Positions 1 to 64,000 of a stretch of DNA of 64,000 nt are shown here, in pieces. The notes below the pieces were generated by a model that saw nothing but the letters and a program-made list of their open reading frames with translations, was not told where the DNA came from and did no database searches. The stretch covers positions 60,816 to 124,815 of the forward strand of contig NMRA01000211.1 of the NCBI GenBank assembly GCA_002633005.1, in the 5' to 3' direction. The DNA is from Phoronis australis. Taxonomy: Eukaryota; Animalia; Phoronida. Every line of letters starts with the position of its first letter. Within the stretch, counting starts at the first letter, position 1. The position numbers and the translations under genes were made by a program.

Positions 1-11
1 ATCTACAATAA

Positions 12-73
12 ATAGAGGGCGAGCGTGTACTAGTGGTGATAGATTAACAGCCTCGATTTCGCGAGCCCTTTAA
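12..73. mobile_element. Terminus of a dispersed DNA-transposon-like repeat (second copy 11430-11491), ending ...GAGCCCT followed by TTAA; Kolobok-like
   Basis: Near-identical sequence (tagagggcg..gtactagtggtgatagatt..cctcgatttcgcgagccctttaaa) at both positions; similarity stops at TTAA. Confidence 0.4.
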
Positions 74-779
74 ATACATGGTGAAATGGCTTGCAGCCGT
101 GCCAACTGAATCTGAGATTGCGTAAAAAGGGTGCTTCTATGAGAGGAAGTAAGCACGACCTCATACAAAGGTAAGGTTTGTGATTATTTTAACGATTATT
201 CCATGATTATTCTACCGATGCCTGTTAACTGAGGCACTCGCCGATGTCGACTTCGCGGCAGTCAGTCGCCAGCCAGAGTCTGGTTAATCTTTGTATGTTG
301 TGATATGTGATACGATACTTAACGTAGCAATCGGGATATTTTCGTACATCAAAGCATTATTATTGTTTGGAATGATTTCTAAAAGTTTATCAGTGACAGT
401 TACATCAATCAATGCTGAATGTTCATGCTGTCAACTCGATACAGGTTAATGAGTTAAGATTACAATCCAATCCCAATGGCAAAGGGTACGTGAGTGATAA
501 AAAATCCATTGCATTAGACTATTTGTTCAATCTCAAGCAGAGACAAAGGCTTTACTAAAATGTGTACAGTGTCGAGGTTTGCAAAATACCAAAGGTCCAC
601 CGTTCTTGAAATTCGAACCACCCCCCGCTCAGTGCTGCATACGGGCCTGAGTAGGATATATGCATTTGAGTAGTGAGATAGGAGCGTCTAATATAAAGAG
701 GCCCCTGCATCGAACAAACCTCTGCATGCTACTGCCCCACCGCTAAAAATGTCTGCTTGCAGAATGTTGCTTGACATTA

Positions 780-1235
780 TGCAAATGGTTTCAAACGGTT
801 ACATGGCGGGTAAATCTGGTCGAACTCTGATATTTGATCGTGTGTGGCGGGGCCAATCCAGTACTAGACTTGACTCGCAGTGTTTGTTCATGATACATGG
901 GCTTACGTAGAATATTTTGCAACTGGTTTCATGCGGTTACCTCTTGGGTTGCTTTACCTCAATTTCAACCCTTTTTTAGTCGTCTGGCAGGGACACCCCA
1001 CCACTGAAATTGTCTGGCATCTTACTGTTGGTTTCAAACGGTTACCTCTTGGGTTGACCTAGCTCAAGTCATGCATTTGGGCGTGTCTGGCGGGGCTAAC
1101 CCACCACTAGATTTGTCTGGCAGTGTTTATAAGTGATACCTGAGCTTACGGTGAATATTTTGGAACTGGTTTTAAGCGGTTACCTCTTGGGTTGATCTAG
1201 CTCAATTTTAAACCCTTTTTGATAATCGTCTGGCA
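780..1235 (+). repeat. Tandem/sub-terminal repeat block (ggtttcaaacggttacctcttgggttga units); inverted copy at ~5170-5495
   Basis: The motif recurs 4 times. The reverse complement of 5320-5495 aligns to ~1031-1206. Confidence 0.6.
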
Positions 1236-4200
1236 AGCATGTCGTTAACGTCTACTGTATCTGTATTAACTGTTTTAACTTCTTTCGAAACATTCAAACA
1301 AGCTTTAAGCAAAATGTTGGAAATGTCGTTGTAAAAGCCAGGAGTGTCTCTCACAGGAACGACAGTGGCATTCATTAGCTATGGGCCACGTACGTCATAA
1401 CGCTAAAACCTCGTGAGAGACCGTCCCGAGTTGGCAGCTCGAGCCACTTGGGGCGGTCTGGGATCAAGAGAAAAACCACAGGGTAGATCTGTGGTCGACA
1501 GATCTATTCGGTCGATTACATTTTATTGCCCGTGAAGGCTGCCTGAAGAAACATGACTCGTGCGTTTGTATTTTCGCCTTTTTCAACGACATGTAAAAGA
1601 TTAATCAACAAATTCCTCATAAAATTCTGAAAACAAGCGTTTTTCTCCCAAGAAAATCGATGAAGTTTTGGCCGAGATATTTCACTTTCAGTCCAGGCTA
1701 GCCCTTCCCCCTCGAGAATCGTCACAAAAGATTACTAAGCGGTAATGCGGTTTCACTGTCAACAAAGGAAGACGTCAAAATCGACTCAAAATTGTCATTT
1801 TTAAACTATCTGAATGTTAAATTATCGAAATGTAAGTAAAATCGTGCTCTTTATTCTACCAAGAAAACAGCAATTTCATTTTGGTAAACATGTCTATAAG
1901 GACCTAACTCGCGCACGGTAGTGAGTCCGGTACAACACGTGAGGATGGCTGTGTTGTTGTTTTTGCTCTAAACTCAAAAGTAGCCGTTTCAAAATGGAAG
2001 ATGGACAGAAAATGCAGGCTGAGTTGACGAAAACAATCATTGGGTGGAGGCAATTGTGCGGGGAGTAAATGACTGCGCCGGGAATTCACGTCGGTTTTCC
2101 TGGATGGCCGTCTGAGTTTGACCAGCTCGTCGAGCCGTGATTCGTGAGAGGCTGAGCCGATCGACTACGTCGGGCTCGAGACCTGGACCTGGTGAAGAAA
2201 AACGTAAGTATTTTTTGTCATCCCTTATGCTCGCATGATGCTGTTGGCTGTAGGCTATAGATAAAGTATACCGTGTTTGCGTGAGATTTTGTGTTCATGA
2301 TTGAAATTACAGACTATGTTCTTGTACCACATCTGAAGTCAGAGAAACATTGTTACTTAGTGAAAAATAAACGTCTGGACGAATCTACCATGGTGCCGTC
2401 AATGCTGTTTTTGTTCTTTGTAAAGTAGATTTACTGTAACAAGTCCGATGTCGTCGGATTGAATTGCTATTCCGGGATTTTCAATACCAGTGGCTGATCC
2501 AGAACTTTTCGAATGGTGTTTGCAAATGAAATAATGTCAAGCCATTGTTTTAAATTACCATTTAAGTTTTATTAATAAGAGGTGGAGACAGCCATCTGCA
2601 ATCATGTCTTTGTTACCTTGTTCTCATTTCTTTACATTTGTTCATGTTTCATTTCCTTGTTTTCTGTAGATCCCCCCAACCCCCTTGCTACAGTGCACTC
2701 TCTCTGTTGACTGAACTTGATGACATAATTGATAAGCCATTGTATTCTTCCTACCAGTACTAGCCTAACCCTTAGTCCTACACATCTGGCCCTATTGTTC
2801 ACTCTTGATTTTTGTTTACAAAATAATCCAGTCCAGTCTACACCCTGATTGCTTAGTTTAACTCCTGATATAGCTCATTGGTTTAATATTTAGCACAGAT
2901 TCCAGTGAGTAAACTGTATTTCACTTGTTGAACCTTTTCTTACCATCATGCAGCTCCTGCTTGACTGTGCACATGTACTTTTATCTCCTCTTTTTCGAAC
3001 AACTCATTAAAGCGTTTTATGGGGTTCGGTTTCTTTTCATGAATGGTTTCATCGTTGGTTTCTAATTCGTTCAACTGCTTCCCAAAAGTTCCATTTCTTC
3101 ATAATTTTAAAACTCCTGAGTCCTGAGCATTGAGCAACACTCAACAACCCCTCTCAAAATGTTGCCCTTCCAAACAGTGATGTGACCTTCTGACTACATG
3201 AGTGTAAGTTGTGGTACACTACTGCACGTGCACAAGATCACCAGCACCAGAAGTTTTAAAATCACAACACCAAAACAGTGATTGTTTACATTTCAGAGAG
3301 CTCGCCTTGACAATTTCAAGAAGGTATACCGCTTGACAGTTGCATTTATGTACACGTCGAAGCCTGGAGAATACAGACTTGATCAGGGCTTGGGATTTCC
3401 GTCTTTTAAGAGGAATTCTTTTTTGGTGTCGATTTCCTCTTATTTGATTTACAGTTTCCTCTTTTTATCATTTTTTCGACTTTATTAAATGTTTAGTTCA
3501 GGTAAATTTTACAGCCAAAAATGTCTATCACACAAGCCTATTTTTTGTGTATCATGTATCAGCTGGAAATTTCTCCTCTGTTTTTGTTATTGCTCATTCC
3601 AAGCTCTGCTTATTTTTCGTGAAGTAACTAGAATGGATTTCATAACATACCAGTTTATTGTACTGGATTCTTGTTGGGTTCATCAACTGTAAACTATCAT
3701 AAATATAATATCCACGTAAGTCATTATGTATAGGAGCATAGGATAATAGCCACCTGTTTTAAGTTCGCACAAAATTAGAGTACAAAATAATTTCGAGTTC
3801 CCATTTCCTGTAAAAATCAATGACAGGGCCCAGGTATCAATTCCAGTATTTTTGGCGCTTAATCATGTTTGAAAGTGTTATGCTGTTTGGAAATTTGTTG
3901 CTCAACAGCTTATGACCTTACTGGATTTAAGGGCCCCACCAGAGCATTTATTTGTGTTTTCTCCGCTCATTTCAAATGTTCTATGCATATCAAATGCTCT
4001 GAGATGCCAGGGTAGTATTCTGCATGCATCTTTATTGACCATTGGGGTCAGTGAGAATGTCCTACTCGCATGTATATGAATGCAAAGTATGATATGTGCC
4101 TGGTATTCAGTGAATGGCCTGGATGCTTCATGCAGCTCGGACATTCACAACTAGGGAGAATATTTTACTTTTTCTCCAGATGTGCACCTCATTCATGTAC

Positions 4201-7200
4201 CACATCAGTATTGCCTGAGTGTGTGGTTTTGGAAATGTGTAAGCTGCTTGTGTTGTTTCCGCATTGTTGAGCTTGAAATGCTAGTTTTGCTCCTATAAAA
4301 CTAGGAGTGTATTTATTGCGCCAAGTGTCCGTTATTATTGTTACTAGTTTATTGCTTAACCAGTGTATTTATTTTGAATATTCTTCAAGCCTTGGATGAC
4401 TGATCTTTTCAGTTTAGGATAGTTATTGTTTGCATCCCATGAACTGAATTACATACTGTCTTTTTGAGTATTTTTATTCAGTGACTCCTGGTTTGGTTTT
4501 GGAAATGATTGTTTTTTAGGCTGAAATGCAGATTTTTTTACTAAATTTTGCAATGACCCTGTCATTTCCACATGGTTATCTTGAAAAGCAAATTCTTGTA
4601 TACATATTATTGTAATCTTGTGAGGTGTGCAATTTATTGCGGTTTTCAGTGGCTGGTTCCACCTGGATAGCAGTATTGTGCACCTACCGGTACTTTGCTC
4701 AAGCTCATGTTTCATATATTGTTATATTGATAACTTTTCCTCGTGAAGGTACGGTAGTGATCTCAGCAGTTATATCACTTATGGTGTTTTGTTAAGTAGT
4801 AGAACCTTGTACTGCCATGACACAAATTTTGAAGGTTCCTATGTTGCAGTTAAGTCCCACTTTAAATATTTTGCTCACCATGTGAGTTATTGTTTACATG
4901 GAGGGATTCATACTCATGGATGATCTCATCAGGGATTGCATGTAACACTCTTTGGGTGTGTATATTTGTAACATGTTCATTGTATAAAGCGTATTGTTTA
5001 TATTGCAGAGTTTATAATTGTAGACCGGGATCCCAGAGCTTTTTTGGGCATGAAAAGGTAACCAATTTTCTTTGGTGCCACAGTGCTCTATGGGTATCCT
5101 GATGCTTGGAAATGGTCGTCTGGCAGGTTCGCTTTGGTGGGTGTGGTCGGGGGAGCTAAGAGAATGACACTCAAATATTGAGCTATATCAACTTTTCTGG
5201 TAACCACTCCAAACTGCCTTGGATACCTACTACGTAATCCACTTAATCAAAATTGGTCATTGCCAGACAATTTCAGTGGTGGGGAGTATCAGCCAGACGG
5301 TTATAAACAAGGTGTAAAAATTGAGCTACATCAATTCAAGAGGTAACCGCGTGAAACCAGTTGCAAAATATTCACCGTGAGCCCAGGTATCGCGAATGAA
5401 CACTGCCAGACAAATCTAGTAGTGGGTTAGCCTCGCCAGACACGCCCAAATACCCGAGTTGAGCTAGATCAACCCACCAGGTAACTGTTTAAAACCGATG
5501 TTCAGCATGAATGTACATGGCACAAGTGTTAGATGCCAGACAATTTCAGTGGTGGGGTAATGTTTTCTTTCATGAGATCGGACGACGTGGACATTCCGAA
5601 CACTGGATTTGTGTCACGACGTTTAAACAAGCTGTGTGTAAGGAAATTGAAATTCAGAACTGTGTTGTCTTCGATTCNCCGAGTCTTTGCTACACACGCT
5701 AAAACTTACTGGAATTCTTATGGTGAATTTTACGCTTAAAACGTTAAAACAACTTCAGATATGGTAGATGGGTCGTGGAATAACTGTGAATGGACGAAGA
5801 AAATGTGAACTTGTTATGTTGTGCAAAGCTGTCAGCGGACTGAAATTGGAACTTAATACGCTCTAAGCCTGAATGGCGCAGGCATACAGGGGCGATAGTG
5901 TATCCCCATAAAAAGATATTCACTTCAAAATACAGCAAATAAAATCAAATGAAACATGCATATGTGCACATGAAGTTATAATTAACACATACCCTGACTC
6001 TGGACACAATTTAGTCTACAAATAACTTGAGCATATTCATGAAAACCTCGCAGTTCTCTCGAGTTTCTCTCACTAGCCACCATTTTGAGGAAGTTACGTG
6101 AAATCACGCCTGTTGACGAACAAAAAGTCCAAGGGACACAAATCTTACAAAATTCACTTGATATTTTCTCATGCTATTTTGCAATGAAGTATCACGCGCC
6201 GGGTCACGCGCCAGATCTCGCGCTTCGCTCAGTCTCGCGCTAGCCTTTGCCTCATACTCACCTGACTCAGTTGAAATTTTTTATTGTGGTTATCGCGCGC
6301 GCGGACAAAGTTAACAGTAACCACAAAGTGGAGTTAGAATTCTTCGCCAAAGTCACATGAATTCCCGTATATATGCTTCATCGAAGATATGTTTAGAAGC
6401 AGAAAGAATCACTGAAGAAAGTAAGAGCCTTTTAGGTGATAATTTTATGTGTAGAACGTATTTTTGACGAGGTGAAAACTTGATCAGTGAGCGGATTTCG
6501 CCTACCGCCCGTTCAGTAAAATACACGGGACGAAATCAGTACAGAACGCGATAGAAAGTATTGTAGTGCGAATCTGAAGTTCATTTGCCATAACAGCAAT
6601 GCTTTTTGGACATTTTTCGAACTAAACGGCTAAATACTCGAAGACAATAACAGAATACACTCTGGTACCGTATTGGGCAAGTGACCAAACGACAAGCTTT
6701 TGCCCCACTTCCCGTGACGTCACAGTTAAGTCTCACATAATCTCGCGTTATTGTTATAAACTCGCAAAAGGCCTATTACACGATGTTCAGCATGAATGTA
6801 CATGGCACAAGTGTTAGATGCCAGACAATTTCAGTGGTGGGGTAATGTTTTCTTTCATGAGATCGGACGACGTGGACATTCCGAACACTGGATTTGTGTC
6901 ACGACGTTTAAACAAGCTGTGTGTAAGGAAATTGAAATTCAGAACTGTGTTGTCTTCGATTCTGTTATTAAACAATTATCTCAAAAGAAAGTGAGCAACC
7001 AATTGATTTTGATATTGAGTGAAACGGATATAGCATGAAAGTAAACATAGTTACCAAAGTACCCGACGATGTAGGACTCAACACAAGGTGCCTTAAAAAG
7101 CAATTTAGCTAACAGGTGTCGTTTTTGCATGAGTGGTTCCTGGTCCTACCGTCTGTGATTTCCTTGATTAATCTGTAGCTTGAAAATCATTTCATTAATT

Positions 7201-7724
7201 CATACTTTTCAAACCTTTATCAGTGTTCGTTAATTATAGATGAGCATTGCTGTTGGCGTACCGGAATAGGTCTATTGATAACACTGTACTTGCTAATACA
7301 TGTTTTTTTAATTGCCATCAACATTTAGTTGGCATTACAGGGATGCCGCCCGAACGGTGAGCACGAAGACCATGATATTAGTGTTCAAGACCGCCTTGCG
7401 TGCATGGTCTTGAATTTCCGCAGCTTTCTGCGGCCGGACTAACCGTTTAAACGTGCAATATTTTTCATTCTCAACCTATATCGTGCCACTGTTGGTTATT
7501 CGGGGTCAAAGGTGAAGTCAGTTAAGTGGAACGGGAGACCATACTCCAGTCGCTTATCCGAAGCAGTGATATCTATTGGTAAAACTAATCGGCAATCTCG
7601 TTGCAACACTGGCAGAGACTTTTCAGTGAGTGACCCCTCTACAACTTGACCTACATGTACATTTCACAAAGCCTTGCCTTGCAAGCAAACCGAGGTCAAT
7701 AGTAGGATACGTTGTACAGATCTC

Positions 7725-9030
7725 TTAAATGAAAGCGCTCCGAGGAGCGAAACTTGGCGAAATTAACCAAGAAGATGACGATAAAGATGATGACGAAGAT
7801 GACGAATATGACGACGATGGTGGCGAGGTTGAACAAAAGTTAACAACATACATATGACGAATGTTGAAGTCGGAAATCAGTAAGAAAAAGGCTAGTTTTG
7901 AGCGACACTTGGCGAAATTAACAGAAAAGACATGACGACGGAGATGATTACGAAGATGATGACGATGATGACGAATATGATGACGGTGGTGGCGATGATG
8001 AACAACATCACAACATTCATATGACGAACTTAGATGTCATAAATCGATAAGAAATAGGCTACAGTCTACTTCAATAGAGGATAAACCAACATCAATGCAG
8101 CAAGAGCGCTCAACAAAGGAACAGCGTTATCAGAAAATCTCAAATAACTCGAAAAGTAAGTGTTTTTTTTAAAAAATTCAAAGTCAAATAACTCGAAAAC
8201 GGTAAGTCTGAGAAAAAAATTGTTACAGGCCATTTGAAAGATTATACTTNTTCTATCTAAACTGATGGTCTCGCTTAATTCCGTAAATTTTTCGAAAAAA
8301 ATGAAATTTTGCGTTTTTTTTAAGAAATTCAAAGTCAAATAACTCGAAAACGGTAAGTCTGAGAAAAAAATTGTTACAGGCCATTTGAAAGATTATACTT
8401 CAAAGAATCTACATGCAAAAAATCGCGTCTTTTTCTCTTCCCGTTTAAAATCGCGCTCCAGACTGAAAATGGGTCAACATGCGCCATATCCGCCATCTTG
8501 AGAGAAATTTCCGGTTTTTTGGGTTTATATAATAGCACGTCATAAAAAACTAATATCCGTAAAGTTTCAAAAGAATTGGCCTTATAATGCGCCCTCTACA
8601 GGAGAAAACGTTTTTAGGCCAAAATCGAGGTGCGCATGCGCGATCGCCGATATTTCCGCCATCTTTAACCGGAAGTGAACAATTTCCGGTATACCTGTAG
8701 CAAACTTCCGGTACATTTACTGTGCCGATTCTTAGCTTTTTACGTAAAAAATTGTAGCCTCCAGAAGCATTTGAACCTTTAAATGAAAACAAAATGGCCG
8801 CCACAGCCGCCATCTTGGATCCGATTTCGACGAAAAACAATAGGCTTCCAGTACTTCCAGCAGTACGTGTTATGTGTAAATTTCGTGATGATCGGACGAA
8901 AATTGCGACCTGTATCGTGCGAACAAACAAAAAAAATGATAATGCGCCCTCTACAGGAGAAAACGTTTTTAGGCCAAAATCGAGGTGCGCATGCGCGATC
9001 GCCAATATTTCCGCCATCTTTAACCGGAAG
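7725..9030. repeat. Dispersed repeat: (GAT/GAC)n-rich unit plus CCGCCATCTT-rich module, possibly Helentron-associated; related copy 14745-15635
   Basis: Shared blocks at both loci: gagcgacacttggcgaaattaacag, gcgctcaacaaaggaacagc, gtcaaataactcgaaaacggtaagtct, aaacaataggcttccag. Family assignment is from general appearance only. Confidence 0.5.
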
Positions 9031-9420
9031 NTTTATTTCGCCAAGTAATGAGAGAAAACAGAATCTCACATTATTTCTCTGAAATCACGTGCAGTAAACC
9101 GTTTCGGCGTTTGTGTTTGCGAACAGTCGTCTACAATGAGCAACTGGAGATCAGCACAATTACGTGACTATTTCAGAAATAATAAAGTATACATAACTAA
9201 AACAAAGAGTATTGCGTTACACTGACATTTATTTTGTACATGAAGCAAACTAATCCCTACAGTAACAGAAATTCGGCGAAAATTCAGTTTACTTACCCGT
9301 AGCACGCTTCTGATCCACAAACGGGCGGCCCGTTTGCGGATGACGTCACGATCACACATTTCGCTTACGTCATCCCTAAAACGCGCAGATCAACATAACG
9401 CGCAGAACACGGTAATGTAC

Positions 9421-10998
9421 CAACTGGTTTCCAGTACAAAGAGGGGTCAGGCAGGGAGATCCATTGTCGCCTACATTGTTTTCAATTTTCATAAATGATT
9501 TGATTAATGATTTGAACAGTTGTAGCAAAGGTATCAATTTTGATGGATGTAATTTATCATGTCTGTTGTATGCAGATGACATTGTGATTTTTTCTGGATA
9601 GGCTTGAAGCCTATTTACAGGATTTACTGAACGTATTAAGTAATTGGTGTGCAAGGTGGCAATTGTCCATAAATTTTTCCAAGACTGATGTGGTTCATTT
9701 TCGCAAGAGGGGACATGTAAGAACGAGTTTTGAATTCATTTTGTGCGATCGCATTGTGAATTTAAAAGAATGTTACAAGTATTTGGGTGTAACTCTGAAT
9801 GAGTTTATGGATTTTAGTTTGACAGCTGAGATACTGGCGGACTCCGCGTCCAGAGCGTTGGGAGCTCCGGTGAGCAAGTACAAACATATTGGTAACATGG
9901 GTTTCAACAGTTACAGTAAATGTTTTGAAATGTCCGTAGCTTCAATTCTAGAATATGGATCTGGAATTTGGGGATACTCTCAATACTCCAAATGTGAAAT
10001 GATCAGAACGAGAGCTCTACGTATATTTTTAGGGGTCCACAAGTATGCTGCCAATGCAGTACTTTATGGTGACTCGGGTTGGCCAAATTCACACTACAAA
10101 CAACAGGAAAATATGCTACGGCTCTGGAATCGTTTAGTTCTAATGGATGACAGCAGAATTGCAAAAAAAGTCTTTTTATGGGACCTTAAACATCGGAACT
10201 GCAACTGGTCAAGTTCAATATTTAAAATTATGGAGAAGTGCGACTTTTTAGAAAACTTCAGGAACAAACAAGTTGTGTCTCTCGAAAACTTCAGAACATT
10301 CAGGTTCCAGTTAGAAGAGTTAAATTGGTTAAAAATAATCACTGAGAAACCAAAACTGTACTTATATAGATCTATTAAGAATGACTATTGGGTAGAAGAG
10401 TATTTACGTCTGCCGGTGTCTCAGAGGTCCGTCATAGCTCGATTGAGAGCAGGTATTCTACCATTAGAGGTTGAGGTGGGGTGGTACTTCGGAATTCCTG
10501 TGAATGAACGGATTTGTCGTGTTTGTAAAAAAGGAATTGAAGATGAAGTTCATTTCATTNGTCTCAGAGGTCCGTCATAGCTCGATTGAGAGCAGGTATT
10601 CTACCATTAGAGGTTGAGGTGGGGCGGTACTTCGGAAGTCCTGTGAATGAACGGATTTGTAGTGTTTGTAAAAAAGGAATTGAAGATGAAGTTCATTTCA
10701 TTTTTGATTGTGAAAAATATACTCACATTCGACCATATTTTTTACGGCGTTCTGCCCTACCTCAAAATAACTTGAAAGGTCTGGCGAAATTCATTCAAGA
10801 CGCTTTCCAGGTTAGAAGTAATTGTTTGTTTATAAACTGATCTGAAGTTGTCATATTTGAGCTTGTGCAATTTGTTATGTAATGATTTAATTATTATTAG
10901 GTGACTGAGTAAGCCCATTGAGGCTGGGGGGTGTGGTGAATAATCTGTCTTTGATATTGTATTTACTGGTACCCTTATGTCACTATAATAAATAAATA
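9421..10998 (+). mobile_element. 5'-truncated, frameshifted LINE (non-LTR retrotransposon): RT C-terminal half, C-terminal Cys/His motif, 3' UTR and (AATA)n tail
   Basis: Translates WFPVQRGVRQGDPLSPTLFSIFINDL...LLYADDIV (RT motifs). After a frameshift at ~9600 it gives KYLGV and RICRVCKKGIEDEVHFIFDC, and ends cactataataaataaata. Confidence 0.9.
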
Positions 10999-11707
10999 CA
11001 CACATGAGAGTTGTTTTGCTTTATGACACCATGGCAACCTAGCAGACTGTGATCTTTCAGATACCGATGGGACAAGTTTGAGTCGTCTCAGTGGGTCTCC
11101 TAGGTCGTGGTTAAATTTCCATTCGATAAGGATTCAGTCAAAAATTACGTGTATTGCGATTAAAAGACTATTTCAGACGATGTGGCCCACTGTTTTAGCG
11201 CTGATCGTGACGAGTTTCTTTGCAGTAGGTGCTGTTCGGAGATACCTTGCGCTTCTGGCTGTGCGTGTACGACCTCAATGGTTTAGCCTAGTTGCTCATG
11301 GACCCTGGGCCACACTCGTCTTGTGCAAATTTTCTATCTTTATGCACTTTGATCTTGAGTATTGGGTTATGTTAACACAGAAGCTTGGCCGGTTCGTACA
11401 ATGGGGCTATTCGGAAAATTTACAATAACTAGAGGGCGCGCATGTACTAGTGGTGATAGATTGAGCAACCTCGATTTCGCGAGCCCTTTAAAGTGTACAC
11501 AACATGACTCTAGTACATCAAAATAAATTTTATTGTTATATCTTACTTGATTTCAGTGCCTTTAGTGCACAGCTCATAAAGAAACACGCAAAAATTGAAA
11601 AAAATAATAATTATGTACAACGTCATGGATTGAACCCAAGTCGTTCGCCATACTGTTCGGATCAGAGACATAGTGTATAGAGTGAAGAGAAAGCAAAGTA
11701 TATTTAN

Positions 11708-11815
11708 GGTGACTGAGTAAGCCCATTGAGGCTGGGGGGTGTGGTGAATAATCTGTCTTTGATTGTATTTACTGGTACCCTTACGTCACTATAATAAATA
11801 AATAAATAAATAATA
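11708..11815 (+). mobile_element. Second copy of the LINE 3' end with (AATA)n tail
   Basis: Near-identical to 10899-10998; begins at an assembly N. Confidence 0.7.
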
Positions 11816-13085
11816 ATGTGGAAATGACATCCAGTAACTGCATCGATTGTCTTATTGTCAGTGAAAAGCCCCGTTAATATTACACTTTGATGATCAAATA
11901 TATTTTTCATCAACAAGCAAGTTTGTCACTAATTATTAAACCACAACATTTCTTCAGTTTTAAAGCCCCATGCAGTGCAGATGCTCTGCTTCTTTATAAA
12001 GCTGAAGTGATTACCCATTACGCTTGCAAATTATTTTCCTGTTGATCTATAGATATGTCCGGAGATCAAAACGAAGTATTTCCTTTGTTTACATTTAGTT
12101 TGTTTATGTGTGAAACTATTTATAGAGCTTTCTTAAGAAGACTTTTGAACAGTTTTAAGTTTTGTATTAACTTGTCTATAACAAAAGTTCTACATGCAAG
12201 CAAAGTTTGCTTTCAATCGTAGCTAACTGGATAAGAATCTTCTATGTACAAGACTCGAGAATAAACAACAATCAGTGTATTTAAAAACAAAATGGCACAC
12301 TGAACAACCACATACATACAAAGGAAGATTATTTGTTAAAAACAATTGTAGTTTTCCCAATACAACAGTTTCCATAATTAGGGATAGCAAAGGCTGAATT
12401 TCTGAATTGCGAGGTTCAATTCTCTCAGGTTATTGCTATAGGACTTCTTTTTACATTGTCGAATGGTAAAATAGACTGTAAGGCGGCTGGTTTCAGGCGG
12501 TTTCTCTCACATGTAACAGGATAGTCAGAGAAATATTAGCAAATTATAAAAGAAAACACAAAACAAAACTACTTTTGTAAGGCAGAACATACTTGACATT
12601 TCATGTTCATGTTTATATGTAGAAACTAATAATCTTTATACATAAGCCTAACTTAAGATCTGAATTAAAATATGTGAAACAGGCTAAAAGTGATTTAAGA
12701 ATGACGCGTGTATTTTTCATGACACCTAAATGTGTTTCTAATCTCAACAAATAAAATTTATTCTAGATGTCAATATTCATTCCAGTGCAATGTTACGAAT
12801 TTACTGAATTACCCATCCAAGTTAATTCGGTAACTATAATCTGGTAGTCCTGGGGGTGGGGTCTGCTATAAAGTAAGGAAACTCACTCATCTAGAGAAAT
12901 TTATTGGACACACCATAGCTTTAAAGAGTAATTGCTGTGACAAAGTCACCCTTGACTTCTGAGCGGCACGTCCCATACACCTCTTATATTGGGAGCACTC
13001 CCACCTAGGAGAATTTATGTGAATAGGTGCTGCTAGCCTACCATCCGGGTCCCGGATGTGTTTCTGAAGAGAAACACTCAGTTCC

Positions 13086-13337
13086 CATGCGCGCACCCAC
13101 CCTTCAGTATGGAGGGGCTCGAATTCCTGACGTTGTGGACGTTTTGCTAACAAAAGAGCGGGCGGACTATATATATATACATATATAAAAAAATGCGGGA
13201 GCACCACTGTGAAGTGCGCGTTTGCGATTATTAAGTGAACTTTTGCTCGGGCTTTTTGTCTCTCAGGGGCGGACCTTTTTGCCCACTTCGTCAAATGGGG
13301 GAGGGGGCTCCTTGGAGCCCCCCTGGGTGCTCGCATG
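13086..13337. mobile_element. MITE (non-autonomous DNA transposon)
   Basis: TIR CATGCGCGCACCCA / TGGGTGCTCGCATG flanked by direct repeat GTTCC (13081-13085, 13338-13342). Confidence 0.7.
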
Positions 13338-16300
13338 GTTCCACTGAATAAACCCGTTATTCAGTGGGGGTAACTGGTGGGATAACATCACTGAGCGATG
13401 TCGACAGAAACTAATTGCTAAAAACTTACCAAGTAACGTGATTATGTTGTCTCTCAATGGAAATGCACGGAGCACACACACGGGGCGTGAGGCTTCGGCA
13501 TCCACACACATTTTGTCACTTGGTTGACCCTTTTGACTGCAATTCTCCACGCCTGTAATAAACTTAGGTCTTTTGGGAATTTATGACCACCTGTCGAAGA
13601 TTTGCTCCCGTGAAAATAGCAATAATAAGGGTTAGCGCAACGACGTATTTTGATAACAATTCCTTCTTTTTACCAGCTGTTTACATGCAGACAGCGACGC
13701 ATGCGCAATTTAATCACCACTAGTGCAGCAGCGACACCGCATCGAATAGCTCCATTTTCCCGTTCTTGACGGATTGTTCCACTTTTTAATTTTTTCCGCC
13801 ATCTCGCCACACTATCTAAATATCCCGCTTTTTGACACACGGCCAAATTGACATATCATATACTAATGCAATTGTTCAGGGGCTGAGGGGGCTTTAGCCC
13901 CCACTTTTTTAGTGCTACGCCGACCATGTCAACTAAAAAGAAAAAGCGGGACGTTTCATGATTATTTGCGGCACCTGCAACTTCACGTTCAACTATATAA
14001 ACAACAATAACATCAAAAAGGGCTGTCGGGCATTTTTGGGTGTTACATCTCCCATTCGACAAAAGCACTGCCAGTACGTCTTTGTTTGCTGCAGCGAACA
14101 CTTCACCCGCTCTTTATCCTGAAACTCTGCTTTCCAGTCCAATTGTTCCGTCTTCTTATTCTTGAATGTTCAACGTGACAACTACGCAACATATGTTCAA
14201 AATAACAATGCCTCTTATTATGAATATTGTTATTTTCCAGATTCCATTTTCCTTAGTAACATAACAATCGTAAAATGTGTTCCAATGTCTTTTGTTTACG
14301 GTAACATACACTACATGTATCAGGATTACGAACTTTTACTTTCTGAAGATAAAATTTTCTTCTAAACGTTTATGGAAAGTCCTCCACTGCAACCAATGTA
14401 ATGAGGTCTCCCCACTACATTTCAAAGCTATGTGATTTTAACCATTTTTATCCATCAGAAAAACTTTATCTGCAAGTTTCTTATAAATACTTGAAGTAGT
14501 TTATCGAATTTTTCGTAAAATGTCACAAATGAATAGTTAAGCCATTAGGGATTTGTTTTAATGACCGTAAAGTCCATAGCAATTACACACACCGGAAAAA
14601 ACGAATGCAAATAATCACGCACACAAGGCGCAACCTCAGCGGCTGCGAGGTCGGAGTTGGCATTCCAGTTCTGTGAATACATACAGTATAGCGCATCTTC
14701 CGTCTTATTATAATTGCGCAGACCTCATTTTTAACAATACTAAATGAAAGCTATCCGAGGAGCGACACTTGGCGAAATTAACAGAAAAGACGACGATAGA
14801 GATGATGACGAAGATGACGAATATGACGACGATGGTGGCGATGATGAACAATTCAAGTAATAATAACATTCACAAGACGAACGCAGAGACCAAACATCAG
14901 TAAGTATAGGCTACAGTCTTGAGCGACACTTAGCGAAATTAACTGAAATACGACGACGGAGATGATGACGAAGATGACGAATATGATGATACGATGGTGA
15001 TGTTGCAGCAGAACATCATAACATTGATATGACGCATAAATCAGCAAGAAATATGCTACAGTCTTGTTCAATAGAAGCTAAACCAACATCAATGCAGTAA
15101 GAGCGCTCAACAAAGGAACAGCATTATCAGAAAATCTTAAATAACTAAAAAAGTAGACGTCCTAGCGAAAAATGGAACACATATTCTGAAAGCCTTTTCA
15201 AAAGTCTATCTAAATTTATGGTATCACGAAATTTCGTAAATTTTTCGAAAAAATTTTGCGTTTTTTTGAAATTCAGAGTCAAATAACTCGAAAACGGTAA
15301 GTCTAAGAAAAAAATATATTTCCGCCATCTTTGACCGCAAGTAATTTTTTTCGGCACATCTGTACCACTTGCCTTGTGTAACAACCGTGCCGATTTTTAA
15401 TTGCGGTCTCCATGACACTTTTAACCTGAAAATGTATACAAAATGGCCGCCATGTCGGCCATCTTGAATCTGATTATGACGATAAACAATAGGCTTCCAG
15501 GACATTTGGGTCCACAAATTGTGTGCAAATTTCATGAGAATCGGATGAAAAATGCGACCTGTATCGTGAGAACAAAAAAAACTTAGTGTCAGAGCAACAT
15601 ACTTGGAGGAATTCGAAGAATTCTGCCAAGTAACAATGTTAAAAGAGAACTATTATATCTACCAAATTCCCCAAACAGCGGTTTCTCACACTTAACTGTC
15701 AGCTGCAAAGTGATCGTGGCAAACAACCCTGACCCCTGGCTTTGGTTTCCATTTGTCGCGCCTGATTACATGCAACCACAACTTCGACAACTTTCCCTCC
15801 GTCGGCCACCTGTGACCACCTCTATTTGAACAATGCGGTAAGCATCACAAAGTTCTAGGCATATTTACCACTGACTTCAAAAATAAAAAGCAGATGGCAT
15901 TGGCGTTGATACCTTCGGGACACGATTGACAATGGCGCCGTCTGATGGCAGCAGTTTCCAGCACGGCCACTCATTTCAGTGATAAGCCTGTACCAGGAGC
16001 AGCTAAATGTTCTGGCTCTGCTCAACCGTTAACAAACTGCCCAAACTACAGTATGAAAACAACCGAGGACAAGCATGACTGCTGTTGCCACTTGGCCGGC
16101 TTCATGTGAGTCAAACTGTAGCGATGGGGCAGTATAATAAAGACAACCTAGGACAAGCATGAACGCTGACTGTTGCCATTAAGCCAGCTTCATGAGAGTC
16201 AAACCATATGCAAGAAGACAACGACGCAGATGCCACCCAGCCAGCGTCCCATCTACCAAAGAACACCATCGCCTTCCAGCCAGTTCCATGCTGATCGTAC

Positions 16301-18100
16301 CACGTACACACCGTCCAAATACAGCGAGGACAGAAGGCGAGATTCTCCGATCTTGCAAAGCTGTCCGGGGGCTTCGCCCTCATCTACTCTACTCCAATTA
16401 ACGCCAGACGTTCATAGTTTGATACCTCACTACACTGCGAGTATATTTAATGAAATTGCAATCTGAATGAATAGATAAAATTTGATATCACTTACAAAGT
16501 TGATATATTCGTGCGCAGACGACAATAATCTTTTCATACCTCCTTTACTGGAAAACTTCAAATTCGTTGATTGGACTTTAGAGTTCACTAGGTTTATGGT
16601 TTCGTACTCCCGTTTTATATTATCGCACCAATGACTTCCATAGCAACTAAAGATTAGTTCCCGGGTCTTACTACGTGTTCAAGGCACTTGGTACCAGTTA
16701 AGTGGTCGCTTTTTCTCGAGTATCCCTCGAGTAAGTCCAGCTTGAAGTAAAAGATTGCTTAATTTAAACTAGCCTTCTAGCCGAAAAATCTTTATTTATA
16801 CCGCTTACGGTTCTTCATTCAAATTTGAAGGGAATTACGACTTCGAAAGAACTGGCAGCTCCTTATTGGTTGACAAAAGGTTGTCACAGCATGTCATCTA
16901 AGTTCACGCAAAAAAAAATAAAAAAATAAAAAAACTGCCAGTTCTTTGCAAACGCAGAAATCATTTCCCATCTGTGTGAGAAATAAGTTGAGACTAATTT
17001 TGTAACGGTAGTGGTCTAAGTCAAAAGCTCGCTTCTTGGACGGGACGTGGGTTTTAAGCGTTATAATGGTCTGAGTCAATGTTTGGTGGTCACAGACCTT
17101 GAAATTTCAATACGTCAATGGAAATGTTAGGCACCAATAACGCGGGACGCACTCCAAAAATATCTATGACAGAATAACAAACCTATCTCTTCGTCGCATC
17201 GTTAATTACTGCTACACAAATAAACGACAATACATTAAATACAAATATTTAGACCAGAAAGCGAACTATTATATCCAGGCTTTTAAGCATAATATTAAGA
17301 AAATATACCAAAAGTAAAAAAAAACAAAAAAAGACAAGAACACAATCATACAATAATAGAACTCATAAACAGAGAATAATGATATACTATGATGTCAGAC
17401 GGCTTCGTGCTTACATTTTCAAAGTACATGTGATTGAAATAGTGTGATGTGCTGGCAATGTCAGGTATCCACTTTTGTAAAATCGATGACTGTGCGCACA
17501 GCTGGGACGTATTGTAAAGGCAGTTTCAGCGTCTGCAAAGCACTCACTTGGCGGTGCATGGCAACGGCTGCAAAAGCTGGAGTGGAGATTCAGGGAATTT
17601 GCTAAAGACTATGTCCTAGTAATGTCAATGTGCTATACCATTTTTGGTAATCACATGATAAGAAAAAATACCATGCCTCATGTGTGTTGATTTAGGGCGT
17701 CTTTAACTTTTACAGACGAGAGAGGTAAAAAGGTCGACTTCAAGGTTATCGACTCCGATCTTTAAAATTTGCGTGTTCATACACCTTGGTGAGATATATG
17801 CAAAATGGTTATTTCACATTTTGAGGCAATTATTTTTTAACTCACACCTAAAAGACCACGAATGTTTTGGCCCCAGATTGACATATTTGTCTCAGCTAGG
17901 TTTAATAAGTAATTGCTTTTTAAATGCATATAATGAGGAACTAGTCATCCACTATTCATTTCGTATAACTAATAAGGGACAATGTTTTGTTAATTTTACG
18001 ACTGACATTACTGAATCTTTAATACGTCAAGGTACCCGCACAAGCGGCATATGCTGGTGATCATGTTCACCCATTGCATTCGATTTCGCGTAAACGTGTA

Positions 18101-18141
18101 TGAGAGAAAGAGACAGAGAGAGAGATCAGAGAGAGAGAGAG
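18101..18141. repeat. (GA)n microsatellite just upstream of the B3GAT start
   Basis: Imperfect GA dinucleotide run. Confidence 0.8.
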
Positions 18142-18196
18142 TAAGGACTGAGACAGTCGCATGAGTGAGAATTGAATCGCTCGCCTACATTCGGTG

Positions 18197-21100
18197 ATGA
18201 AATTATACTTCTTCCGCCCTCTGTTCGGCAATGGCGTAATCCGAGGTGCAACAAGTCTGTTGATATTATTGTTGCTAATCATGATAGCAACCACTTACGG
18301 TGAGATCATCAAAGTTTTTCGCTTTCACGAAATGTCTTTGTGACACCGATATTCATAAATTTGGAACTTTTTGTTTGTAACAGTTTCAGGCTGCACGTTA
18401 CCCAAGTGCAATTAATCGTACATCGTTGTAATCAACTAGTTTCCGTAAGTTGTTACATTTTATATGTTGAACCACCACAAGTAGCGCAATTATGGTAAAA
18501 CAAACTTACAGTTTTACGTTGTATGCCGTGAAACGTATCGTTAGAACAAACCTAAGATTTGATGAGCATGCATCTCTGTTTTAGTGATATGTTGTAATAT
18601 AACGCAAAGCAAATAATATGTTCGTATTACACCCACTTCAAATGTACTTTACCAATTTCCCCTAAAATATCTTCGCCTGAAGGAAAATCAGAGTGTTTCA
18701 TACGTTTTAAACTTCAGCTCAAACACCGTATCTGTACATCGTGATCGTGACGTAACATGTATACATTGTATCCTCTTCATCATCATTATCATCACCACCA
18801 CAACCACGACGACGAAGACGATAATGAAGATTGATAATGACGTCATCATCATCACCGCCGCCATCATCCTGATCATGACGATCGTCGTCGTCACTGTCAT
18901 CAACAGCATCAACAACCCCATTACCATTGTTTATCTCCGTCTATCATAACTTGACGATCAACTGAGTTGTCTGTTAAAACTATGATAGCTCTCTTTTTCC
19001 ACCTCACGATATTATAATGTTCGCAAGATTATACAACATTGTGGGATGAGTTTAAAGACATTAAGTATTTCAGTTAAGTTCACAGCAGTTTTGCCGACAA
19101 TTTACTGCGTCACTCCCACATTCGCCAGACCCGTCCAAAAAGCCGAGATGACAAGACTACGCCAGGCATTCAAAAACATCCCCAACTTCCACTGGATTGT
19201 GGTTGAAGACTCGAAGACCAAGTCTCGCTTAATGGACAGGTTTTTAAGGCAATCTGGAATTCCGTTTACTCATTTGCATATTGCAACGCCGTCAGCTCAT
19301 AAAGTCATAAACAAAGAGCGGCCCTGGAACTCCGTTCATAGGGGAACTTTACAGAGAAACATTGCACTGAAGTGGATAAGAGACAACATAAAAACCAACA
19401 TTCCAGCAGTGGTGTACTTCGCTGACGACGACAATACATACGACGAGAGACTATTCGACCAGGTAAGACAATCTATCGGCGTCATTTCAGGTCAGAAAAT
19501 TTTAACGCGAACAGCGACTCAACGACTGATCTGTATCGCATAACCGTGCTGTGATGCAGTACGACTTTGAAACATAAAACGTAAGACGTACTAAATACCA
19601 TTCAACTCTGAAGACGCATCCATACACGTACATCGTGCATATATGTGTCACCTGAAAGCTCAGAATAGTCGTAAAATTGTTCTACCAGGGCCGCTTTGAC
19701 AATATCATGGGCCACCGGGGAAAGCAGCTCATTGGGCTCCTTTTACATCAACCAGTGGTTTATAGCAATGAAAAACGTCAATTGTGTAACAACAAATAAA
19801 ATCATGTACTTCTTGATAGGCCTACCGGTACGCCAAAACCAGTGCACGTCAGCAATTAACGAACATGAACAGTATTTTAATACAATTCGTATTTTTAAGA
19901 AGCACTTCACTAAATAGAATTAGTGAAGTGCTTCTTAAAATACGAGTTAAGCAAGAAAATAACAATCAAAAGATAGGATCACGCCAAGTAGAAGATGCAC
20001 CCCTTGCACTTAAAAAAACTGCATCATAAGGCGTTTTTTTTCCACCAGCGGATTTTTGGTTCACCCAAAAGTGCTACATGGCGCCTTCAAAAAGCGTCTT
20101 AGCACACCCTATTCCCAAAAGGTTTTGCCAGAGAGAGCCTGGGGGACCTCGCCCCCCCCCCCTTCCGTACCTTCACTTCAAGCAAACCTAAGCCGGGAAA
20201 GGCATATGTGGGAAAAGCATTTCACATTCATATTTAGCGCTACAAAATTGTCAGAGCACTCAATGTTTCCGTACGATACATGGAGAGGTAGGAGCTTTTG
20301 AAGCCATTTTGGTCGACAGAACTTATAAAATACAACTAGCGATACAAGTTTTCAGTTTTAAACATGACGACAAAGTTGGGTGAAATCTTGTGAGTGCAAG
20401 GCGCAGGGACTCGTTTTGTGCGGTCACGCCTCCTGTGAGTATTGTTTTAGCTTACTTGTTAGCCCGTTAGTAAATCCGGTGTGGTAGTTGAGAATGTTCC
20501 CCCGTAGAGCCTGTCCTACCTTCAGGAATTAGAATGCTATCATACGTGAGATAATATTCGGTGAATAACCAGAATGCTTCATTCATGCAAGCAGGACATT
20601 GTTTACTTTGACACTGGCACTGAGCCCGTAACTTTGACTTTTATAATGACATGGATCGGCTTGAGGTGCCTGTATAGTCGTGGGGCTCCCGGGCAAGTGC
20701 CCTGTGGTCCCTGTGGTAAAGACAATATTGCGTTCAACGTTTAACGCACAACAGTCGTGCTTGTTGAATGACGGTGAATCATTCGTAGGACAGTTTTATG
20801 TACAATGTAAGACAAAAGTAGACGTCTGGTGCCGGATTTACATTTTTATAATTGGACATTCAATTCTTAAAATGTTTGCAACGTGCATCGTCTGTACACA
20901 CTTAAAATGGGCACTTTAACTTATAGCCATCAATTGCCACTTATTTCCTGTTTTGTCGACGGTGTATGTTTTTATTTTAAGAGACCGGCTCTTGGGAGAA
21001 TGGTGGAATGATGAAATTGTTATACTTTTCCTAATTTCAAATCACATATTGTTACGTCACTACGAGACCCTACTCTCGGGAGACACCCCTCTCGGAGAGG

Positions 21101-24100
21101 CGTTCTTTTATACCCCCGCGATCCATAAAGCATGACTTAATTGGCTCGCAGATGAGACTTTCATCGTCGTACATCTGTTGTGCGACAGGTGTAACGCAAT
21201 ACGCAACGGTTATATAACACATATCTGTAGTGTTATTAATTCGGCTTCGTGGTCCTTAAGTCAGAATTCTGCCTATTCTCACCACTTCATCACCCTGCTC
21301 ATGCATTACCAGCTTTGTATTCCCCTTGCTAATATAAGCGTGCGAACCTTTGTTGTTTGGCAACAAACCTGTCAGTGAAGACAGCCACAAGAAACTTAGG
21401 TACCCAAGCTTCAATAAACTGTAGCGAGAAAGGTTCACTTTCATACACGAGAACGTTACGCTGTTACGCGTTCAGGGTATGATTTTGACATTGAGCCCGG
21501 TAGATTTTAAAAAATTCAATTTAAGATGGTTAAACATTGTAGTGACAAAACCATTCTTAATAAGGTAAAAAAGTAACACAAATCCCTACTGCGGGCAGCG
21601 AATTCCGGAGAAACAAAGGTTCTGAGAAGCAACATCACTTCGTAATGAATAGATGGAACATTGTGTTAGAACATTAGTCATATTTCCTGGAGTAAAATGA
21701 TACCTAAGGTCACTTAATTAGGGATATGCATTAAAGAGGTAAAATATAAAAGGGCATGGTTTTACGGTCTCTAGTATATTACCTAAGGGTTTATTTCAAA
21801 GTCCTATGTCGAAAATGGATAGCCGAATTTTCCGAGACTGCCCTCCAGGGGCGGGAAAATGATGTTGAACTGACCAAATTTCATCAACCTACGTCAAAAT
21901 TCCCTGAGATACCAATTTCTTGGGGTGTTATTTCCGATTGACAAAAACCACCTAATGCATTTCGCTTCTTGTGGTAGTATGACAAAGATTTTCTCAAAGT
22001 TCAGTGGTCTGGTGGCACGACTATGCACGACTGGTTGTGCAACGGCTCAACCGCATTGCGAGCAGCTACGACCTAAAATTATTAAAATCGGTAGAATAGG
22101 ATTTTGGAGATTCAAAAACCACCTTAGTTGACCAACTGCAATCCCCGCAACCAGTCATACGTATTTGTACGATTAACCAGCGACTCATTAAATATTCCAG
22201 TCGCAAGTTTGTTGCAACCTTGTGGTATCTTTAGTGTGACTAGGGTTTAACTGACCAAGAACGCACAGGGGACCTGCTTTGTAAAATATTGGCGTTTTAT
22301 ACAGTTTACATACAATCAAAATTTAGGAGTACTGTGCCAGGTTGCATGAAACAGTCCCAAATTGGGATTCAACTAAGTTCTGGCTTTGATACAAATCGAA
22401 GGTGAACTCAACATTGAATTCACAATATTTTCTAAACTATTTAGGGATGTTTTCATGCAACACTCCTAACTTAAGGACTAAATCCCTATTTATTTTCATA
22501 GAATCATATTATTATACAAGAGCAACGCGGAGCGTTGAAATGCGCCCACGAATGCATTGCAAACGACATGCTTCTATGTTGTTTATTTTGATTTTAAAAT
22601 AGCCTCTGGATGGTCAAAATATGTGGGCGCATAAAAATTGTCATAAGTCGATGAGGAGGTCATAATAAAGATGAAATGGTAGAAAAAGATTACATTTGTG
22701 AGTTAACAAAGACACGGATAGGCAAAAGATTTAGGAACTTAGTTGAGTCCCTATTTGGGACTATTTCATGCAACCCGGCACTGGAACATTAAACCACTTC
22801 AACCTTTCTAAATCAATACGAAGCACAAGTTATGACCTCAGATTGACTAGCTTGAGACATGGTAACCTGGGAAGAGTATTCGGGCATGTACTGTGCTGCC
22901 TTCTTCCGGCGTAATAGGCGTCGAAGGTGTACTCAATCAGGTAGGCTTTCTTACGTCTGTGGATTTAAGCTAACTGTTTTCAGGAACTAACAACTAAAGC
23001 AAAGCTGCTACGCATAACTAGTTAAATCCAAATCGAAAATTCAACTTGTAGATCAGACTATATCAAGTACATATTAAAGATTACAGTGTAATATGAGGGT
23101 TATTTGAGCCTGCGTACACCGGAATAAGGCGCATGGGCCTGTATATGTGAAGTACTTTCAGCAAGGAACAAAGTTTGTAAATAACGTGTAAGTGGAGCTT
23201 GACTTACTCCTAATAAAACCGTAGATGTTGACGTGTTCTCAGTCTAACACCAAGTGAAAGTACTAATCAAGGATAAAAGTCACATAAAAACAAATGACTC
23301 AACTTGAGATACCCACATATAGAAGAGATGACCGCCTGTGCATGTAGGTGAGGTTTATACATCTGCGTCACACTTAACTGAATTTAAACTAACTTGTTAT
23401 TTCGAATAGCACTTATTATACGGTTTCAGAATGTTTTTGTAGATGCGTTATACAAAAGGGGTGTCTGTCTGGCCGGCCGGCTTTACTGGAGGCCTGATGT
23501 ATCAAAGCCCACTATGCGACAAAAACAAGGTAGGCATTTTATTTTCTTTTTCAGTCACTGTCTCGCACATTGCTACGTAAAATTCTTAATGCGTCAGGCA
23601 ATATTCAAGCAGCTTAGACTACCTCCTACAAATAGGCCGCCAATGGACGAAGAGCCCTAGCCGTTGGCGACGACAGACCGTTTGAAATCGGTAGGCAATT
23701 TTCAGAAAATCGGGGGTCGGCGACCAGCGTAACTGAAGTCAGTCCTGGAGAGCGTCCCCTAGACCTAGCTTCTTGCGAGAAAAGCAAAAACTCGTAAGAC
23801 CTCGCAAATTCACGCCAGTGAAAGGCGAATGGTTAGCGGATATGCTTGGGAGCTTATTACCCTACTCTAGCAAAATGACAACCACTAAAGTGAGTGATCA
23901 GTGAGGTTGCAGTGTTGAATAATGGGATTGCAATAGTGTTTCCATTCCATAAATAAGGATTTTACGCCGCGACTGCAAGTTAATGTCTCACGGTCCGTCG
24001 GTCTGCAGAACTCAATCCTGGTGCCCACTCTGTACGTAGACACGATACAATCTTCGAAACACAAGAGCAGACAAATCTTTGCAAGATAACGCCATGAATT

Positions 24101-25116
24101 TAGAGGTAAATCACTGGGTCACATTAGCTTTACTCGTGAGGTCCCTGTGACTATGGAACTCGGCCCTTGATATCGTTCTGTAGAACTGGTCAGATCATGC
24201 AAGTTAAAAGGGAATGTTTTACGAGTATTCTCGTGAACTTACTAGCCCATCAAAGCAAACTGGCGGCCACTGATGTGATTGGCCAGCGAGGATTAAGTGT
24301 TTCCGCTCCATCAGTGAAGACGTTCACCGCGGGTGCAAGCTGTGCTCTACAGATCCCTACAATGATTTACCGGTACGAAATAAGTAAGGTGAGGAATTTT
24401 TAATCTTATTTTATCTTCAGGTGGTTGGCTGGTTTGCGCGCTGGGGACTAGACCGGAAATTTAAAGCTGACATGTGCGCATTTGCTATCAACGTGAGACT
24501 GCTCTTTGAGAACCCAAATGCTGAGTTCAATTTAGGATCACGAAAAGGTTACCAAGAAACAGATTTTCTCAGTCAAATAATCACGGTGGAAGACTTAGAA
24601 CCCGTGTCGTGTTCTGAGGTTTGTATAAATGTGAAAGAATAGAAACTTCCTCTTTACCCAGAAACTCATATTATAATCCAGGTTACTCAATCACACAAGG
24701 TAAGTTTTAAACATTTCCATAACGTGATCTACTGATTCCCAACTCCAAACAAACCGTTAATGATAATGAAAAGCAATAAATAGTGGAATCCCCATAAGTT
24801 TTAGTATTTGACCGCTTTACATCAATCACGTGTGTCACAGTCTATAGGAGAAATCAACTGCTATAATTACGAAGGCAATTTTGAGATCAGTTTATTTGAA
24901 GACCTCCGGGGACAAAATGTTTCCTTTAAACGTTTCAAAAATGCAAAATTTATCGCCATTACTATTCTAAGCATTAACACTTGTCACTCAAGCAAGTTTC
25001 ATTCTTCCCAACAGATTCTCGTTTGGCACACACGAACTAATGAACCTAATTTGGAGCAAGAAGATGCTTACCGACTGGAGAATTCGATATATCGAAACCG
25101 TCAAATTGAAGTGTGA
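18197..25116 (+). CDS. B3GAT: Galactosylgalactosylxylosylprotein 3-beta-glucuronosyltransferase (GT43, GlcAT-I/P/S family), 292 aa, 5 exons
   Basis: Exons 18197-18299 (MKLYFF...LLILLLLIMIATTY signal anchor), 19074-19462 (LPTIYCVTPTFARPVQKAEMTRL, HWIVVED, QRNIALKWI, VYFADDDNTYD), 23443-23529 (VSVWPAG), 24421-24618 (RKFKADMCAFA, GYQETDFL), 25015-25116 (ILVWHTRT). All GT-AG, phases compatible, 879 nt total. The exon-2 acceptor could instead be 19089; the paralogue cannot be assigned. Confidence 0.92.
22335..22780. mobile_element. MITE, PIF/Harbinger-like, in B3GAT intron 2
   Basis: ~45-bp imperfect TIR (TGCCAGGTTGCATGAAACAGTCCCAAAT / ATTTGGGACTATTTCATGCAACCCGGCA) with 3-bp CTG duplication. Confidence 0.75.
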
Positions 25117-25535
25117 GGGAGAAACGGGAAAATGCAGACCATCTCAGAGCATAATCTCCGTACTAAGACTCTGAACTAAATCAGTCGGGTGACTTTGACT
25201 AAAATACAAGTTAGCAGGTTTACTCGAAGTGTGCCATGCAAGTCATCACTTTTAAATCGCCTAATCTTGTCTTTGTTTGCAATGTTCATAGTCTAACATT
25301 ATAACCTTCATGCTTTGAGAGAAACAATAATTCATTCACTATATTGTTTGTGCAGATCTCTTATCGATACTACAATCCGTCGCTGATAAAATCCTCATTG
25401 ATATTTTGCTCAATTGCGTCATATCATTTCATTACCAGTCCGAGTTTAGTCTTCATTAAACTAACGTTGGGTTAATAAATGCGGTGAGGTTATGCGTACA
25501 AAGATTAGTGAATTAATGAAAACAACGAAATTTTT

Positions 25536-25582
25536 CAACTTCGACGTGTTTCGATATCACAAACATCGTCATCAGGACAAGC
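25536..25582 (-). ncRNA. Minimal hammerhead-ribozyme-like core (probably degenerate)
   Basis: Minus strand: CUGAUGA-cgau...aucg-AAAcacGUC, i.e. both core boxes plus stem II. Stem I is weak. Adjacent to a Penelope remnant. Confidence 0.5.
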
Positions 25583-25639
25583 AGTCAAGACCATCTGACG
25601 ATCTCGACCCACACGACGTACAGTAGGGCTATCAGCACG

Positions 25640-25850
25640 TTGTTTGTGATGGTTGTGGTTCCAGCTATATTGGTGAAACTACTCGTATCTTAAAACCCAG
25701 GCTAATGAACGCTTAGGCTATGACAATAGTTCTTACATTGATGACCATTTGAAAAGCTCCAGCCACTGCAATGCTGAATGCACATTCAGTCATTACTTAT
25801 AAGTATTCTGGATCAGGCTGAACCTAGGACCAATATCAACATTCAGTGTG
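25640..25850 (+). mobile_element. Penelope-like element remnant (GIY-YIG endonuclease fragment)
   Basis: Translates CDGCGSSYIGETTRILKPRL, the typical CxxC-YIGET-R-L-R motif; downstream degenerate. Confidence 0.7.
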
Positions 25851-26799
25851 TGGATACTCTTTCTTAATGTCTGTGCATGTTAGATACACGCACAGTGAGG
25901 TCATGTCCTCCATCTTGTGTTTTGGTGCCTTTGTGGTGATACTCTTAATATGTAACCAGCAATGTAACACAGTACAAGATTGTAATCTTCAGTCAATTCA
26001 TCAGTGTTTGTCTTGCTCTTTTCTTGTGTGTGTTTTCTTCAATGACGTCCTCCAATAACTGGAACTGGAACACTTGGGTAAATTGTTTTGCAAAGCTTTG
26101 TAAAGATGTTTTTTTTTCAAAATGTTCCCCTTTGTATGAGAAACTATCAAAATTATGTTTTTCGTTTGTTTAATGAAAAAATTAAATGTCGGATAAAACA
26201 AAAAAGAAACGATAATTTAGAAAATTGTAACACTTACATAATTTTTGAGACTTTATTTTGAACATTTGAATCAACTAGAATTTAGCCATTGTAATGATAC
26301 CGTTGTTGAGCTGTGAAAAATTCATGGTTACGTGTTCCAAGTAATGGCAGAGTGATATTAAGTCTAAATTAAATTCTACAGATTTTCTACTTACATCGAA
26401 AATATACTTTCACGAACTTAAATTTTACAGTTTCTAGATATTTGGCTAAACATAAAGACTAGTGGATGAAAAACAATTGCAGGCGATCTGATGCACGTTG
26501 CACCAGACGTGCTCAGGCCTCGCATGGAACTATTTTTTTGCTTTATTAATATATGGTTAAAACCGAGCTGAGGAGCATTATCAACCAGGCCACACTGCCT
26601 CCTCCTGGTAGATAAAGTTTGACATACCTTTAACTTACTTGTGCCTGCGCGGAAAGCCGACTCTAATTCATGATCATTCGCAATCAGTCATGACGTCTGC
26701 GCAACGCAGTCGCGCTTTGCTCGCACTCACAACTTCTGACTCGTAAAGTTGCCACGATTTTGAATAGGTAGAATATATTTTCGCTGAAAAGATCGGTTT

Positions 26800-27538
26800 C
26801 CCCCACCACTGAAACTATTGCCGACAAAGCAATGATCAGGTTAGATGTGGTTCTTCGTTAGATGGTAGCTGTCTTCACGACTAAGATATTTTACTTTTGT
26901 TATAACCTCATTAATTTTGTTGTCCGCTCACCGAAATCGTCAAATTCAACTACATGTATGGCTGGCTGTAACAGTTACGGATGAGTTCCCGGTTCTGTAT
27001 CGTCCATTTTCTGCTTGACTTTCGTGACAACGGCACTAGAAGTAGTACATGATTGCTCAGAACTGTTTGAAACAGCCTCAATATCTTGAAACTTGACTTT
27101 TCCCTTCTTAAAAAACGAATCGATAGGTTTATATTTTTTGCTGTTCTTTGCATTCACTTTCTCAACGCTCAGAGCGTCCCATCTCTAGCTAGCTAGCTGC
27201 TGTTTATTGGACTACTTTCGCTACTGGGTACATACAACGCGCGTGCCCAGGTTCATATAACACGCGTGCCCATGAAAGTGAACCCCTCCCATCGCCTTCT
27301 TCGTAATTTGAACTCACCACAGCGTACTGTGGACAGGTGGTTACATTTAATTAGCCGATACTAGAGTGGTCGTGTTCATTAAAAACGTATGCTATGAGCT
27401 TTTTAATTCAAATTTGAAGACTTATAGTTCGTATGTCGTAGGGCGCTCACTTTCTCAACATTCAGAACCACCCAGTTATAGCTACCAGCTGTTTATCGGG
27501 CTGCCCCCAGAAATGAGCCCCCCCAGTGCACGCGCCTT
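26800..27538 (-). mobile_element. Degenerate hAT-like transposon 5' part
   Basis: Terminus-like AGGCGCGTGCACTGGGGGGG on minus; peptides KPIDSFFKK and LSREDSYHLTKNHI*PD resemble hAT (ZMYM1/THAP12-like) N-termini; many stops. Confidence 0.35.
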
Positions 27539-28411
27539 CTTTGTAAGCTGAGCAGAACACAAAACTGTCGGCAATACTAAAATCGTGGGTTTTCCGAGTT
27601 TGCTATTACATAACAACCTATCTCGAGTACAGGTAATATGACTTAAAGTTCGGCTCGCTGAGGCGGACCCAAAATCCCGATGGAGAGATTGCGTTCGCAC
27701 TCCTCGCACACTCTGGTCACGGGCATGACTGTTCGCAAACCACTGCATTATTGCTGCACCACCATCATGTTGCCGGAATCGAATGGCCTCTTAAGCCCCC
27801 TTTTGTCATCCGGATACTCTCGTAATTCACGTTTATTTTTACATAACTCTAAAAGATAAACCACTCGATGAATGCAAAACTCCGTCACGCCAACGTTGGT
27901 TTTTAAACCCCAAAAATGTAATATCACATTTTGGGGTCAGAAAATACACACATTGAACTCGGTGGAAATCAATATTTTTGAAAATTCATTCAAGTAGACT
28001 TCGACATTTATTTGTCCAGATGGCAGTACTTACGCCTACCCACACATGTATATCACAGAATACTAAAAGTTCACTTTCGTAGTCAGTAAATGATTTACAG
28101 GATTGGAACAACTATATCCTTAGAAGATACAAAACCGCACAAATTAAAAAAAAATTGTTGTTGCATAATCTCTCGGCCCCTCATGTTTCCTCGAAGCTGG
28201 TCGCAGAAGTTGCGAATCAATCAAAGCCACACCCAAAATGAATGATCTTAATGAAGAAATTTCCGAAATACACGACTTCGTATTCCATCAAGCTTTGTGT
28301 GATAACCACGGAACTTCCAGCTTGGGTCTTTCTGGTTGCCACTCCGTATCCAGCAGCATACATATATTGGAATATGTCCACATCTCACTCAAAACAAAGT
28401 CAGCGTGAAGA

Positions 28412-31400
28412 TTATTTAAGTTCCCAAAATTTGACCGTTCGATGCGTTTTTTCTACGTGACAAATTTCGTCGTTCGGCATTTTTTCACCATCGCTGTAAC
28501 ATGTGTTATCGTGTATACAGGGCTCTGAAAATTCGAAATCGTTATTAAATCATGTGATAATGACAACTATTTAAATGTTTTCTTGAGGCAGTGCTTCAAC
28601 GAAACATAGTTACAATAATATTGTGAAATTTAAACACAGCACATACGCACATGCAAAAGCACACGGACGATTCACGACAGTGGGTTTAGGCAGTTTATTC
28701 AATACCCTAGTCGAGGCTTGTAGATTATTCCCTGAATGATTCTTAGATTGACATCATCCTGCCAAGCGCAATCGTTTCTGTAAGATTGCATTGGGTTTCA
28801 GTAGACTTCCCCTCTGCCCATTACGTGCATCAGTAAAGAGGAATGGTCGCTTCAAAATAATGGGCCAACATTTGTGTATGTGCATATCAATGAGAAATAA
28901 CAGTAAGAACCTTGGGGACATTTCTTCTCTTTTTCGTTGCATGTGATTAATCCAGCGCGGCAATAGCACGTGTTGCAACTGTAAAAGTCGTGAAAGGAAG
29001 CGCCATCTTTGAACGTCCGCTGACATTCCTGAATTTGACACTCGGTGGCGAGTCTGTTCCTCTTCTTGTCATCAACATTGCACATGGTGCCATCTGGTGC
29101 TTGTTCCCCGTCATTGTAACATATGTCGTGAAAGAGACACGGCTCTGAAATGAGAAAAGCTTTTTGTGATTTAGTGACCAGACAAGTTGTAAGTGAAACT
29201 TCAGATGAGAGGCAAGTACTGTGACAATTTACGTAGGCAAACATATTTCGCCGTGGTTTCGTAAATGAGGTCGTGCATATATTACAACTATTCACCAGTA
29301 AATTGGAGAAAAATGATACGCCGAGACCTGTGGTCAACTTCGGCAACCCAACAGAGTATGCATCAATTCAGGTGACTAATGGAGATATTTCGGAAAATGC
29401 CGCACGCTGGTGACGAACAGGGAACTGTCAAACTTTAATGTAGCTCGTGCGCAAGAAAACTTTTTTTCCATTTTGATTAACAGGCTATGACCCTGACGTC
29501 ATCTCACCTTGAGGACACATGACTTTGGAGCAGAGGATTCTCCCCTTATGACACAGGCATTGGTTGCAGCTGAAGAAGTCCTTGAACACCTCACCCTCGT
29601 GAAACATGCGCCCGCACTCCTTGATTACACACCCTTCGGCCTTGACAGTCATGGAAATCTCGATCTGGCAGACGTCTCCATTTGCCATCACTTCCGCGTG
29701 GGAGTAGCAAACACTGAGGTGCATACACGGTTCTGTTGAGTCAAAAGTACATTTGGAACTTTCTTTTGAACTTATAAGTTGAAAAATGAACAGAAGAACC
29801 TCAAACAAAAATATCTTGTTTTTTTCTCATTTCTGTAGTTTGTTTGAAATATGAACCTTGGCTAGTAGAAGAGTAGACTTGTTTTGAAAATACCTCTGTC
29901 AGTGGTTTTTAGTAAATGACTAGTTACTTCATTACATGTAAACTGCCACTACTAGCGGTTACAAGCATATTCGTTTGTGGACTAATTGTACAGGGGTATA
30001 TGACATAGCATTGCCTGAATGTAAGCGTTGGAGAATATCGGCTATTTTAACAATTCCGCCCTCCGTGTCGTCGCCAAGTTTTCCAGCACCCCATTCCTGT
30101 TTGTATTTCCATATCTTTATTGCATGCTTGAATTTCAGGGAGAGGAGGCAGTTGCTCCCCCCGGCCCCTGCCTAATACGTTTATGACTTTCGTAGGAAAA
30201 TTTAATTTCTATGATGCGATCCAAAGCATAAGCATCTACATTACGTACCTCGAGGACACTTGCGCCTCGTGCATAATACCTGTCCATCCTCACATTTACA
30301 CATGTTACAACTGTAAAAGTCGCGGAAGGACTCCCCATGCTTGAACGTGCGCTTACACTCGTTCATCTCACAGCCATCATGCACGATAACATAGTCAATT
30401 GTTTCTTCATTTGAAGGGACAATTGGAAGAAGTCCTGCCCTCGTTGTTGTCGGTTGTCTGATGGAGCACATCTCACCATTGTGCATCAGCTCGCCAAACG
30501 TGTAGCAAATACTGTCCATCATGCATGGATCTGAAAATGTGGCCAGATTCTGCAAAGTGGAATGCTGGATATCTGCTTACTCTGCAAGTGTGGCATCCAG
30601 GTCAATGAAATTTGAACACCACACGTGCACGAATAGAAGTGACTGTGTGGAAGTCTACCACAAATTTTAGCAGCTCGTCCTTAGTGAACTGGTTGATGGA
30701 GAAGTTAGAGATAGACGTTCGAACGCAAGTTTTTGAGTATTTGTATCTTTATTAACATCTTGTTTTGTGCTTTTGTGTAAAAGCCTTGGACGCCTTTCGT
30801 ATAAAATGAAGTGAACACAAGATGTTACTGACAGGGAGACTCCAAATACACAAGACCCTCGGTCAAAATAAATGACGCTTTGTTGTTTGTGGCTGCCAGT
30901 AAACTATTTGATCCTCCAGTTCTACTTTAGGGCTGAATGTTTCATATATTTATTATAATTGATAAACAATTACAAAAAAAAGCAAGTACATCCATTCATT
31001 CAAGCAAGCACACCTCAGCAGAGACCTTTCTCGTATCTCGTACAAAGTAAACAACTGCTAAATGGAGTTAACGCGAAAAATAAAAGTTTCCAATTTCCCA
31101 GAGAATCTGTCATGTATGTAATTAATTTTTTTCGGCATTATGGTACTCATACGTATATGTAACAAAGTTCTGCACATTAGGTATATTTTTGTGACACAGA
31201 TGATTGCCCTCATGGTTACCTTGTCAACCGATAGTTACAGCCGGAGCTGGCGATAACTTTTATCTTCGTACAGAAACCTAACTAGTTCAGACTTAAATAC
31301 CAATAATAATACGGCTTTCCTTTTAAAGCTCTTTAATATTTTACTGTTGCAATAAAGTTAAAATCATCCCTATTAGCATCGTAATTCACCTGGCCACATG

Positions 31401-31849
31401 TTAAACACGTCTGTTGACAGTCATGTTTTCCTCGGCCAAGGTCACAACATTTTTTTGGTCTAGTGGCCTATAATTTACATAATTTTAAGACAAACAACTA
31501 AAACAGAGATAAATGAATATCCGACTTTGTAATGTCCAGTGTATTATTGAGACGTAACTGGTTCCATTCAATATGGTTTATTTTATCAATCAAGAAGTAA
31601 ATCGGCTGAGCTCTCCCTTTGCAAGGCCATCACATGTACGTCTTCGGCGTCCACAGGCGACGCATTGCCTATGATTAGACCACTTACCTTGCGGACAATA
31701 CATTTTTGTGCACTTCACCTTTCCATTGCGACACTGACACGTATTGCAACTGTAGAAGTCTACAAATGACACGCCGCTCGCAAAACTCCGTTTGCAGTCC
31801 GAGATTTCACAGTGCCGCCCTCTTTGTAGGGTTGATCTGAGCAGAGCCA
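28412..31849 (-). CDS. Cys-rich repeat protein with four pacifastin/VWC-like modules (5' exons not identified)
   Basis: Symmetric phase-1 exons 31849-31688, 30530-30249, 29732-29508 and 29144-28911, and terminal exon 28524-28412 (TAA); all GT-AG. Repeat: PCxxxxxCYxxGExxxNGxxC...CxIxECxRxFxxGxxFxDFYSCNxCxCxxGxxxCxxxxCP. Confidence 0.8.
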
Positions 31850-33483
31850 CTAGAGCAGAAAAGTTAGAGTCTTGAAGTTGAATTTTACAGTATCAACAGT
31901 TCGCATTGTCCGTGACACGGGAAGTCACCTTTTGCAATGACAGAGGAGAAATTGTTGCGTATATTTTGCATTACTCCCATCTCTTGTCTCATCTAATTTT
32001 CCATTCCCTGGGTCGTCAGCCGTTCACAGTGGGTGCGGGCTTACAATCCCGGATGTGCACGAAAGTAGACATCTACATGTATGCGCAACCTTCATGCCAC
32101 GAGAAGGTTAGAGGTATAAAAAATCACTCTGGTGAAGAACCTTCAACTTACCACTGAAAATGAAGTCGGTGAAGTAACGTTGTGTTGGCAATAGACATAA
32201 ATCCAGGAAAATGCATTAAAACAGGTACTTGTCAATTAAGACAGTTATACCATGAACCCGCATTTATGTTCGACATATGCTCCGGCGGTGAAAATGGCGT
32301 TTCACAAGCCCTGGTGGCACAGATGAAAAAGTGATAAGTATGAATTAATGCCGTAGTTTCTTATCTAAAAAAAATGAGCAGATAACTTCAATGCACCACT
32401 CTTGAGCAGCACCTGCAAGAAACAATCCCAAATATTTAGTCAACTAATTTTTCTGTATTTCCTCCAAGTTTACAGATTTGTGAAAACACCCATCGCCCTT
32501 TTTATTCTTCATTAGTATGCCATTCTTTGGCTTAGATACTATGAATTCTCAACATTAAAGGAAAAAAGTAGGGATCACTTCATGCATCGCACCTAATTTA
32601 AGGACTACTTTCTTATACATTTTCATTGATATAATTTATGAGTTTTTAGTATAATTATTAAACAATGTCAATAGTCAAAAAGGCTCCCTTAATAAATATA
32701 ACATTATAGAAAAAGATCACATCTGTGAGCAAAGAACAATACATTAGGGAGCTTAGTTGAGCCCCTATTTACAAGCAGGCACTTAACTCTTCCTCTATAA
32801 AGCGCTACTCTTAGCAAAGCAAAACCCAACTGAGCTGATTGGTTTGAGATGTTGCTCGAATATGGAATTTTCGGCTCAACAAGTCATGGGCAGGTAGAAA
32901 ATGGTGGAATGGTTTGGAAAAAGTGATCACAAAAACTAGAAATAGACAGACATGTAAACAGTGAATATGCGAGCACTTTCAGTGCACGGTATATGAAATT
33001 CGTAAAACTGCATTGAAGGAAAACAGCCTTATCTGACTACTAGAAAACTGGCAACTCCAAATATGACGACTACCTATAAAGAGCAAACTGTAGTTTAGCA
33101 ACGACATCCTTTCGCGAGTCCACAGTGGTTATCCATCGCTGTCTGTCTCCATCTCAATTCATTATTGCATTCAAGTTTAAAGGTAAAATCATAGGTGTTT
33201 GTCAAAATGATTTAGATTTAAAAACGTGACTCCCGTGTCACGGGGCCAGTCTGAAAAGCGACGTTTGCTTGCAGCACGCGAAGACGCAACATGTGAAACA
33301 CGTGTTTTGTATGAAGAAATACGAAACATTGACTTTGAATAGGTTTCAATCTATTTGACACGGAGTAGCCTACGTACTCTATATATCTAATACTGACGTC
33401 ATTGAATAAATTGTCTCATTTGAATTCATCAGCATGAAAATTCGATACCCTCACTTTCTGAAGCTCTTACACGCAATATTTTC

Positions 33484-34014
33484 ACAAATCGTACCGAGAG
33501 TGGCGTACATGAAGTAATATCCCACGAGACATTATTCCGCGTATCGACCGAGACCGAATTATCCCATGCGTTTCGAATTCCTAAGTTTCTTTCATTTTTC
33601 GACAGATTTTTAAATACTTTACTCAGACTGTTCACATGGCGATCACATCCTATGTGTATGTACTTGCGTGTTAGGTGACAAGTTTTCTCTTGTAAAAGAA
33701 GCAGTTTTAAAAGTAACGATTTATTTCTTGAAAAAAGGTAACAAAGATGAAAACAACGGCAACTGCCCAGTGAACTTGTAACATCTCCTGGAAATAGTTA
33801 AATAACAACAATAGTTGGTATTGTAATTTCCTAGGAATTGGAGGCTGAGTTGCAGACGTTGAAGTAGTGCGGGAGGAGAATACGGAAAACTTTAGTACAT
33901 GGCCGTATTTCGACATTATTCCGCGTACTGACCTCTACCTTCGGTCTCGGTCGATACGCGTAATAATGTCTCGTGGGATATTACTTCATGTACGCCACTC
34001 TCGGTACGTTTTGT
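33484..34014. mobile_element. MITE with ~75-bp TIRs (duplicate at 34827-35356)
   Basis: acaaatcgtaccgagagtggcgtacatgaagtaatatcccacgagacatta...gagaccgaa is matched in reverse complement at 33940-34014. Confidence 0.8.
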
Positions 34015-36029
34015 TAAAAGTGATGTTCTGTGTTGAATCCTGATCGCTGGCTACGCATGATACATTAGCTCGTATTCTCTTAAAATAATAAATTCTATTG
34101 ATCGATTTGAAAATGAATTTTTAATACACAAATAGTGAAAATACAAAATTTAAGAATATGTGAAGGAAGATAACCTGACAGGCCGAGTCACAAGCGCTTA
34201 TTATCAAAGTCGAATTTTTTTGTTTATCTTTAGCTTCTTTTGCCAGATCAAGACCAATCACCGCAATCACCGATTTGCACCTTTCAAATGATCCAAGCAT
34301 ATCAGTATTTCTACTTAGTTGGATGAAACCCTTCAAGAATTTAGTAGCTTTTAGGTTAGTAGGTGGCCGCCCTCTTGTTCACCCAGAAAAAAATTTAATG
34401 ATCATGGTCCCGGAATTCACCAATATCTGACGATAAATACACAATGATTTACACAGATAAAACCCAGAGAAATATAAAAACAATTCTGAAAAACTAGAAC
34501 AAAGTGTGTAAGAGTAAGCCATAGTGAAGAATCAATCATTATCGCACGTTATTCATTAAATCGTGACAGAAAACGACTCAAGAATTAAGCAATCTGGTTT
34601 CTGGGCACCTGATGGGCGATAACCTGATCACCCAAGGTGGGCGCCNTGTATGAAGAAATACGAAACATTGACTTTGAATAGGTTTCAATCTATTTGACAC
34701 GGAGTAGCCTACGTACTCTATACATCTAATACTGACGTCATTGAATAAATTGTCTCATTTGAATTCATCAGCATGAAAATTCGATACCCTCACTTTCTGA
34801 AGCTCTTACACTTACGCAATATTTTCACAAATCGTACCGAGAGTGGCGTACATGAAGTAATATCCCACGAGACATTAGTCCGCGTATCGACCGAGACCGA
34901 ATTATCCCATGCGTTTCGAATTCCTAAGTTTGTTTCATTTTTCGGCAGATTTTTAAATACTTTACTCAGACTGTTCACATGGCGATCACATCCTATATGT
35001 ATGTACTTGCGTGTTAGGTGACAAGTTTTCTCTTGTAAAAGAAGCAGTTTTAAAAGTAACGATTTATTTCTTGAAAAAGGTAACAAAGATGAAAACAACG
35101 ACAACTGCCCAGTGAACTTGTAACATCTCCTGGAAATAGTGAAATAACAACAATAGTTGGTATTGTAATTTCCTAGGAATTGGAGGCTGAGTTGCAGACG
35201 TTGAAGTAGTGCGGGAGGTGAATACGGAAAACTTTAGTAAATGGCCGTATTTCGACATTATTCCGCGTATTGACCTCTACCTTCGGTCTCGGTCGATACG
35301 CGTAATAATGTCTCGTGGGATATTACTTCATGTACGCCACTCTCGGTACGTTTTGTATATATATGTTCATGTTTATTTAAAAGTGATGTTCTGTGTTGAA
35401 TCCTGATAGCTGGCTACGCATGATACATCAGCTCGTATTCTCTTAAAATAATAAATTCTCATTGATCGATTTGAAAATGAATTTTTAATACACAAATAGT
35501 GAAAATACAAAATTTAAGAATATGTGAAGGAAGATAACCTGACAGGCCGAGTCACAAGCGCTTATTATCAAAGTCAAATTTTTTTGTTTATCTTTAGCTT
35601 CTTTTGCCAGATGAAGACCAATCACCGCAATCACCGATTTGCACCTTTCAAATGATCCAAGCATATCAGTATTTCTACTTAGTTGGATGAAACCCTTCAA
35701 GAATTTAGTAGCTTTTAGGTTAGTAGGTGGCCGCCCTCTTGTTCACCCAGAATAAAAATTCAATGATCATGGTCCCGGAATTCACCAATATCTGACGATA
35801 AATACACAATGATTTACACAGATAAAACCCAGAGAAATATAAAAACAATTCTGAAAAACTAGAACAAAGTGTGTAAGAGTAAGCCATAGTGAAGAATCAA
35901 TCGTTATCGCACGTTATTCATTGAATCGTGACAGAAAACGACTCAAGAATTAAGCAATCTGGTTTCTGGGCACCTGATGGGCGATAACCTGATCACCCAA
36001 GGTGGGCGCCGGGGGGGGGGTCGTTATCC

Positions 36030-36155
36030 AAACATAACACCCTCGTCTTGAACTATTATGTTCACTCTTCAAAAAGGCACAACGCGATGTTATGGTGACT
36101 GGCCGTGCCTGATACTTCAGTATATTTCTTAAATAAATTCAAGGCTCAATGCTTT
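36030..36155 (+). mobile_element. Remnant of a Dada 3' region with a degenerate copy of the structured motif
   Basis: ttgaactattatgttcac...aggcacaacgcgatgttatggtgactggccgtgcctg matches 48890-48966 except for loss of the GGATCGAATCC hairpin. Confidence 0.75.
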
Positions 36156-36158
36156 CTA

Positions 36159-37378
36159 CGGTGGCCCGAAAGTATCATCGCTACTTCAGTTTATTAATTT
36201 TTTTATTTTTCCTTTTCCACCTAGGATGAAATATTTCAACCTAGGTGGAAATTATTTCAACCTAGGTGGAAATTATTTCAACCTAGGTGGAAATTATTTT
36301 CACCCGGGTGGAAATTATTTTCATGCTTGTACGTCGTTTGGTTAACGTGGCGTCATCTACTTGCGCTAGGAACAAGTCATGTGTCAAGCCATAGCTGCAC
36401 ACCCTTTTGTAGCACTCTAAAAACAATGCTCTTTGTTTTGTTTATTCATGTCAATCGGTTAGATCATTCTGCCACCACATGTTTGCAGACATATGTGTTA
36501 AAGTGTTAGCATGTACAGGACAATATGTGCAAGGAATTTCGCTTGACCTTGAATGGTTTCCTTTTTAGCAATTGATGTCGGCAATTATCAATTTGAGTCC
36601 CTTTAAGTTGTTTAGCTTCTGTCATCTGTTGCTAGTTGTGTAACTTTAAGTCTTTGAAACCTGTCAGCACGGGAAGGGTGAGGCTTTTGGACAACAACAA
36701 TAATATGTCATTTATTTATCGGAACTACACCATACACTATATTTGTTAATGGCTTGGGTTCGTTGCTGAAATCCGGCAACTTTATTCAGAGAGTTGTTTT
36801 GGAACTAGGAGTAAAACGTAATCACACTGTCTCTGTTAAAGTCCGCGGCAAATCCAAGAGGCAGATAAGGCGCCGACATTGCAACCTAATCTGAACTTTG
36901 TTGAACAAAATGGCTGGCCCAATCGACCTTCACCTACAAGACTTCATCCAATCACAACACAGATGAAAATAGGTGCCCGGATGTATAACATTTTCACCCA
37001 GGTGAAAATAATTTCCACCCGGGTGAACATAATTTCCACCTAGGTTGAAAAAGTTTCCACCCGGGTGAAAATAATTTCCACCTAGGTTGAAATAGTTTCC
37101 ACCCGGGTGAAAATAATTTCCACCCGGGTGAAAATAATTTCCACCTAGGTTGAAATAATTTCCACCCGGGTGAAAATAACTTCCACCTAGGTTGAAATAG
37201 TTTCCACCTAGGTTGAAATAGTTTCCACCCGGGTGAAAATAATTTCCACCTAAGTTGAAATATTTTCCACCCTGGTGAAAACAATTTCCACCTAGGTTGA
37301 AATATTTCATCCTAGGTGGAAAAGGAAAAATAAAAAAAATTAATAAACTAAAATAGCGATGATACTTTCGGGCCACTG
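36159..37378. mobile_element. Non-autonomous TIR element with sub-terminal 21-bp minisatellite
   Basis: TIR C(G/A)GTGGCCCGAAAGTATCATCGCTA extends >150 bp and is flanked by TA. The 21-mer aattatttcaacctaggtgga is repeated at 36231-36323 and inverted at 36965-37320. Confidence 0.8.
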
Positions 37379-37380
37379 TA

Positions 37381-37939
37381 GCTTTCACACCCTGCTGAAT
37401 AACCAAGTAACCTTTGTAAATACTTGTGTGGTTGATCAAGCTATTGCTTTCAGGTAACTTCTTGTTAAACTTTCGTGGGCACTGATTCTTTTGGTAGTGG
37501 ACGTTCCACTCTCCTATTTGTGTCTGTGCCGTAACCGTGATGGCTGTTCACTACATGTTTTGCACTGATTCATGCTGTTCTGTTTCGATTGTGCGCAGTA
37601 TACTACATATTATTTGACTTTAACTAAGTATTAAGATTGTTTTTGAGGGTTCAAGGTGATTTCTCATTTTTGTGATACTTTTCGTATTGAGTGCATGATT
37701 TAGTTTGCTTGCTGAAGTACGGTAACTTTTATGTTTGTTGTACTTTAAAGCCAGACTTTTATAGGCAGATCATAAGCTGTAAAAATCAATCAACTAAGGT
37801 AGTACATTAGACATTTATTTATAACATCAGAGTAAAAAATGATTTTCAAAATATATAATCTTGCCTTGGCCCTGCCTTGATCACTTGGATGCAGCAAAAC
37901 CTTCAGACGAGGGCACCCAAGCGTGACCCATATGTACTT
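37381..37939 (+). mobile_element. 3' remnant of a family-2-like Dada element
   Basis: Aligns with 61287-61450 and 61860-62028; ends in the sub-terminal motif CCCATATGTACTT fused directly to the next element's left end. Confidence 0.8.
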
Positions 37940-38333
37940 GCTGTTGCACAGCCAAATGACCGGCCAATCGTTGAGCCCTGTTAAGCAAGGCTTTTCCTCA
38001 ACAGACCAATCACAACGCTCTGTTGAGCACAGCTTTTCCTCAACAGGGCTCAACCATTGGCCGATCACATGACGTCAAGACTTAAAATGGCGGCTTCCTG
38101 TCACCAAGTCCTTGCTTCAAAACTTTGAAGTCGAATAGCGTCGAAAATACGTAAGTAAGGACGTCAATTTTTGTGCAGATGTGGGAAAACCAAGTGTAGA
38201 ACAAGTGTGTGAACTTTAACTTTAGTCGTTGCCGCCAGATTTTGAGTTATTTAACAAAGTTGTGCCTCTTCCGGTGAATTAGTTCATTGCCATGGATTGG
38301 ATACACCGGCTGACCGGCTTGGCCGTAAATTAA

Positions 38334-40168
38334 AGTCCTTCTTGCAAACTGCCCATGTGGTTCCAGTATCCGAAAATACTTACTACATAAATTCTTAATT
38401 TCGACACCCTTTCTTTAAATTCTTTTCGCCTTTCTTGCCAAAAGCGATTTTTTAACAGTATTTGACCCTTCTCTCTGAGCGTATGATTACCGGTTGTCAT
38501 CGGTTATTTCCGTACCCACATTTACGGCTCATCAGCTCAGGAACTTGTCCTGAACGCCACCATTTTTTTCTTGTAACTGAATGTGCTATGGCTTGCTCGA
38601 AAAGTCTTCATTATTTTGTTTTATTAGTAATATATCGTGATTCGTTTGCATATGTAGTGTATTTATAGTTTGTAGTTAGTGGTCGTTGATTTTTTTTGGA
38701 ATTTTACGCGTACTTAGTATGTTAAAATAGCATTGGTATTTAGTTCCTTACGTAGGCCGGTCGAACCTAGGAACCAATATGGGTCGAACCAATTTTTTTT
38801 CGGTTTTATTTTTTTCCTCGTTTTGAAAAAGTACTTTGCTATCATCGGAAAGGTTTAGTACATTCTACTCAGTAAAAATCGAAAAAAGTATCAAAATCGG
38901 GGCAAGCACTGTAAAGTTATTGCAAGTTTTGTGGCGAAATTTGGGTCACTTTGTTTGGATCGCGTCGGCCATATTGGAGGACAGCGGGATGAGTTACGAG
39001 TTTAAAACTTTGTGTAAATTGTTTTCGCCAACAAATTACGGTGAAATTTAGTTAGACATATCTTTACTTACTATTCTGCACGATTTAGCAGTGTTCACCA
39101 AATTTCAGCCTCGCAGTTGTTACTCATTAAGTGATAAATGTGCTCACAATTCCCGTTGGACTTCGTCTCATTTCTGGCGGCACCTACAATGTCGACTTTT
39201 GCTGAACTGAAAGGCATGTTCAATCGGCTACTTTGTAATTTGTGAAGATTTAACGTTGATACATTTTGACAAACGTTGCTACAAAAAAGAAACTTTGTTC
39301 AATTTTCGTGTTTTTTGTGTTTGTGGCCAGCGACCAGTTAGGCCTAAGGGTAGTCTTGGCGCAAAGCTGGCGTGCGTTCAGTAGACGCTAGGACCTACGC
39401 TAGGACCTTGCAAAATCCTAGTCAAAGTCACATGTTCTCATTTAAAATACACGGCAATATCTCACGTAATCTCGCGAAGTCTTGCTTCTTAGCGAGGTCC
39501 TAGCGCTACTGAACGGGAGGCTGTAAAGGCCTACTAACAAGCTGTATTTTGACTATAGTCTTCACTGGTAGCTGGTGACTGAGGCTAACTAAGGTCTGCC
39601 GCGGCAGTGTGACACAGGACTAACCAGCCCGTAATTTCATGCAAGTGTCTGAAACTACCCTTGAATATATGCAGCATTTATCATTTGACCATTTTACTTC
39701 GACAAAACAGCTTGCAACCGCATGCATTTACCGTTCGCCAGTGTCTGGTCTCGATCCGCACCGGGTCCGATAGGCTGCGGTCCCGAGTCTGGCAAAATAA
39801 TTTCTGTCAAAATTTATTCGCCACATTTCTTCAGCAAATTCCATAAAATTGTCCGTAGTTTGATTTTATCAAAATTAAGGCGGGCTGTCGATTTTTTTAT
39901 CCCCGTTTGCTGGCTGGTAACAGTACAGGCACTGCTCCAGTCGCACTGACGGCGTTTTCTCGGCCTGGGTTCCTGAATGAATTGTACTTCCTGGTTCGCG
40001 GCAAGTTCAAAATGGCGGTGTTTCTTTGGGTGCGAATCGTGAGTGGCGCGTTCATTTAAACTGTTTTCGAGTACGGATCGTGCATTAGCTATGGGGTAGG
40101 TACTTCTTGGATCCTTATAACATCTTCTAACCATGTAATAAAGGTTACCAACGCGTGAGAGAAGGACT
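38334..40168. mobile_element. Non-autonomous Kolobok-like element nested in the first intron of Dada copy A
   Basis: TTAA|AGTCCTTCT...AGAAGGACT|TTAA. The empty site (single TTAA, taaattaaaattgcaaat) is visible in copy B at ~49691-49708. Confidence 0.8.
39370..39520. mobile_element. 151-bp Harbinger-like MITE
   Basis: Imperfect TIR (CGTTCAGTAG/CTACTGAACG), CTG duplication; inverted sister copy at 41776-41926. Confidence 0.75.
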
Positions 40169-41775
40169 TTAAAATTGCAAATATTAGCGAAAGTACGCAA
40201 AGTTGGATTCCTTCATTTGAGTGATCGTGAGTGAGATGGGGTCAGCTAGGTTAACTGAGCGTAGTCAGTTTTGTCTTCATTTCCTCAAATTTGGTGAAAT
40301 TAGACGGTTTCCGCTCACTTCCGGTTTCAGTGCCGAATTGTCAAGACATTTTTGATAGGCCTACGAATTGAAAACTGTTTGTTATATGGTTTGATGTGCA
40401 CCTTATTTCAATTCACACAGGATACTCGTTCGTCGTGTTCCCGCGTGAAGTAAGTAATTCCTACTACATATATATTTGCAAGTTCCTTGATATACAACAC
40501 TATGGAATACAACTGACTAAAATAGTCTTGTTTATCAAGGATTGATCTCAGGCTTCATTTTCGGAGCGCTCCATGCGCTCAGGGCGCATTCAAAGATTTT
40601 TAATCTGCGAATTCAGTTTCCTTAGCAAGAAAGTGTAAATATTTTACTACAATTTTTACCCATTGTAGCTGTAATGGTCCATTTTTCCCACGGCGTGTGA
40701 TTTTGTAAAACGATCTTAGAGTTTTTAATACTTTCCCTGATTCTCGCTAATTATTATTTCCTAAACCGATTTTGAAAATTTCCCTTTTTCCGAATCTTAT
40801 GAACTGAATTTCATGGAAAAAACAAGGTTTCCAATTTCTGTGTTTTCTTTTAGTGTACATTTTTGTAAGACTTTTCTGAAAGATGTGTTTGATGATGTAG
40901 GAACGCTATTCCACACAGGACACCTTTTTCTCCAGGATCATCGCCTTCGGTCATACAGGTGGGCGTCGATTATTTTAACTTATTACGTACCACAACAAAT
41001 GATAATGCCTTACTGGGAATATACCCAACAGAGTATTTTTACCCATTCGAGTATTTCTGACATATTCTTGAAGGAAATTCAGTACAAGCGAAAAAAAAAC
41101 ACTCAGATCGGAGTGACGTCGAAGAGCCCTTCACCGCGACGGGCCTAAGGTCGGGCGACGCCGAGGCCAGGAAATGAAATTCAGAAATATTTTAATCTTA
41201 TGAATCAATTATAAGTATATATTCTACAGAATGTCACTTTTTTAATCAGCTTTTTACCGAGGACTCCCCGGTCCGGATGCACTCCACGGCAGTCAGGGGC
41301 ACGATCCTACTTAGCTAACGGGATTCCTCCCCGCAAGTAGAGAGAGAGAGAGACAGAGAGCGCGAGACAGAGGGTGACGGGTTTATTAACATAAGTAATA
41401 TTAGCTCATAATACAGTTTACAGAGTACAATAAAACAAACAAAAGCATGATCACAACCGGCAAAGTAGTAGGCCATATGTGCACAAGCCTACTGACCGGC
41501 GACTGATTTGAAGTAAATCTAATTACAATTCATTTACCAATGTCTAACATAACAATGGCAATTGACTAAAATCATTACATTATCACACACGTAGTGAATT
41601 TATATTTTTAGGCTTATATTACAACTGTGCTTTGCCGTTTTCGTTTGGGAAGAAATTTCACAGGGGAAGAAATTTCATGCCTTAGACGTGAAATAACTTC
41701 CCGTCAATACCGCGCATGCGCAAAAGGGTCAGAATGGGAAGAAATTTCACGGGGAAGAAATTTCACGCGACACCG

Positions 41776-41926
41776 CCTCCCGTTCAGTAACGTTAGGACC
41801 TAGCTTAAAAGCAAGACTTTGCGAGATTACGCGAGATATTGCCATGTATTTTAAATAAGAGCACGTGACCTTGACTAGATTTTGGCTAGGTTCTAGCGTA
41901 GGTCCTAGCGTCTACTGAACGCACGC
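41776..41926. mobile_element. 151-bp Harbinger-like MITE (inverted sister of 39370-39520)
   Basis: Reverse-complement similarity, same length, CCG duplication. It is part of a larger insertion (~40337-41926) absent from copy B. Confidence 0.75.
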
Positions 41927-42241
41927 CCGGCTGCGTCGACGGACGCTTTTTATGCAGTTTTAAACTAGCGAGATGTCGGCTAATTCTTTTTAAGACACTC
42001 GCTTATGGGTTGGCACCGATCCATCATTATGTCTGTGATCAAGCAACACCAACAGCACCAAAGTTGGATTCCCCAAAACACAAAATCCTTTCGTAAACGT
42101 TGGCACTGTTTACTCACTTATCAGCGATCAGCTGATTTCTGTTATGTACAATGTCGATGGTTTTTGTGTGTTACAATTATTTAAGTACTAAGTTGACGAG
42201 TTTTGTTAAAGTACAGTATCGTGCTATTGTTGCAGGTCAGG

Positions 42242-45200
42242 ATGTACAAATGTAATATCTGTGGCAGAAAGTTTGGTGTCAAGTCAACCTTGACTCGTCA
42301 TATGAAAATTCATGAAGACCCGAAAGGCTTCAAGTGCGACCAGTGCGCAAAGTCGTTCACTCTTATGCAAAACCTCGTGGAACACACAAAGTTTCACCAG
42401 CGTCCCAGTATACCGTTATACAAACCCGGTGAGGCACAGCTTTGTTGCAGTGAGGAAGCTAAAAGTGTGGCCAAACTTCCTAGCCAGCCCGTGGATGCAG
42501 TGTGGTTGACGCCGCAGACGGCTGAGGCCACTGCAAAAAAAGCGAACCATCCAGATCTCTGGAGAGAGGAAATTGTCTTAACATTTGGAAAGTACGCCGG
42601 CCAAACCTACAAGTGGCTTTTAGAGAACGACGTTGGCTGGGTTGTGTGGCTGTTGGATGCATTCTGTCATGACGGCGAGAAGAATGATTTTCTGAATTGG
42701 CAGAAAGACCAACTGTTGCAGTATGCCAAATCGTTTGAGGCTGTTGTCGTGCACCTTGAGAAACGACGACAGGTACACTTTGAAAATATGATCCTGTTGC
42801 ATTGAGATTCGAACAATTAAATAGTTGTAGTGTATTTTGCACCTGCGATGTTCTACATAAAGTCTAAACACAATAGAAGTCGTTGGAAAATATTATTGGT
42901 TTCGTAACACGTGAACATTAACTCTAAGATTAACAGTTTTCCAGTATTATTTTGTTTTAATCAGGAACAGTTTGTTATACGCGTGTACTTACTTTTGCAG
43001 AAACGCATCGCGGAGGAAACTAAGTCCACACTGGTTTCTGATTTCTCAGCAGATGATCCTGGATATGTGGCGAATGCTGAGTTGCTAGGTCATGCTGGTA
43101 AGCACAATAGGCATGTTGCGTAGACTGATGTGAATGTTGTCAAAGATACTTCATACTTATGTCTGTGTATGTTCTGACTATGACATCACCTTAAGACTGT
43201 TTTATCCGTAATTAGTTACTGTTTTTAGCCTATAACAGTGGTGCTGGCTCTGGCTCATAACTCAAAATGGATACACTGACTTATGCAAATATTTATTTTT
43301 CTGTTAAAGAGGAGACGCTCGAAAAGTCGGAGGTGTCTGTGTCGACACAGATGGCGAAACTCAAAGACATTTTGCCATCCACCTCATCTTCCCCCCAACC
43401 TGTCATTGCTCCTGAAGTTGAACTGTCAACGGACGAATCCCTTGTGATTGAAGGGTGGCAGAAGTCATGGGAAACGTTGCCGTCCAAAGATATGCCATCA
43501 GCACCAAACATGACGTGGTTTAAGACCAGTAGTTTGTATGGCGTATTCGGAGAAACGAAGTCGTACAAGAACGCCAAGGGTGAGGTGGTCCCCAGAAAGA
43601 CCTTTAAGAACCAGATTGACATTCACCCTCCACCTCTACCTACAGCAATCACGTCACATGTTCCTAACATGATGTTGTTTTTTACCACGTGTATTTTTCT
43701 GGCGGCCGGTGGGAGTGATGGAGGCGAAAGTGAAGTGCCCCAATAGTAACTGCCCAGCTCCACCCGAGAGCTTCCTCATCAAACACGGTTTTGGCAGTGC
43801 TGCTCGGCAGGTTTGTGGTATGCAAAATTACTACACTCTGTTGACAGAACGCCTCGTCTGCACCCACTGCAAGCAGATACGCCACGCCGCTGAGCATGAT
43901 AGTGAAAGTGAGGACCACGGATCTCCGCCGCAACAGTACAGGTGGCATGCACACAGCCCGAGAATACTCATGAACCTCGCCCCAGCTCTACGCAGCATGT
44001 TTCCAGCTATTCTGTGTGGAAGACGCTCAGTTGATAAGTATGTCGCCACACTTCTAGGTGATCGTCTTAACGCCATTTCCATGGCAAAGGTGCAGCGTCT
44101 TCTGCAACAGGGACACGACGAGTGGTACACAGAACGGAGGGACCTGTACCAGACACTCCTGTACCAAGCTCACGCTTCGTCGTCGTCATCGTCACAGTCA
44201 GGCATTCTATCATTCATCAAACCATCCGGCAGCTACACTCCCCCACTCCCTCAGACGCCACTGCCTTCTGCCCGTTTGCTGCGACGAGCTCACCTCCTCA
44301 TGGAGATGGAGAGGATTCCCTCGTACAGAGCTTCGATTCTGAGTGTGACGGGAGAGATTCTTTGCATAGATAGAACCAGACAAGTTAGCATATATGTCAA
44401 CTTAACTGACTCATTTGACTATAACGTAATGTTTTTCCTAATTGATAATCTTTGAACAATATTGGCAAGTATTTTTGGATTTCTTTTCGCATAGTTCTCT
44501 TTGATGGGGAGTTTTTGATATCTGTGTTGCGAACGTTATTTTGTTGTTGAAGTTTCAGATCCTAAAGAAAATCTACGGTGATGGGCAAGGAACGTTACAG
44601 TATGTCACCAGTGTTTTAAATGAGTGGGGGCAGTTCTTGACAACGGTTGTGGTGGCGTCGGAGTCGGAAGGGTCTTACAACCGTATGGCGCGCGGATTGA
44701 TTGCCCGTTTCAAACGAGCCAATGTATTGGCTCCCAAGGTGCTCTACGTGAACAATAACTGTTGCTGGTGAGTTCAGAACTGCTGGCCTCATTTTTTTAT
44801 AGAAACATATTCATATTGTTTTACAAAATGGGCTGTTAGTACATATTTATATCTTTGTATTTAGTGATGGTGGAACCTCGTGGTATGAAACTCTGTTCGA
44901 AGACTGGATCAAGGAGGGTATGGTTGTCCGGCTCGACATCCGCCACTGGCTCCATAGCTGGGATGGCGTAGTCATCAAGCAGAGCCACTCTAAATACGGC
45001 GTTTTTATAAGTGCGATGGCGGGGGCACTGCTAGCATACAACAAAGAGGACGTATTGCAGGTTGCCAGAGCAGTACGCCTGGGCAATGAAGACCTCTACT
45101 CGGGCTACAGCGACGACCAGATGTTGCCTTTTATCAAGCCTCATCAGCTCAAATCTTACGTGCGGCGAATAACGCGTGGAGTAGAAGTAAGTTAGCTGCA

Positions 45201-48200
45201 GTAAACTTGCCACATTAGAATCACGGTATTGTTTTTACTGCTCAATGGGTGCAGTGTTTTTTAAGTAATGCTAAAGTGAGTTGTTCGTATGTTGTTAAAT
45301 CTTGCAGGAGACAGCATGTGAAATCGAACGAATCCTCGATGAGTTCAAGGGACCCGCGGGCTTGGACGTGGATGGGATACCCCTGTTCAAGTCCCTTGAG
45401 GCGGTCGAGTGCCGCTGGACAACAGCTAGCAAGCACTTGAGCTGCATGCAGGTGGGTATCCTTTGAGTGCATAGTCTATTCGGCTATCCAGTACCCCATG
45501 CTTATTGTATAGCCATCTGTTCTCTCAAAACTATCCACTCTGTGATGATGCTGGTTTAATCTTGTTTGTAACTTTTCTAACTGCCCTCCAGGATCCACAA
45601 GGAATCCAACTGTATGTGTGTACAAAAGTGGTGACAGTTAACGGTGTTGAGCTGAAGAAGTATAGATGTCGAAGGGGCACCAATTCACTGGAGGGTCTCC
45701 ATTCCCACTTGTACAACGCTGTGCCATTGCAACGATGCGGCATTACACCGTTCCAGGTAACCACACCTGTCTGGCTATCGGACGTGTTAATAGAGAAAGA
45801 TTTCTCCTTTTATCGTAATCTATTTTGCCCAGGGTACGCCACGAGCTATGTTGCAGAGTAAAACAAGAGGAGGATTGCGAATATTGTCATTTATTATGAC
45901 GTAATAGATAAAACTAACTAAGACTCTGCAAGATGGGCATGCAAAAAACGCCCACAGGCGTGTACAATGAATAGCCCTGCAAGAGGGAACAAAACAAAAA
46001 AACTGCCTGAAGGGCTTAAAGGAAAAGTACAGAACATGAAAACAAAACTTGAAAAAAAAAAAACCTAAGGAAATGTATACGAGCAAAGAGAAAGTGGAAC
46101 CGACACCCGGGATGGGGGGTGGGGAAAAAATGAAGAGAACGAACGTAGGTCTTGTAGATGACGAGGTAGGTGGCTGAATGAGAGACCACGTTGAACAGAA
46201 CAAAGGAAATATGGGCGTCCAATCAGGAGTTGAGTAGAGAAACGTATGAATACAAAAGTAGGCCCTAGAGGCTATAAATAGAGATGAGTAATGCAAAATA
46301 AACCCTAAGGACTGGTCTCAAAATAAAGAGACAAGTGTCAAAATAATGACGATAAATGCATTTAACAAGTTAAATTTAATTTATCGTAATCTATTTTGCC
46401 CAGCCCTTAAAACTTTCCCTTGTGCGCTACATGCAATATCTCAGTAGGACATCTTATGTAGAATAAGTGCGTGGTTAACGTTGTTCTTTGTAGCTGTACA
46501 TTGAAGAATTTCAATTTGTTGGAAAAACATATCCTTCTATGTTGCCGTGTGTTTCAGGTGTACCTCATTGCGTTCGTGGTACAGTGGAACCAGCGAATGG
46601 AGTCGCTTCGTGTAGCTGGAGGTCGGGGCCGACTGACGTCGTGCCTTGATCCAAGGCTCATCCAACGGCTCAACCACCACTCTGAGGTGCTCTTTGGGAA
46701 GAGCCACCTCTTTGAGCCGAACTTCGCCGCCCCATGCCGTACCCACAGCAGTACACCGACCCAGAAGAGGAGGAACTCTTGGGCGTAGAATACGCATACT
46801 GTCAGTCTACCGACTTCAAATCCAAGGAGTATTATGTCGAGAAGGGTAAGGAGACCTGTGCTGCATAGCTGAATTTGCCACTGAATACTTTCCGATAGAA
46901 ATTAGCTATGCCAATTAGTGATAGCACTGCTTTGTAACAACGCGCTCTTTACGGTATATCGTAAGAATACTTTAATTGCCATTTCAGTGGACGAAGAGCA
47001 ATCGCATCAAGAGCCAGACGAGAGCGAGTCAGAAGACGAGGGCGTAGAGGTTGAAGAGGCGGTGGTTGACGATGACCCCATTGATCACGTGAGCTCCAAT
47101 GCTGCACTCACGACTTCAGAAATGGTCACTGCAGAGGAAAGTCCCGCACTCCAGGATGTTCTAATGTCTGTTCGACGCCTCCATCTTCCCGGCTTTGAAG
47201 AAGTTGAGGCATTGGCACTTGCACTGTTACAACTAGTAGACGGTGGTGATACGCACATGATAGCTCCCGATCTGCGGAACAGAATTCGCGTCGCTGCGTC
47301 CTCGATTCACGACCACGACAAGAGCGCGCGGAACTTCACCAAGAAGTACGAGTCCAAGTGGGGCTACACGCTATTTGGAAGATGTCTGGGGCCGGAGTCT
47401 GCGGAGAACAATGCGGCTCAGAAGACCAAATTCGGTTGGATGCGATATGCCCAGGCAGCACAGATCTCAGAAGACTCGCGACTCCTGTATCTGGTTGTCA
47501 AGATGTTGAAGAACCGACCTGCTAATCAACATTCGTCCCCAACAAAGATTGCCAATGCCATAAGAGGAGGTTACAAGAGAATTGTCGACCGTGTAAGGGA
47601 TGACCCGGTACTTTGCTCCGTTGACATTCCACTGCCTAACATCAACTCCAAGTCTATCACAGTATTTCTGAGCAAGCTGGAAAAGAAGGCGAATTACATG
47701 GCTACAGCTCAGCCAAAAGTGGTTCCTCACAGAAAGGTTTTTTCCAGTCAGGCCATGCCAGATGCGCCTAGCCTCCCGACTTCACTACCACTGCCAGATC
47801 GACCAGAGGTTCAGTATGTAGCGTTGGAGCACAGTTCTGGTAAAAGACATCTGGCCAAGGAGAGAGTTGACGTCGACGAACCAAAGCCCGTGCGTGTCAG
47901 ATCTGGGTCAGCTGCAGTGGCTTCGTCTGCTCCAGTTCTGGTCGTAGTTCCTGCTCAGCCACTGGCACCTTCTGTAAAATTAGAGCAGCCCTCAACGAGC
48001 CAGGGGTATTCTCGGTTTGTGTTGACTGCACCTCCGCCACTGCTTCCCACGAAACCGGTTATGCCTAGCAAGTCCGATAAACCCTGCGCTGCCTGCAAGC
48101 AACCAAAGTGTGGTGGGTTACGTAAGCGATACACGCCCTCAAAGGACAAGACGTCGGGCAGTCGGCAGAAAATATTCACTTTCTGTCCCACCACTGGGAG

Positions 48201-48297
48201 GTCGACTACACCAGGCTTTGATGAAGTCTACGACAGCTTCCAGAGTTTCAAGGAGTGTGTGGATGCGGAGCTCCTGAAAAGAAAGAATGCATGTTGA
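42242..48297 (+). pseudogene. Dada transposase pseudogene (2 N-terminal C2H2 fingers, DDE core), 9 coding exons
   Basis: Exons 42242-42772, 43001-43097, 43310-44383, 44559-44767, 44865-45186, 45308-45451, 45592-45756, 46558-46845, 46988-48297. Motifs TFGKYAGQTYKWLLENDVGW, LCIDRT, LYVNNNCC, RLDIRHW, RCRRGTNSLEGLH. Frameshifts at ~43690 and ~46731 relative to the paralogue. Confidence 0.88.
45833..46379. mobile_element. ~550-bp insertion with 24-bp flanking direct repeat
   Basis: TTTATCGTAATCTATTTTGCCCAG at 45809-45832 and 46380-46403, inside a transposase intron. Confidence 0.65.
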
Positions 48298-48866
48298 TAG
48301 GTTTATCCTAAGTCCGATTGTATGTACATCAACAATTGCAGCTCAGTAACTTTGACTTGACTATTTTTTGGTGTAGTTGAGGCTGTTTCAAAGGGTATTA
48401 TTATCAATAGCTAAAACTGGCGATTTAAGAGCATCTTTGTTTATTTTTAGTTCACAACGGAAATGATTTGCTGCATGCTGGGTAAGTTCATATGTTGTGT
48501 GTACCTGTGTGCCTAATGCTACTTAAGCCTCGTACTCTTGAAGCTTTGCCTTTCTCCATGCTTTTATAACATTCCATGTCATACTCAGGGTGTGGTCTTT
48601 CCTTGTTGCTTTCCTGTAACTTCTGTCATTGCTATTGTTTAACCAAACTTGCTTTATTAGTCTCTTGGTTGTTGTCCCTATTGCTTATGTATGGCCTGCA
48701 CATTGTTAGAAGTGACTTCTGCTTAGCAGTGCATTTTTGTATTTTTTCAAATATATAGTCTAACGATTCTGTGCCTTGTCCTGTATGTGTTTTCGACTAT
48801 TTTTCTGTTTGTAATGTGCATTATGTCTGTTAGCCTTATACCTTTGAACTGTGTGTGTTGTAAATA

Positions 48867-48979
48867 AAGACTGAGATAACACAGTCGTATTGAACTATTA
48901 TGTTCACTTTTTAAAAATGGCACAACGTGATGTTATGGATCGAATCCTGGTGACTGACCGTGCCTGTTATCTCGGTTTT
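48867..48979 (+). ncRNA. Putative pseudoknotted structured RNA motif of Dada 3' end (family 1 copy A)
   Basis: Closing helix 48867-48881/48965-48979, hairpin TGAAC/GTTCA, GGCAC/GTGCC four-way junction and CAGTC:GACTG pseudoknot; covaries with 61648-61757. AATAAA at 48863-48868. Confidence 0.7.
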
Positions 48980-49319
48980 CAGTTTGTTCACTAATTACAT
49001 CATATTTTTGAAATGGAAACAATTATTTGCTCAACTTATTTTGAAATGTGGAATGTCGAGTGTAATAAAAGTGTAATAAAAAGTGAGATAATGCAAAAAA
49101 CAGCCTTAAACTGAAGCGAGTGTGAGGTTAGATGGCCAACGTCTACTTTTGCTACAAAAATCCCCGTTTTTTGGTGTTTTTTTGGACTTTTTTGCCCTTT
49201 TCTGCGATCACTGAAGTCAGCGCTCCCTCAGGGGATCGGGGAAACTAGTATAACCACCCCCAGGGGTCGTTGCCCATTCCCAGGCTGTTGCACAGCCAAG
49301 TGGTTATACCGCGCTCGAC

Positions 49320-49526
49320 CGGCCAATGGTTGAGGCCCGTTGAGCGCGGCTTCTTCCTCAACGGACCAATCAGAACGCTCTGTTGAGCGGAGTTGATCGG
49401 TGGCCTTCCTCAACGGGGCTCAACCATTGGCCGATCGCGTGACGTCAAGACTCAAAATGGCGGCTTCCTGTCACCGAGTTCTCGCTTCAAAAGTTTGAAG
49501 TCGAATAGCGTCGAAAATACGTAAGT
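49320..49526 (+). promoter_or_regulatory. Putative Pol II promoter and non-coding first exon of the Dada transposase (homologues 37960-38157, 54560-54700)
   Basis: CCAAT, CCAAT, ATTGG and TGACGTCA occur in the same order and similar spacing in both families; family 1 adds AAAATGGCGG and a donor ac|gtaagt. Confidence 0.6.
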
Positions 49527-51708
49527 ATGCACGTCAATTTTTGTGCGGATGCGGGAGGACAAAGTGTAGAACAAGTGTGTCTACTTTAATTTTTGTCCCT
49601 GCCACCAGATTTTGAGTTATTTAACAAAGTTGTGCCTCTTCCGGCGAATTAGGTCATTGCCATGGATACGCCAGCTGACAGGCTTGGCCCTAAATTAAAA
49701 TTGCAAATATTAGCGAAAGTACGTAAATTTGGATTCCTTCCTTTGAGTGATCGTGAGACTGGGTCAGCTAGATTAATCGAGCGTAGTCAGTTTTGCCGTC
49801 ATTTCTTCAAATTTGGTGAAATTAAACCGTTTCCGATCACTTCCGGTTTTAGTGCCGGCTGCGTCGACGGGCGCTTTTTATGCACTTTTAAACTAGCGAG
49901 ATGTCGGCTAATTCTTGTTTAGACACTCGCTTACGGGTTGGCACCGATCCGTCATTATGTCCGTGATCACGCAACACCAACAGCACCAAATTTGGATTCC
50001 CCAAAACACAAAATCCTTTCGTAAACGTTGGCACTGTCTTCTCACTTATCAGCAATCAGCTGATTTCTGTTCAGTACAATGTCCATGGTTTTTGTGTGTT
50101 ACAATTATTTAAATGCTAAGTTGACGAGTTTCGTTAAAGTACAGCGTCGTGCTATTGTTACAGGTCAGGATGTACGAATGTAATGTCTGTGGCAGAAAGT
50201 TTGGTGTCAAGTCAAACTTGACTCGTCATATGAAAACTCACGAAGACCCGAAAGGCTTCAAGTGCGAACAGTGCGGCTCAGAAGACCAAATTCGGTTGGA
50301 TGCGATATGCCCAGGCAGCACAGATCTCAGAAGACTCGCGACTCCTGTATCTGGTTGTCAAGATGCTGAAGAACCGACCTGCTAATCAATATTCGTCCCC
50401 AACAAAGATTGCCAATGCCATAAGAGGAGGTTACAAGAGAATTGTCGACCGTGTAAGGGATGACCCGGTACTTTGCTCCGTTGACATTCCACTGCCTAAC
50501 ATCAACTCCAAGTCTATCACAGTATTTCTGAGCAAGCTGGAAAAGAAGGCGAATTACATGGCTACAGCTCAGCCAAAAGTGGTTCCTCACAGAAAGTTTT
50601 TTTCCTGTCAGGCCATGCCAGATGCCCCTAGCCTCCCGACTTCACTACCACTGCCAGATCGACCAGAGGTTAAGTATGTACCGTTGGAGCACAGTTCTGG
50701 TAAAAGACATCTGGCTAAGGACAGAGTTGACGTCGACGAACCAAAGCCCGTGCGTGTCAGATCTGGGTCAGCTGCAGTGGCTTCGTCTGCTCCAGTTCTG
50801 GTCGTAGTTCCTGCTCAGCCACTGGCACCTTCTGTAAAATTAGAGCTGCCCTCAACGAGCCAGGGGTATACTCGGTTTGTGTTGACTGCACCTCCGCCGC
50901 TGCTTCCCACGAAACCGGTTATGCCTAGCAAGTCCGATAAACCCTGCGCTGCCTGCAAGCAACCAAAGTGTGGTGGGTTACGTAAGCGATACACGCCCTC
51001 AAAGGACAAGACGTCGGGCAGTCAGCAGAAAATATTCACTTTCTGTCCAACCACTGGGAGGTCGACTACACCAGGCTTTGATGGAGTCTACGACAGCTTC
51101 AAGAGTTTCAAGGAGTGTGTGGATGCGGAGCTCCTGAAAAGAAAGAATGCATGTTCATAGGTTTAACCTAAGTCCGATTGTATGTACATCAACGATTGTA
51201 GCTCAGTAACTTTGACTTGACTATTTTTTTAGTGTAGTTGAGGCTGTTTCAAAGGCTATTATTATCAATAGCTAAAACTGGCGATTTAAGAGCATCTTTG
51301 TTTATTTTTAGTTCACAACGGAAATGATTTGATGCATGCTGGGTAAGTTCATATGTTGTGTGTACCTGTGTGCCTAATGCTACTTAAGCCTTGTACTCTT
51401 GAAGCTTTGCCTTTCTCCATGCTTTTATAACATTCCATGTCATACTCAGGGTGTGGTCTTTCCTTGTTGCTTTCCTGTAACTTCTGTCATTGCTATTGTT
51501 GTTTAACCAAACTTGCTTTATTAGTCTCTTGGTTGTTGTCCCTATTGCTTATGTATGGCCTGCACATTGTTAGAAGTGACTTCTGCTTAGCAGTGCATTT
51601 TTGTATTTTTTCAAATTTTTAGTCTAACGATTCTGTGCCTTGTCCTGTATGTGTTTTCGACTATTTTTCTGTTAGCCTTATACCTTTGAACTGTGTGTGT
51701 TGTAAATA

Positions 51709-51821
51709 AAGACTGAGATAACACAGTCGTATTGAACTACTATGTTCACTTTTTAAAAATGGCACAACGTGATGTTATGGATCGAATCCTGGTGACTGAC
51801 CGTGCCTGTTATCTCGGTTTT
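51709..51821 (+). ncRNA. Structured 3' motif, copy B
   Basis: Near-identical to 48867-48979; the single change lies in a hairpin loop (TATTAT>TACTAT). Confidence 0.65.
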
Positions 51822-52098
51822 CAGTTTGTTCACTAATTACATCATATTTTTGAAATGGAAGCAATTATTTGCTCAACTTATTTTGAAATGAGTGTAATAA
51901 AAATGTAATAAAAAGTGAGATAATGCAAAAAACTGCCTTAAACTGAAGCGAGTGTGAGGTAAGATGGCCAACGTCTCCTTTTGCTACAAAAATCCCCGTT
52001 TTTGGTGTTTTTTTGGACTTTTTTGCCTTTTTCTGCGATCACTGAAGTCAGCGCCCCATCTGGTCACCCGGGAAACTAGTATAACCACTTAGGTGGGG

Positions 52099-54202
52099 CT
52101 TGAATGCTCCAAAAACGCAAAATCCTTTCGTGAACGTTGGCACAGTTCATTCATGTTGTCCTCGATCAGCTGATTTCTGCTCTCAACCAAATTTAGTACA
52201 TTACGTGGGCGGTGCATCATAGGGGACTACGTGAGGGGGCTATAGTCGCCGTGCTCCCCCGTCGTCTATGGGCGGTGCACCACAGGTCAGCCGGGGGTCT
52301 TAATAGCCCTCCCTCACCTTTTTCAGTGTTGCGTCGCCCATGCAATATCGATGCTTTTTGTGTTTTAGAATTCATTACCTACCACAAAGACCGGAAAGGC
52401 TTCAGATGTGATCCGAACTTCCTAGCCAGCCCTGTACGCAGCATACCGCTTAGGCGACAGCGAAAAAGCGAGCGGTCCAGATCTGTTTCGAAAGTACACC
52501 AGCCAAACCTACAGGTGCCTGCAGATAGGAAACGGCGTCGGCTGCATTTTGTGGCTGTCGGATACATCCTGTCGAGATGGCGAGAAGACTCGATTGTCTG
52601 GCATGGTAGAAAGACCAACTGTTGCAGTACGCCAAATCGTTCGAGACTTGTCGTGCACCTTGGGAAACGACGACAGGTCCGGTTTGAAAATATGATCCTG
52701 TTGCATAGAGATTCGTAACCTATGAACATTGATTCTAAGATTCTCATTAGTTGCAGAACTGTTATGTTTCACTTAGTAACAGATACCTGATTCATACGCG
52801 TGTATTTACCCAATCTTATTTTTGCAGAAAGGCGTCGTGGAGGAAACTAAGACAACACCAGTTTCTGATTTCTCAACAGATGATCCTGGATATGTGGCGG
52901 ATGTTGAGTTGCTAGCTCATGCTGTTAAGCACAATAGGCACGTTGCACCGACTGACTTGAATGTTGTCAAAGATGCTGTATACTTATGTTTATATATGTT
53001 CTGACAACGTTGTCTTCTTTTTATCCGTAATTAATCCGATCCAACATACTGTTTAGCCGAAAACTGTCTCGAATGGCCAATAGTGCTGGCTGCGATTGAT
53101 AACTCGAAATGGATGCACTGACTTATTCAGATATTTATTTTTCAATTACAGAGGAGTCACTCGGAAAGTTGTGTGTACCCAGACGACATTGAAAGACATC
53201 CTTCCGTCCACGTCATCTTCGTCGCAACCTCTGACTTTATTACAGTACATGAACTGCCAACCGATGAATCGCTCGTTGTAGAAGGATGCCAGAAGTTGTG
53301 GGTAGTGTTGCCATGCATACAGCCCGAGGATACTCACGAACCTGGCCTCAGCTGTATGCAGTATGTTCCCAGCTATTCTTCGCGGCAAACGTGCCATCGA
53401 TAAGTACATTGTCCAATGCTGTGTCCATGACAAAGATACAGAGACTTCTACAGGGACATTAGGAGTGGTACACAGAACGCAGGGACCTGTACGAGACTCT
53501 CCTGTACCAAGTTAGCGTATATGACTCACTTGACTATAAGATAACATGTTTCCTCATGGTAATCTTTGAACTGCGGCATTGACAACTCGTTTTAGACTTC
53601 TTTTCACATAGTTTTCTTTGATGGGGAGTTCTTGGTATCATTCTTCGAATATTATTTTGTTGTTGACATTTCAGATTGTCAAGAAAATCTACGGCGATGA
53701 GCAGATGATGTCGTTCCTCAAGCCACATCATCTCAAGTCGTGTGTGCGTGCGGAGAATAACCTGTGGTGTTGAAGTAAGTTAGCTGCAGGGAAGTAGTGT
53801 TACCAATATGCTATCACACCAACTTACTAAGTAATTAATATATATCATGGATACATAACGCGTTTCATGACAGTTGTATCTATAAATGAACGCCGAGGTA
53901 ACACAGTCAGATTGAACTATTATGTTCACTTTTAAAAAAAGGCACAACGTGATGTTATGGATCGAATCCTGGTGACTGACCGTGCCTGTTATCTCGGTTT
54001 TAAGTTAGTTCACTAATTACACCACAGTCTTTTTAATAATTGCTTTTCCTCTTCAATTTTGAGAAAAAATATATCTCATACCTTGTTGATATTTATTTAT
54101 CTTAGATAAAGTCATGGAAAGGCTGTAAAATAATTTACTAATGACATTATAGTTGAGGAAAATTGGGGAAACTAGTATAACCACCCCCAGGGGTCGTTGC
54201 CC
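52099..54202 (+). mobile_element. Heavily deleted, chimeric Dada copy C
   Basis: Patchwork of segments homologous to 42060-45200, followed by the 3' motif (53892-53998), a family-2-like tract (54030-54130) and the family-1 right end GGGGAAACTAGTATAACCACCCCCAGGGGTCGTTGCCC. Confidence 0.8.
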
Positions 54203-54439
54203 AAAAAAATATTATACACTTAAGAAAAAACTACAAATGAATTTTCAGAAATTGTGAGGTAAGACCTCCCCAAGGTCAAATATAACACATTTTTCATCAG
54301 AAGTATGTTTTTTGGCTTCTTTTTGGCTTCTTTCTGCCTACTTTTCTCTTGCCTTGGGGCTGATCACCCTGATCACCATTTTGCGCCCTCTGTCGTGATC
54401 CCCGGGAGTTACTGTTTCTACTTAGGTGGGTCATGACCC
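54203..54439 (+). mobile_element. Right-end remnant of a third Dada-like family
   Basis: Ends TTTCTACTTAGGTGGGTCATGACCC immediately before ATTCCC of the 5S fragment, in the same register as the other right ends. Confidence 0.6.
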
Positions 54440-54512
54440 ATTCCCAGGCGGTCACCCATCCAAGTACTAACCGGGCCCGACGTTGCTTAACTTCGGTGAT
54501 CGGACGAGAACC
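54440..54512 (-). rRNA. 5S: 5S rRNA gene fragment (~nt 30-102), interrupted at GGGAAT
   Basis: Minus strand GGTTCTCGTCCGATCACCGAAGTTAAGCAACGTCGGGCCCGGTTAGTACTTGGATGGGTGACCGCCTGGGAAT is the canonical invertebrate 5S sequence; truncated, so non-functional. Confidence 0.95.
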
Positions 54513-55466
54513 AGTATTCCCAGGCGCTCACCCATCCAAGTACATAACCGGGCCCTGACCAGCCAATCGCTGAGCCCTGTTAAGCACGGCATTTCCTTAA
54601 CAGGCCAATCAAAATGCTCTGTTAAGCAAAGGCCTTGCTTAACAGCGCTTAACCATTGGCTCCTTCAGCTGACGTCAAAATCCAATATGTCTGCCTCTTT
54701 CGATCTAGTCTCCGCTTCGAATGTTTGCCGTCAAATTACATCTAAAATACGTCTTTTTCAACAGTAATACTTAGCCAAGATTGTCAGTACCACATGAAGA
54801 ACAGGTTGGTAATCTCTGATTTTATTCTTTTGTCGTAGATTTAGAATAATCTGTAAGAATGTGTTACTTCCGGTAATTCTTGGGCGTCGCCATGGATACC
54901 GCTGCTGACCGAATTGCCGGTTGAATAAAATTGCAAAATTCTCCAAAAATACGCCAAGATCGAATGTTTCACTTGAATCGAAATGACATGCGGACAGTTA
55001 GGAATGGTCTGTGATGTACGATTCGTCTTTATTTTCCCAACTTCATTTAAATTGAACCGTTTTTCTCTTCACTTCCGGTCGAAATGCCGGCTCTCGGAAA
55101 ATACCCAATTTACCCAATATTAAACGCTCCAGTTCTCGGCGAATTGGTTTCAAAAACATTGATTAGGGGCTTGAACCTATGCATTGGTGTGTCTGTGATC
55201 AGGAACACACCTCATCCGCATATTTATTACCCCAAATGACGCCAGTTTTTTTCGTAAACATTGTCACTGTTCACCTAGCTGTCGGCGATCAGCTGATTCC
55301 TGTTAGAGGTCAAACTCCAATGGTTTGAAGACGTTTCAGCTGTTTATCTACTCGTGCACCCAACCCATGCACATGCAACCCATGCGCTTAAGCACTGATT
55401 GTTTGCTCAGGCCCACATTAAGTGTACTTTTGCCTCTTCCTAAAATGGTGTCAATTTTTTTTAGTC

Positions 55467-58400
55467 ATGTACAAGTGCGCCACATGTGGGAAATCATTTT
55501 CCCAGAAAGGCCATCTTCGAGAGCATGAGAAAATTCATACTTATCCGAGACTGCAGTTGTACAAACCTGGAGTGGCTAAACTGCAGTGCACAGATGCCGC
55601 AAAAGCGATTAAAGCGAGGACGAGCGTAACGTCTGTCGATGTGAAGTGGTTAGAGGAGAGGTCTGCCATCGACGCCGCCAAGGCCATAGCTGGAGAGCAA
55701 TGGTTGTCTGCCGTCATCATGACCTTTGGACAGTATCGAGGTCAGTCGTTCCAGTGGTTACTAGAAAACGACGTTGGATATGTTGTTTTCATGCTGGGAG
55801 AGTACTTCCTGAAGGGGGACCGAAACGAGTGCACCAGGTGGGTCAAGGATCTCCTGAACCAGTACGCAAGCCAGTTTGCTTCAGTGGCATGTCATCTGGA
55901 AAAAAAGGTAAGTTTCTGTAATGTAGCTACAAATTAATCGCTGATGTTTTGCCAAATTGGATAGGAACAACAACGTTGTGAACGTCCGTATTTGAGTATG
56001 GTACTGAGTGATGAAGGAACGACTGTCGTGTCAAGTAATCTTAAAATCGACACATACAACCATGAGTCTTAAGACTATTTACCATCGATTAATCAATTAC
56101 CAATACTTCTGTTTAGAAACAACTGAAGAAAGCGCCACCTACTTCGACGATCAGCAGGCCCCCTCCCGACGAGTTCTCAGAAGAGCACATCCAAGACAGT
56201 GAGCTCTTGTCACTGGCAGGTATGATGTAACCTATCGTCATCTTGGAAGCTAGTTGTCAACTTCGTTTTGAATGTGGGTTAATTAATTCCCTAATGTTCG
56301 TATTTGTAACATCGATATGGATATCATTAGCTTTTTACATTCACGTTAGCGATTACGGTAGGTTTGTATGAGTATGCTGCTGCACTTCCTTAACTGAGCA
56401 CGGGCTGTTTTGTGACCAAGATATGATAACCTCTTGTGATAAAAAACTAATACAACAAATCCTAATATTGCTCAATTCTTGAGTGTTAAACTCTGCATGT
56501 GATGCCGTTATTTTTTCTCCTTAGAAAACATACTGGAACAGTCAGAAGCACCTGTCGCTACATGTATTACCAGTGTGCCAGCTCCTGAAGACACAGACAA
56601 AGTGCCAACTACTCCCATCCCCGAAGTGACCAGCTCTGTTACATTGGAAGGTTGGCAGAAGCAGTGGGAGGATGCGGCTTCCCCAGCACGAAACAACGTC
56701 AGGTGGATGAAGGAGAGTGAAGAATACGGCTTGTTCGGTCCGCCTAAAGCATACAAAAACGCTAAAGGGGAAACATTGTTTCGCAGAACCTTCAAAGACA
56801 AGATGTGGTTTCACCCCCCTCCCATCCCGACATCCATCAAGTCGTCCATTCCTAACATGCTGGGCTTCTTCACGACACCAGTCTTCCTGTGGAGACCTGT
56901 AGGACTATTGGAAGCCAGGGTGAAATGTCCCAATCGTACCTGTCCTGCGCCTCCAGACACTTATCTTGTAAAGCGGGGATACGGATCATTTCCGAGGCTA
57001 GTTTGCGGGACACACTCCAACTACATCTTGTTGTCAGAGCGACTGTTCTGCAGCTTTTGCTATGACCTTCGTGGCCAGCATGAGGAGTCAAGTGATGAGG
57101 AGGGAGAAGCCTCGTCAGGTACAAAGCAGCAGCAGTACAGCTGGCACTCGCACAGTTCTGCAATCCTGATGACCCTCGCCCCTGCCATTCGGAACCTCTT
57201 ACCAGCCATTGTATGCAGCAAGAGAGCTGTTGACAAGGATGTCGTGACCATGCTGAGTGACAGGATCAATGCAGTTTCAATGACGAAAGTACAAAGGTAC
57301 AGTGTGACGAGTAATGATAACATAGACACCCGTGATAGAAATGACAGTATTTAAAGAATGTTGTAATTATTCTACACACACTTAACTTGTTCAGTAATTA
57401 ATGTGCTAATTAATGTTTTACATGTTTCCATTTCGAACGGAAAAGCTTTAACCTTTGATAGCGTGATAGAATTGTTTGTTCCCTTGTACTCAGAACTATG
57501 AACATGTGTGGTATAACTTTGTCTCTAACTTACGAGCGAATCATATGTTCGTCCAGGTTGCTGAAGCGAGGCCACGACGAGTGGTACATTCAAAGAAGAG
57601 ACCTCTACCAGACGCTTCTTTATACCGCACACAGGTCGAAAGAGGGGATCTTGCAATACATCAGGCCAGCAGGATTTTATACGCCTCCTCTGCCACAAGC
57701 TCCTCTGCCGGGTCCACGCTTCCTACGACGGGCTCACCTGTTGATGGAAATGGAGTTAATACCCGCCTACAGAGCATCTATCACCAGCGTCACTGGCGAA
57801 ATTCTCTGCATTGACGGGACTAAGCGAGTACGTTTCTTTTCAGCAAAATGGATCACCACTTGTGGCACTTTTAGTAATTACTGATGCTGTTATCAGTTTT
57901 TTGTTCGTACACACCTTTTACTCAATTATATGACCACTTCATGTTAATTGCAGGTGCTCAAGAAAATTCGTGGTGACGGGCAAGGTACGATGCAGTACGT
58001 AACGACCGTGCTGAACGAGCTGGGCCAAATTTTGACGACCGTGGTAGTGGCCTCAGAGTCGGAAGACTGCTATGCCAGGATGGCCAAGGGTCTAGTTGCA
58101 CGTTACAAGCGGGCCAATGCGACTAGTCCAAAAGTGCTCTACACTGACAACAACTGCTGCAGGTGGCTTCTAGAATGCATTTTAATCTATAATCCTTGTT
58201 ATTTTTTAAGTTTACGTGGCATGTGCCTGATAATAAGCTGCATTTCTTAATTAATGTGAACTCGTACATTTACAGTGACAAAGGGTCTTCATTTCTGGCC
58301 AGACTGTTTTCGGAGTGGGTGGATGAAGGGATGGCTATTCGTCTTGACGTTAGGCACTGGCTTCACAGATGGGACGCTGTCATCATAAAACAAACTCATG

Positions 58401-61081
58401 CCAAGTACGGCTCATTTATGAGTGCTCTCGCTGGGGCTGTGCTCGCCTATAACAAAGACGACATGGTGGAGTTGATTAGGGCTGTTCGCAACGGCAACAA
58501 AGACCTCTCAGAACTCAGCGACTCTGAAGTCATGAGCCATTTGAAACCCTATCAGCTGAAGTCTTACGTTCGTCGTATCACACGTGGTGTAGAGGTTAGT
58601 GCTTAAGAATATGAAATCGAGTCAAGTAATTTATAATTTTAATGTCTTTTGCGAAACATGACCATTGAAGACCAGTTTTAACAATGCTAGAAATTGTTAT
58701 AGGAAACGGCAGGGGAAATCGAGGCGATTCTGGAGGAGTTTAAGGGTCCTGCTGGGCTTGACATCGACGGCATCCATCTGTTTAAGTCGAGCGAGGCAGT
58801 GGATTACCACTGGATGACTGCTTCCAAACATCTTGGATGCATGCAGGTAACATTTTGCGCAAATGTTTCATGTGGAACTGCTCTTTCAAAGAATGATCTA
58901 TGCACGTGTGGGCTATGTCTGCATTTACACACTTTAGCTCCATCCGCTTAATTGAATGAATTTGTTTTCTCTCGCTTCAGGATCCACATGGCATTCATCT
59001 GTACGTGACGACCAAAGTAGTCTCCGTCAATGGTACTCGGCTCAACAAGTACAGATGTCGCCGTGGCAGTAATTCCCTGGAGGGATTACACGCCCACCTC
59101 TACAATGCCATCCCCTCTAAGCTGTGTGGTGTTCAGCCGTTCCAGGTTAATGCGTCATTGGTTTTGCTATTACAATATAATTGTCAGTATGATTCAAACC
59201 TAAATGCGCAAGGTATCTTTGCATACAGTATCTACTGGTTTTTTATATAATAGGTCCACTGATGTACCTCTCCTACATTTCAGGTTTATCTCTTGTCTTT
59301 CGCCGTTCAGTGGAACAGCAGGATGGCAGAGCAGGCTGTAGCTGGAGGTCGGGGCAGTGGTACGTCGTGCGTAGATCCACGTCAGGTTCAGCGGGTAAAC
59401 CAGCAGGCTGAGGTTCTTTTTGGGAGGGAGCATGTCCTCGAGCCCAACTTCTACGCACCCATGCCCATTCCGCAGAAGTACGATGATCCGTCAGAGGAGG
59501 AGCTGCTCGGCATCGAGTATGCGTACTGTCAAGCCAGTGACTTCAGTGCCACTCACTTCTACATAGAAAAGGGTTAGTCGTGTTGCATCATTCCTTGACT
59601 GTGCAACATTCGTCAATTTTAACTGCTTGAGTACGTTGTGTTTATTTATTGGCTACTGAATTGGAAATAACATTAAGTTGATACAGTGGTAGTCGACTGC
59701 ATTGTTAAAGACAGAACTTGTAGCAATACTCAGTCGTATATACAAAATACTTTCATAATATTACGAGCAATATTTTACAGCCGAAGAAGAGCAGTCGCGT
59801 GAGGAAGAGGAGGACGAGGAGGGTGACGAAGCGGACAGCTCAGAAGATGAGGGCATCGAGACTGAGGACGGCGATGAAAAAGACCCAATCGATGCCATGA
59901 ACCAGTCGCACGCTTCACTTTCCTCTGCCGAAATGGTGACTGAGGTGTCGAGCCCGGCACTTGAGGATGTCATGATGACGCATCGCCACTTGCATCTGCC
60001 CGGCCTTGAGGAAGTCGAGTCTTTGGCCACGCTCCTGGTGTCCTTAGCGTCTGATGACGGCAAGCTGTTAGTACCCGCGGATGTGAGGTCGAAGATCTGT
60101 GACGCAGCTAGTCACTTACATGATCATGACCGGTCAGGCAGGAACTTCGTAAAAAGATACGAGTCCAAGTGGGGATACACACTGTTCGGACGGTGTCATG
60201 GTCCAGAGTCTGCAGAGACCAGTGCGGCACAAAAAACGAAGTTTGGGTGGATGCGGTACGCTCAGGCCGCCACAATAACCGAAGAGTCACGACTGCTGTT
60301 TGTGGTGATCAAGCTACTGAAACACAGTCCTGCGTGCCAGATGTCGTCCCCAAGGAAAGTGGCCAATGTGATTGTACACAAGTACGGCAGAATATGCGAT
60401 CGCATCCGTGACGATCCAGCGATCAGTCGTCTCAGACTTCCGCTGCCGAAAATAAACGCCAAGTGCGTCACTACATTTATATGTAAGGAAGAGAAGCGGG
60501 CAAACTTCGAGGCTACAGTCCGCCCAAAGGTTACTCCTCACACCAGAGTTGTGTCCGATCAGGTGATGCCTCCAGCACCTAGTCTGCCGGATTCAATGCC
60601 ACCACCGAATCGCCCTCAGATACAGTATCCAGTCCTGGAATACAAGACTGGCAAGCGACACTTGCAGAAGGACAGGCTGGAGTTGGACGAGCCAAAGGCC
60701 AAAGGCAAGGCTCCCGAACCCCAAATTCTTGTTGTAGTGCCGTCACAGCCGCAATCCTCCTCTGTTCGAGTTGTTCAAGGTCCAAGCGGCCCGTCGTTTG
60801 CCTTACTGCCACCTCCCCCAACTATTATGTCACGGCCGGTACTACCAAATAAGTCAAACAAGCCATGTGCAGCTTGCAATTTGCCCAGATGTGGTGGTAA
60901 GAGGAAACGCTACACTCCGTCGAAAGACAAGGTTGCAGGAAGCCAACAGAAGATATTCACCTTTTGTCCCGTAACTGGTCGATCACTAACCTCAGGATTC
61001 CCTGGAGTTTTCGAGTCATATGAAGAATTCAAGGCCCGGGTCGACGAGGAACTTAAGAAAAGGAGCGATTCCCTTTCGTGA
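55467..61081 (+). CDS. Dada-type DDE transposase with N-terminal C2H2 finger, 1337 aa, 10 coding exons
   Basis: Exons 55467-55907, 56117-56219, 56525-57296, 57557-57827, 57954-58162, 58276-58594, 58703-58846, 58981-59145, 59284-59572, 59781-61081. All GT-AG, 4014 nt, no stop or frameshift found by hand. Motifs CATC..H..IH, TFGQYRGQSFQWLLENDVGY, LCIDGTK, LYTDNNCC, RLDVRHW (DxxH), RCRRGSNSLEGLH, C-terminal CAAC-x4-C..FCP. Confidence 0.9.
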
Positions 61082-61647
61082 TCTTAGAGTAGTCTACTGT
61101 ATATTGTATTGTGGAAAGATGTCATACTCGTAGTTGTTTTTTATAACATATGCATGTTTGTTTTTTAGATTGATTGGCTGCTAAAGGAAATTTTCTGTGG
61201 TAAGTTCAGGTGTTGTGTGAATCTCTCCCTGTTTGCTCCATGTCAAACTTCTAGGCACTATGCTTAAAACTCCTAACTGCCACGGGCTTTTCACACTCTG
61301 CTGAATAACCAAGTAACCTTTGTTAATACTTGTGTGGTTGATCAAGCTATTGCTTTGAGATAACATCTTGTTAAACTTTCGTGTGCACTGATTCTTTTGG
61401 TGGTGGATTTTCTGCTCTGCTAATTTGTGTCTGTGTTGTAACCGTGTTGAATCTGTTGTGACAGTGTATATTTGTTTCGTCACATTTCTTATAACCAATA
61501 AGTCTCGCTAAAAACTGCTACATTTCACTGAATGTTTGTATTTCTAACGCTTATTTGTAACGTTGCTTTATCCCTTATAAGTTTGCTACTGCTTTTTCTG
61601 TTTGTAATGTACATAATGTCTGCCTGCACTGTGTTGTTTGTAAATAA

Positions 61648-61757
61648 AAGCTGAGGTAACACAGCTATATTGAACGATTATGTTCACTCTTTAGAAAGGC
61701 ACAACGTGATGTTATGGATCGAATCCTGGCGGCTGGCCGTGCCTGTTACTTCAGCTT
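61648..61757 (+). ncRNA. Structured 3' motif, family 2 version
   Basis: Same helices as 48867-48979 with compensatory changes; AATAAA at 61643-61648. Confidence 0.7.
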
Positions 61758-62044
61758 GAATTCTTTTTTAAATAATTGCTTTTCCTCTTCAATCATGAGA
61801 AACAAATATATCTCATACCTTGTTCATGTGTATTTATCTTAAATAAATTAATGGAAAGGCTGTAAAAATCAACCAACTTTAATAATTTAGTGCATTACAC
61901 AATATATTTGTAATAATATGGTAAAGAAAGATTGTCAACATCAAGCACCTTGGCTTGGGCCTGCTTTGGTCATCTAGAAGCAGCGCCATCTTCTGGCGCG
62001 TGCTTTCAAGCATGACCCATATGTACTTCCAGGGGCACCTGCCC

Positions 62045-62118
62045 GTTCCCAGGCGGTCACCCATCCAAGTACTAACCGGGCCCGACGTTGCTTAACTTCG
62101 GTGATCGGACGAGAACCG
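62045..62118 (-). rRNA. 5S: 5S rRNA gene fragment (~nt 29-102) forming the right flank of the intact Dada
   Basis: Identical to 54441-54512 over the shared length. Confidence 0.95.
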
Positions 62119-62609
62119 AAACTTGGCTCATAAGTTTCGTGAAACCATATTTGTGCACATCTGGGTATGAGTCACACCACCAGCAAAAATTTTTGGTGGA
62201 CCATCTGATTACACACACCTTTTTGCGGCATACGAAACAGTGTGGTGTGTATACAGGGGTTTAGACAACTACCAAACATTGAAGACTATAAGGAGCACCC
62301 ACGGGGCGTAAAAAATTGAATATCAGATTATCGCAACAGCCTCAAGCTGTTTAAGAATGAAGACCTGTACTGTTACTCCGGAAATAAACATGTTCTGTCT
62401 CGTTACGAGAAAAACTGGCGAACGACGGTGCTCTCAGCTCCTAGTCTATTACTAAAAGCAACAACAAACAATTAAGTATCACTTTATTAAGGTGAATCAC
62501 GTTGACAACAATTGAAAAACGTCAAATGTATCAGGAAACAAATCATCTGAAAACAGTTTCACGAAACTAAAACACTCTGTAGGCCTACACCGTGGTGAAA
62601 AGATACACA

Positions 62610-62880
62610 GGAGTAGTTCGTAGAGGGACCAGATGTACACTGAGAGTACTCAAAAACTCTGGCCTGGTCCGTCACGAGACCAAAAGTACACCTGTGCTTA
62701 TTATCCCTATAAAAATAGCCGATCTGTCGCGGGACCAAACAGTACTGGCTGAGATAAATAGTTTTACAAAGCACACTTTGGTAAAAAACATCACAAGACT
62801 AGTTCGCCGAGGGACCAGAAGTACACTGAAACTCGATATCTACACAAATCAAGCTGGCCTGGTCCGTCGTGAGACCTAAA
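62610..62880. repeat. Imperfect ~190-bp-spaced direct repeat
   Basis: tagttcg..gagggaccaga.gtacactga...ctggcctggtccgtc..gagacc at ~62614-62680 and ~62800-62876. Confidence 0.6.
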
Positions 62881-63269
62881 GCGTACTTAGCGAAAAAATT
62901 TGAATTGAAACTTCTCTCTAGACACATTTTAATCCCCAGTGGTTGCTCATACGTGTAGTTTACACATCTGTTGGTCAACTGCTGCGAGAGGTTGTCAAGG
63001 AAGGGTTTTCGCACCGTTCTGTAGTACTCACTGGAAGAAACAAGTATTGGGTACAGATTTAACTACGCACCACGTGAAATAAGATTTTGCATATGAAGCA
63101 GATAGACTCAAGTGGAAATACAAAGCAGAATCAGTTTCTGTGCTCTCGTAGACCCTCTGCTGTACTGGGTAAATTTGGCATGTCTAAAAATAATTTCTAT
63201 TTCGTTTTCATTGTACACAAGCATAAAAAACCGACATTATTACAAACTGTGAATAATTTTAACTTATTA

Positions 63270-63620
63270 CCTGGTGTTTCTCCAGCAACGTTGGTCCTAT
63301 CTTCCTGCTGTCTAGACCGCCGAGGAATCTGTATATCGGATCCAATGGTTTGCTTGTCTTAGAACCATTCTAACCAGACATCTTCGACGTTTGTTCCCAA
63401 GGCTTGCACTTCGTCAACTGTTGTGTCAATGAGCTTGTCCACCTCTACAATGCAGCATCTCGTTTCGCAGCTCAGTTGGCACTAAGCCCCCTGAGGTTAC
63501 CAAGTCCATTCAAAAGACTTACATGCGCAACTAAATTTGTTCCGTTCATCATGGACTACTTCAAACCTTGACGATGTATCACAGGACCCATTTGCATCTC
63601 TTGCAATTTTCGAAATAAAC
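63270..63620 (-). pseudogene. Degenerate hAT transposase fragment
   Basis: Frame-broken peptides NLVAHVSLLNGLGNLRGLSAN and IVEVDKLIDTTVDEVQAL..WLEWF*..IQIPRRSRQQEDRTNVAGETP resemble the hAT LS..LQ / PR...Q..R.N region. Confidence 0.5.
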
Positions 63621-64000
63621 GTCCCAATGTGTGAACGCTTGAAACCCGAATTACTAACATCAAATATATGCCCATGGGCATGGGCGTTTCGTCGGGTGGG
63701 CCTTTCTGCGGAAATTCCCACTATAGAAAACCTCAGTGGTGCTTATTGCAGGTAGAAAGACGGTAGGTGTTGAGGTCGGCACTAGGGCTCCTTAGAAGGC
63801 CCATTGAACATCGCACGAGTCCCGCAAGACTTTGTTGTGAAAATACAGCCTCCCCGCAATTTCTGGTACTGTATACTGTTCGCGAATGCGGTCACTTTGT
63901 TAATGTGAGTGCCCCCTTGGTCATTCCTTGTATAGACATAACTTGTTAGAGTGCCATGATCTTCAAACAGACTCGCGACCAGACCACGGCGCCCGCCACA

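Follow-up and report, generated by a model that had tools for sequence, protein, structure and literature searches.

What a structured RNA motif of about 110 nt is doing at the 3' end of a cut-and-paste DNA transposon is the question raised by this locus. A first-pass annotation of the window (the whole 64,000-nt stretch of DNA that was analyzed) described an unassigned, covarying and pseudoknotted motif at the 3' ends of several Dada copies. Dada is the sole superfamily of eukaryotic DNA transposons with strict sequence targeting and has been suggested as a gene delivery tool, according to PMC3706591. Dada-5S is described only from fish, in the one paper naming it (PMC8869645), and inserts at ATTCCCAGGCGGTC in antisense orientation to 5S. 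Judged by sequence, the hosts of the motif copies are Dada-5S DNA transposons inserted in 5S rRNA genes. The published target was found at junctions 49276, 54439, 54516, and 62045 (one junction reads GTTCCC), such that the window holds ATTCCCAGGCGGTC in 5S rDNA with a 6-bp duplication and elements oriented opposite to 5S. The family 2 element encodes an intron-containing DDE transposase with DxxH, its residues assigned by analogy, together with a C2H2 finger, DUF6729, and the signatures CIDGT, YTDNNCC, DVRH, and SLEGLH. All nine of its exon open reading frames (ORFs) match a 5S-inserted metagenome element, L004, at about 41 to 81% identity, and the 3' end of L004 resembles Dada-5S_ClH in Dataset S1 (PMC8869645). 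The last exon gave 82 matches, to proteins of fish, amphioxus, echinoderms, and priapulids that mostly share 44 to 60% identity, and transposase relatives were absent from prokaryote and viral sets.

The region is a pile of tandem and nested copies, namely A, B, C, and family 2, plus a fragment at 36 kb (Table 1). Copy B is internally deleted and 96% identical to A over 1.86 kb, and the copy C element is decayed. The two truncated 5S fragments (54437 to 54512 and 62042 to 62117) are 98.7% identical over 76 nt, lack the first ~29 nt, and stop at the same position. Because they share an endpoint and are so nearly identical, both were probably copied along with the element and do not mark separate insertion events. 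The family 2 5' terminus (54522 to 54555) mimics the 5S target for ~34 nt, and the 3' ends hold an inverted echo of it, akin to the subterminal repeats reported for Dada-U6 and Dada-U1. We note further that the element 5' ends (37957 to 38067, 49317 to 49430, and 54556 to 54661) carry a palindromic, CCAAT-rich, promoter-like array followed by TGACGTCA, and the same array occurs in fish Dada-5S. Other repeats lie nearby: an element inserted just past the decayed motif (36156 to 37381), bounded by terminal inverted repeats of ~165 bp and enclosing a palindromic satellite of 21 bp, a 2.5-kb insertion flanked by ~156-bp inverted repeats (88%) that interrupts the copy A 5' end (39369 to 41927), and a tandem duplication of 1.34 kb (97%) that contains inverted repeats of 80 bp (33308 to 36010). 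Farther off, a 330-amino-acid ORF (9588 to 10580) with a weak reverse transcriptase match (E 0.001) is probably a LINE fragment.

Table 1. Features of the motif and its host elements
Feature	Position	Strand	Basis or remark
Motif copy A, family 1	48867..48979	+	Alignment, folding
Motif copy B	51709..51821	+	1 difference from A; not independent of A
Motif copy C	53889..54001	+	Decayed element; G-U intermediates in P1
Motif, family 2 copy	61647..61758	+	Alignment, pairing, reads
Decayed motif	36025..36124	+	5' arm replaced after Dada-like 3' terminus; H2 deleted
P1 5' strand	48870..48881	+	12 bp supported, partner 48965-48976; ends in CA dinucleotide, 12-13 nt after AATAAA
Pseudoknot 5' strand CAGTC	48882..48886	+	Partner is H3 loop 48952-48956
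P2 hairpin	48891..48906	+	Stem invariant, only loop varies
T5 run in linker	48908..48912	+	Possible U-rich downstream poly(A) element; internal Pol III stop
Predicted four-way junction	48919..48964	+	P3 closing H1 48924-48934, H2 48937-48947, H3 48949-48959
H2, GGATCGAATCC	48937..48947	+	T-loop-like hairpin, exact B box GWTCRANNC; missing in decayed copy
TGTA then AATAAA	48859..48868	+	Likely proximal poly(A) signal, abuts P1
Two distal AATAAA	49064..49080	+	~85 nt past motif; family 2 has one at the same distance (+195)
Dada-5S family 1, copy A	41927..49275	+	5' end lost; last-exon ORF 46906-48297
ATTCCC hexamer between tandem copies A and B	49276..49281	+	Dada-5S target-site duplication
Dada-5S family 2 element	54522..62044	+	Multi-exon DDE transposase ~55467-61081
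Truncated 5S rRNA fragment	54439..54513	-	Starts at Dada-5S target site
Truncated 5S rRNA fragment	62045..62117	-	Adjoins family 2 3' end

Four intact copies and one decayed copy were found near the sites first reported, close to Dada-5S 3' ends (113-column alignment), and within the window a model built from four of the copies scores these five alone above 22 bits. The motif was said to be far more conserved between the two families than its flanks. Measured against fourfold-degenerate sites, which differ at 72 of 113, that is so (motif identity is 85%), but some neighboring blocks are equally conserved. Fixed 60-nt flank windows give 12 to 68% identity against a background of 42%, and hand-bounded neighbor blocks reach 82% (A versus family 2, upstream, with 14 gap columns) and 92% (C versus family 2, downstream, 95 nt). 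As adjacent blocks are that similar in particular pairs, the 3' ends appear by sequence to be recombinant mosaics, and the 85% identity of the motif alone proves little. A 32-nt run within the junction is nevertheless invariant in the four intact copies (longest-run permutation P = 0.006). Copies beyond the window were observed only via public reads, in which two more flanks meet family 2 sequence at 61637/61638, just upstream of the hexamer. The motif ends 200 to 300 nt inside the element.

The motif likely folds as a pseudoknotted, plus-strand RNA that belongs to no catalogued family. In the intact copies, all 144 cells across 36 pairs are paired, whereas slid controls for the same structure pair at 30 to 39%; the decayed copy breaks 8 of the 36. 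Four pairs change on both sides, two of them in P1, one in the pseudoknot, and one in H3, a number reached in 4 of 500 shuffles (a frequency not to be read as a probability). Two further P1 pairs change on one side. Between A and family 2 there are 13 differences at paired positions and four doubly hit pairs (permutation P = 0.004). The closing helix, first drawn at 14 to 15 bp, holds for 12 bp in all intact copies, and its outer 3 bp fail. The UGAAC/GUUCA hairpin (P2) does keep its stem unchanged, with substitutions falling only in the loop, and the hairpins and the GGCAC/GUGCC stem have the strands assigned to them; P2, P3, H1, and H2 are invariant, however, and so gain no support from covariation. 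The informative variants number three, as A and B are one base apart, and all four double changes separate family 2 from the rest; covariation rests on two lineages within one genome. On this comparison, the fold is well supported at P1 and fairly supported at the pseudoknot and H3; the invariant helices have no such support.

The strands of the pseudoknot, too, are as described, with one double change, but the CAGCT of the window's family 2 copy is a minority allele. Family 2-type reads carry CAGCC in 64.8 of 64.8 DNA depth and in nine of nine RNA reads, giving a perfect CAGCC/GGCUG pseudoknot. Likewise, DNA depth of 17.9 out of 17.9 and four of five reads of run X6 have C at position 61750, which restores a G-C pair in P1. 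By these public reads, the two G-U pairs of the window's family 2 copy are private to it. Substitutions in paired regions had been called compensatory or G-U, and the intact copies indeed show G-U at six distinct positions and A-C at none. Since the non-Watson-Crick pairs are G-U and never A-C, the fold would lie on the plus, coding strand. The states found in copy C are G-U steps that lie between those of the two families, and the decayed copy has one such intermediate. Selection on a plus-strand RNA fold in a Dada-5S element is supported.

Thermodynamic folding bears on strand and on topology. Plus-strand z scores are -4.1, -4.6, -4.0, and -3.5 in the four intact copies, and those of the minus strand are -2.8 (A) and -3.5 (family 2). 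Among 31 windows tiled over the A and family 2 3' regions, the motif is the only plus-strand window with z below -2. The claimed junction is not the unconstrained optimum in A (-31.9 versus -35.2 kcal/mol), and without the pseudoknot constraint the H1 and H3 pair probabilities in A are 0.02 to 0.04; when the ten pseudoknot bases are withheld, the four-way junction is the minimum-energy fold in A, C, and family 2. Folding with DNA parameters gives -14 to -19 kcal/mol and a small strand difference. Three other arrangements were rejected. The hairpin that the unconstrained minimum-energy fold places inside P3 is broken in family 2 (A-C at columns 69/85), a second pseudoknot between the P2 and H1 loops is broken in B, family 2, and the decayed copy, and reading P1 as the terminal inverted repeats of a MITE leaves the G-U bias and the pseudoknot change unexplained.

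The motif has so far been seen in one genome only. Rfam gave no gathering match on it (best E = 4 on copy A and E = 4.6 to 9 around family 2). No motif was found at 21 metagenome Dada loci by nhmmer (best E 7.8) or by the four-copy covariance model (best 16 bits, E 0.2); ten of these loci have more than 1 kb past the ORF, and three of the ten (L002 to L004) are one element. Exact-pattern scans of metagenome, viral, and prokaryote collections found no motif either. In fish Dataset S1, three diagnostic words gave zero matches and three others gave five unrelated ones, although a word split across two lines can be missed there. The motif was not found in the open-access literature, and it is apparently an undescribed RNA fold in a known transposon lineage. 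As separate observations, the fish-type Dada-5S element L004 has at 6420 to 6545 a 10- to 13-bp helix closing ~100 nt with several hairpins, 236 nt from its end, for which we do not claim homology, as it has no sequence likeness to the motif (z is -2.2 on plus and -3.1 on minus). A ~110-nt block with 80% identity and a GGGG/CCC hairpin start lies downstream of two other Dada relatives (L001:1768-1959 and L012:3047-3254) and may be another repeat.

Such a distribution, with mosaic 3' ends in which neighbor blocks reach 82 to 92% in particular pairs, could mean that the motif is a relic: a captured structured RNA gene or repeat, with covariation older than the capture, that now hitchhikes and is spread between families by recombination of 3' modules. 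The motif is missing at 21 of 21 relatives' loci, many with short 3' flanks, and by exact words from the fish dataset, and all four double changes set one lineage, family 2, apart. Against capture, however, no pair is broken in the 144 intact-copy cells while the dead copy breaks 8 of 36, chimeric states are G-U and never A-C, and the motif persists as one block in every flank combination, at a summed DNA depth of ~350 against 4 to 6 for family 2-unique sequence (repeat depth being rough). We consider a relic improbable.

How the 3' regions are transcribed was read from public long-RNA libraries of unspecified selection, which placed 36 (X6) and 26 (X7) reads on the family 1 3' region and zero on the 3' regions in runs X8 and X5. 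Sense reads cover the end of the family 1 ORF and the 3' untranslated region (UTR) (first mate mostly minus, in a stranded library) at a depth of at most 8 and stop by 48766; among the 62 reads of X6 and X7, no sense read lies on the motif. The motif reads recovered in the family 1 search have the first mate on plus, i.e., antisense, and carry family 2 alleles. Over the family 2 3' region, 15 of 15 reads are antisense (61598 to 62040), chiefly from a copy whose upstream flank resembles that of C. This low-level antisense RNA covers the family 2 3' end, and some reads pass 62040 toward the 5S fragment. No pile of molecule ends was found in the 3' reads, where depth amounts to a few fragments. 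The gap in sense reads fits an mRNA that ends before the motif, a cleaved RNA, or a small RNA, and argues weakly against retention of the motif in mRNA. The antisense strand is transcribed at a low level, and the pairing pattern does not favor that strand.

We speculate that the motif acts in cis, its fold overlapping the poly(A) site of the transposase and gating the use of that site, which we consider the best explanation and give a probability of roughly 0.35. We infer all the functional steps of such gating, and the fold itself is supported by comparison. Poly(A) cassettes have a characteristic layout, and here the order is UGUA, AAUAAA, a CA 12 to 15 nt later, a U-run ~25 nt beyond (the T-run lies ~40 nt past the hexamer), and a GU-rich stretch. 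AATAAA stands directly before the motif in A, B, and family 2, as first reported, and copy C instead has TATAAA 8 nt upstream. P1 covers the CA cleavage zone, and in both families the inverted-repeat arms reach into the hexamer. Copies A and B and family 2 have a second AAUAAA, 195 to 208 nt from where the motif starts. Polymerase II (Pol II) would read through the AAUAAA hexamer. If the motif were unfolded, the U-run and GU-rich core would serve as downstream elements and the CA at the P1/pseudoknot border would be cut, leaving an mRNA that lacks the motif. If P1 were closed and the pseudoknot docked on the junction, the fold would mask the cleavage site along with some of the hexamer, and processing would move to a distal AAUAAA or fail. 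The fold would in that way set the amount of transposase mRNA and where transcription stops before the target gene, and the invariant T-loop hairpin would serve for a tertiary contact or for protein binding.

We place gating first because of the cassette layout, the position of P1 over the cleavage zone, and the second AAUAAA downstream. It is favored as well by UGUA and AAUAAA abutting P1 in A, B, and family 2, by the two read-derived flanks that join just upstream of the hexamer, and by sense reads that stop before a motif whose fold is on the coding strand. A number of points count against it. Sense coverage is already gone ~100 nt before AAUAAA, and only antisense reads fall on the motif. 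Hexamers and U-runs are common in AT-rich UTRs, the hexamer lies inside a block shared by descent, and copy C is without AATAAA. Moreover, simple occlusion needs neither a pseudoknot nor a 32-nt invariant core, fish Dada-5S elements do without the motif, and pairing every nucleotide of a 5-nt loop is sterically tight. Protection of the 5S array from read-through, offered earlier as a rationale, is not visible here, as the window has truncated 5S fragments only. To our knowledge, nothing is established about cis-acting RNA or end requirements in Dada.

Sense reads that never cross the motif would also be expected of a small self-cleaving ribozyme of an undescribed class, one whose cut in the nascent transcript, just past the poly(A) signal, would terminate Pol II before 5S is reached. 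Small ribozymes typically have this appearance, with a closing helix that varies and, inside it, an invariant junction and a pseudoknot. We regard a ribozyme as rather unlikely, however: there is no Rfam ribozyme match down to E = 10, the hammerhead and HDV core patterns are absent, and a hairpin-ribozyme substrate pattern occurs in A only (one of three copies tested). Moreover, the transposon ribozymes known to us reside in retroelements, and Dada has no RNA intermediate.

A tRNA-like processing signal, recognized by RNase P, had been among the readings proposed at first. It fails on geometry, as H3 and P3 separate the T hairpin from P1 so that it is not stacked on the closing helix, and ARAGORN predicts zero genes. 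What was overlooked is that the 11-mer GGATCGAATCC doubles as an exact Pol III B box, raising the possibility of a Pol III small-RNA gene with a type 2 promoter inside the transposon or, at least, a DNA-level TFIIIC site at the 11-mer. The layout would be a start at the P1 5' end, an A-box-like 11-mer at +8, the B box 50 bp on, and a T4 run at the end of the terminal stem, resembling vault or tRNA-derived RNAs. GWTCRANNC is matched exactly in all four intact copies (consensus from PMC5381342), and the covarying P1 begins on a purine exactly 7 nt before TAACACAGTCG, with an A-B gap of ~50 bp; in tRNA-type promoters the A box is at +8 and the B box 30 to 60 bp away (PMC5391098). T4 ends the stem in A, B, and C, and a 110-nt RNA would escape these long-RNA libraries. 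The A box itself is imperfect, with one mismatch to the consensus in family 1 and two in C and family 2, against a background in which 1.4% of positions have at most one mismatch, and its bases are accounted for by pairing. Moreover, a T5 run in A and B, a T4 in C, and a T5 in about half of the family 2-type DNA depth precede the B box, although the window's family 2 copy has no internal run of T4 or longer and Pol III can skip terminators (PMC5381342). In one of the downstream flanks derived from reads, the first 30 nt are free of T4, and only one of the five fish Dada-5S ends seen has an exact B box.

Other Dada families make the B box harder to dismiss. In Dataset S1 (PMC8869645), fish Dada-tA, tD, tK, tL, tN, tS, and tV, which target tRNA genes, have an isolated B box ~40 to 300 nt from the 3' end, forward in tA and reverse in tD, tK, tL, tN, and tV. 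There the reverse word ggattcgaacc has 18 matches, in the tD, tK, tL, tN, and tV parts, all 18 within ~300 nt of an entry end or terminal pyrimidine tract (three without a visible next header and one resembling the target tRNA itself). Of the forward words, ggttcgaatcc lies near 3' ends in five of six matches and ggatcgaatcc in two of two, mostly in Dada-tA; chance would give ~0.3 matches per word over the whole file. These subterminal B boxes suggest TFIIIC binding at the element end, and on their account we take a DNA-level TFIIIC site or Pol III gene as a serious if still unlikely rival. In the Dada relative L005, the transposase ORF is followed ~510 nt on by a tRNA-like gene (L005:2502-2569, coding strand; Rfam tRNA 42 bits, short anticodon arm), which may represent a SINE or else a signal of the mascRNA kind. 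The text of PMC8869645 was searched for "B box" and "TFIIIC" and has neither, and an open-access literature search for Dada with TFIIIC found no paper. The fish B boxes would offer an alternative to purely sequence-based targeting, namely TFIIIC tethering. More broadly, it is possible, if doubtful, that a cut-and-paste DNA transposon here encodes its own tertiary-folded functional RNA, either a new ribozyme class or a Pol III RNA with a tRNA-elbow-like core. If so, such an RNA together with the fish Dada B boxes would tie Dada to the Pol III apparatus that serves its target genes.

A compact invariant core would also suit a protein site, and the transposase has zinc-finger modules (PMC3706591), such that the Dada transposase itself might bind the motif as RNA, whether in the service of cis-preference, of feedback, or of capturing the target. 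Guide-like complementarity of the omega-RNA or bridge RNA type was found neither to the 5S target nor to the element ends: the longest exact match is 5 to 6 nt, a length that shuffles equal in all 12 comparisons, and a duplex energy reached by 1 of 60 shuffles arose in one comparison only. Kojima ascribes targeting to direct recognition of DNA (PMC8869645), and fish Dada-5S elements use the same site without the motif. Binding by the transposase seems quite improbable.

Why a plain DDE transposon would hold a selected tertiary RNA fold is of interest beyond this locus, as one would look for such folds in retroelements or Fanzor/TnpB carriers instead. This 110-nt motif comes in two variants with natural compensatory alleles. 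The window element and fish Dada-5S share their target, antisense-to-5S orientation, CCAAT-rich 5' end, and 5S-mimicking subterminal sequence, but the motif words are absent from Dataset S1, and RNA structure, the B box, and polyadenylation go undiscussed in PMC8869645. Fanzor/TnpB omega-RNA is likewise a structured, pseudoknotted RNA near the 3' or right end of a DNA transposon; here, in contrast, no RuvC nuclease was seen, guide complementarity is lacking, and the motif lies well inside the element. Vault RNA and other type 2 Pol III small RNAs are 88 to 140 nt long with internal box A and box B (PMC7904556), which the motif resembles in its length, its B box, and its candidate A box. A terminal stem ending in a U run is shared with vault RNA as well. 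The motif has no Rfam Vault match, however, and differs from vault RNA in its internal T4-T5 run, weak A box, and pseudoknot. The xrRNA pseudoknot forms a ring that encircles the 5' end (PMC12397905), and for this class, too, Rfam gave no match. The motif, carried by a DNA transposon, matches none of the hammerhead, HDV-like, twister, pistol, and hatchet families of mobile elements, with which it shares size, closing helix, pseudoknot, and invariant junction. Patterns for an Sm site, box C/D, and the histone stem-loop are absent or not conserved in it. In mascRNA and menRNA, a T-loop-like hairpin also lies downstream of a Pol II 3' end, but the motif has no cloverleaf, and its T hairpin of 3 to 4 bp is followed by another hairpin and no acceptor strand. 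For gating of a poly(A) site, the nearest parallels are the HIV-1 polyA hairpin and the HTLV-1 RxRE, in which structure masks a poly(A) signal: a stable helix likewise stands beside AAUAAA and hides or shifts the cleavage site. We claim no relation in sequence to either, and here the helix would belong to a DDE DNA transposon and come with a four-way junction, a pseudoknot, and a T-loop-like hairpin.

What the first reader, a model, noticed from the sequence alone, without database searches (positions are those of the whole stretch)
54516..62118. Intact, possibly active 5S-rDNA-targeting Dada transposon in an invertebrate
Seen: a 7523-bp element inserted antisense at 5S nt ~97-102 (GGGAAT, at the edge of the C-box). 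It has a 6-bp duplication (ATTCCC/GTTCCC, one mismatch), 9-bp sub-terminal IRs equidistant from it, and an uninterrupted 10-exon 1337-aa ORF retaining D (CIDGT), D (YTDNN), DxxH and E (SLEGLH). Established: Dada elements target multicopy small-RNA genes, make 6-7-bp TSDs and have only short sub-terminal IRs. As I recall, 5S-targeting families were described from ray-finned fish. Inference: an invertebrate 5S-specific lineage, and a candidate natural site-specific integrase for a highly conserved multicopy target.
Basis: partly seen in the sequence, partly recalled or inferred. Interest (0 to 1): 0.82.

Follow-up and report, generated by a model that had tools for sequence, protein, structure and literature searches.

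The report
5S-gene-targeting transposon beyond fish
An intact 7.5-kb jumping gene of the Dada-5S family, described so far from fish, sits at the same spot of a 5S ribosomal RNA gene remnant in an animal that is very likely an invertebrate, which widens a known site-specific transposon lineage, although whether this copy still moves is untested.

Summary
In detail: a 7523-bp element (54522-62044) between ATTCCC and GTTCCC, 9-bp inverted boxes 16 bp inside each end, ten GT-AG exons giving an open 1337-aa DDE/DxxH protein. It is not a separate invertebrate lineage. It belongs to the published fish Dada-5S lineage: same target site (5S nt 97-102, antisense), 56% full-length identity to the Labeo Dada-5S protein, the herring Dada-5S right-end box, seven matched splice junctions, and a clade with 100% support that also holds amphioxus, echinoderm and brachiopod proteins. 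Corrections: the left flank is not a 5S 3' end but a second 5S fragment; the element is the last of five same-direction Dada-5S copies or remnants. Other right-end|5S junctions exist in this species and in a second invertebrate-type 5S array. Activity is not shown: read depth suggests about one locus, and RNA reads are unspliced, probably antisense, and from a diverged sister copy. The left end copies the target (35 of 36 bases), which suggests how targeting and tandem arrays arise. No earlier Dada note was found in the scan. New member of a known kind.

The parts
54522..62044 (+). Element A: full-length Dada-5S transposon body, 7523 bp, antisense to 5S
54516..54521 (+). Left hexamer ATTCCC (5S nt 102-97), target-site duplication
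62045..62050 (+). Right hexamer GTTCCC (one mismatch), target-site duplication
54522..54559 (+). Left end that copies the 5S target downstream of the site (35 of 36 bases, two 1-base insertions); holds the box AAGTACATA at 54538-54546
62020..62028 (+). Right sub-terminal box TATGTACTT, 16 bp from the hexamer; same 9 bases and position as in herring Dada-5S
55467..61081 (+). Transposase gene, 10 coding exons: 55467-55907, 56117-56219, 56525-57296, 57557-57827, 57954-58162, 58276-58594, 58703-58846, 58981-59145, 59284-59572, 59781-61081; 1337 aa; C2H2 finger, DUF6729 with CCCC motif, DDE with DxxH, C-terminal Cys cluster
62045..62118 (-). 5S rRNA fragment nt 29-102 (right flank), cut off by a very high-copy repeat from 62119
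54440..54515 (-). 5S rRNA fragment nt 30-102 plus three bases; 54511-54515 is a microhomology shared by 5S nt 27-31 and 103-107 (one mismatch)
52109..54439 (+). Element C: decayed Dada-5S copy; right end at 54439 abuts ATTCCC and 5S; holds a B-type right end at 54202 that abuts non-5S sequence
49282..52088 (+). Element B2: internally deleted family-B copy; its left end follows B1's right end across ATTCCC (49276-49281); right end lost its last bases
37940..49275 (+). Element B1: second Dada-5S family (65% protein identity to A in the core), nine coding exons 42242-48296 with two frameshifts, interrupted by other insertions
37383..37939 (+). Remnant of the right part of an A-like copy, ending at the TATGTACTT box and joined to B1's trimmed left end

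Best explanation
This is an intact member of the Dada-5S family of DNA transposons, sitting antisense at nt 97-102 of a 5S rRNA gene remnant in a likely invertebrate host, and its DDE transposase likely picks that site by reading the DNA itself. Shown: the anatomy, the catalytic residues, the family membership, and repeated use of the same site. Inferred: the transposase binds an AAGTAC-type box 16 bp inside each element end and the same box 16 bp beside the site in the 5S gene, and joins the right end to the ATTCCC hexamer. Because the left end is a near copy of the 5S sequence beside the site, each inserted element likely offers a new target, which would build the head-to-tail array seen here (B1 right end, ATTCCC, B2 left end). 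The many 5S copies would make the insertions cheap for the host. Odds by step: Dada-5S member 0.95; direct sequence reading through the box 0.7; this copy able to transpose today 0.35.
For: Published Dada-5S target ATTCCCAGGCGGTC is the site here (PMC8869645). Full-length identity 56.5% to P0003, whose core matches the translated Dada-5S_LaRo sequence read by eye in the supplement. Clade with Labeo and herring Dada-5S, SH-aLRT 100, long stem; other Dada-like proteins are 39-46% in the core against 64-73% (16 of the 17 clade rows; one gappy row 54%). Seven splice junctions matched in herring L004 directly. D525, D594, D623, H626, E787 are kept in 37, 43, 44, 42, 44 of 46 aligned relatives, most misses being gaps. 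Fold of a 73%-identical fish stand-in: best matches ISCth4 (IS256 family) and retroviral integrases (E 4e-4; Z 7.4, rmsd 5.1, 229 aligned). Independent right-end|5S junctions at the same hexamer: a B-type end in DNA runs X1 and X2 and RNA run X6, an A-type end in 2 contigs of X1, L001 in another invertebrate-type 5S array, and L002-L004. Left ends match the target better than right ends in 3 of 3 pairs (35 vs 22, 27 vs 17, 24 vs 23 of 36). A versus its sister copy: 18 synonymous, 10 non-synonymous codons, dN/dS about 0.2.
Against: Only 3 of the 6 right ends in the window abut the hexamer; two are trimmed and one complete end (54202) abuts non-5S DNA. The left flank of A is not a 5S 3' end. The junction search could only find 5S-joined ends, so it cannot show off-target copies. 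No splice joint in 3 RNA runs; the reads come from a diverged sister copy and are probably antisense. Family B's box differs from the 5S box in its second half, so strict box identity is not needed. The fold model is a stand-in with mean pLDDT 61.6 and Z under 8. The difference table used for dN/dS was 35 of the 40 rows shown, of 161.
Confidence: 0.8

Rival explanations
1. Same identity, but copy A is a silenced or stranded survivor in a graveyard of Dada copies: recent enough to be unbroken, no longer moving.
For: Contigs identical to A have depth 13-30 over most of its length, like single junction contigs (20-27), so about one locus (depth is a rough guide only). Neighbours are frameshifted, deleted or decayed. 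RNA over the gene is unspliced and on the strand of the 5S reads, i.e. probably antisense; almost none on exons 1, 2 and 10. The activity sign used in PMC3706591, several copies over 99% identical, is not seen.
Against: All 1337 codons, 18 splice sites and both boxes are intact; purifying selection since the split from the sister copy. Only about a fifth of each RNA run was read, from other samples than the DNA and of unknown tissue.
Confidence: 0.55
2. Targeting comes from tethering to the host's polymerase III machinery (TFIIIA on the 5S internal promoter), not from direct reading of the DNA.
For: The site lies at the edge of the 5S internal control region (position recalled, not tested); all Dada targets are small-RNA genes (PMC3706591).
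Against: Insertion is exact to the base across hosts; related Dada families have similar target sequences in unrelated genes, such as U1 and 5S (PMC8869645); the target box recurs in the element's own ends; an element landed on another element's left end, which has only part of the promoter (49276).
Confidence: 0.12
4. A domesticated host gene, like dDada of carps.
For: About one intact locus; purifying selection.
Against: Both ends, the hexamers and all catalytic residues are kept, whereas dDada often lost the two D and has DxxQ (PMC8869645); no sense transcript seen.
Confidence: 0.04

Closest known systems
Dada-5S of ray-finned fish (Dada-5S_LaRo, _ClH, _NoCe, _OrMe, -A/-B_CaAu; Kojima 2022, PMC8869645)
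   Same: Target ATTCCCAGGCGGTC, antisense orientation, box 16 bp inside the ends (herring has the same right 9-mer), 56% full-length and 67-72% core protein identity, matched intron positions, one clade.
   Different: Invertebrate host; left end far closer to the target (35 of 36 against 24 of 36 in herring); an extra intron (57297-57556) absent from herring and from family B; lies in an array beside 5S fragments, whereas L004 sits in a whole 5S gene.
Dada-U6 and Dada-U1 (Kojima and Jurka 2013, PMC3706591)
   Same: No terminal inverted repeats; short sub-terminal repeats also found in the target at the same distance; tandem copies separated by the hexamer; copies with one irregular flank; Dada-U6 also spans several animal phyla.
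   Different: Other target genes and other box sequences (CAGAGAAGA; ATTGCAC).
IS256-family ISCth4 and IS30 (PMC7780238, PMC9333248)
   Same: DDE fold with a helical insertion and C/DxxH; best structural match of the stand-in model; end-spacer-end junctions with a 6-bp spacer; IS30 inserts next to its own ends.
   Different: Bacterial, true terminal inverted repeats, no strict single target; the pathway is untested for any Dada.
Other 5S-targeting elements: Mutsu retrotransposon of zebrafish (named in PMC3706591, PMC10946416); fungal Starships (scan notes only, unchecked)
   Same: Use of 5S genes as a multicopy target.
   Different: Reverse transcriptase or tyrosine recombinase enzymes, unrelated to this transposase.

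Membership tests
Dada superfamily | DDE transposase with DxxH after the second D | tested here: met
   D525, D594, D623xxH626, E787, conserved in 37-44 of 46 aligned relatives
Dada superfamily | Homology to described Dada transposases | tested here: met
   56.5% over 1326 columns to P0003, matched by eye to Dada-5S_LaRo in the supplement; 66.6% core identity to L004, whose ends match Dada-5S_ClH
Dada superfamily | [quoted passage not shown] | tested here: met
   C316, C321, C357, C360
Dada superfamily | C-terminal CCHC motif (2013 description) | tested here: inconclusive
   A has C1267, C1270, C1275, C1300 and no His there; the fish Dada-5S-type protein P0004 reads the same way; the 2013 alignment was not found in the held supplements
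Dada superfamily | 6-7 bp target-site duplication | tested here: met
   ATTCCC / GTTCCC, one mismatch; the left outer flank is rearranged
Dada superfamily | No terminal inverted repeats; short sub-terminal repeats also present in the target at the same distance | tested here: met
   9-bp boxes 16 bp in; AAGTAC at the same distance in 5S
Dada-5S lineage | Insertion at ATTCCCAGGCGGTC of 5S genes, antisense | tested here: met
   Right junction 62045; 5S nt 97-102
Dada-5S lineage | Groups with fish Dada-5S in a transposase tree | tested here: met
   SH-aLRT 100 in two quick trees, midpoint root
Dada-5S lineage | Genome-wide specificity of the family's copies | tested here: inconclusive
   No genome held; 3 of 6 right ends in the window at the hexamer; further 5S junctions in contigs
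Recently active Dada family | Several full-length copies over 99% identical; sense transcript | tested here: inconclusive
   Depth suggests about one locus; no spliced reads in about a fifth of each of 3 RNA runs
Copy-out/paste-in transposons (IS256, IS30) | Circular intermediate with an end-spacer-end junction | not testable with these tools
   Only the genomic junction at 49275-49282 has this form

The most novel reading that the evidence does not exclude
Dada-5S is an old lineage spread over several animal phyla that finds its site by treating the 5S gene as its own left end: the right end attacks 6 bp outside a 'recipient end', as IS256- and IS30-type bacterial elements do in copy-out/paste-in transposition. 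One reaction would then explain the base-exact targeting, the target-like left end, head-to-tail arrays joined by one hexamer, mismatched or replaced duplications and irregular left flanks. If so, element A is a working eukaryotic integrase whose target could be changed together with its end box.
Probability: 0.25. Interest if true: 0.75.

Novelty: new member of a known kind. Interest (0 to 1): 0.42.

Why it matters
Dada-5S was described from five fish species, in a survey limited to vertebrates (PMC8869645). Finding it at the same base in an invertebrate, with close protein relatives in amphioxus, echinoderms and a brachiopod, makes it a second multi-phylum Dada lineage after Dada-U6 and suggests a very old hold on one site. 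The intact gene and well-defined ends give a ready test of how a DDE transposase reaches base-exact targeting; the papers read report no biochemical test of any Dada. The 42 bases at the site differ at 2 positions between this host and herring, so a working enzyme could be tried across animals. The family, the site and the tool idea are already in print, which limits the surprise.

Tried and rejected
No whole genome is held, so copies could not be mapped. No RNA holder was listed for the stretch. A paper search with a 5S word to place the host found nothing; a host glycosyltransferase exon was at most 60% identical to anything, with a brachiopod and insects on top and fish at 50-53%, which places the host outside fish but names no phylum. 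Pfam has no Dada transposase model that hit the catalytic exons; only zf-C2H2 and DUF6729 passed their cut-offs. The search with exon 10 gave 167 unnamed relatives, best 54%; not used further. The careful tree did not finish; quick trees are reported. The 2013 protein alignment was not found in the four held supplements, so Dada-1_BF and other invertebrate Dada of unknown target could not be placed. hAT, P and eukaryotic Mutator structures did not appear among the listed fold matches; that absence is not evidence. No tRNA genes in the window. Right ends show no likeness to the 5S sequence upstream of the site. Rejected: the left 38 bases as host 5S outside the element, because they carry the inserted base that completes the inverted box, and B and herring left ends are target-like too; partial replacement by host 5S DNA is not excluded. 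The scan's notes held no Dada finding for this genome or sequence.

Full report
Observation. Its body runs 54522-62044 (7523 bp) between ATTCCC (54516-54521) and GTTCCC (62045-62050). AAGTACATA (54538-54546) and TATGTACTT (62020-62028) are perfect inverted copies, each 16 bp from the hexamer; a mirrored 9-mer in the first 40 bases has a chance of about 1e-4. Ten exons joined at nine GT-AG introns give 1337 codons without a stop, with D525, D594, D623-x-x-H626 and E787. Pfam finds a C2H2 finger in exon 1 and DUF6729 in exon 3; the other 6 of 8 exon pieces scanned pass no cut-off. Rfam finds two partial 5S genes on the minus strand and no whole one. GGGAAT is nt 97-102 on a 5S gene of L001.

The right flank is 5S nt 102-29, then a very high-copy repeat. 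The left flank is not the 5S 3' end. It is a second 5S fragment (nt 102-30) and three bases; the five bases before the hexamer match, with one change, a word found both at nt 27-31 and at nt 103-107. Either a deletion joined two 5S copies through that word, or the left end was joined irregularly at insertion; I cannot tell these apart. Contig depth of about 20 runs across this junction in DNA run X1, which argues against an assembly error, though that sample may be the source of the window. Upstream lie four more Dada-5S copies or remnants, all in the same direction: an A-like right part (37383-37939), B1 (37940-49275; two frameshifts, inserted DNA), B2 (49282-52088; internal deletion) and C (52109-54439; decayed). 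Of six right ends, three abut the hexamer (49275, 54439, 62044), two are trimmed, and one complete end (54202) abuts unrelated DNA.

Identity. Kojima 2022 (PMC8869645; parts 1-3 and 5 of 5 read; supplement passages and part 4 of 109) gives the Dada-5S target as ATTCCCAGGCGGTC, the site used here. The spliced protein is 56.5% identical over 1326 columns to Labeo P0003 and 54.4% to the crinoid P0005. Stretches of the Dada-5S_LaRo DNA, translated by eye, match P0003 and P0004. A junction pattern search of metagenome contigs gave 4 loci. L002-L004 carry the right end of Dada-5S_ClH, and L004 is a whole 8218-bp insertion in a whole 5S gene. Herring has the same right box at the same 16-bp distance. 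Exon-by-exon comparison with L004 matches the junctions after exons 1, 4, 5, 6, 7, 8 and 9; exon 2 gave no hit, and intron 3 is absent from herring and from B1. In a quick tree of 45 rows (43 of the 47 proteins, four partial or fused rows left out, plus A and B1), A falls in a 17-row clade with SH-aLRT 100 and a long stem that holds Labeo Dada-5S, other fish, amphioxus, Antedon, Apostichopus, Strongylocentrotus and Lingula. A second tree of 23 chosen rows with L004 added agrees. The base of the clade is unresolved, the root is a midpoint, and the targets of the other invertebrate proteins and of the outgroup rows were not tested. A fold of the fish stand-in P0009 (73% core identity; mean pLDDT 61.6) best matches the IS256-family transposase ISCth4 and retroviral integrases (E 4e-4; Z 7.4, rmsd 5.1, 229 aligned), a modest match that fits the known DDE class.

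Host. The 5S fragments differ from the fish-type 5S of L004 and nearly equal the 5S of L001; that this is an invertebrate type is my recall. A host glycosyltransferase exon at 19085-19465 has no relative above 60%, with fish at 50-53%. The host is thus very likely an invertebrate; the phylum was not determined.

Site specificity. Beyond the window, contigs of runs X1 and X2 (one sample) and four RNA reads of X6 (another sample) join a B-type right end to 5S at the same hexamer, and two X1 contigs join the A right end to it; these may include this very copy (5 loose-end rows were not shown). L001 has a Dada-5S-like right end at the same site in a tandem 5S array of another invertebrate-type genome, without the transposase part; its last bases closely resemble those of Dada-5S_OrMe. 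The main 5S contig has depth about 6000 against 20-50 for junction contigs, so targets are plentiful. These searches cannot reveal off-target copies.

Activity. For: every codon, splice site and box is intact, and A differs from a sister copy at 18 synonymous and 10 non-synonymous codons, dN/dS about 0.2, P under 2e-4 (35 of the 40 rows shown, of 161). Against: contigs identical to A mostly have depth 13-30, like single junctions, so about one locus. In three RNA runs (about a fifth of each read) there is no splice joint; reads cover introns, carry the sister copy's letters, avoid exons 1, 2 and 10, and have the first mate on the plus strand as most 5S reads do, so they are probably antisense. 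Current activity is open.

Mechanism. Kojima and Jurka 2013 (PMC3706591; parts 1-3 of 4 read) noted that the sub-terminal repeats of Dada-U6 and -U1 recur in the target at the same distance, and reported tandem copies and one-sided junctions. The same holds here, more strongly: A's left end matches 35 of the 36 target bases beside the site, B's 27 and herring's 24 (0, 0 and 10 of 10000 shuffles as good), against 22, 17 and 23 for the right ends. I infer that the transposase reads the box in ends and target alike, and that a left end serves as a fresh target, giving the B1-hexamer-B2 junction. A bolder reading follows from ISCth4 (PMC7780238, passages), where one end attacks a fixed distance outside the other and a 6-bp spacer works best, and from IS30 (PMC9333248, abstract), which inserts next to its own ends: the 5S gene may act as a recipient left end. 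This would account for mismatched and replaced duplications and for clean right but irregular left junctions. It is untested; a similar pathway was suggested for KolobokP (PMC9587614, passages).

Novelty. 'Dada-5S' occurs in one paper of the library, whose survey covered vertebrates only; four other searches (listings seen) and passages of two reviews (PMC13565253; PMC10946416) showed no invertebrate Dada-5S. Repbase, subscription journals and the 2013 alignment file were not seen and may hold such families. Verdict: a real, intact, new member of a known lineage, with a host-range extension and a testable targeting idea; interest 0.42.

Noticed in passing
window 37383-62118: Five Dada-5S copies or remnants of at least two families (65% core protein identity) stacked in one direction over 25 kb with no whole 5S gene; with antisense unspliced RNA from a sister copy this could be a silencing trap.
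   Followed up: partly
tree (P0007, P0010, P0012, P0015): A protein of the fish Eleginops groups with amphioxus proteins (support 97-99) rather than with other fish: possible horizontal transfer or old paralogy.
   Followed up: no
window 57297-57556: Intron 3 of A is absent from family B and from herring Dada-5S and has AGGT at both borders: a likely intron gain.
   Followed up: partly
window 45811-46403: An insertion of about 570 bp in an intron of B1, flanked by a direct repeat of about 23 bp.
   Followed up: no
window 62119-62300: A very high-copy, transcribed repeat (contig depth over 50000) joined from its interior to 5S nt 29.
   Followed up: no
window 36214-37323: Two arrays of a 21-bp unit in opposite directions (36214-36320 and 36990-37323) inside an inverted repeat 36156-37381, probably a non-autonomous element inserted in a Dada remnant.
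   Followed up: no
window 33308-36010: A tandem duplication of about 1.35 kb (96.7% identical), each copy with 80-bp internal inverted repeats.
   Followed up: no
window 18989-19543 (+) and 28852-31892 (-): Host genes: an exon of a beta-1,3-glucuronosyltransferase, and several exons encoding Cys-rich repeats.
   Followed up: partly
L004:1-8481: A complete herring-type Dada-5S insertion in a whole 5S gene, no stop in the six core segments translated; L002 shows a doubled hexamer at its left junction.
   Followed up: partly
run X6 at 54447-54481: RNA reads join a 5S-like left-end piece to family-B exon sequence, pointing to another rearranged Dada locus.
   Followed up: no

Follow-up and report, generated by a model that had tools for sequence, protein, structure and literature searches.

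A Dada-5S transposon of Phoronis australis carries at its left end a near-perfect copy of its 5S rRNA target

It is an unsolved problem how a Dada transposase locates a single site within RNA genes that are present in many copies, and Dada transposons have been proposed as tools for targeted gene delivery. According to the text of the Dada-5S paper by Kojima (PMC8869645), these elements insert at ATTCCCAGGCGGTC in 5S rRNA genes, the targets of Dada lineages resemble one another mainly downstream of the site, and Dada-tY and Dada-tA often carry their own hexamer to the insertion. For Dada-U6 and Dada-U1, a motif common to ends and target, at an equal distance from the duplication, was proposed in 2013 in a paper whose text also records tandems of Dada-U1 at one hexamer (PMC3706591). 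We analysed 64,000 nt of the Phoronis australis contig NMRA01000211.1 (positions 60,816 to 124,815; hereafter, the window). The locus described here is a 7.5-kb DNA transposon of the known Dada-5S group, inserted in a 5S gene.

Rfam detected two partial 5S rRNA genes in the window, both on the minus strand (54425-54535 and 62026-62144). Between them lies the element, which we call family 2 (Table 1); its insertion point is the published Dada-5S site, and its right end occupies 62020-62044. As in other Dada elements, the target-site duplication is short (6-7 bp in the group; here ATTCCC and GTTCCC, with one mismatch), the length lies between 4.7 and 11 kb and the gene contains introns (7,523 bp, at least nine coding exons), and terminal inverted repeats are absent, short sub-terminal inverted repeats being placed equidistantly from the ends and sharing their motif with the target. 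A duplication of 10-11 bp was rejected, since no more than 7-8 bp are common to the herring-type and L001 ends, and an off-target copy retains GGCG. The 76-bp 5S remnant upstream of the element is joined at a short microhomology at which 5S +27-31 equals +103-107 (window 54440-54521), and both remnants (54440-54521 and 62051-62118) are broken at +29/+30. The other 3' and 5' parts of the split 5S genes were not found within the window. Elsewhere in the window we observed an element with long inverted arms of 21-bp tandem repeats, sitting inside a Dada relic (36156-37381); a 1.35-kb direct duplication of 96.7% identity whose halves meet at a single N at 34646 and which may be an assembly overlap (33308-36010); an exon of a glycosyltransferase of family 43 (18989-19543); and an open reading frame with a weak match to reverse transcriptase (9588-10580).

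The family-2 reading frame looks intact in all nine exon stretches that were tested. By alignment to relatives, we placed the DDE triad, and the DxxH that follows the second D in Dada transposases, at CIDGT, YTDNNCC, RLDVRH and SNSLEG. The N-terminal CCCC zinc finger of the group is present (CPNRTC ... CSFC), and a C-terminal CxxC-x4-C ... C cluster matches that of the related proteins P0004 and P0007, with no His at the published CCHC place. The protein is 62% identical over 448 residues to that of L011, a metagenome locus with a herring-type element, and 41% identical to the distant zebrafish protein P0010. In a tree with one outgroup and no named Dada-U1 protein, it is 61-66% identical to the herring-type L011 and L005 proteins and to fish proteins, and is grouped weakly (82/81) with a crinoid protein. 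Searches of solved structures with the transposase sequence returned zinc fingers or nothing. We also considered a structure predicted, at pLDDT 81.8, for P0005, a fish relative whose core shares 66% identity with that of family 2; the best fold match of this structure was ISCth4, of the IS256 family, a weak one (E 1.6e-4, TM 0.34-0.40, rmsd 17-21), and two of 282 structural matches had an E up to 0.001. The N terminus holds one C2H2 finger in family 2 (55470-55540) and two in family 1, a second Dada-5S family of the window (42233-42400), as well as in P0004 and P0007; P0010 has none. From their sequence, these fingers are possible candidates for the part of the transposase that reads the target.

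Table 1. Coordinates in the window of the Dada-5S elements, their ends and the associated 5S sequences
Feature	Position	Strand	Remarks
Family-2 Dada-5S element	54522..62044	+	7,523 bp; ends, hexamers, homology to herring-type Dada-5S locus L011
Left target-site hexamer ATTCCC	54516..54521	+	Published Dada-5S site
Right target-site hexamer GTTCCC	62045..62050	+	One mismatch relative to left hexamer
Displaced 5S arm, truncated	62051..62118	-	5S +96 to +29; Rfam RF00001
76-bp 5S remnant	54440..54515	-	Hexamer, +96 to +30, microhomology join to 3' part of 5S gene
Imperfect palindrome with CCAAT repeats	54561..54661	.	Conserved behind Dada-5S left ends
Family-2 left end, resembling antisense 5S (+96 to +61) over 38 nt	54522..54559	+	35/36 identical, two 1-nt insertions; second copy in reads; sister family L003/L006
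Left arm of 9-bp sub-terminal inverted repeat AAGTACATA	54538..54546	+	+17 to +25; includes extra A
Right arm of 9-bp inverted repeat AAGTACATA	62020..62028	-	+17 to +25 from right end
Intron-containing transposase gene	55470..61081	+	C2H2 finger, DUF6729, DDE triad, DxxH; stop-free in 9/9 exon stretches tested
Family-1 tandem junction	49248..49319	+	Right end, ATTCCC (49276-49281), left end 27/36 5S; 10-bp inverted repeat at +19 to +28
Decayed family-1 element	37940..49275	+	Nested insertions; second catalytic D changed to N
Third Dada-5S family, right-end fragment	54204..54439	+	Left boundary approximate; ACTT at 54420-54423

A sequence-only reading of the window had proposed that the left end of family 2 equals the displaced 5S sequence except for one substitution and two 1-nt insertions. 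This description holds: relative to the displaced 5S arm (62051-62086, with an identical copy at 54446), the left end matches at 35/36 positions and differs by a G>C change at 54527, an extra A at 54544 and an extra T at 54556. The interval first given, 54514-54558, begins 8 nt too early and omits the last base of the true extent, 54522-54559. The family-1 left end (49282-49301) had been noted to keep AGGC and CCAAGT in register, as it does, and proved closer to 5S than claimed, matching at 15/20 positions without gaps and 27/36 with gaps. Among 127,960 positions of the window, four match the 5S arm at 15 or more of 20 bases, namely the two 5S arms and the left ends of family 1 and family 2. 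The stretch 54419-54439, first described simply as the right end, does match sense 5S at 14/21 positions (binomial p 7e-5 at a fixed site), but belongs to the right end of a third family and not to that of family 2. For this third-family end, which is close to the herring right end, we found a second copy, 87% identical and reaching the hexamer, in run X3. The 5S arm holds the first six of the nine bases of the family-2 inverted repeat, at the same distance as in the element. The sub-terminal inverted repeats measure 9 bp in family 2, 10 bp in family 1 and 13 bp in the L003 element.

We asked whether this stretch belongs to the transposon or arose locally, by duplication or conversion, from the 5S remnant beside it. 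A local origin would fit a locus that is rearranged, with a 76-bp 5S remnant directly upstream, and a junction (54516-54632) that is known from the assembly and not spanned by read contigs exactly there. Against it stands a second family-2 copy with a non-5S flank. Runs X1 and X4, which come from a single sample that may be the source of the window, hold it as a 99-nt contig, and X6, from a different study and sample, holds it in six RNA reads; run X5, uninformative here, had no reads over the left end. This copy covers 54520-54555 without a gap and with two mismatches, one of them at +1 (counted from the element end), and on its inner side continues into the family-1 coding sequence of position 44867. 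Two further X6 reads, by elimination the two at 90-95% identity, span about 54537-54690. A 142-nt contig was also seen that is family-2-like and then family-1-like; with the copy just described, it shows that ends are shuffled between families (X1, X4 and X6 on 54520-54555 and 54633-54689). The sequence-only reading had held that other copies lacking the 5S-like 37 nt would make the stretch local; the mimic is kept both in the second copy and in the sister-family loci L003 and L006 described below. As for whether it is fixed among independent family-2 copies, the second copy has the mimic and lacks the extra T at 54556.

We scanned metagenome contigs with a pattern that fixed A at +1 and AAGT and left +2 to +16 free, so that the hits are uninformative on these five fixed positions and ends without them are missed. 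Of 12 matches (L001-L012), ten are Dada-5S left ends, in five families; eight of the ten follow the 3' part of a 5S gene, one follows a right end and one has another flank. The remaining two, L009 and L010, lack a 5S flank, CCAAT repeats and a transposase match, and were set aside as chance hits to serve as controls. The first 60 nt of the element at L011 are the published herring Dada-5S left end. L003 and L006, from a sister family in another host, match at 31/36 positions, with the window's own 5S rather than their hosts' as the reference, as for all 5S identities of these loci; they share with family 2 the C at +6 and the extra base after +22, and one is flanked by 5S while the other is a tandem junction. 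Rfam found no 5S gene in L001-L012. The exact 27-nt mimic had no match in the metagenome contigs, the left-end pattern none in prokaryote genomes or viral contigs, and 'cccatccaagt' none in the 2022 Dada data set. In the published fish elements, compared by eye with the sequences given in the source, AAGT stands at the same offset in four of six left ends (two look truncated) and four of six right ends, with AATT in a fifth, and the goldfish and rohu ends start with (A)GGCGC. Three side observations concern these loci: L005 carries, near 4059, a doubled hexamer ATTCCCATTCCC before its herring-type left end, resembling an excision footprint; L004 (2232-2291) belongs to the family of L007 and L012 (98.7%), with a non-5S flank, the hexamer kept and differences at +2 to +5; and L007 (1102-1146) and L012 (1372-1416) each contain an internal 45-nt 5S-like stretch of 80% identity, perhaps a 5S-derived repeat.

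The extra A lies inside the 9-bp inverted repeat and is thus mirrored in the right end, and homology runs without a seam into the family-1 and fish left ends. Together with the non-5S-flanked second copy and the sister family in another host, these sequence comparisons indicate that the 38-nt mimic is part of the element and travels with it. A local duplication is thereby largely refuted, and we regard it as extremely improbable.

At the 15 positions that the pattern left free, the seven left-end families agree with 5S at 14, 13, 10, 9, 8, 8 and 6 positions (68/105), and four right ends at 34/60; random sites of the window give 3.5/15 by chance. The corresponding figures are 4 and 2 for the control hits L009 and L010, and 4/15 for L004, which is a variant within the weakest left-end family. 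C at +10 is present in all seven left ends and all four right ends. Together with AAGT at +17 to +20, it is common to nearly all ends and to the 5S target, the family-1 right ends at 49275 and 54202 having GGGT instead of AAGT. These counts support the proposal of a single motif, at constant spacing, common to the ends and the target. Family 1 and family 2 are only 61% identical in protein and agree at 84 of 272 fourfold sites, so that silent sites are saturated; hence the likeness is not a neutral leftover, and by this comparison neutral retention is excluded. Since likeness varies from 6 to 14 of 15 among families, most of the mimic appears dispensable for the others. On these scores the mimic is graded across families, with family 2 as the extreme.

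We consider it probable, at roughly 0.7, that the mimic travels with the element and resembles 5S because the transposase uses one binding mode for the left end, the right end and the target arm. The enzyme would bind a motif centred on +10 and +17 to +22 in both ends and in the 5S target, and would cut or join at a fixed 16 bp from it; the 5S arm would be captured as if it were a left end. The greater 5S likeness of left than of right ends (68/105 versus 34/60) may arise because the left end likely occupies the protein site that the target uses, and selection on that site could have kept the family-2 extreme of 35/36, which recombination with the numerous copies of 5S may have helped to refresh. 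Such a scheme would work without TFIIIA.

The length of the mimic invites a different account, in which only the core of C at +10 and AAGT is functional and an element-borne mimic has in family 2 been extended by 5S sequence that was occasionally captured or acquired by gene conversion. At +9, family 2 agrees with the 5S of this host in having A, whereas L003 and the fish ends have T; ends have been swapped between families, as in the deleted copy that joins a family-2 end to family-1 coding sequence; and the depth of 5S contigs is about 240 times that of unique contigs. However, family 2 and, in another host, L003/L006 retain both the C at +6 and the extra base after +22, which plain conversion should erase. 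We regard this account as possible, yet clearly less probable than a single binding mode.

The sequence-only reading had further suggested that TFIIIA, whose C-box region the mimic covers, could help to bring end and target together; the factor would then bind the mimic as it does the 5S gene. The internal control region of 5S comprises box A (+50 to +64), an intermediate element (+67 to +72) and box C (+80 to +97). We take the hexamer to be 5S +97 to +102 in Xenopus numbering (the Rfam model being one higher), so that the mimic spans +61 to +96 and covers the intermediate element and box C. The change at +6 shared by family 2 and L003 is 5S position +91, and G91 of the 5S coding strand is presumably a TFIIIA contact. 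The true 5S arm conforms to the box C consensus given in the text of PMC3369914, and none of the seven left-end families does: five deviate from it at four to seven positions, family 2 and L003 at +91 only, and with a single consensus position broken, fingers 1-3 might still bind. The invariant AAGT, however, falls at +80 to +77, the edge of box C; box A is absent, since the mimic stops at +61; an extra nucleotide between +75 and +74 displaces the intermediate element by one position; the right ends match box C poorly; and U1, U6 and tRNA genes serve as targets for other Dada lineages, U1 genes for the sister lineage. Nothing in the family-2 sequence suggests selection for TFIIIA binding; assistance by this factor is not supported and seems very unlikely.

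It had also been proposed that each insertion leaves a new target-like junction. In sequence this is so, the hexamer and mimic at the left junction being 35/36 like the target, and it is conceivable that each insertion thereby regenerates a working target, into which later elements enter to form head-to-tail arrays. Right end-hexamer-left end junctions were found at 49276, where a deleted family-1 unit begins (49282) upstream of family 2, in L003, and in contigs whose depth exceeds that of unique DNA 20- to 28-fold; two such contigs have depths of 149 and 93 against about 5 for unique DNA, which measures depth and not copy number. However, the right junction retains the true 5S arm, and insertion there yields the same tandem; the deepest tandem is that of family 1, which has the weaker mimic; and unequal crossing-over could also amplify tandems. 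Since the right junction explains the tandems equally well, we entertain re-targeting of the left junction only tentatively. Two observations concern the arrays themselves. The depth of the family-1 junction (49235-49320, runs X1-X4) hints at a long array, perhaps collapsed in assembly, and the stretch 37383-37960 records an old mixed tandem, in which the relic of a family-2-like right end runs directly into a family-1 left end, the hexamer and the bases beside it having been deleted.

Circle-type and chromosomal tandem junctions look alike in these data. A more speculative scheme, which we think rather unlikely, is that Dada-5S, a eukaryotic DDE transposon, integrates like a site-specific recombinase: it would leave as a right end-hexamer-left end circle and exchange strands across the hexamer with a 5S gene that is read as a surrogate left end. 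The weak ISCth4 fold match, the recipient-end chemistry of IS256 and IS911 and the own hexamers of Dada-tY and Dada-tA leave this scheme open. If it were true, target specificity would be written in the element's own left end; it would account for the mimic, for carried or mismatched hexamers, for one-ended events and for head-to-tail arrays, and one would then expect joint re-programming of end and target to be feasible. In the text of the papers searched, neither a long mimic nor a Dada circle was reported. Whichever scheme applies, the locus combines a transposon that looks intact with a defined shared motif (C at +10, AAGT at +17 to +20) and a natural series of ends from weak to near-perfect mimics, and so makes the question of target finding directly testable.

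We compared the locus with the systems nearest to it. In the bacterial elements ISCth4 (IS256 family) and IS911, which use copy-out/paste-in transposition, one end attacks 6-8 bp beyond a second, 'recipient' end, at a point whose distance from a sub-terminal site is constant, and in IS911 it is this distance that matters and not the bases between, as the text of PMC7780238 describes; unlike Dada, these elements have true terminal inverted repeats and no strict target. The published Dada-5S elements (Dada-5S_ClH, _LaRo, _NoCe and -A_CaAu; Kojima 2022) agree with family 2 in site, orientation, AAGT offset, CCAAT repeats and a homologous transposase, and the herring right end contains the same AAGTACATA, as far as the source text and its sequences go (PMC8869645). 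The elements reported there come from ray-finned fish only, whereas the present one is from Phoronis australis; of 16 positions, the fish left ends have about 10-11 in common with 5S and family 2 has 15, and in family 2 the match continues to 36 nt. The main text of that paper does not discuss ends versus target for Dada-5S, and in the text of the two Dada papers we did not find a near-perfect 36-nt mimic (PMC8869645, PMC3706591). Dada-U6 and Dada-U1 (Kojima and Jurka 2013) follow the same shared-motif principle, so that the surprise is limited, the principle being already in print for other Dada lineages; their shared motif, as the text gives it, is 7-9 bp long and lies in other target genes (PMC3706591), whereas here the copy extends over 36 nt. 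What is new is the near-perfect 36-nt copy and its persistence across hosts. Judged from these alignments, the mimic is real, is borne by the element and represents a new extreme of a known Dada property.
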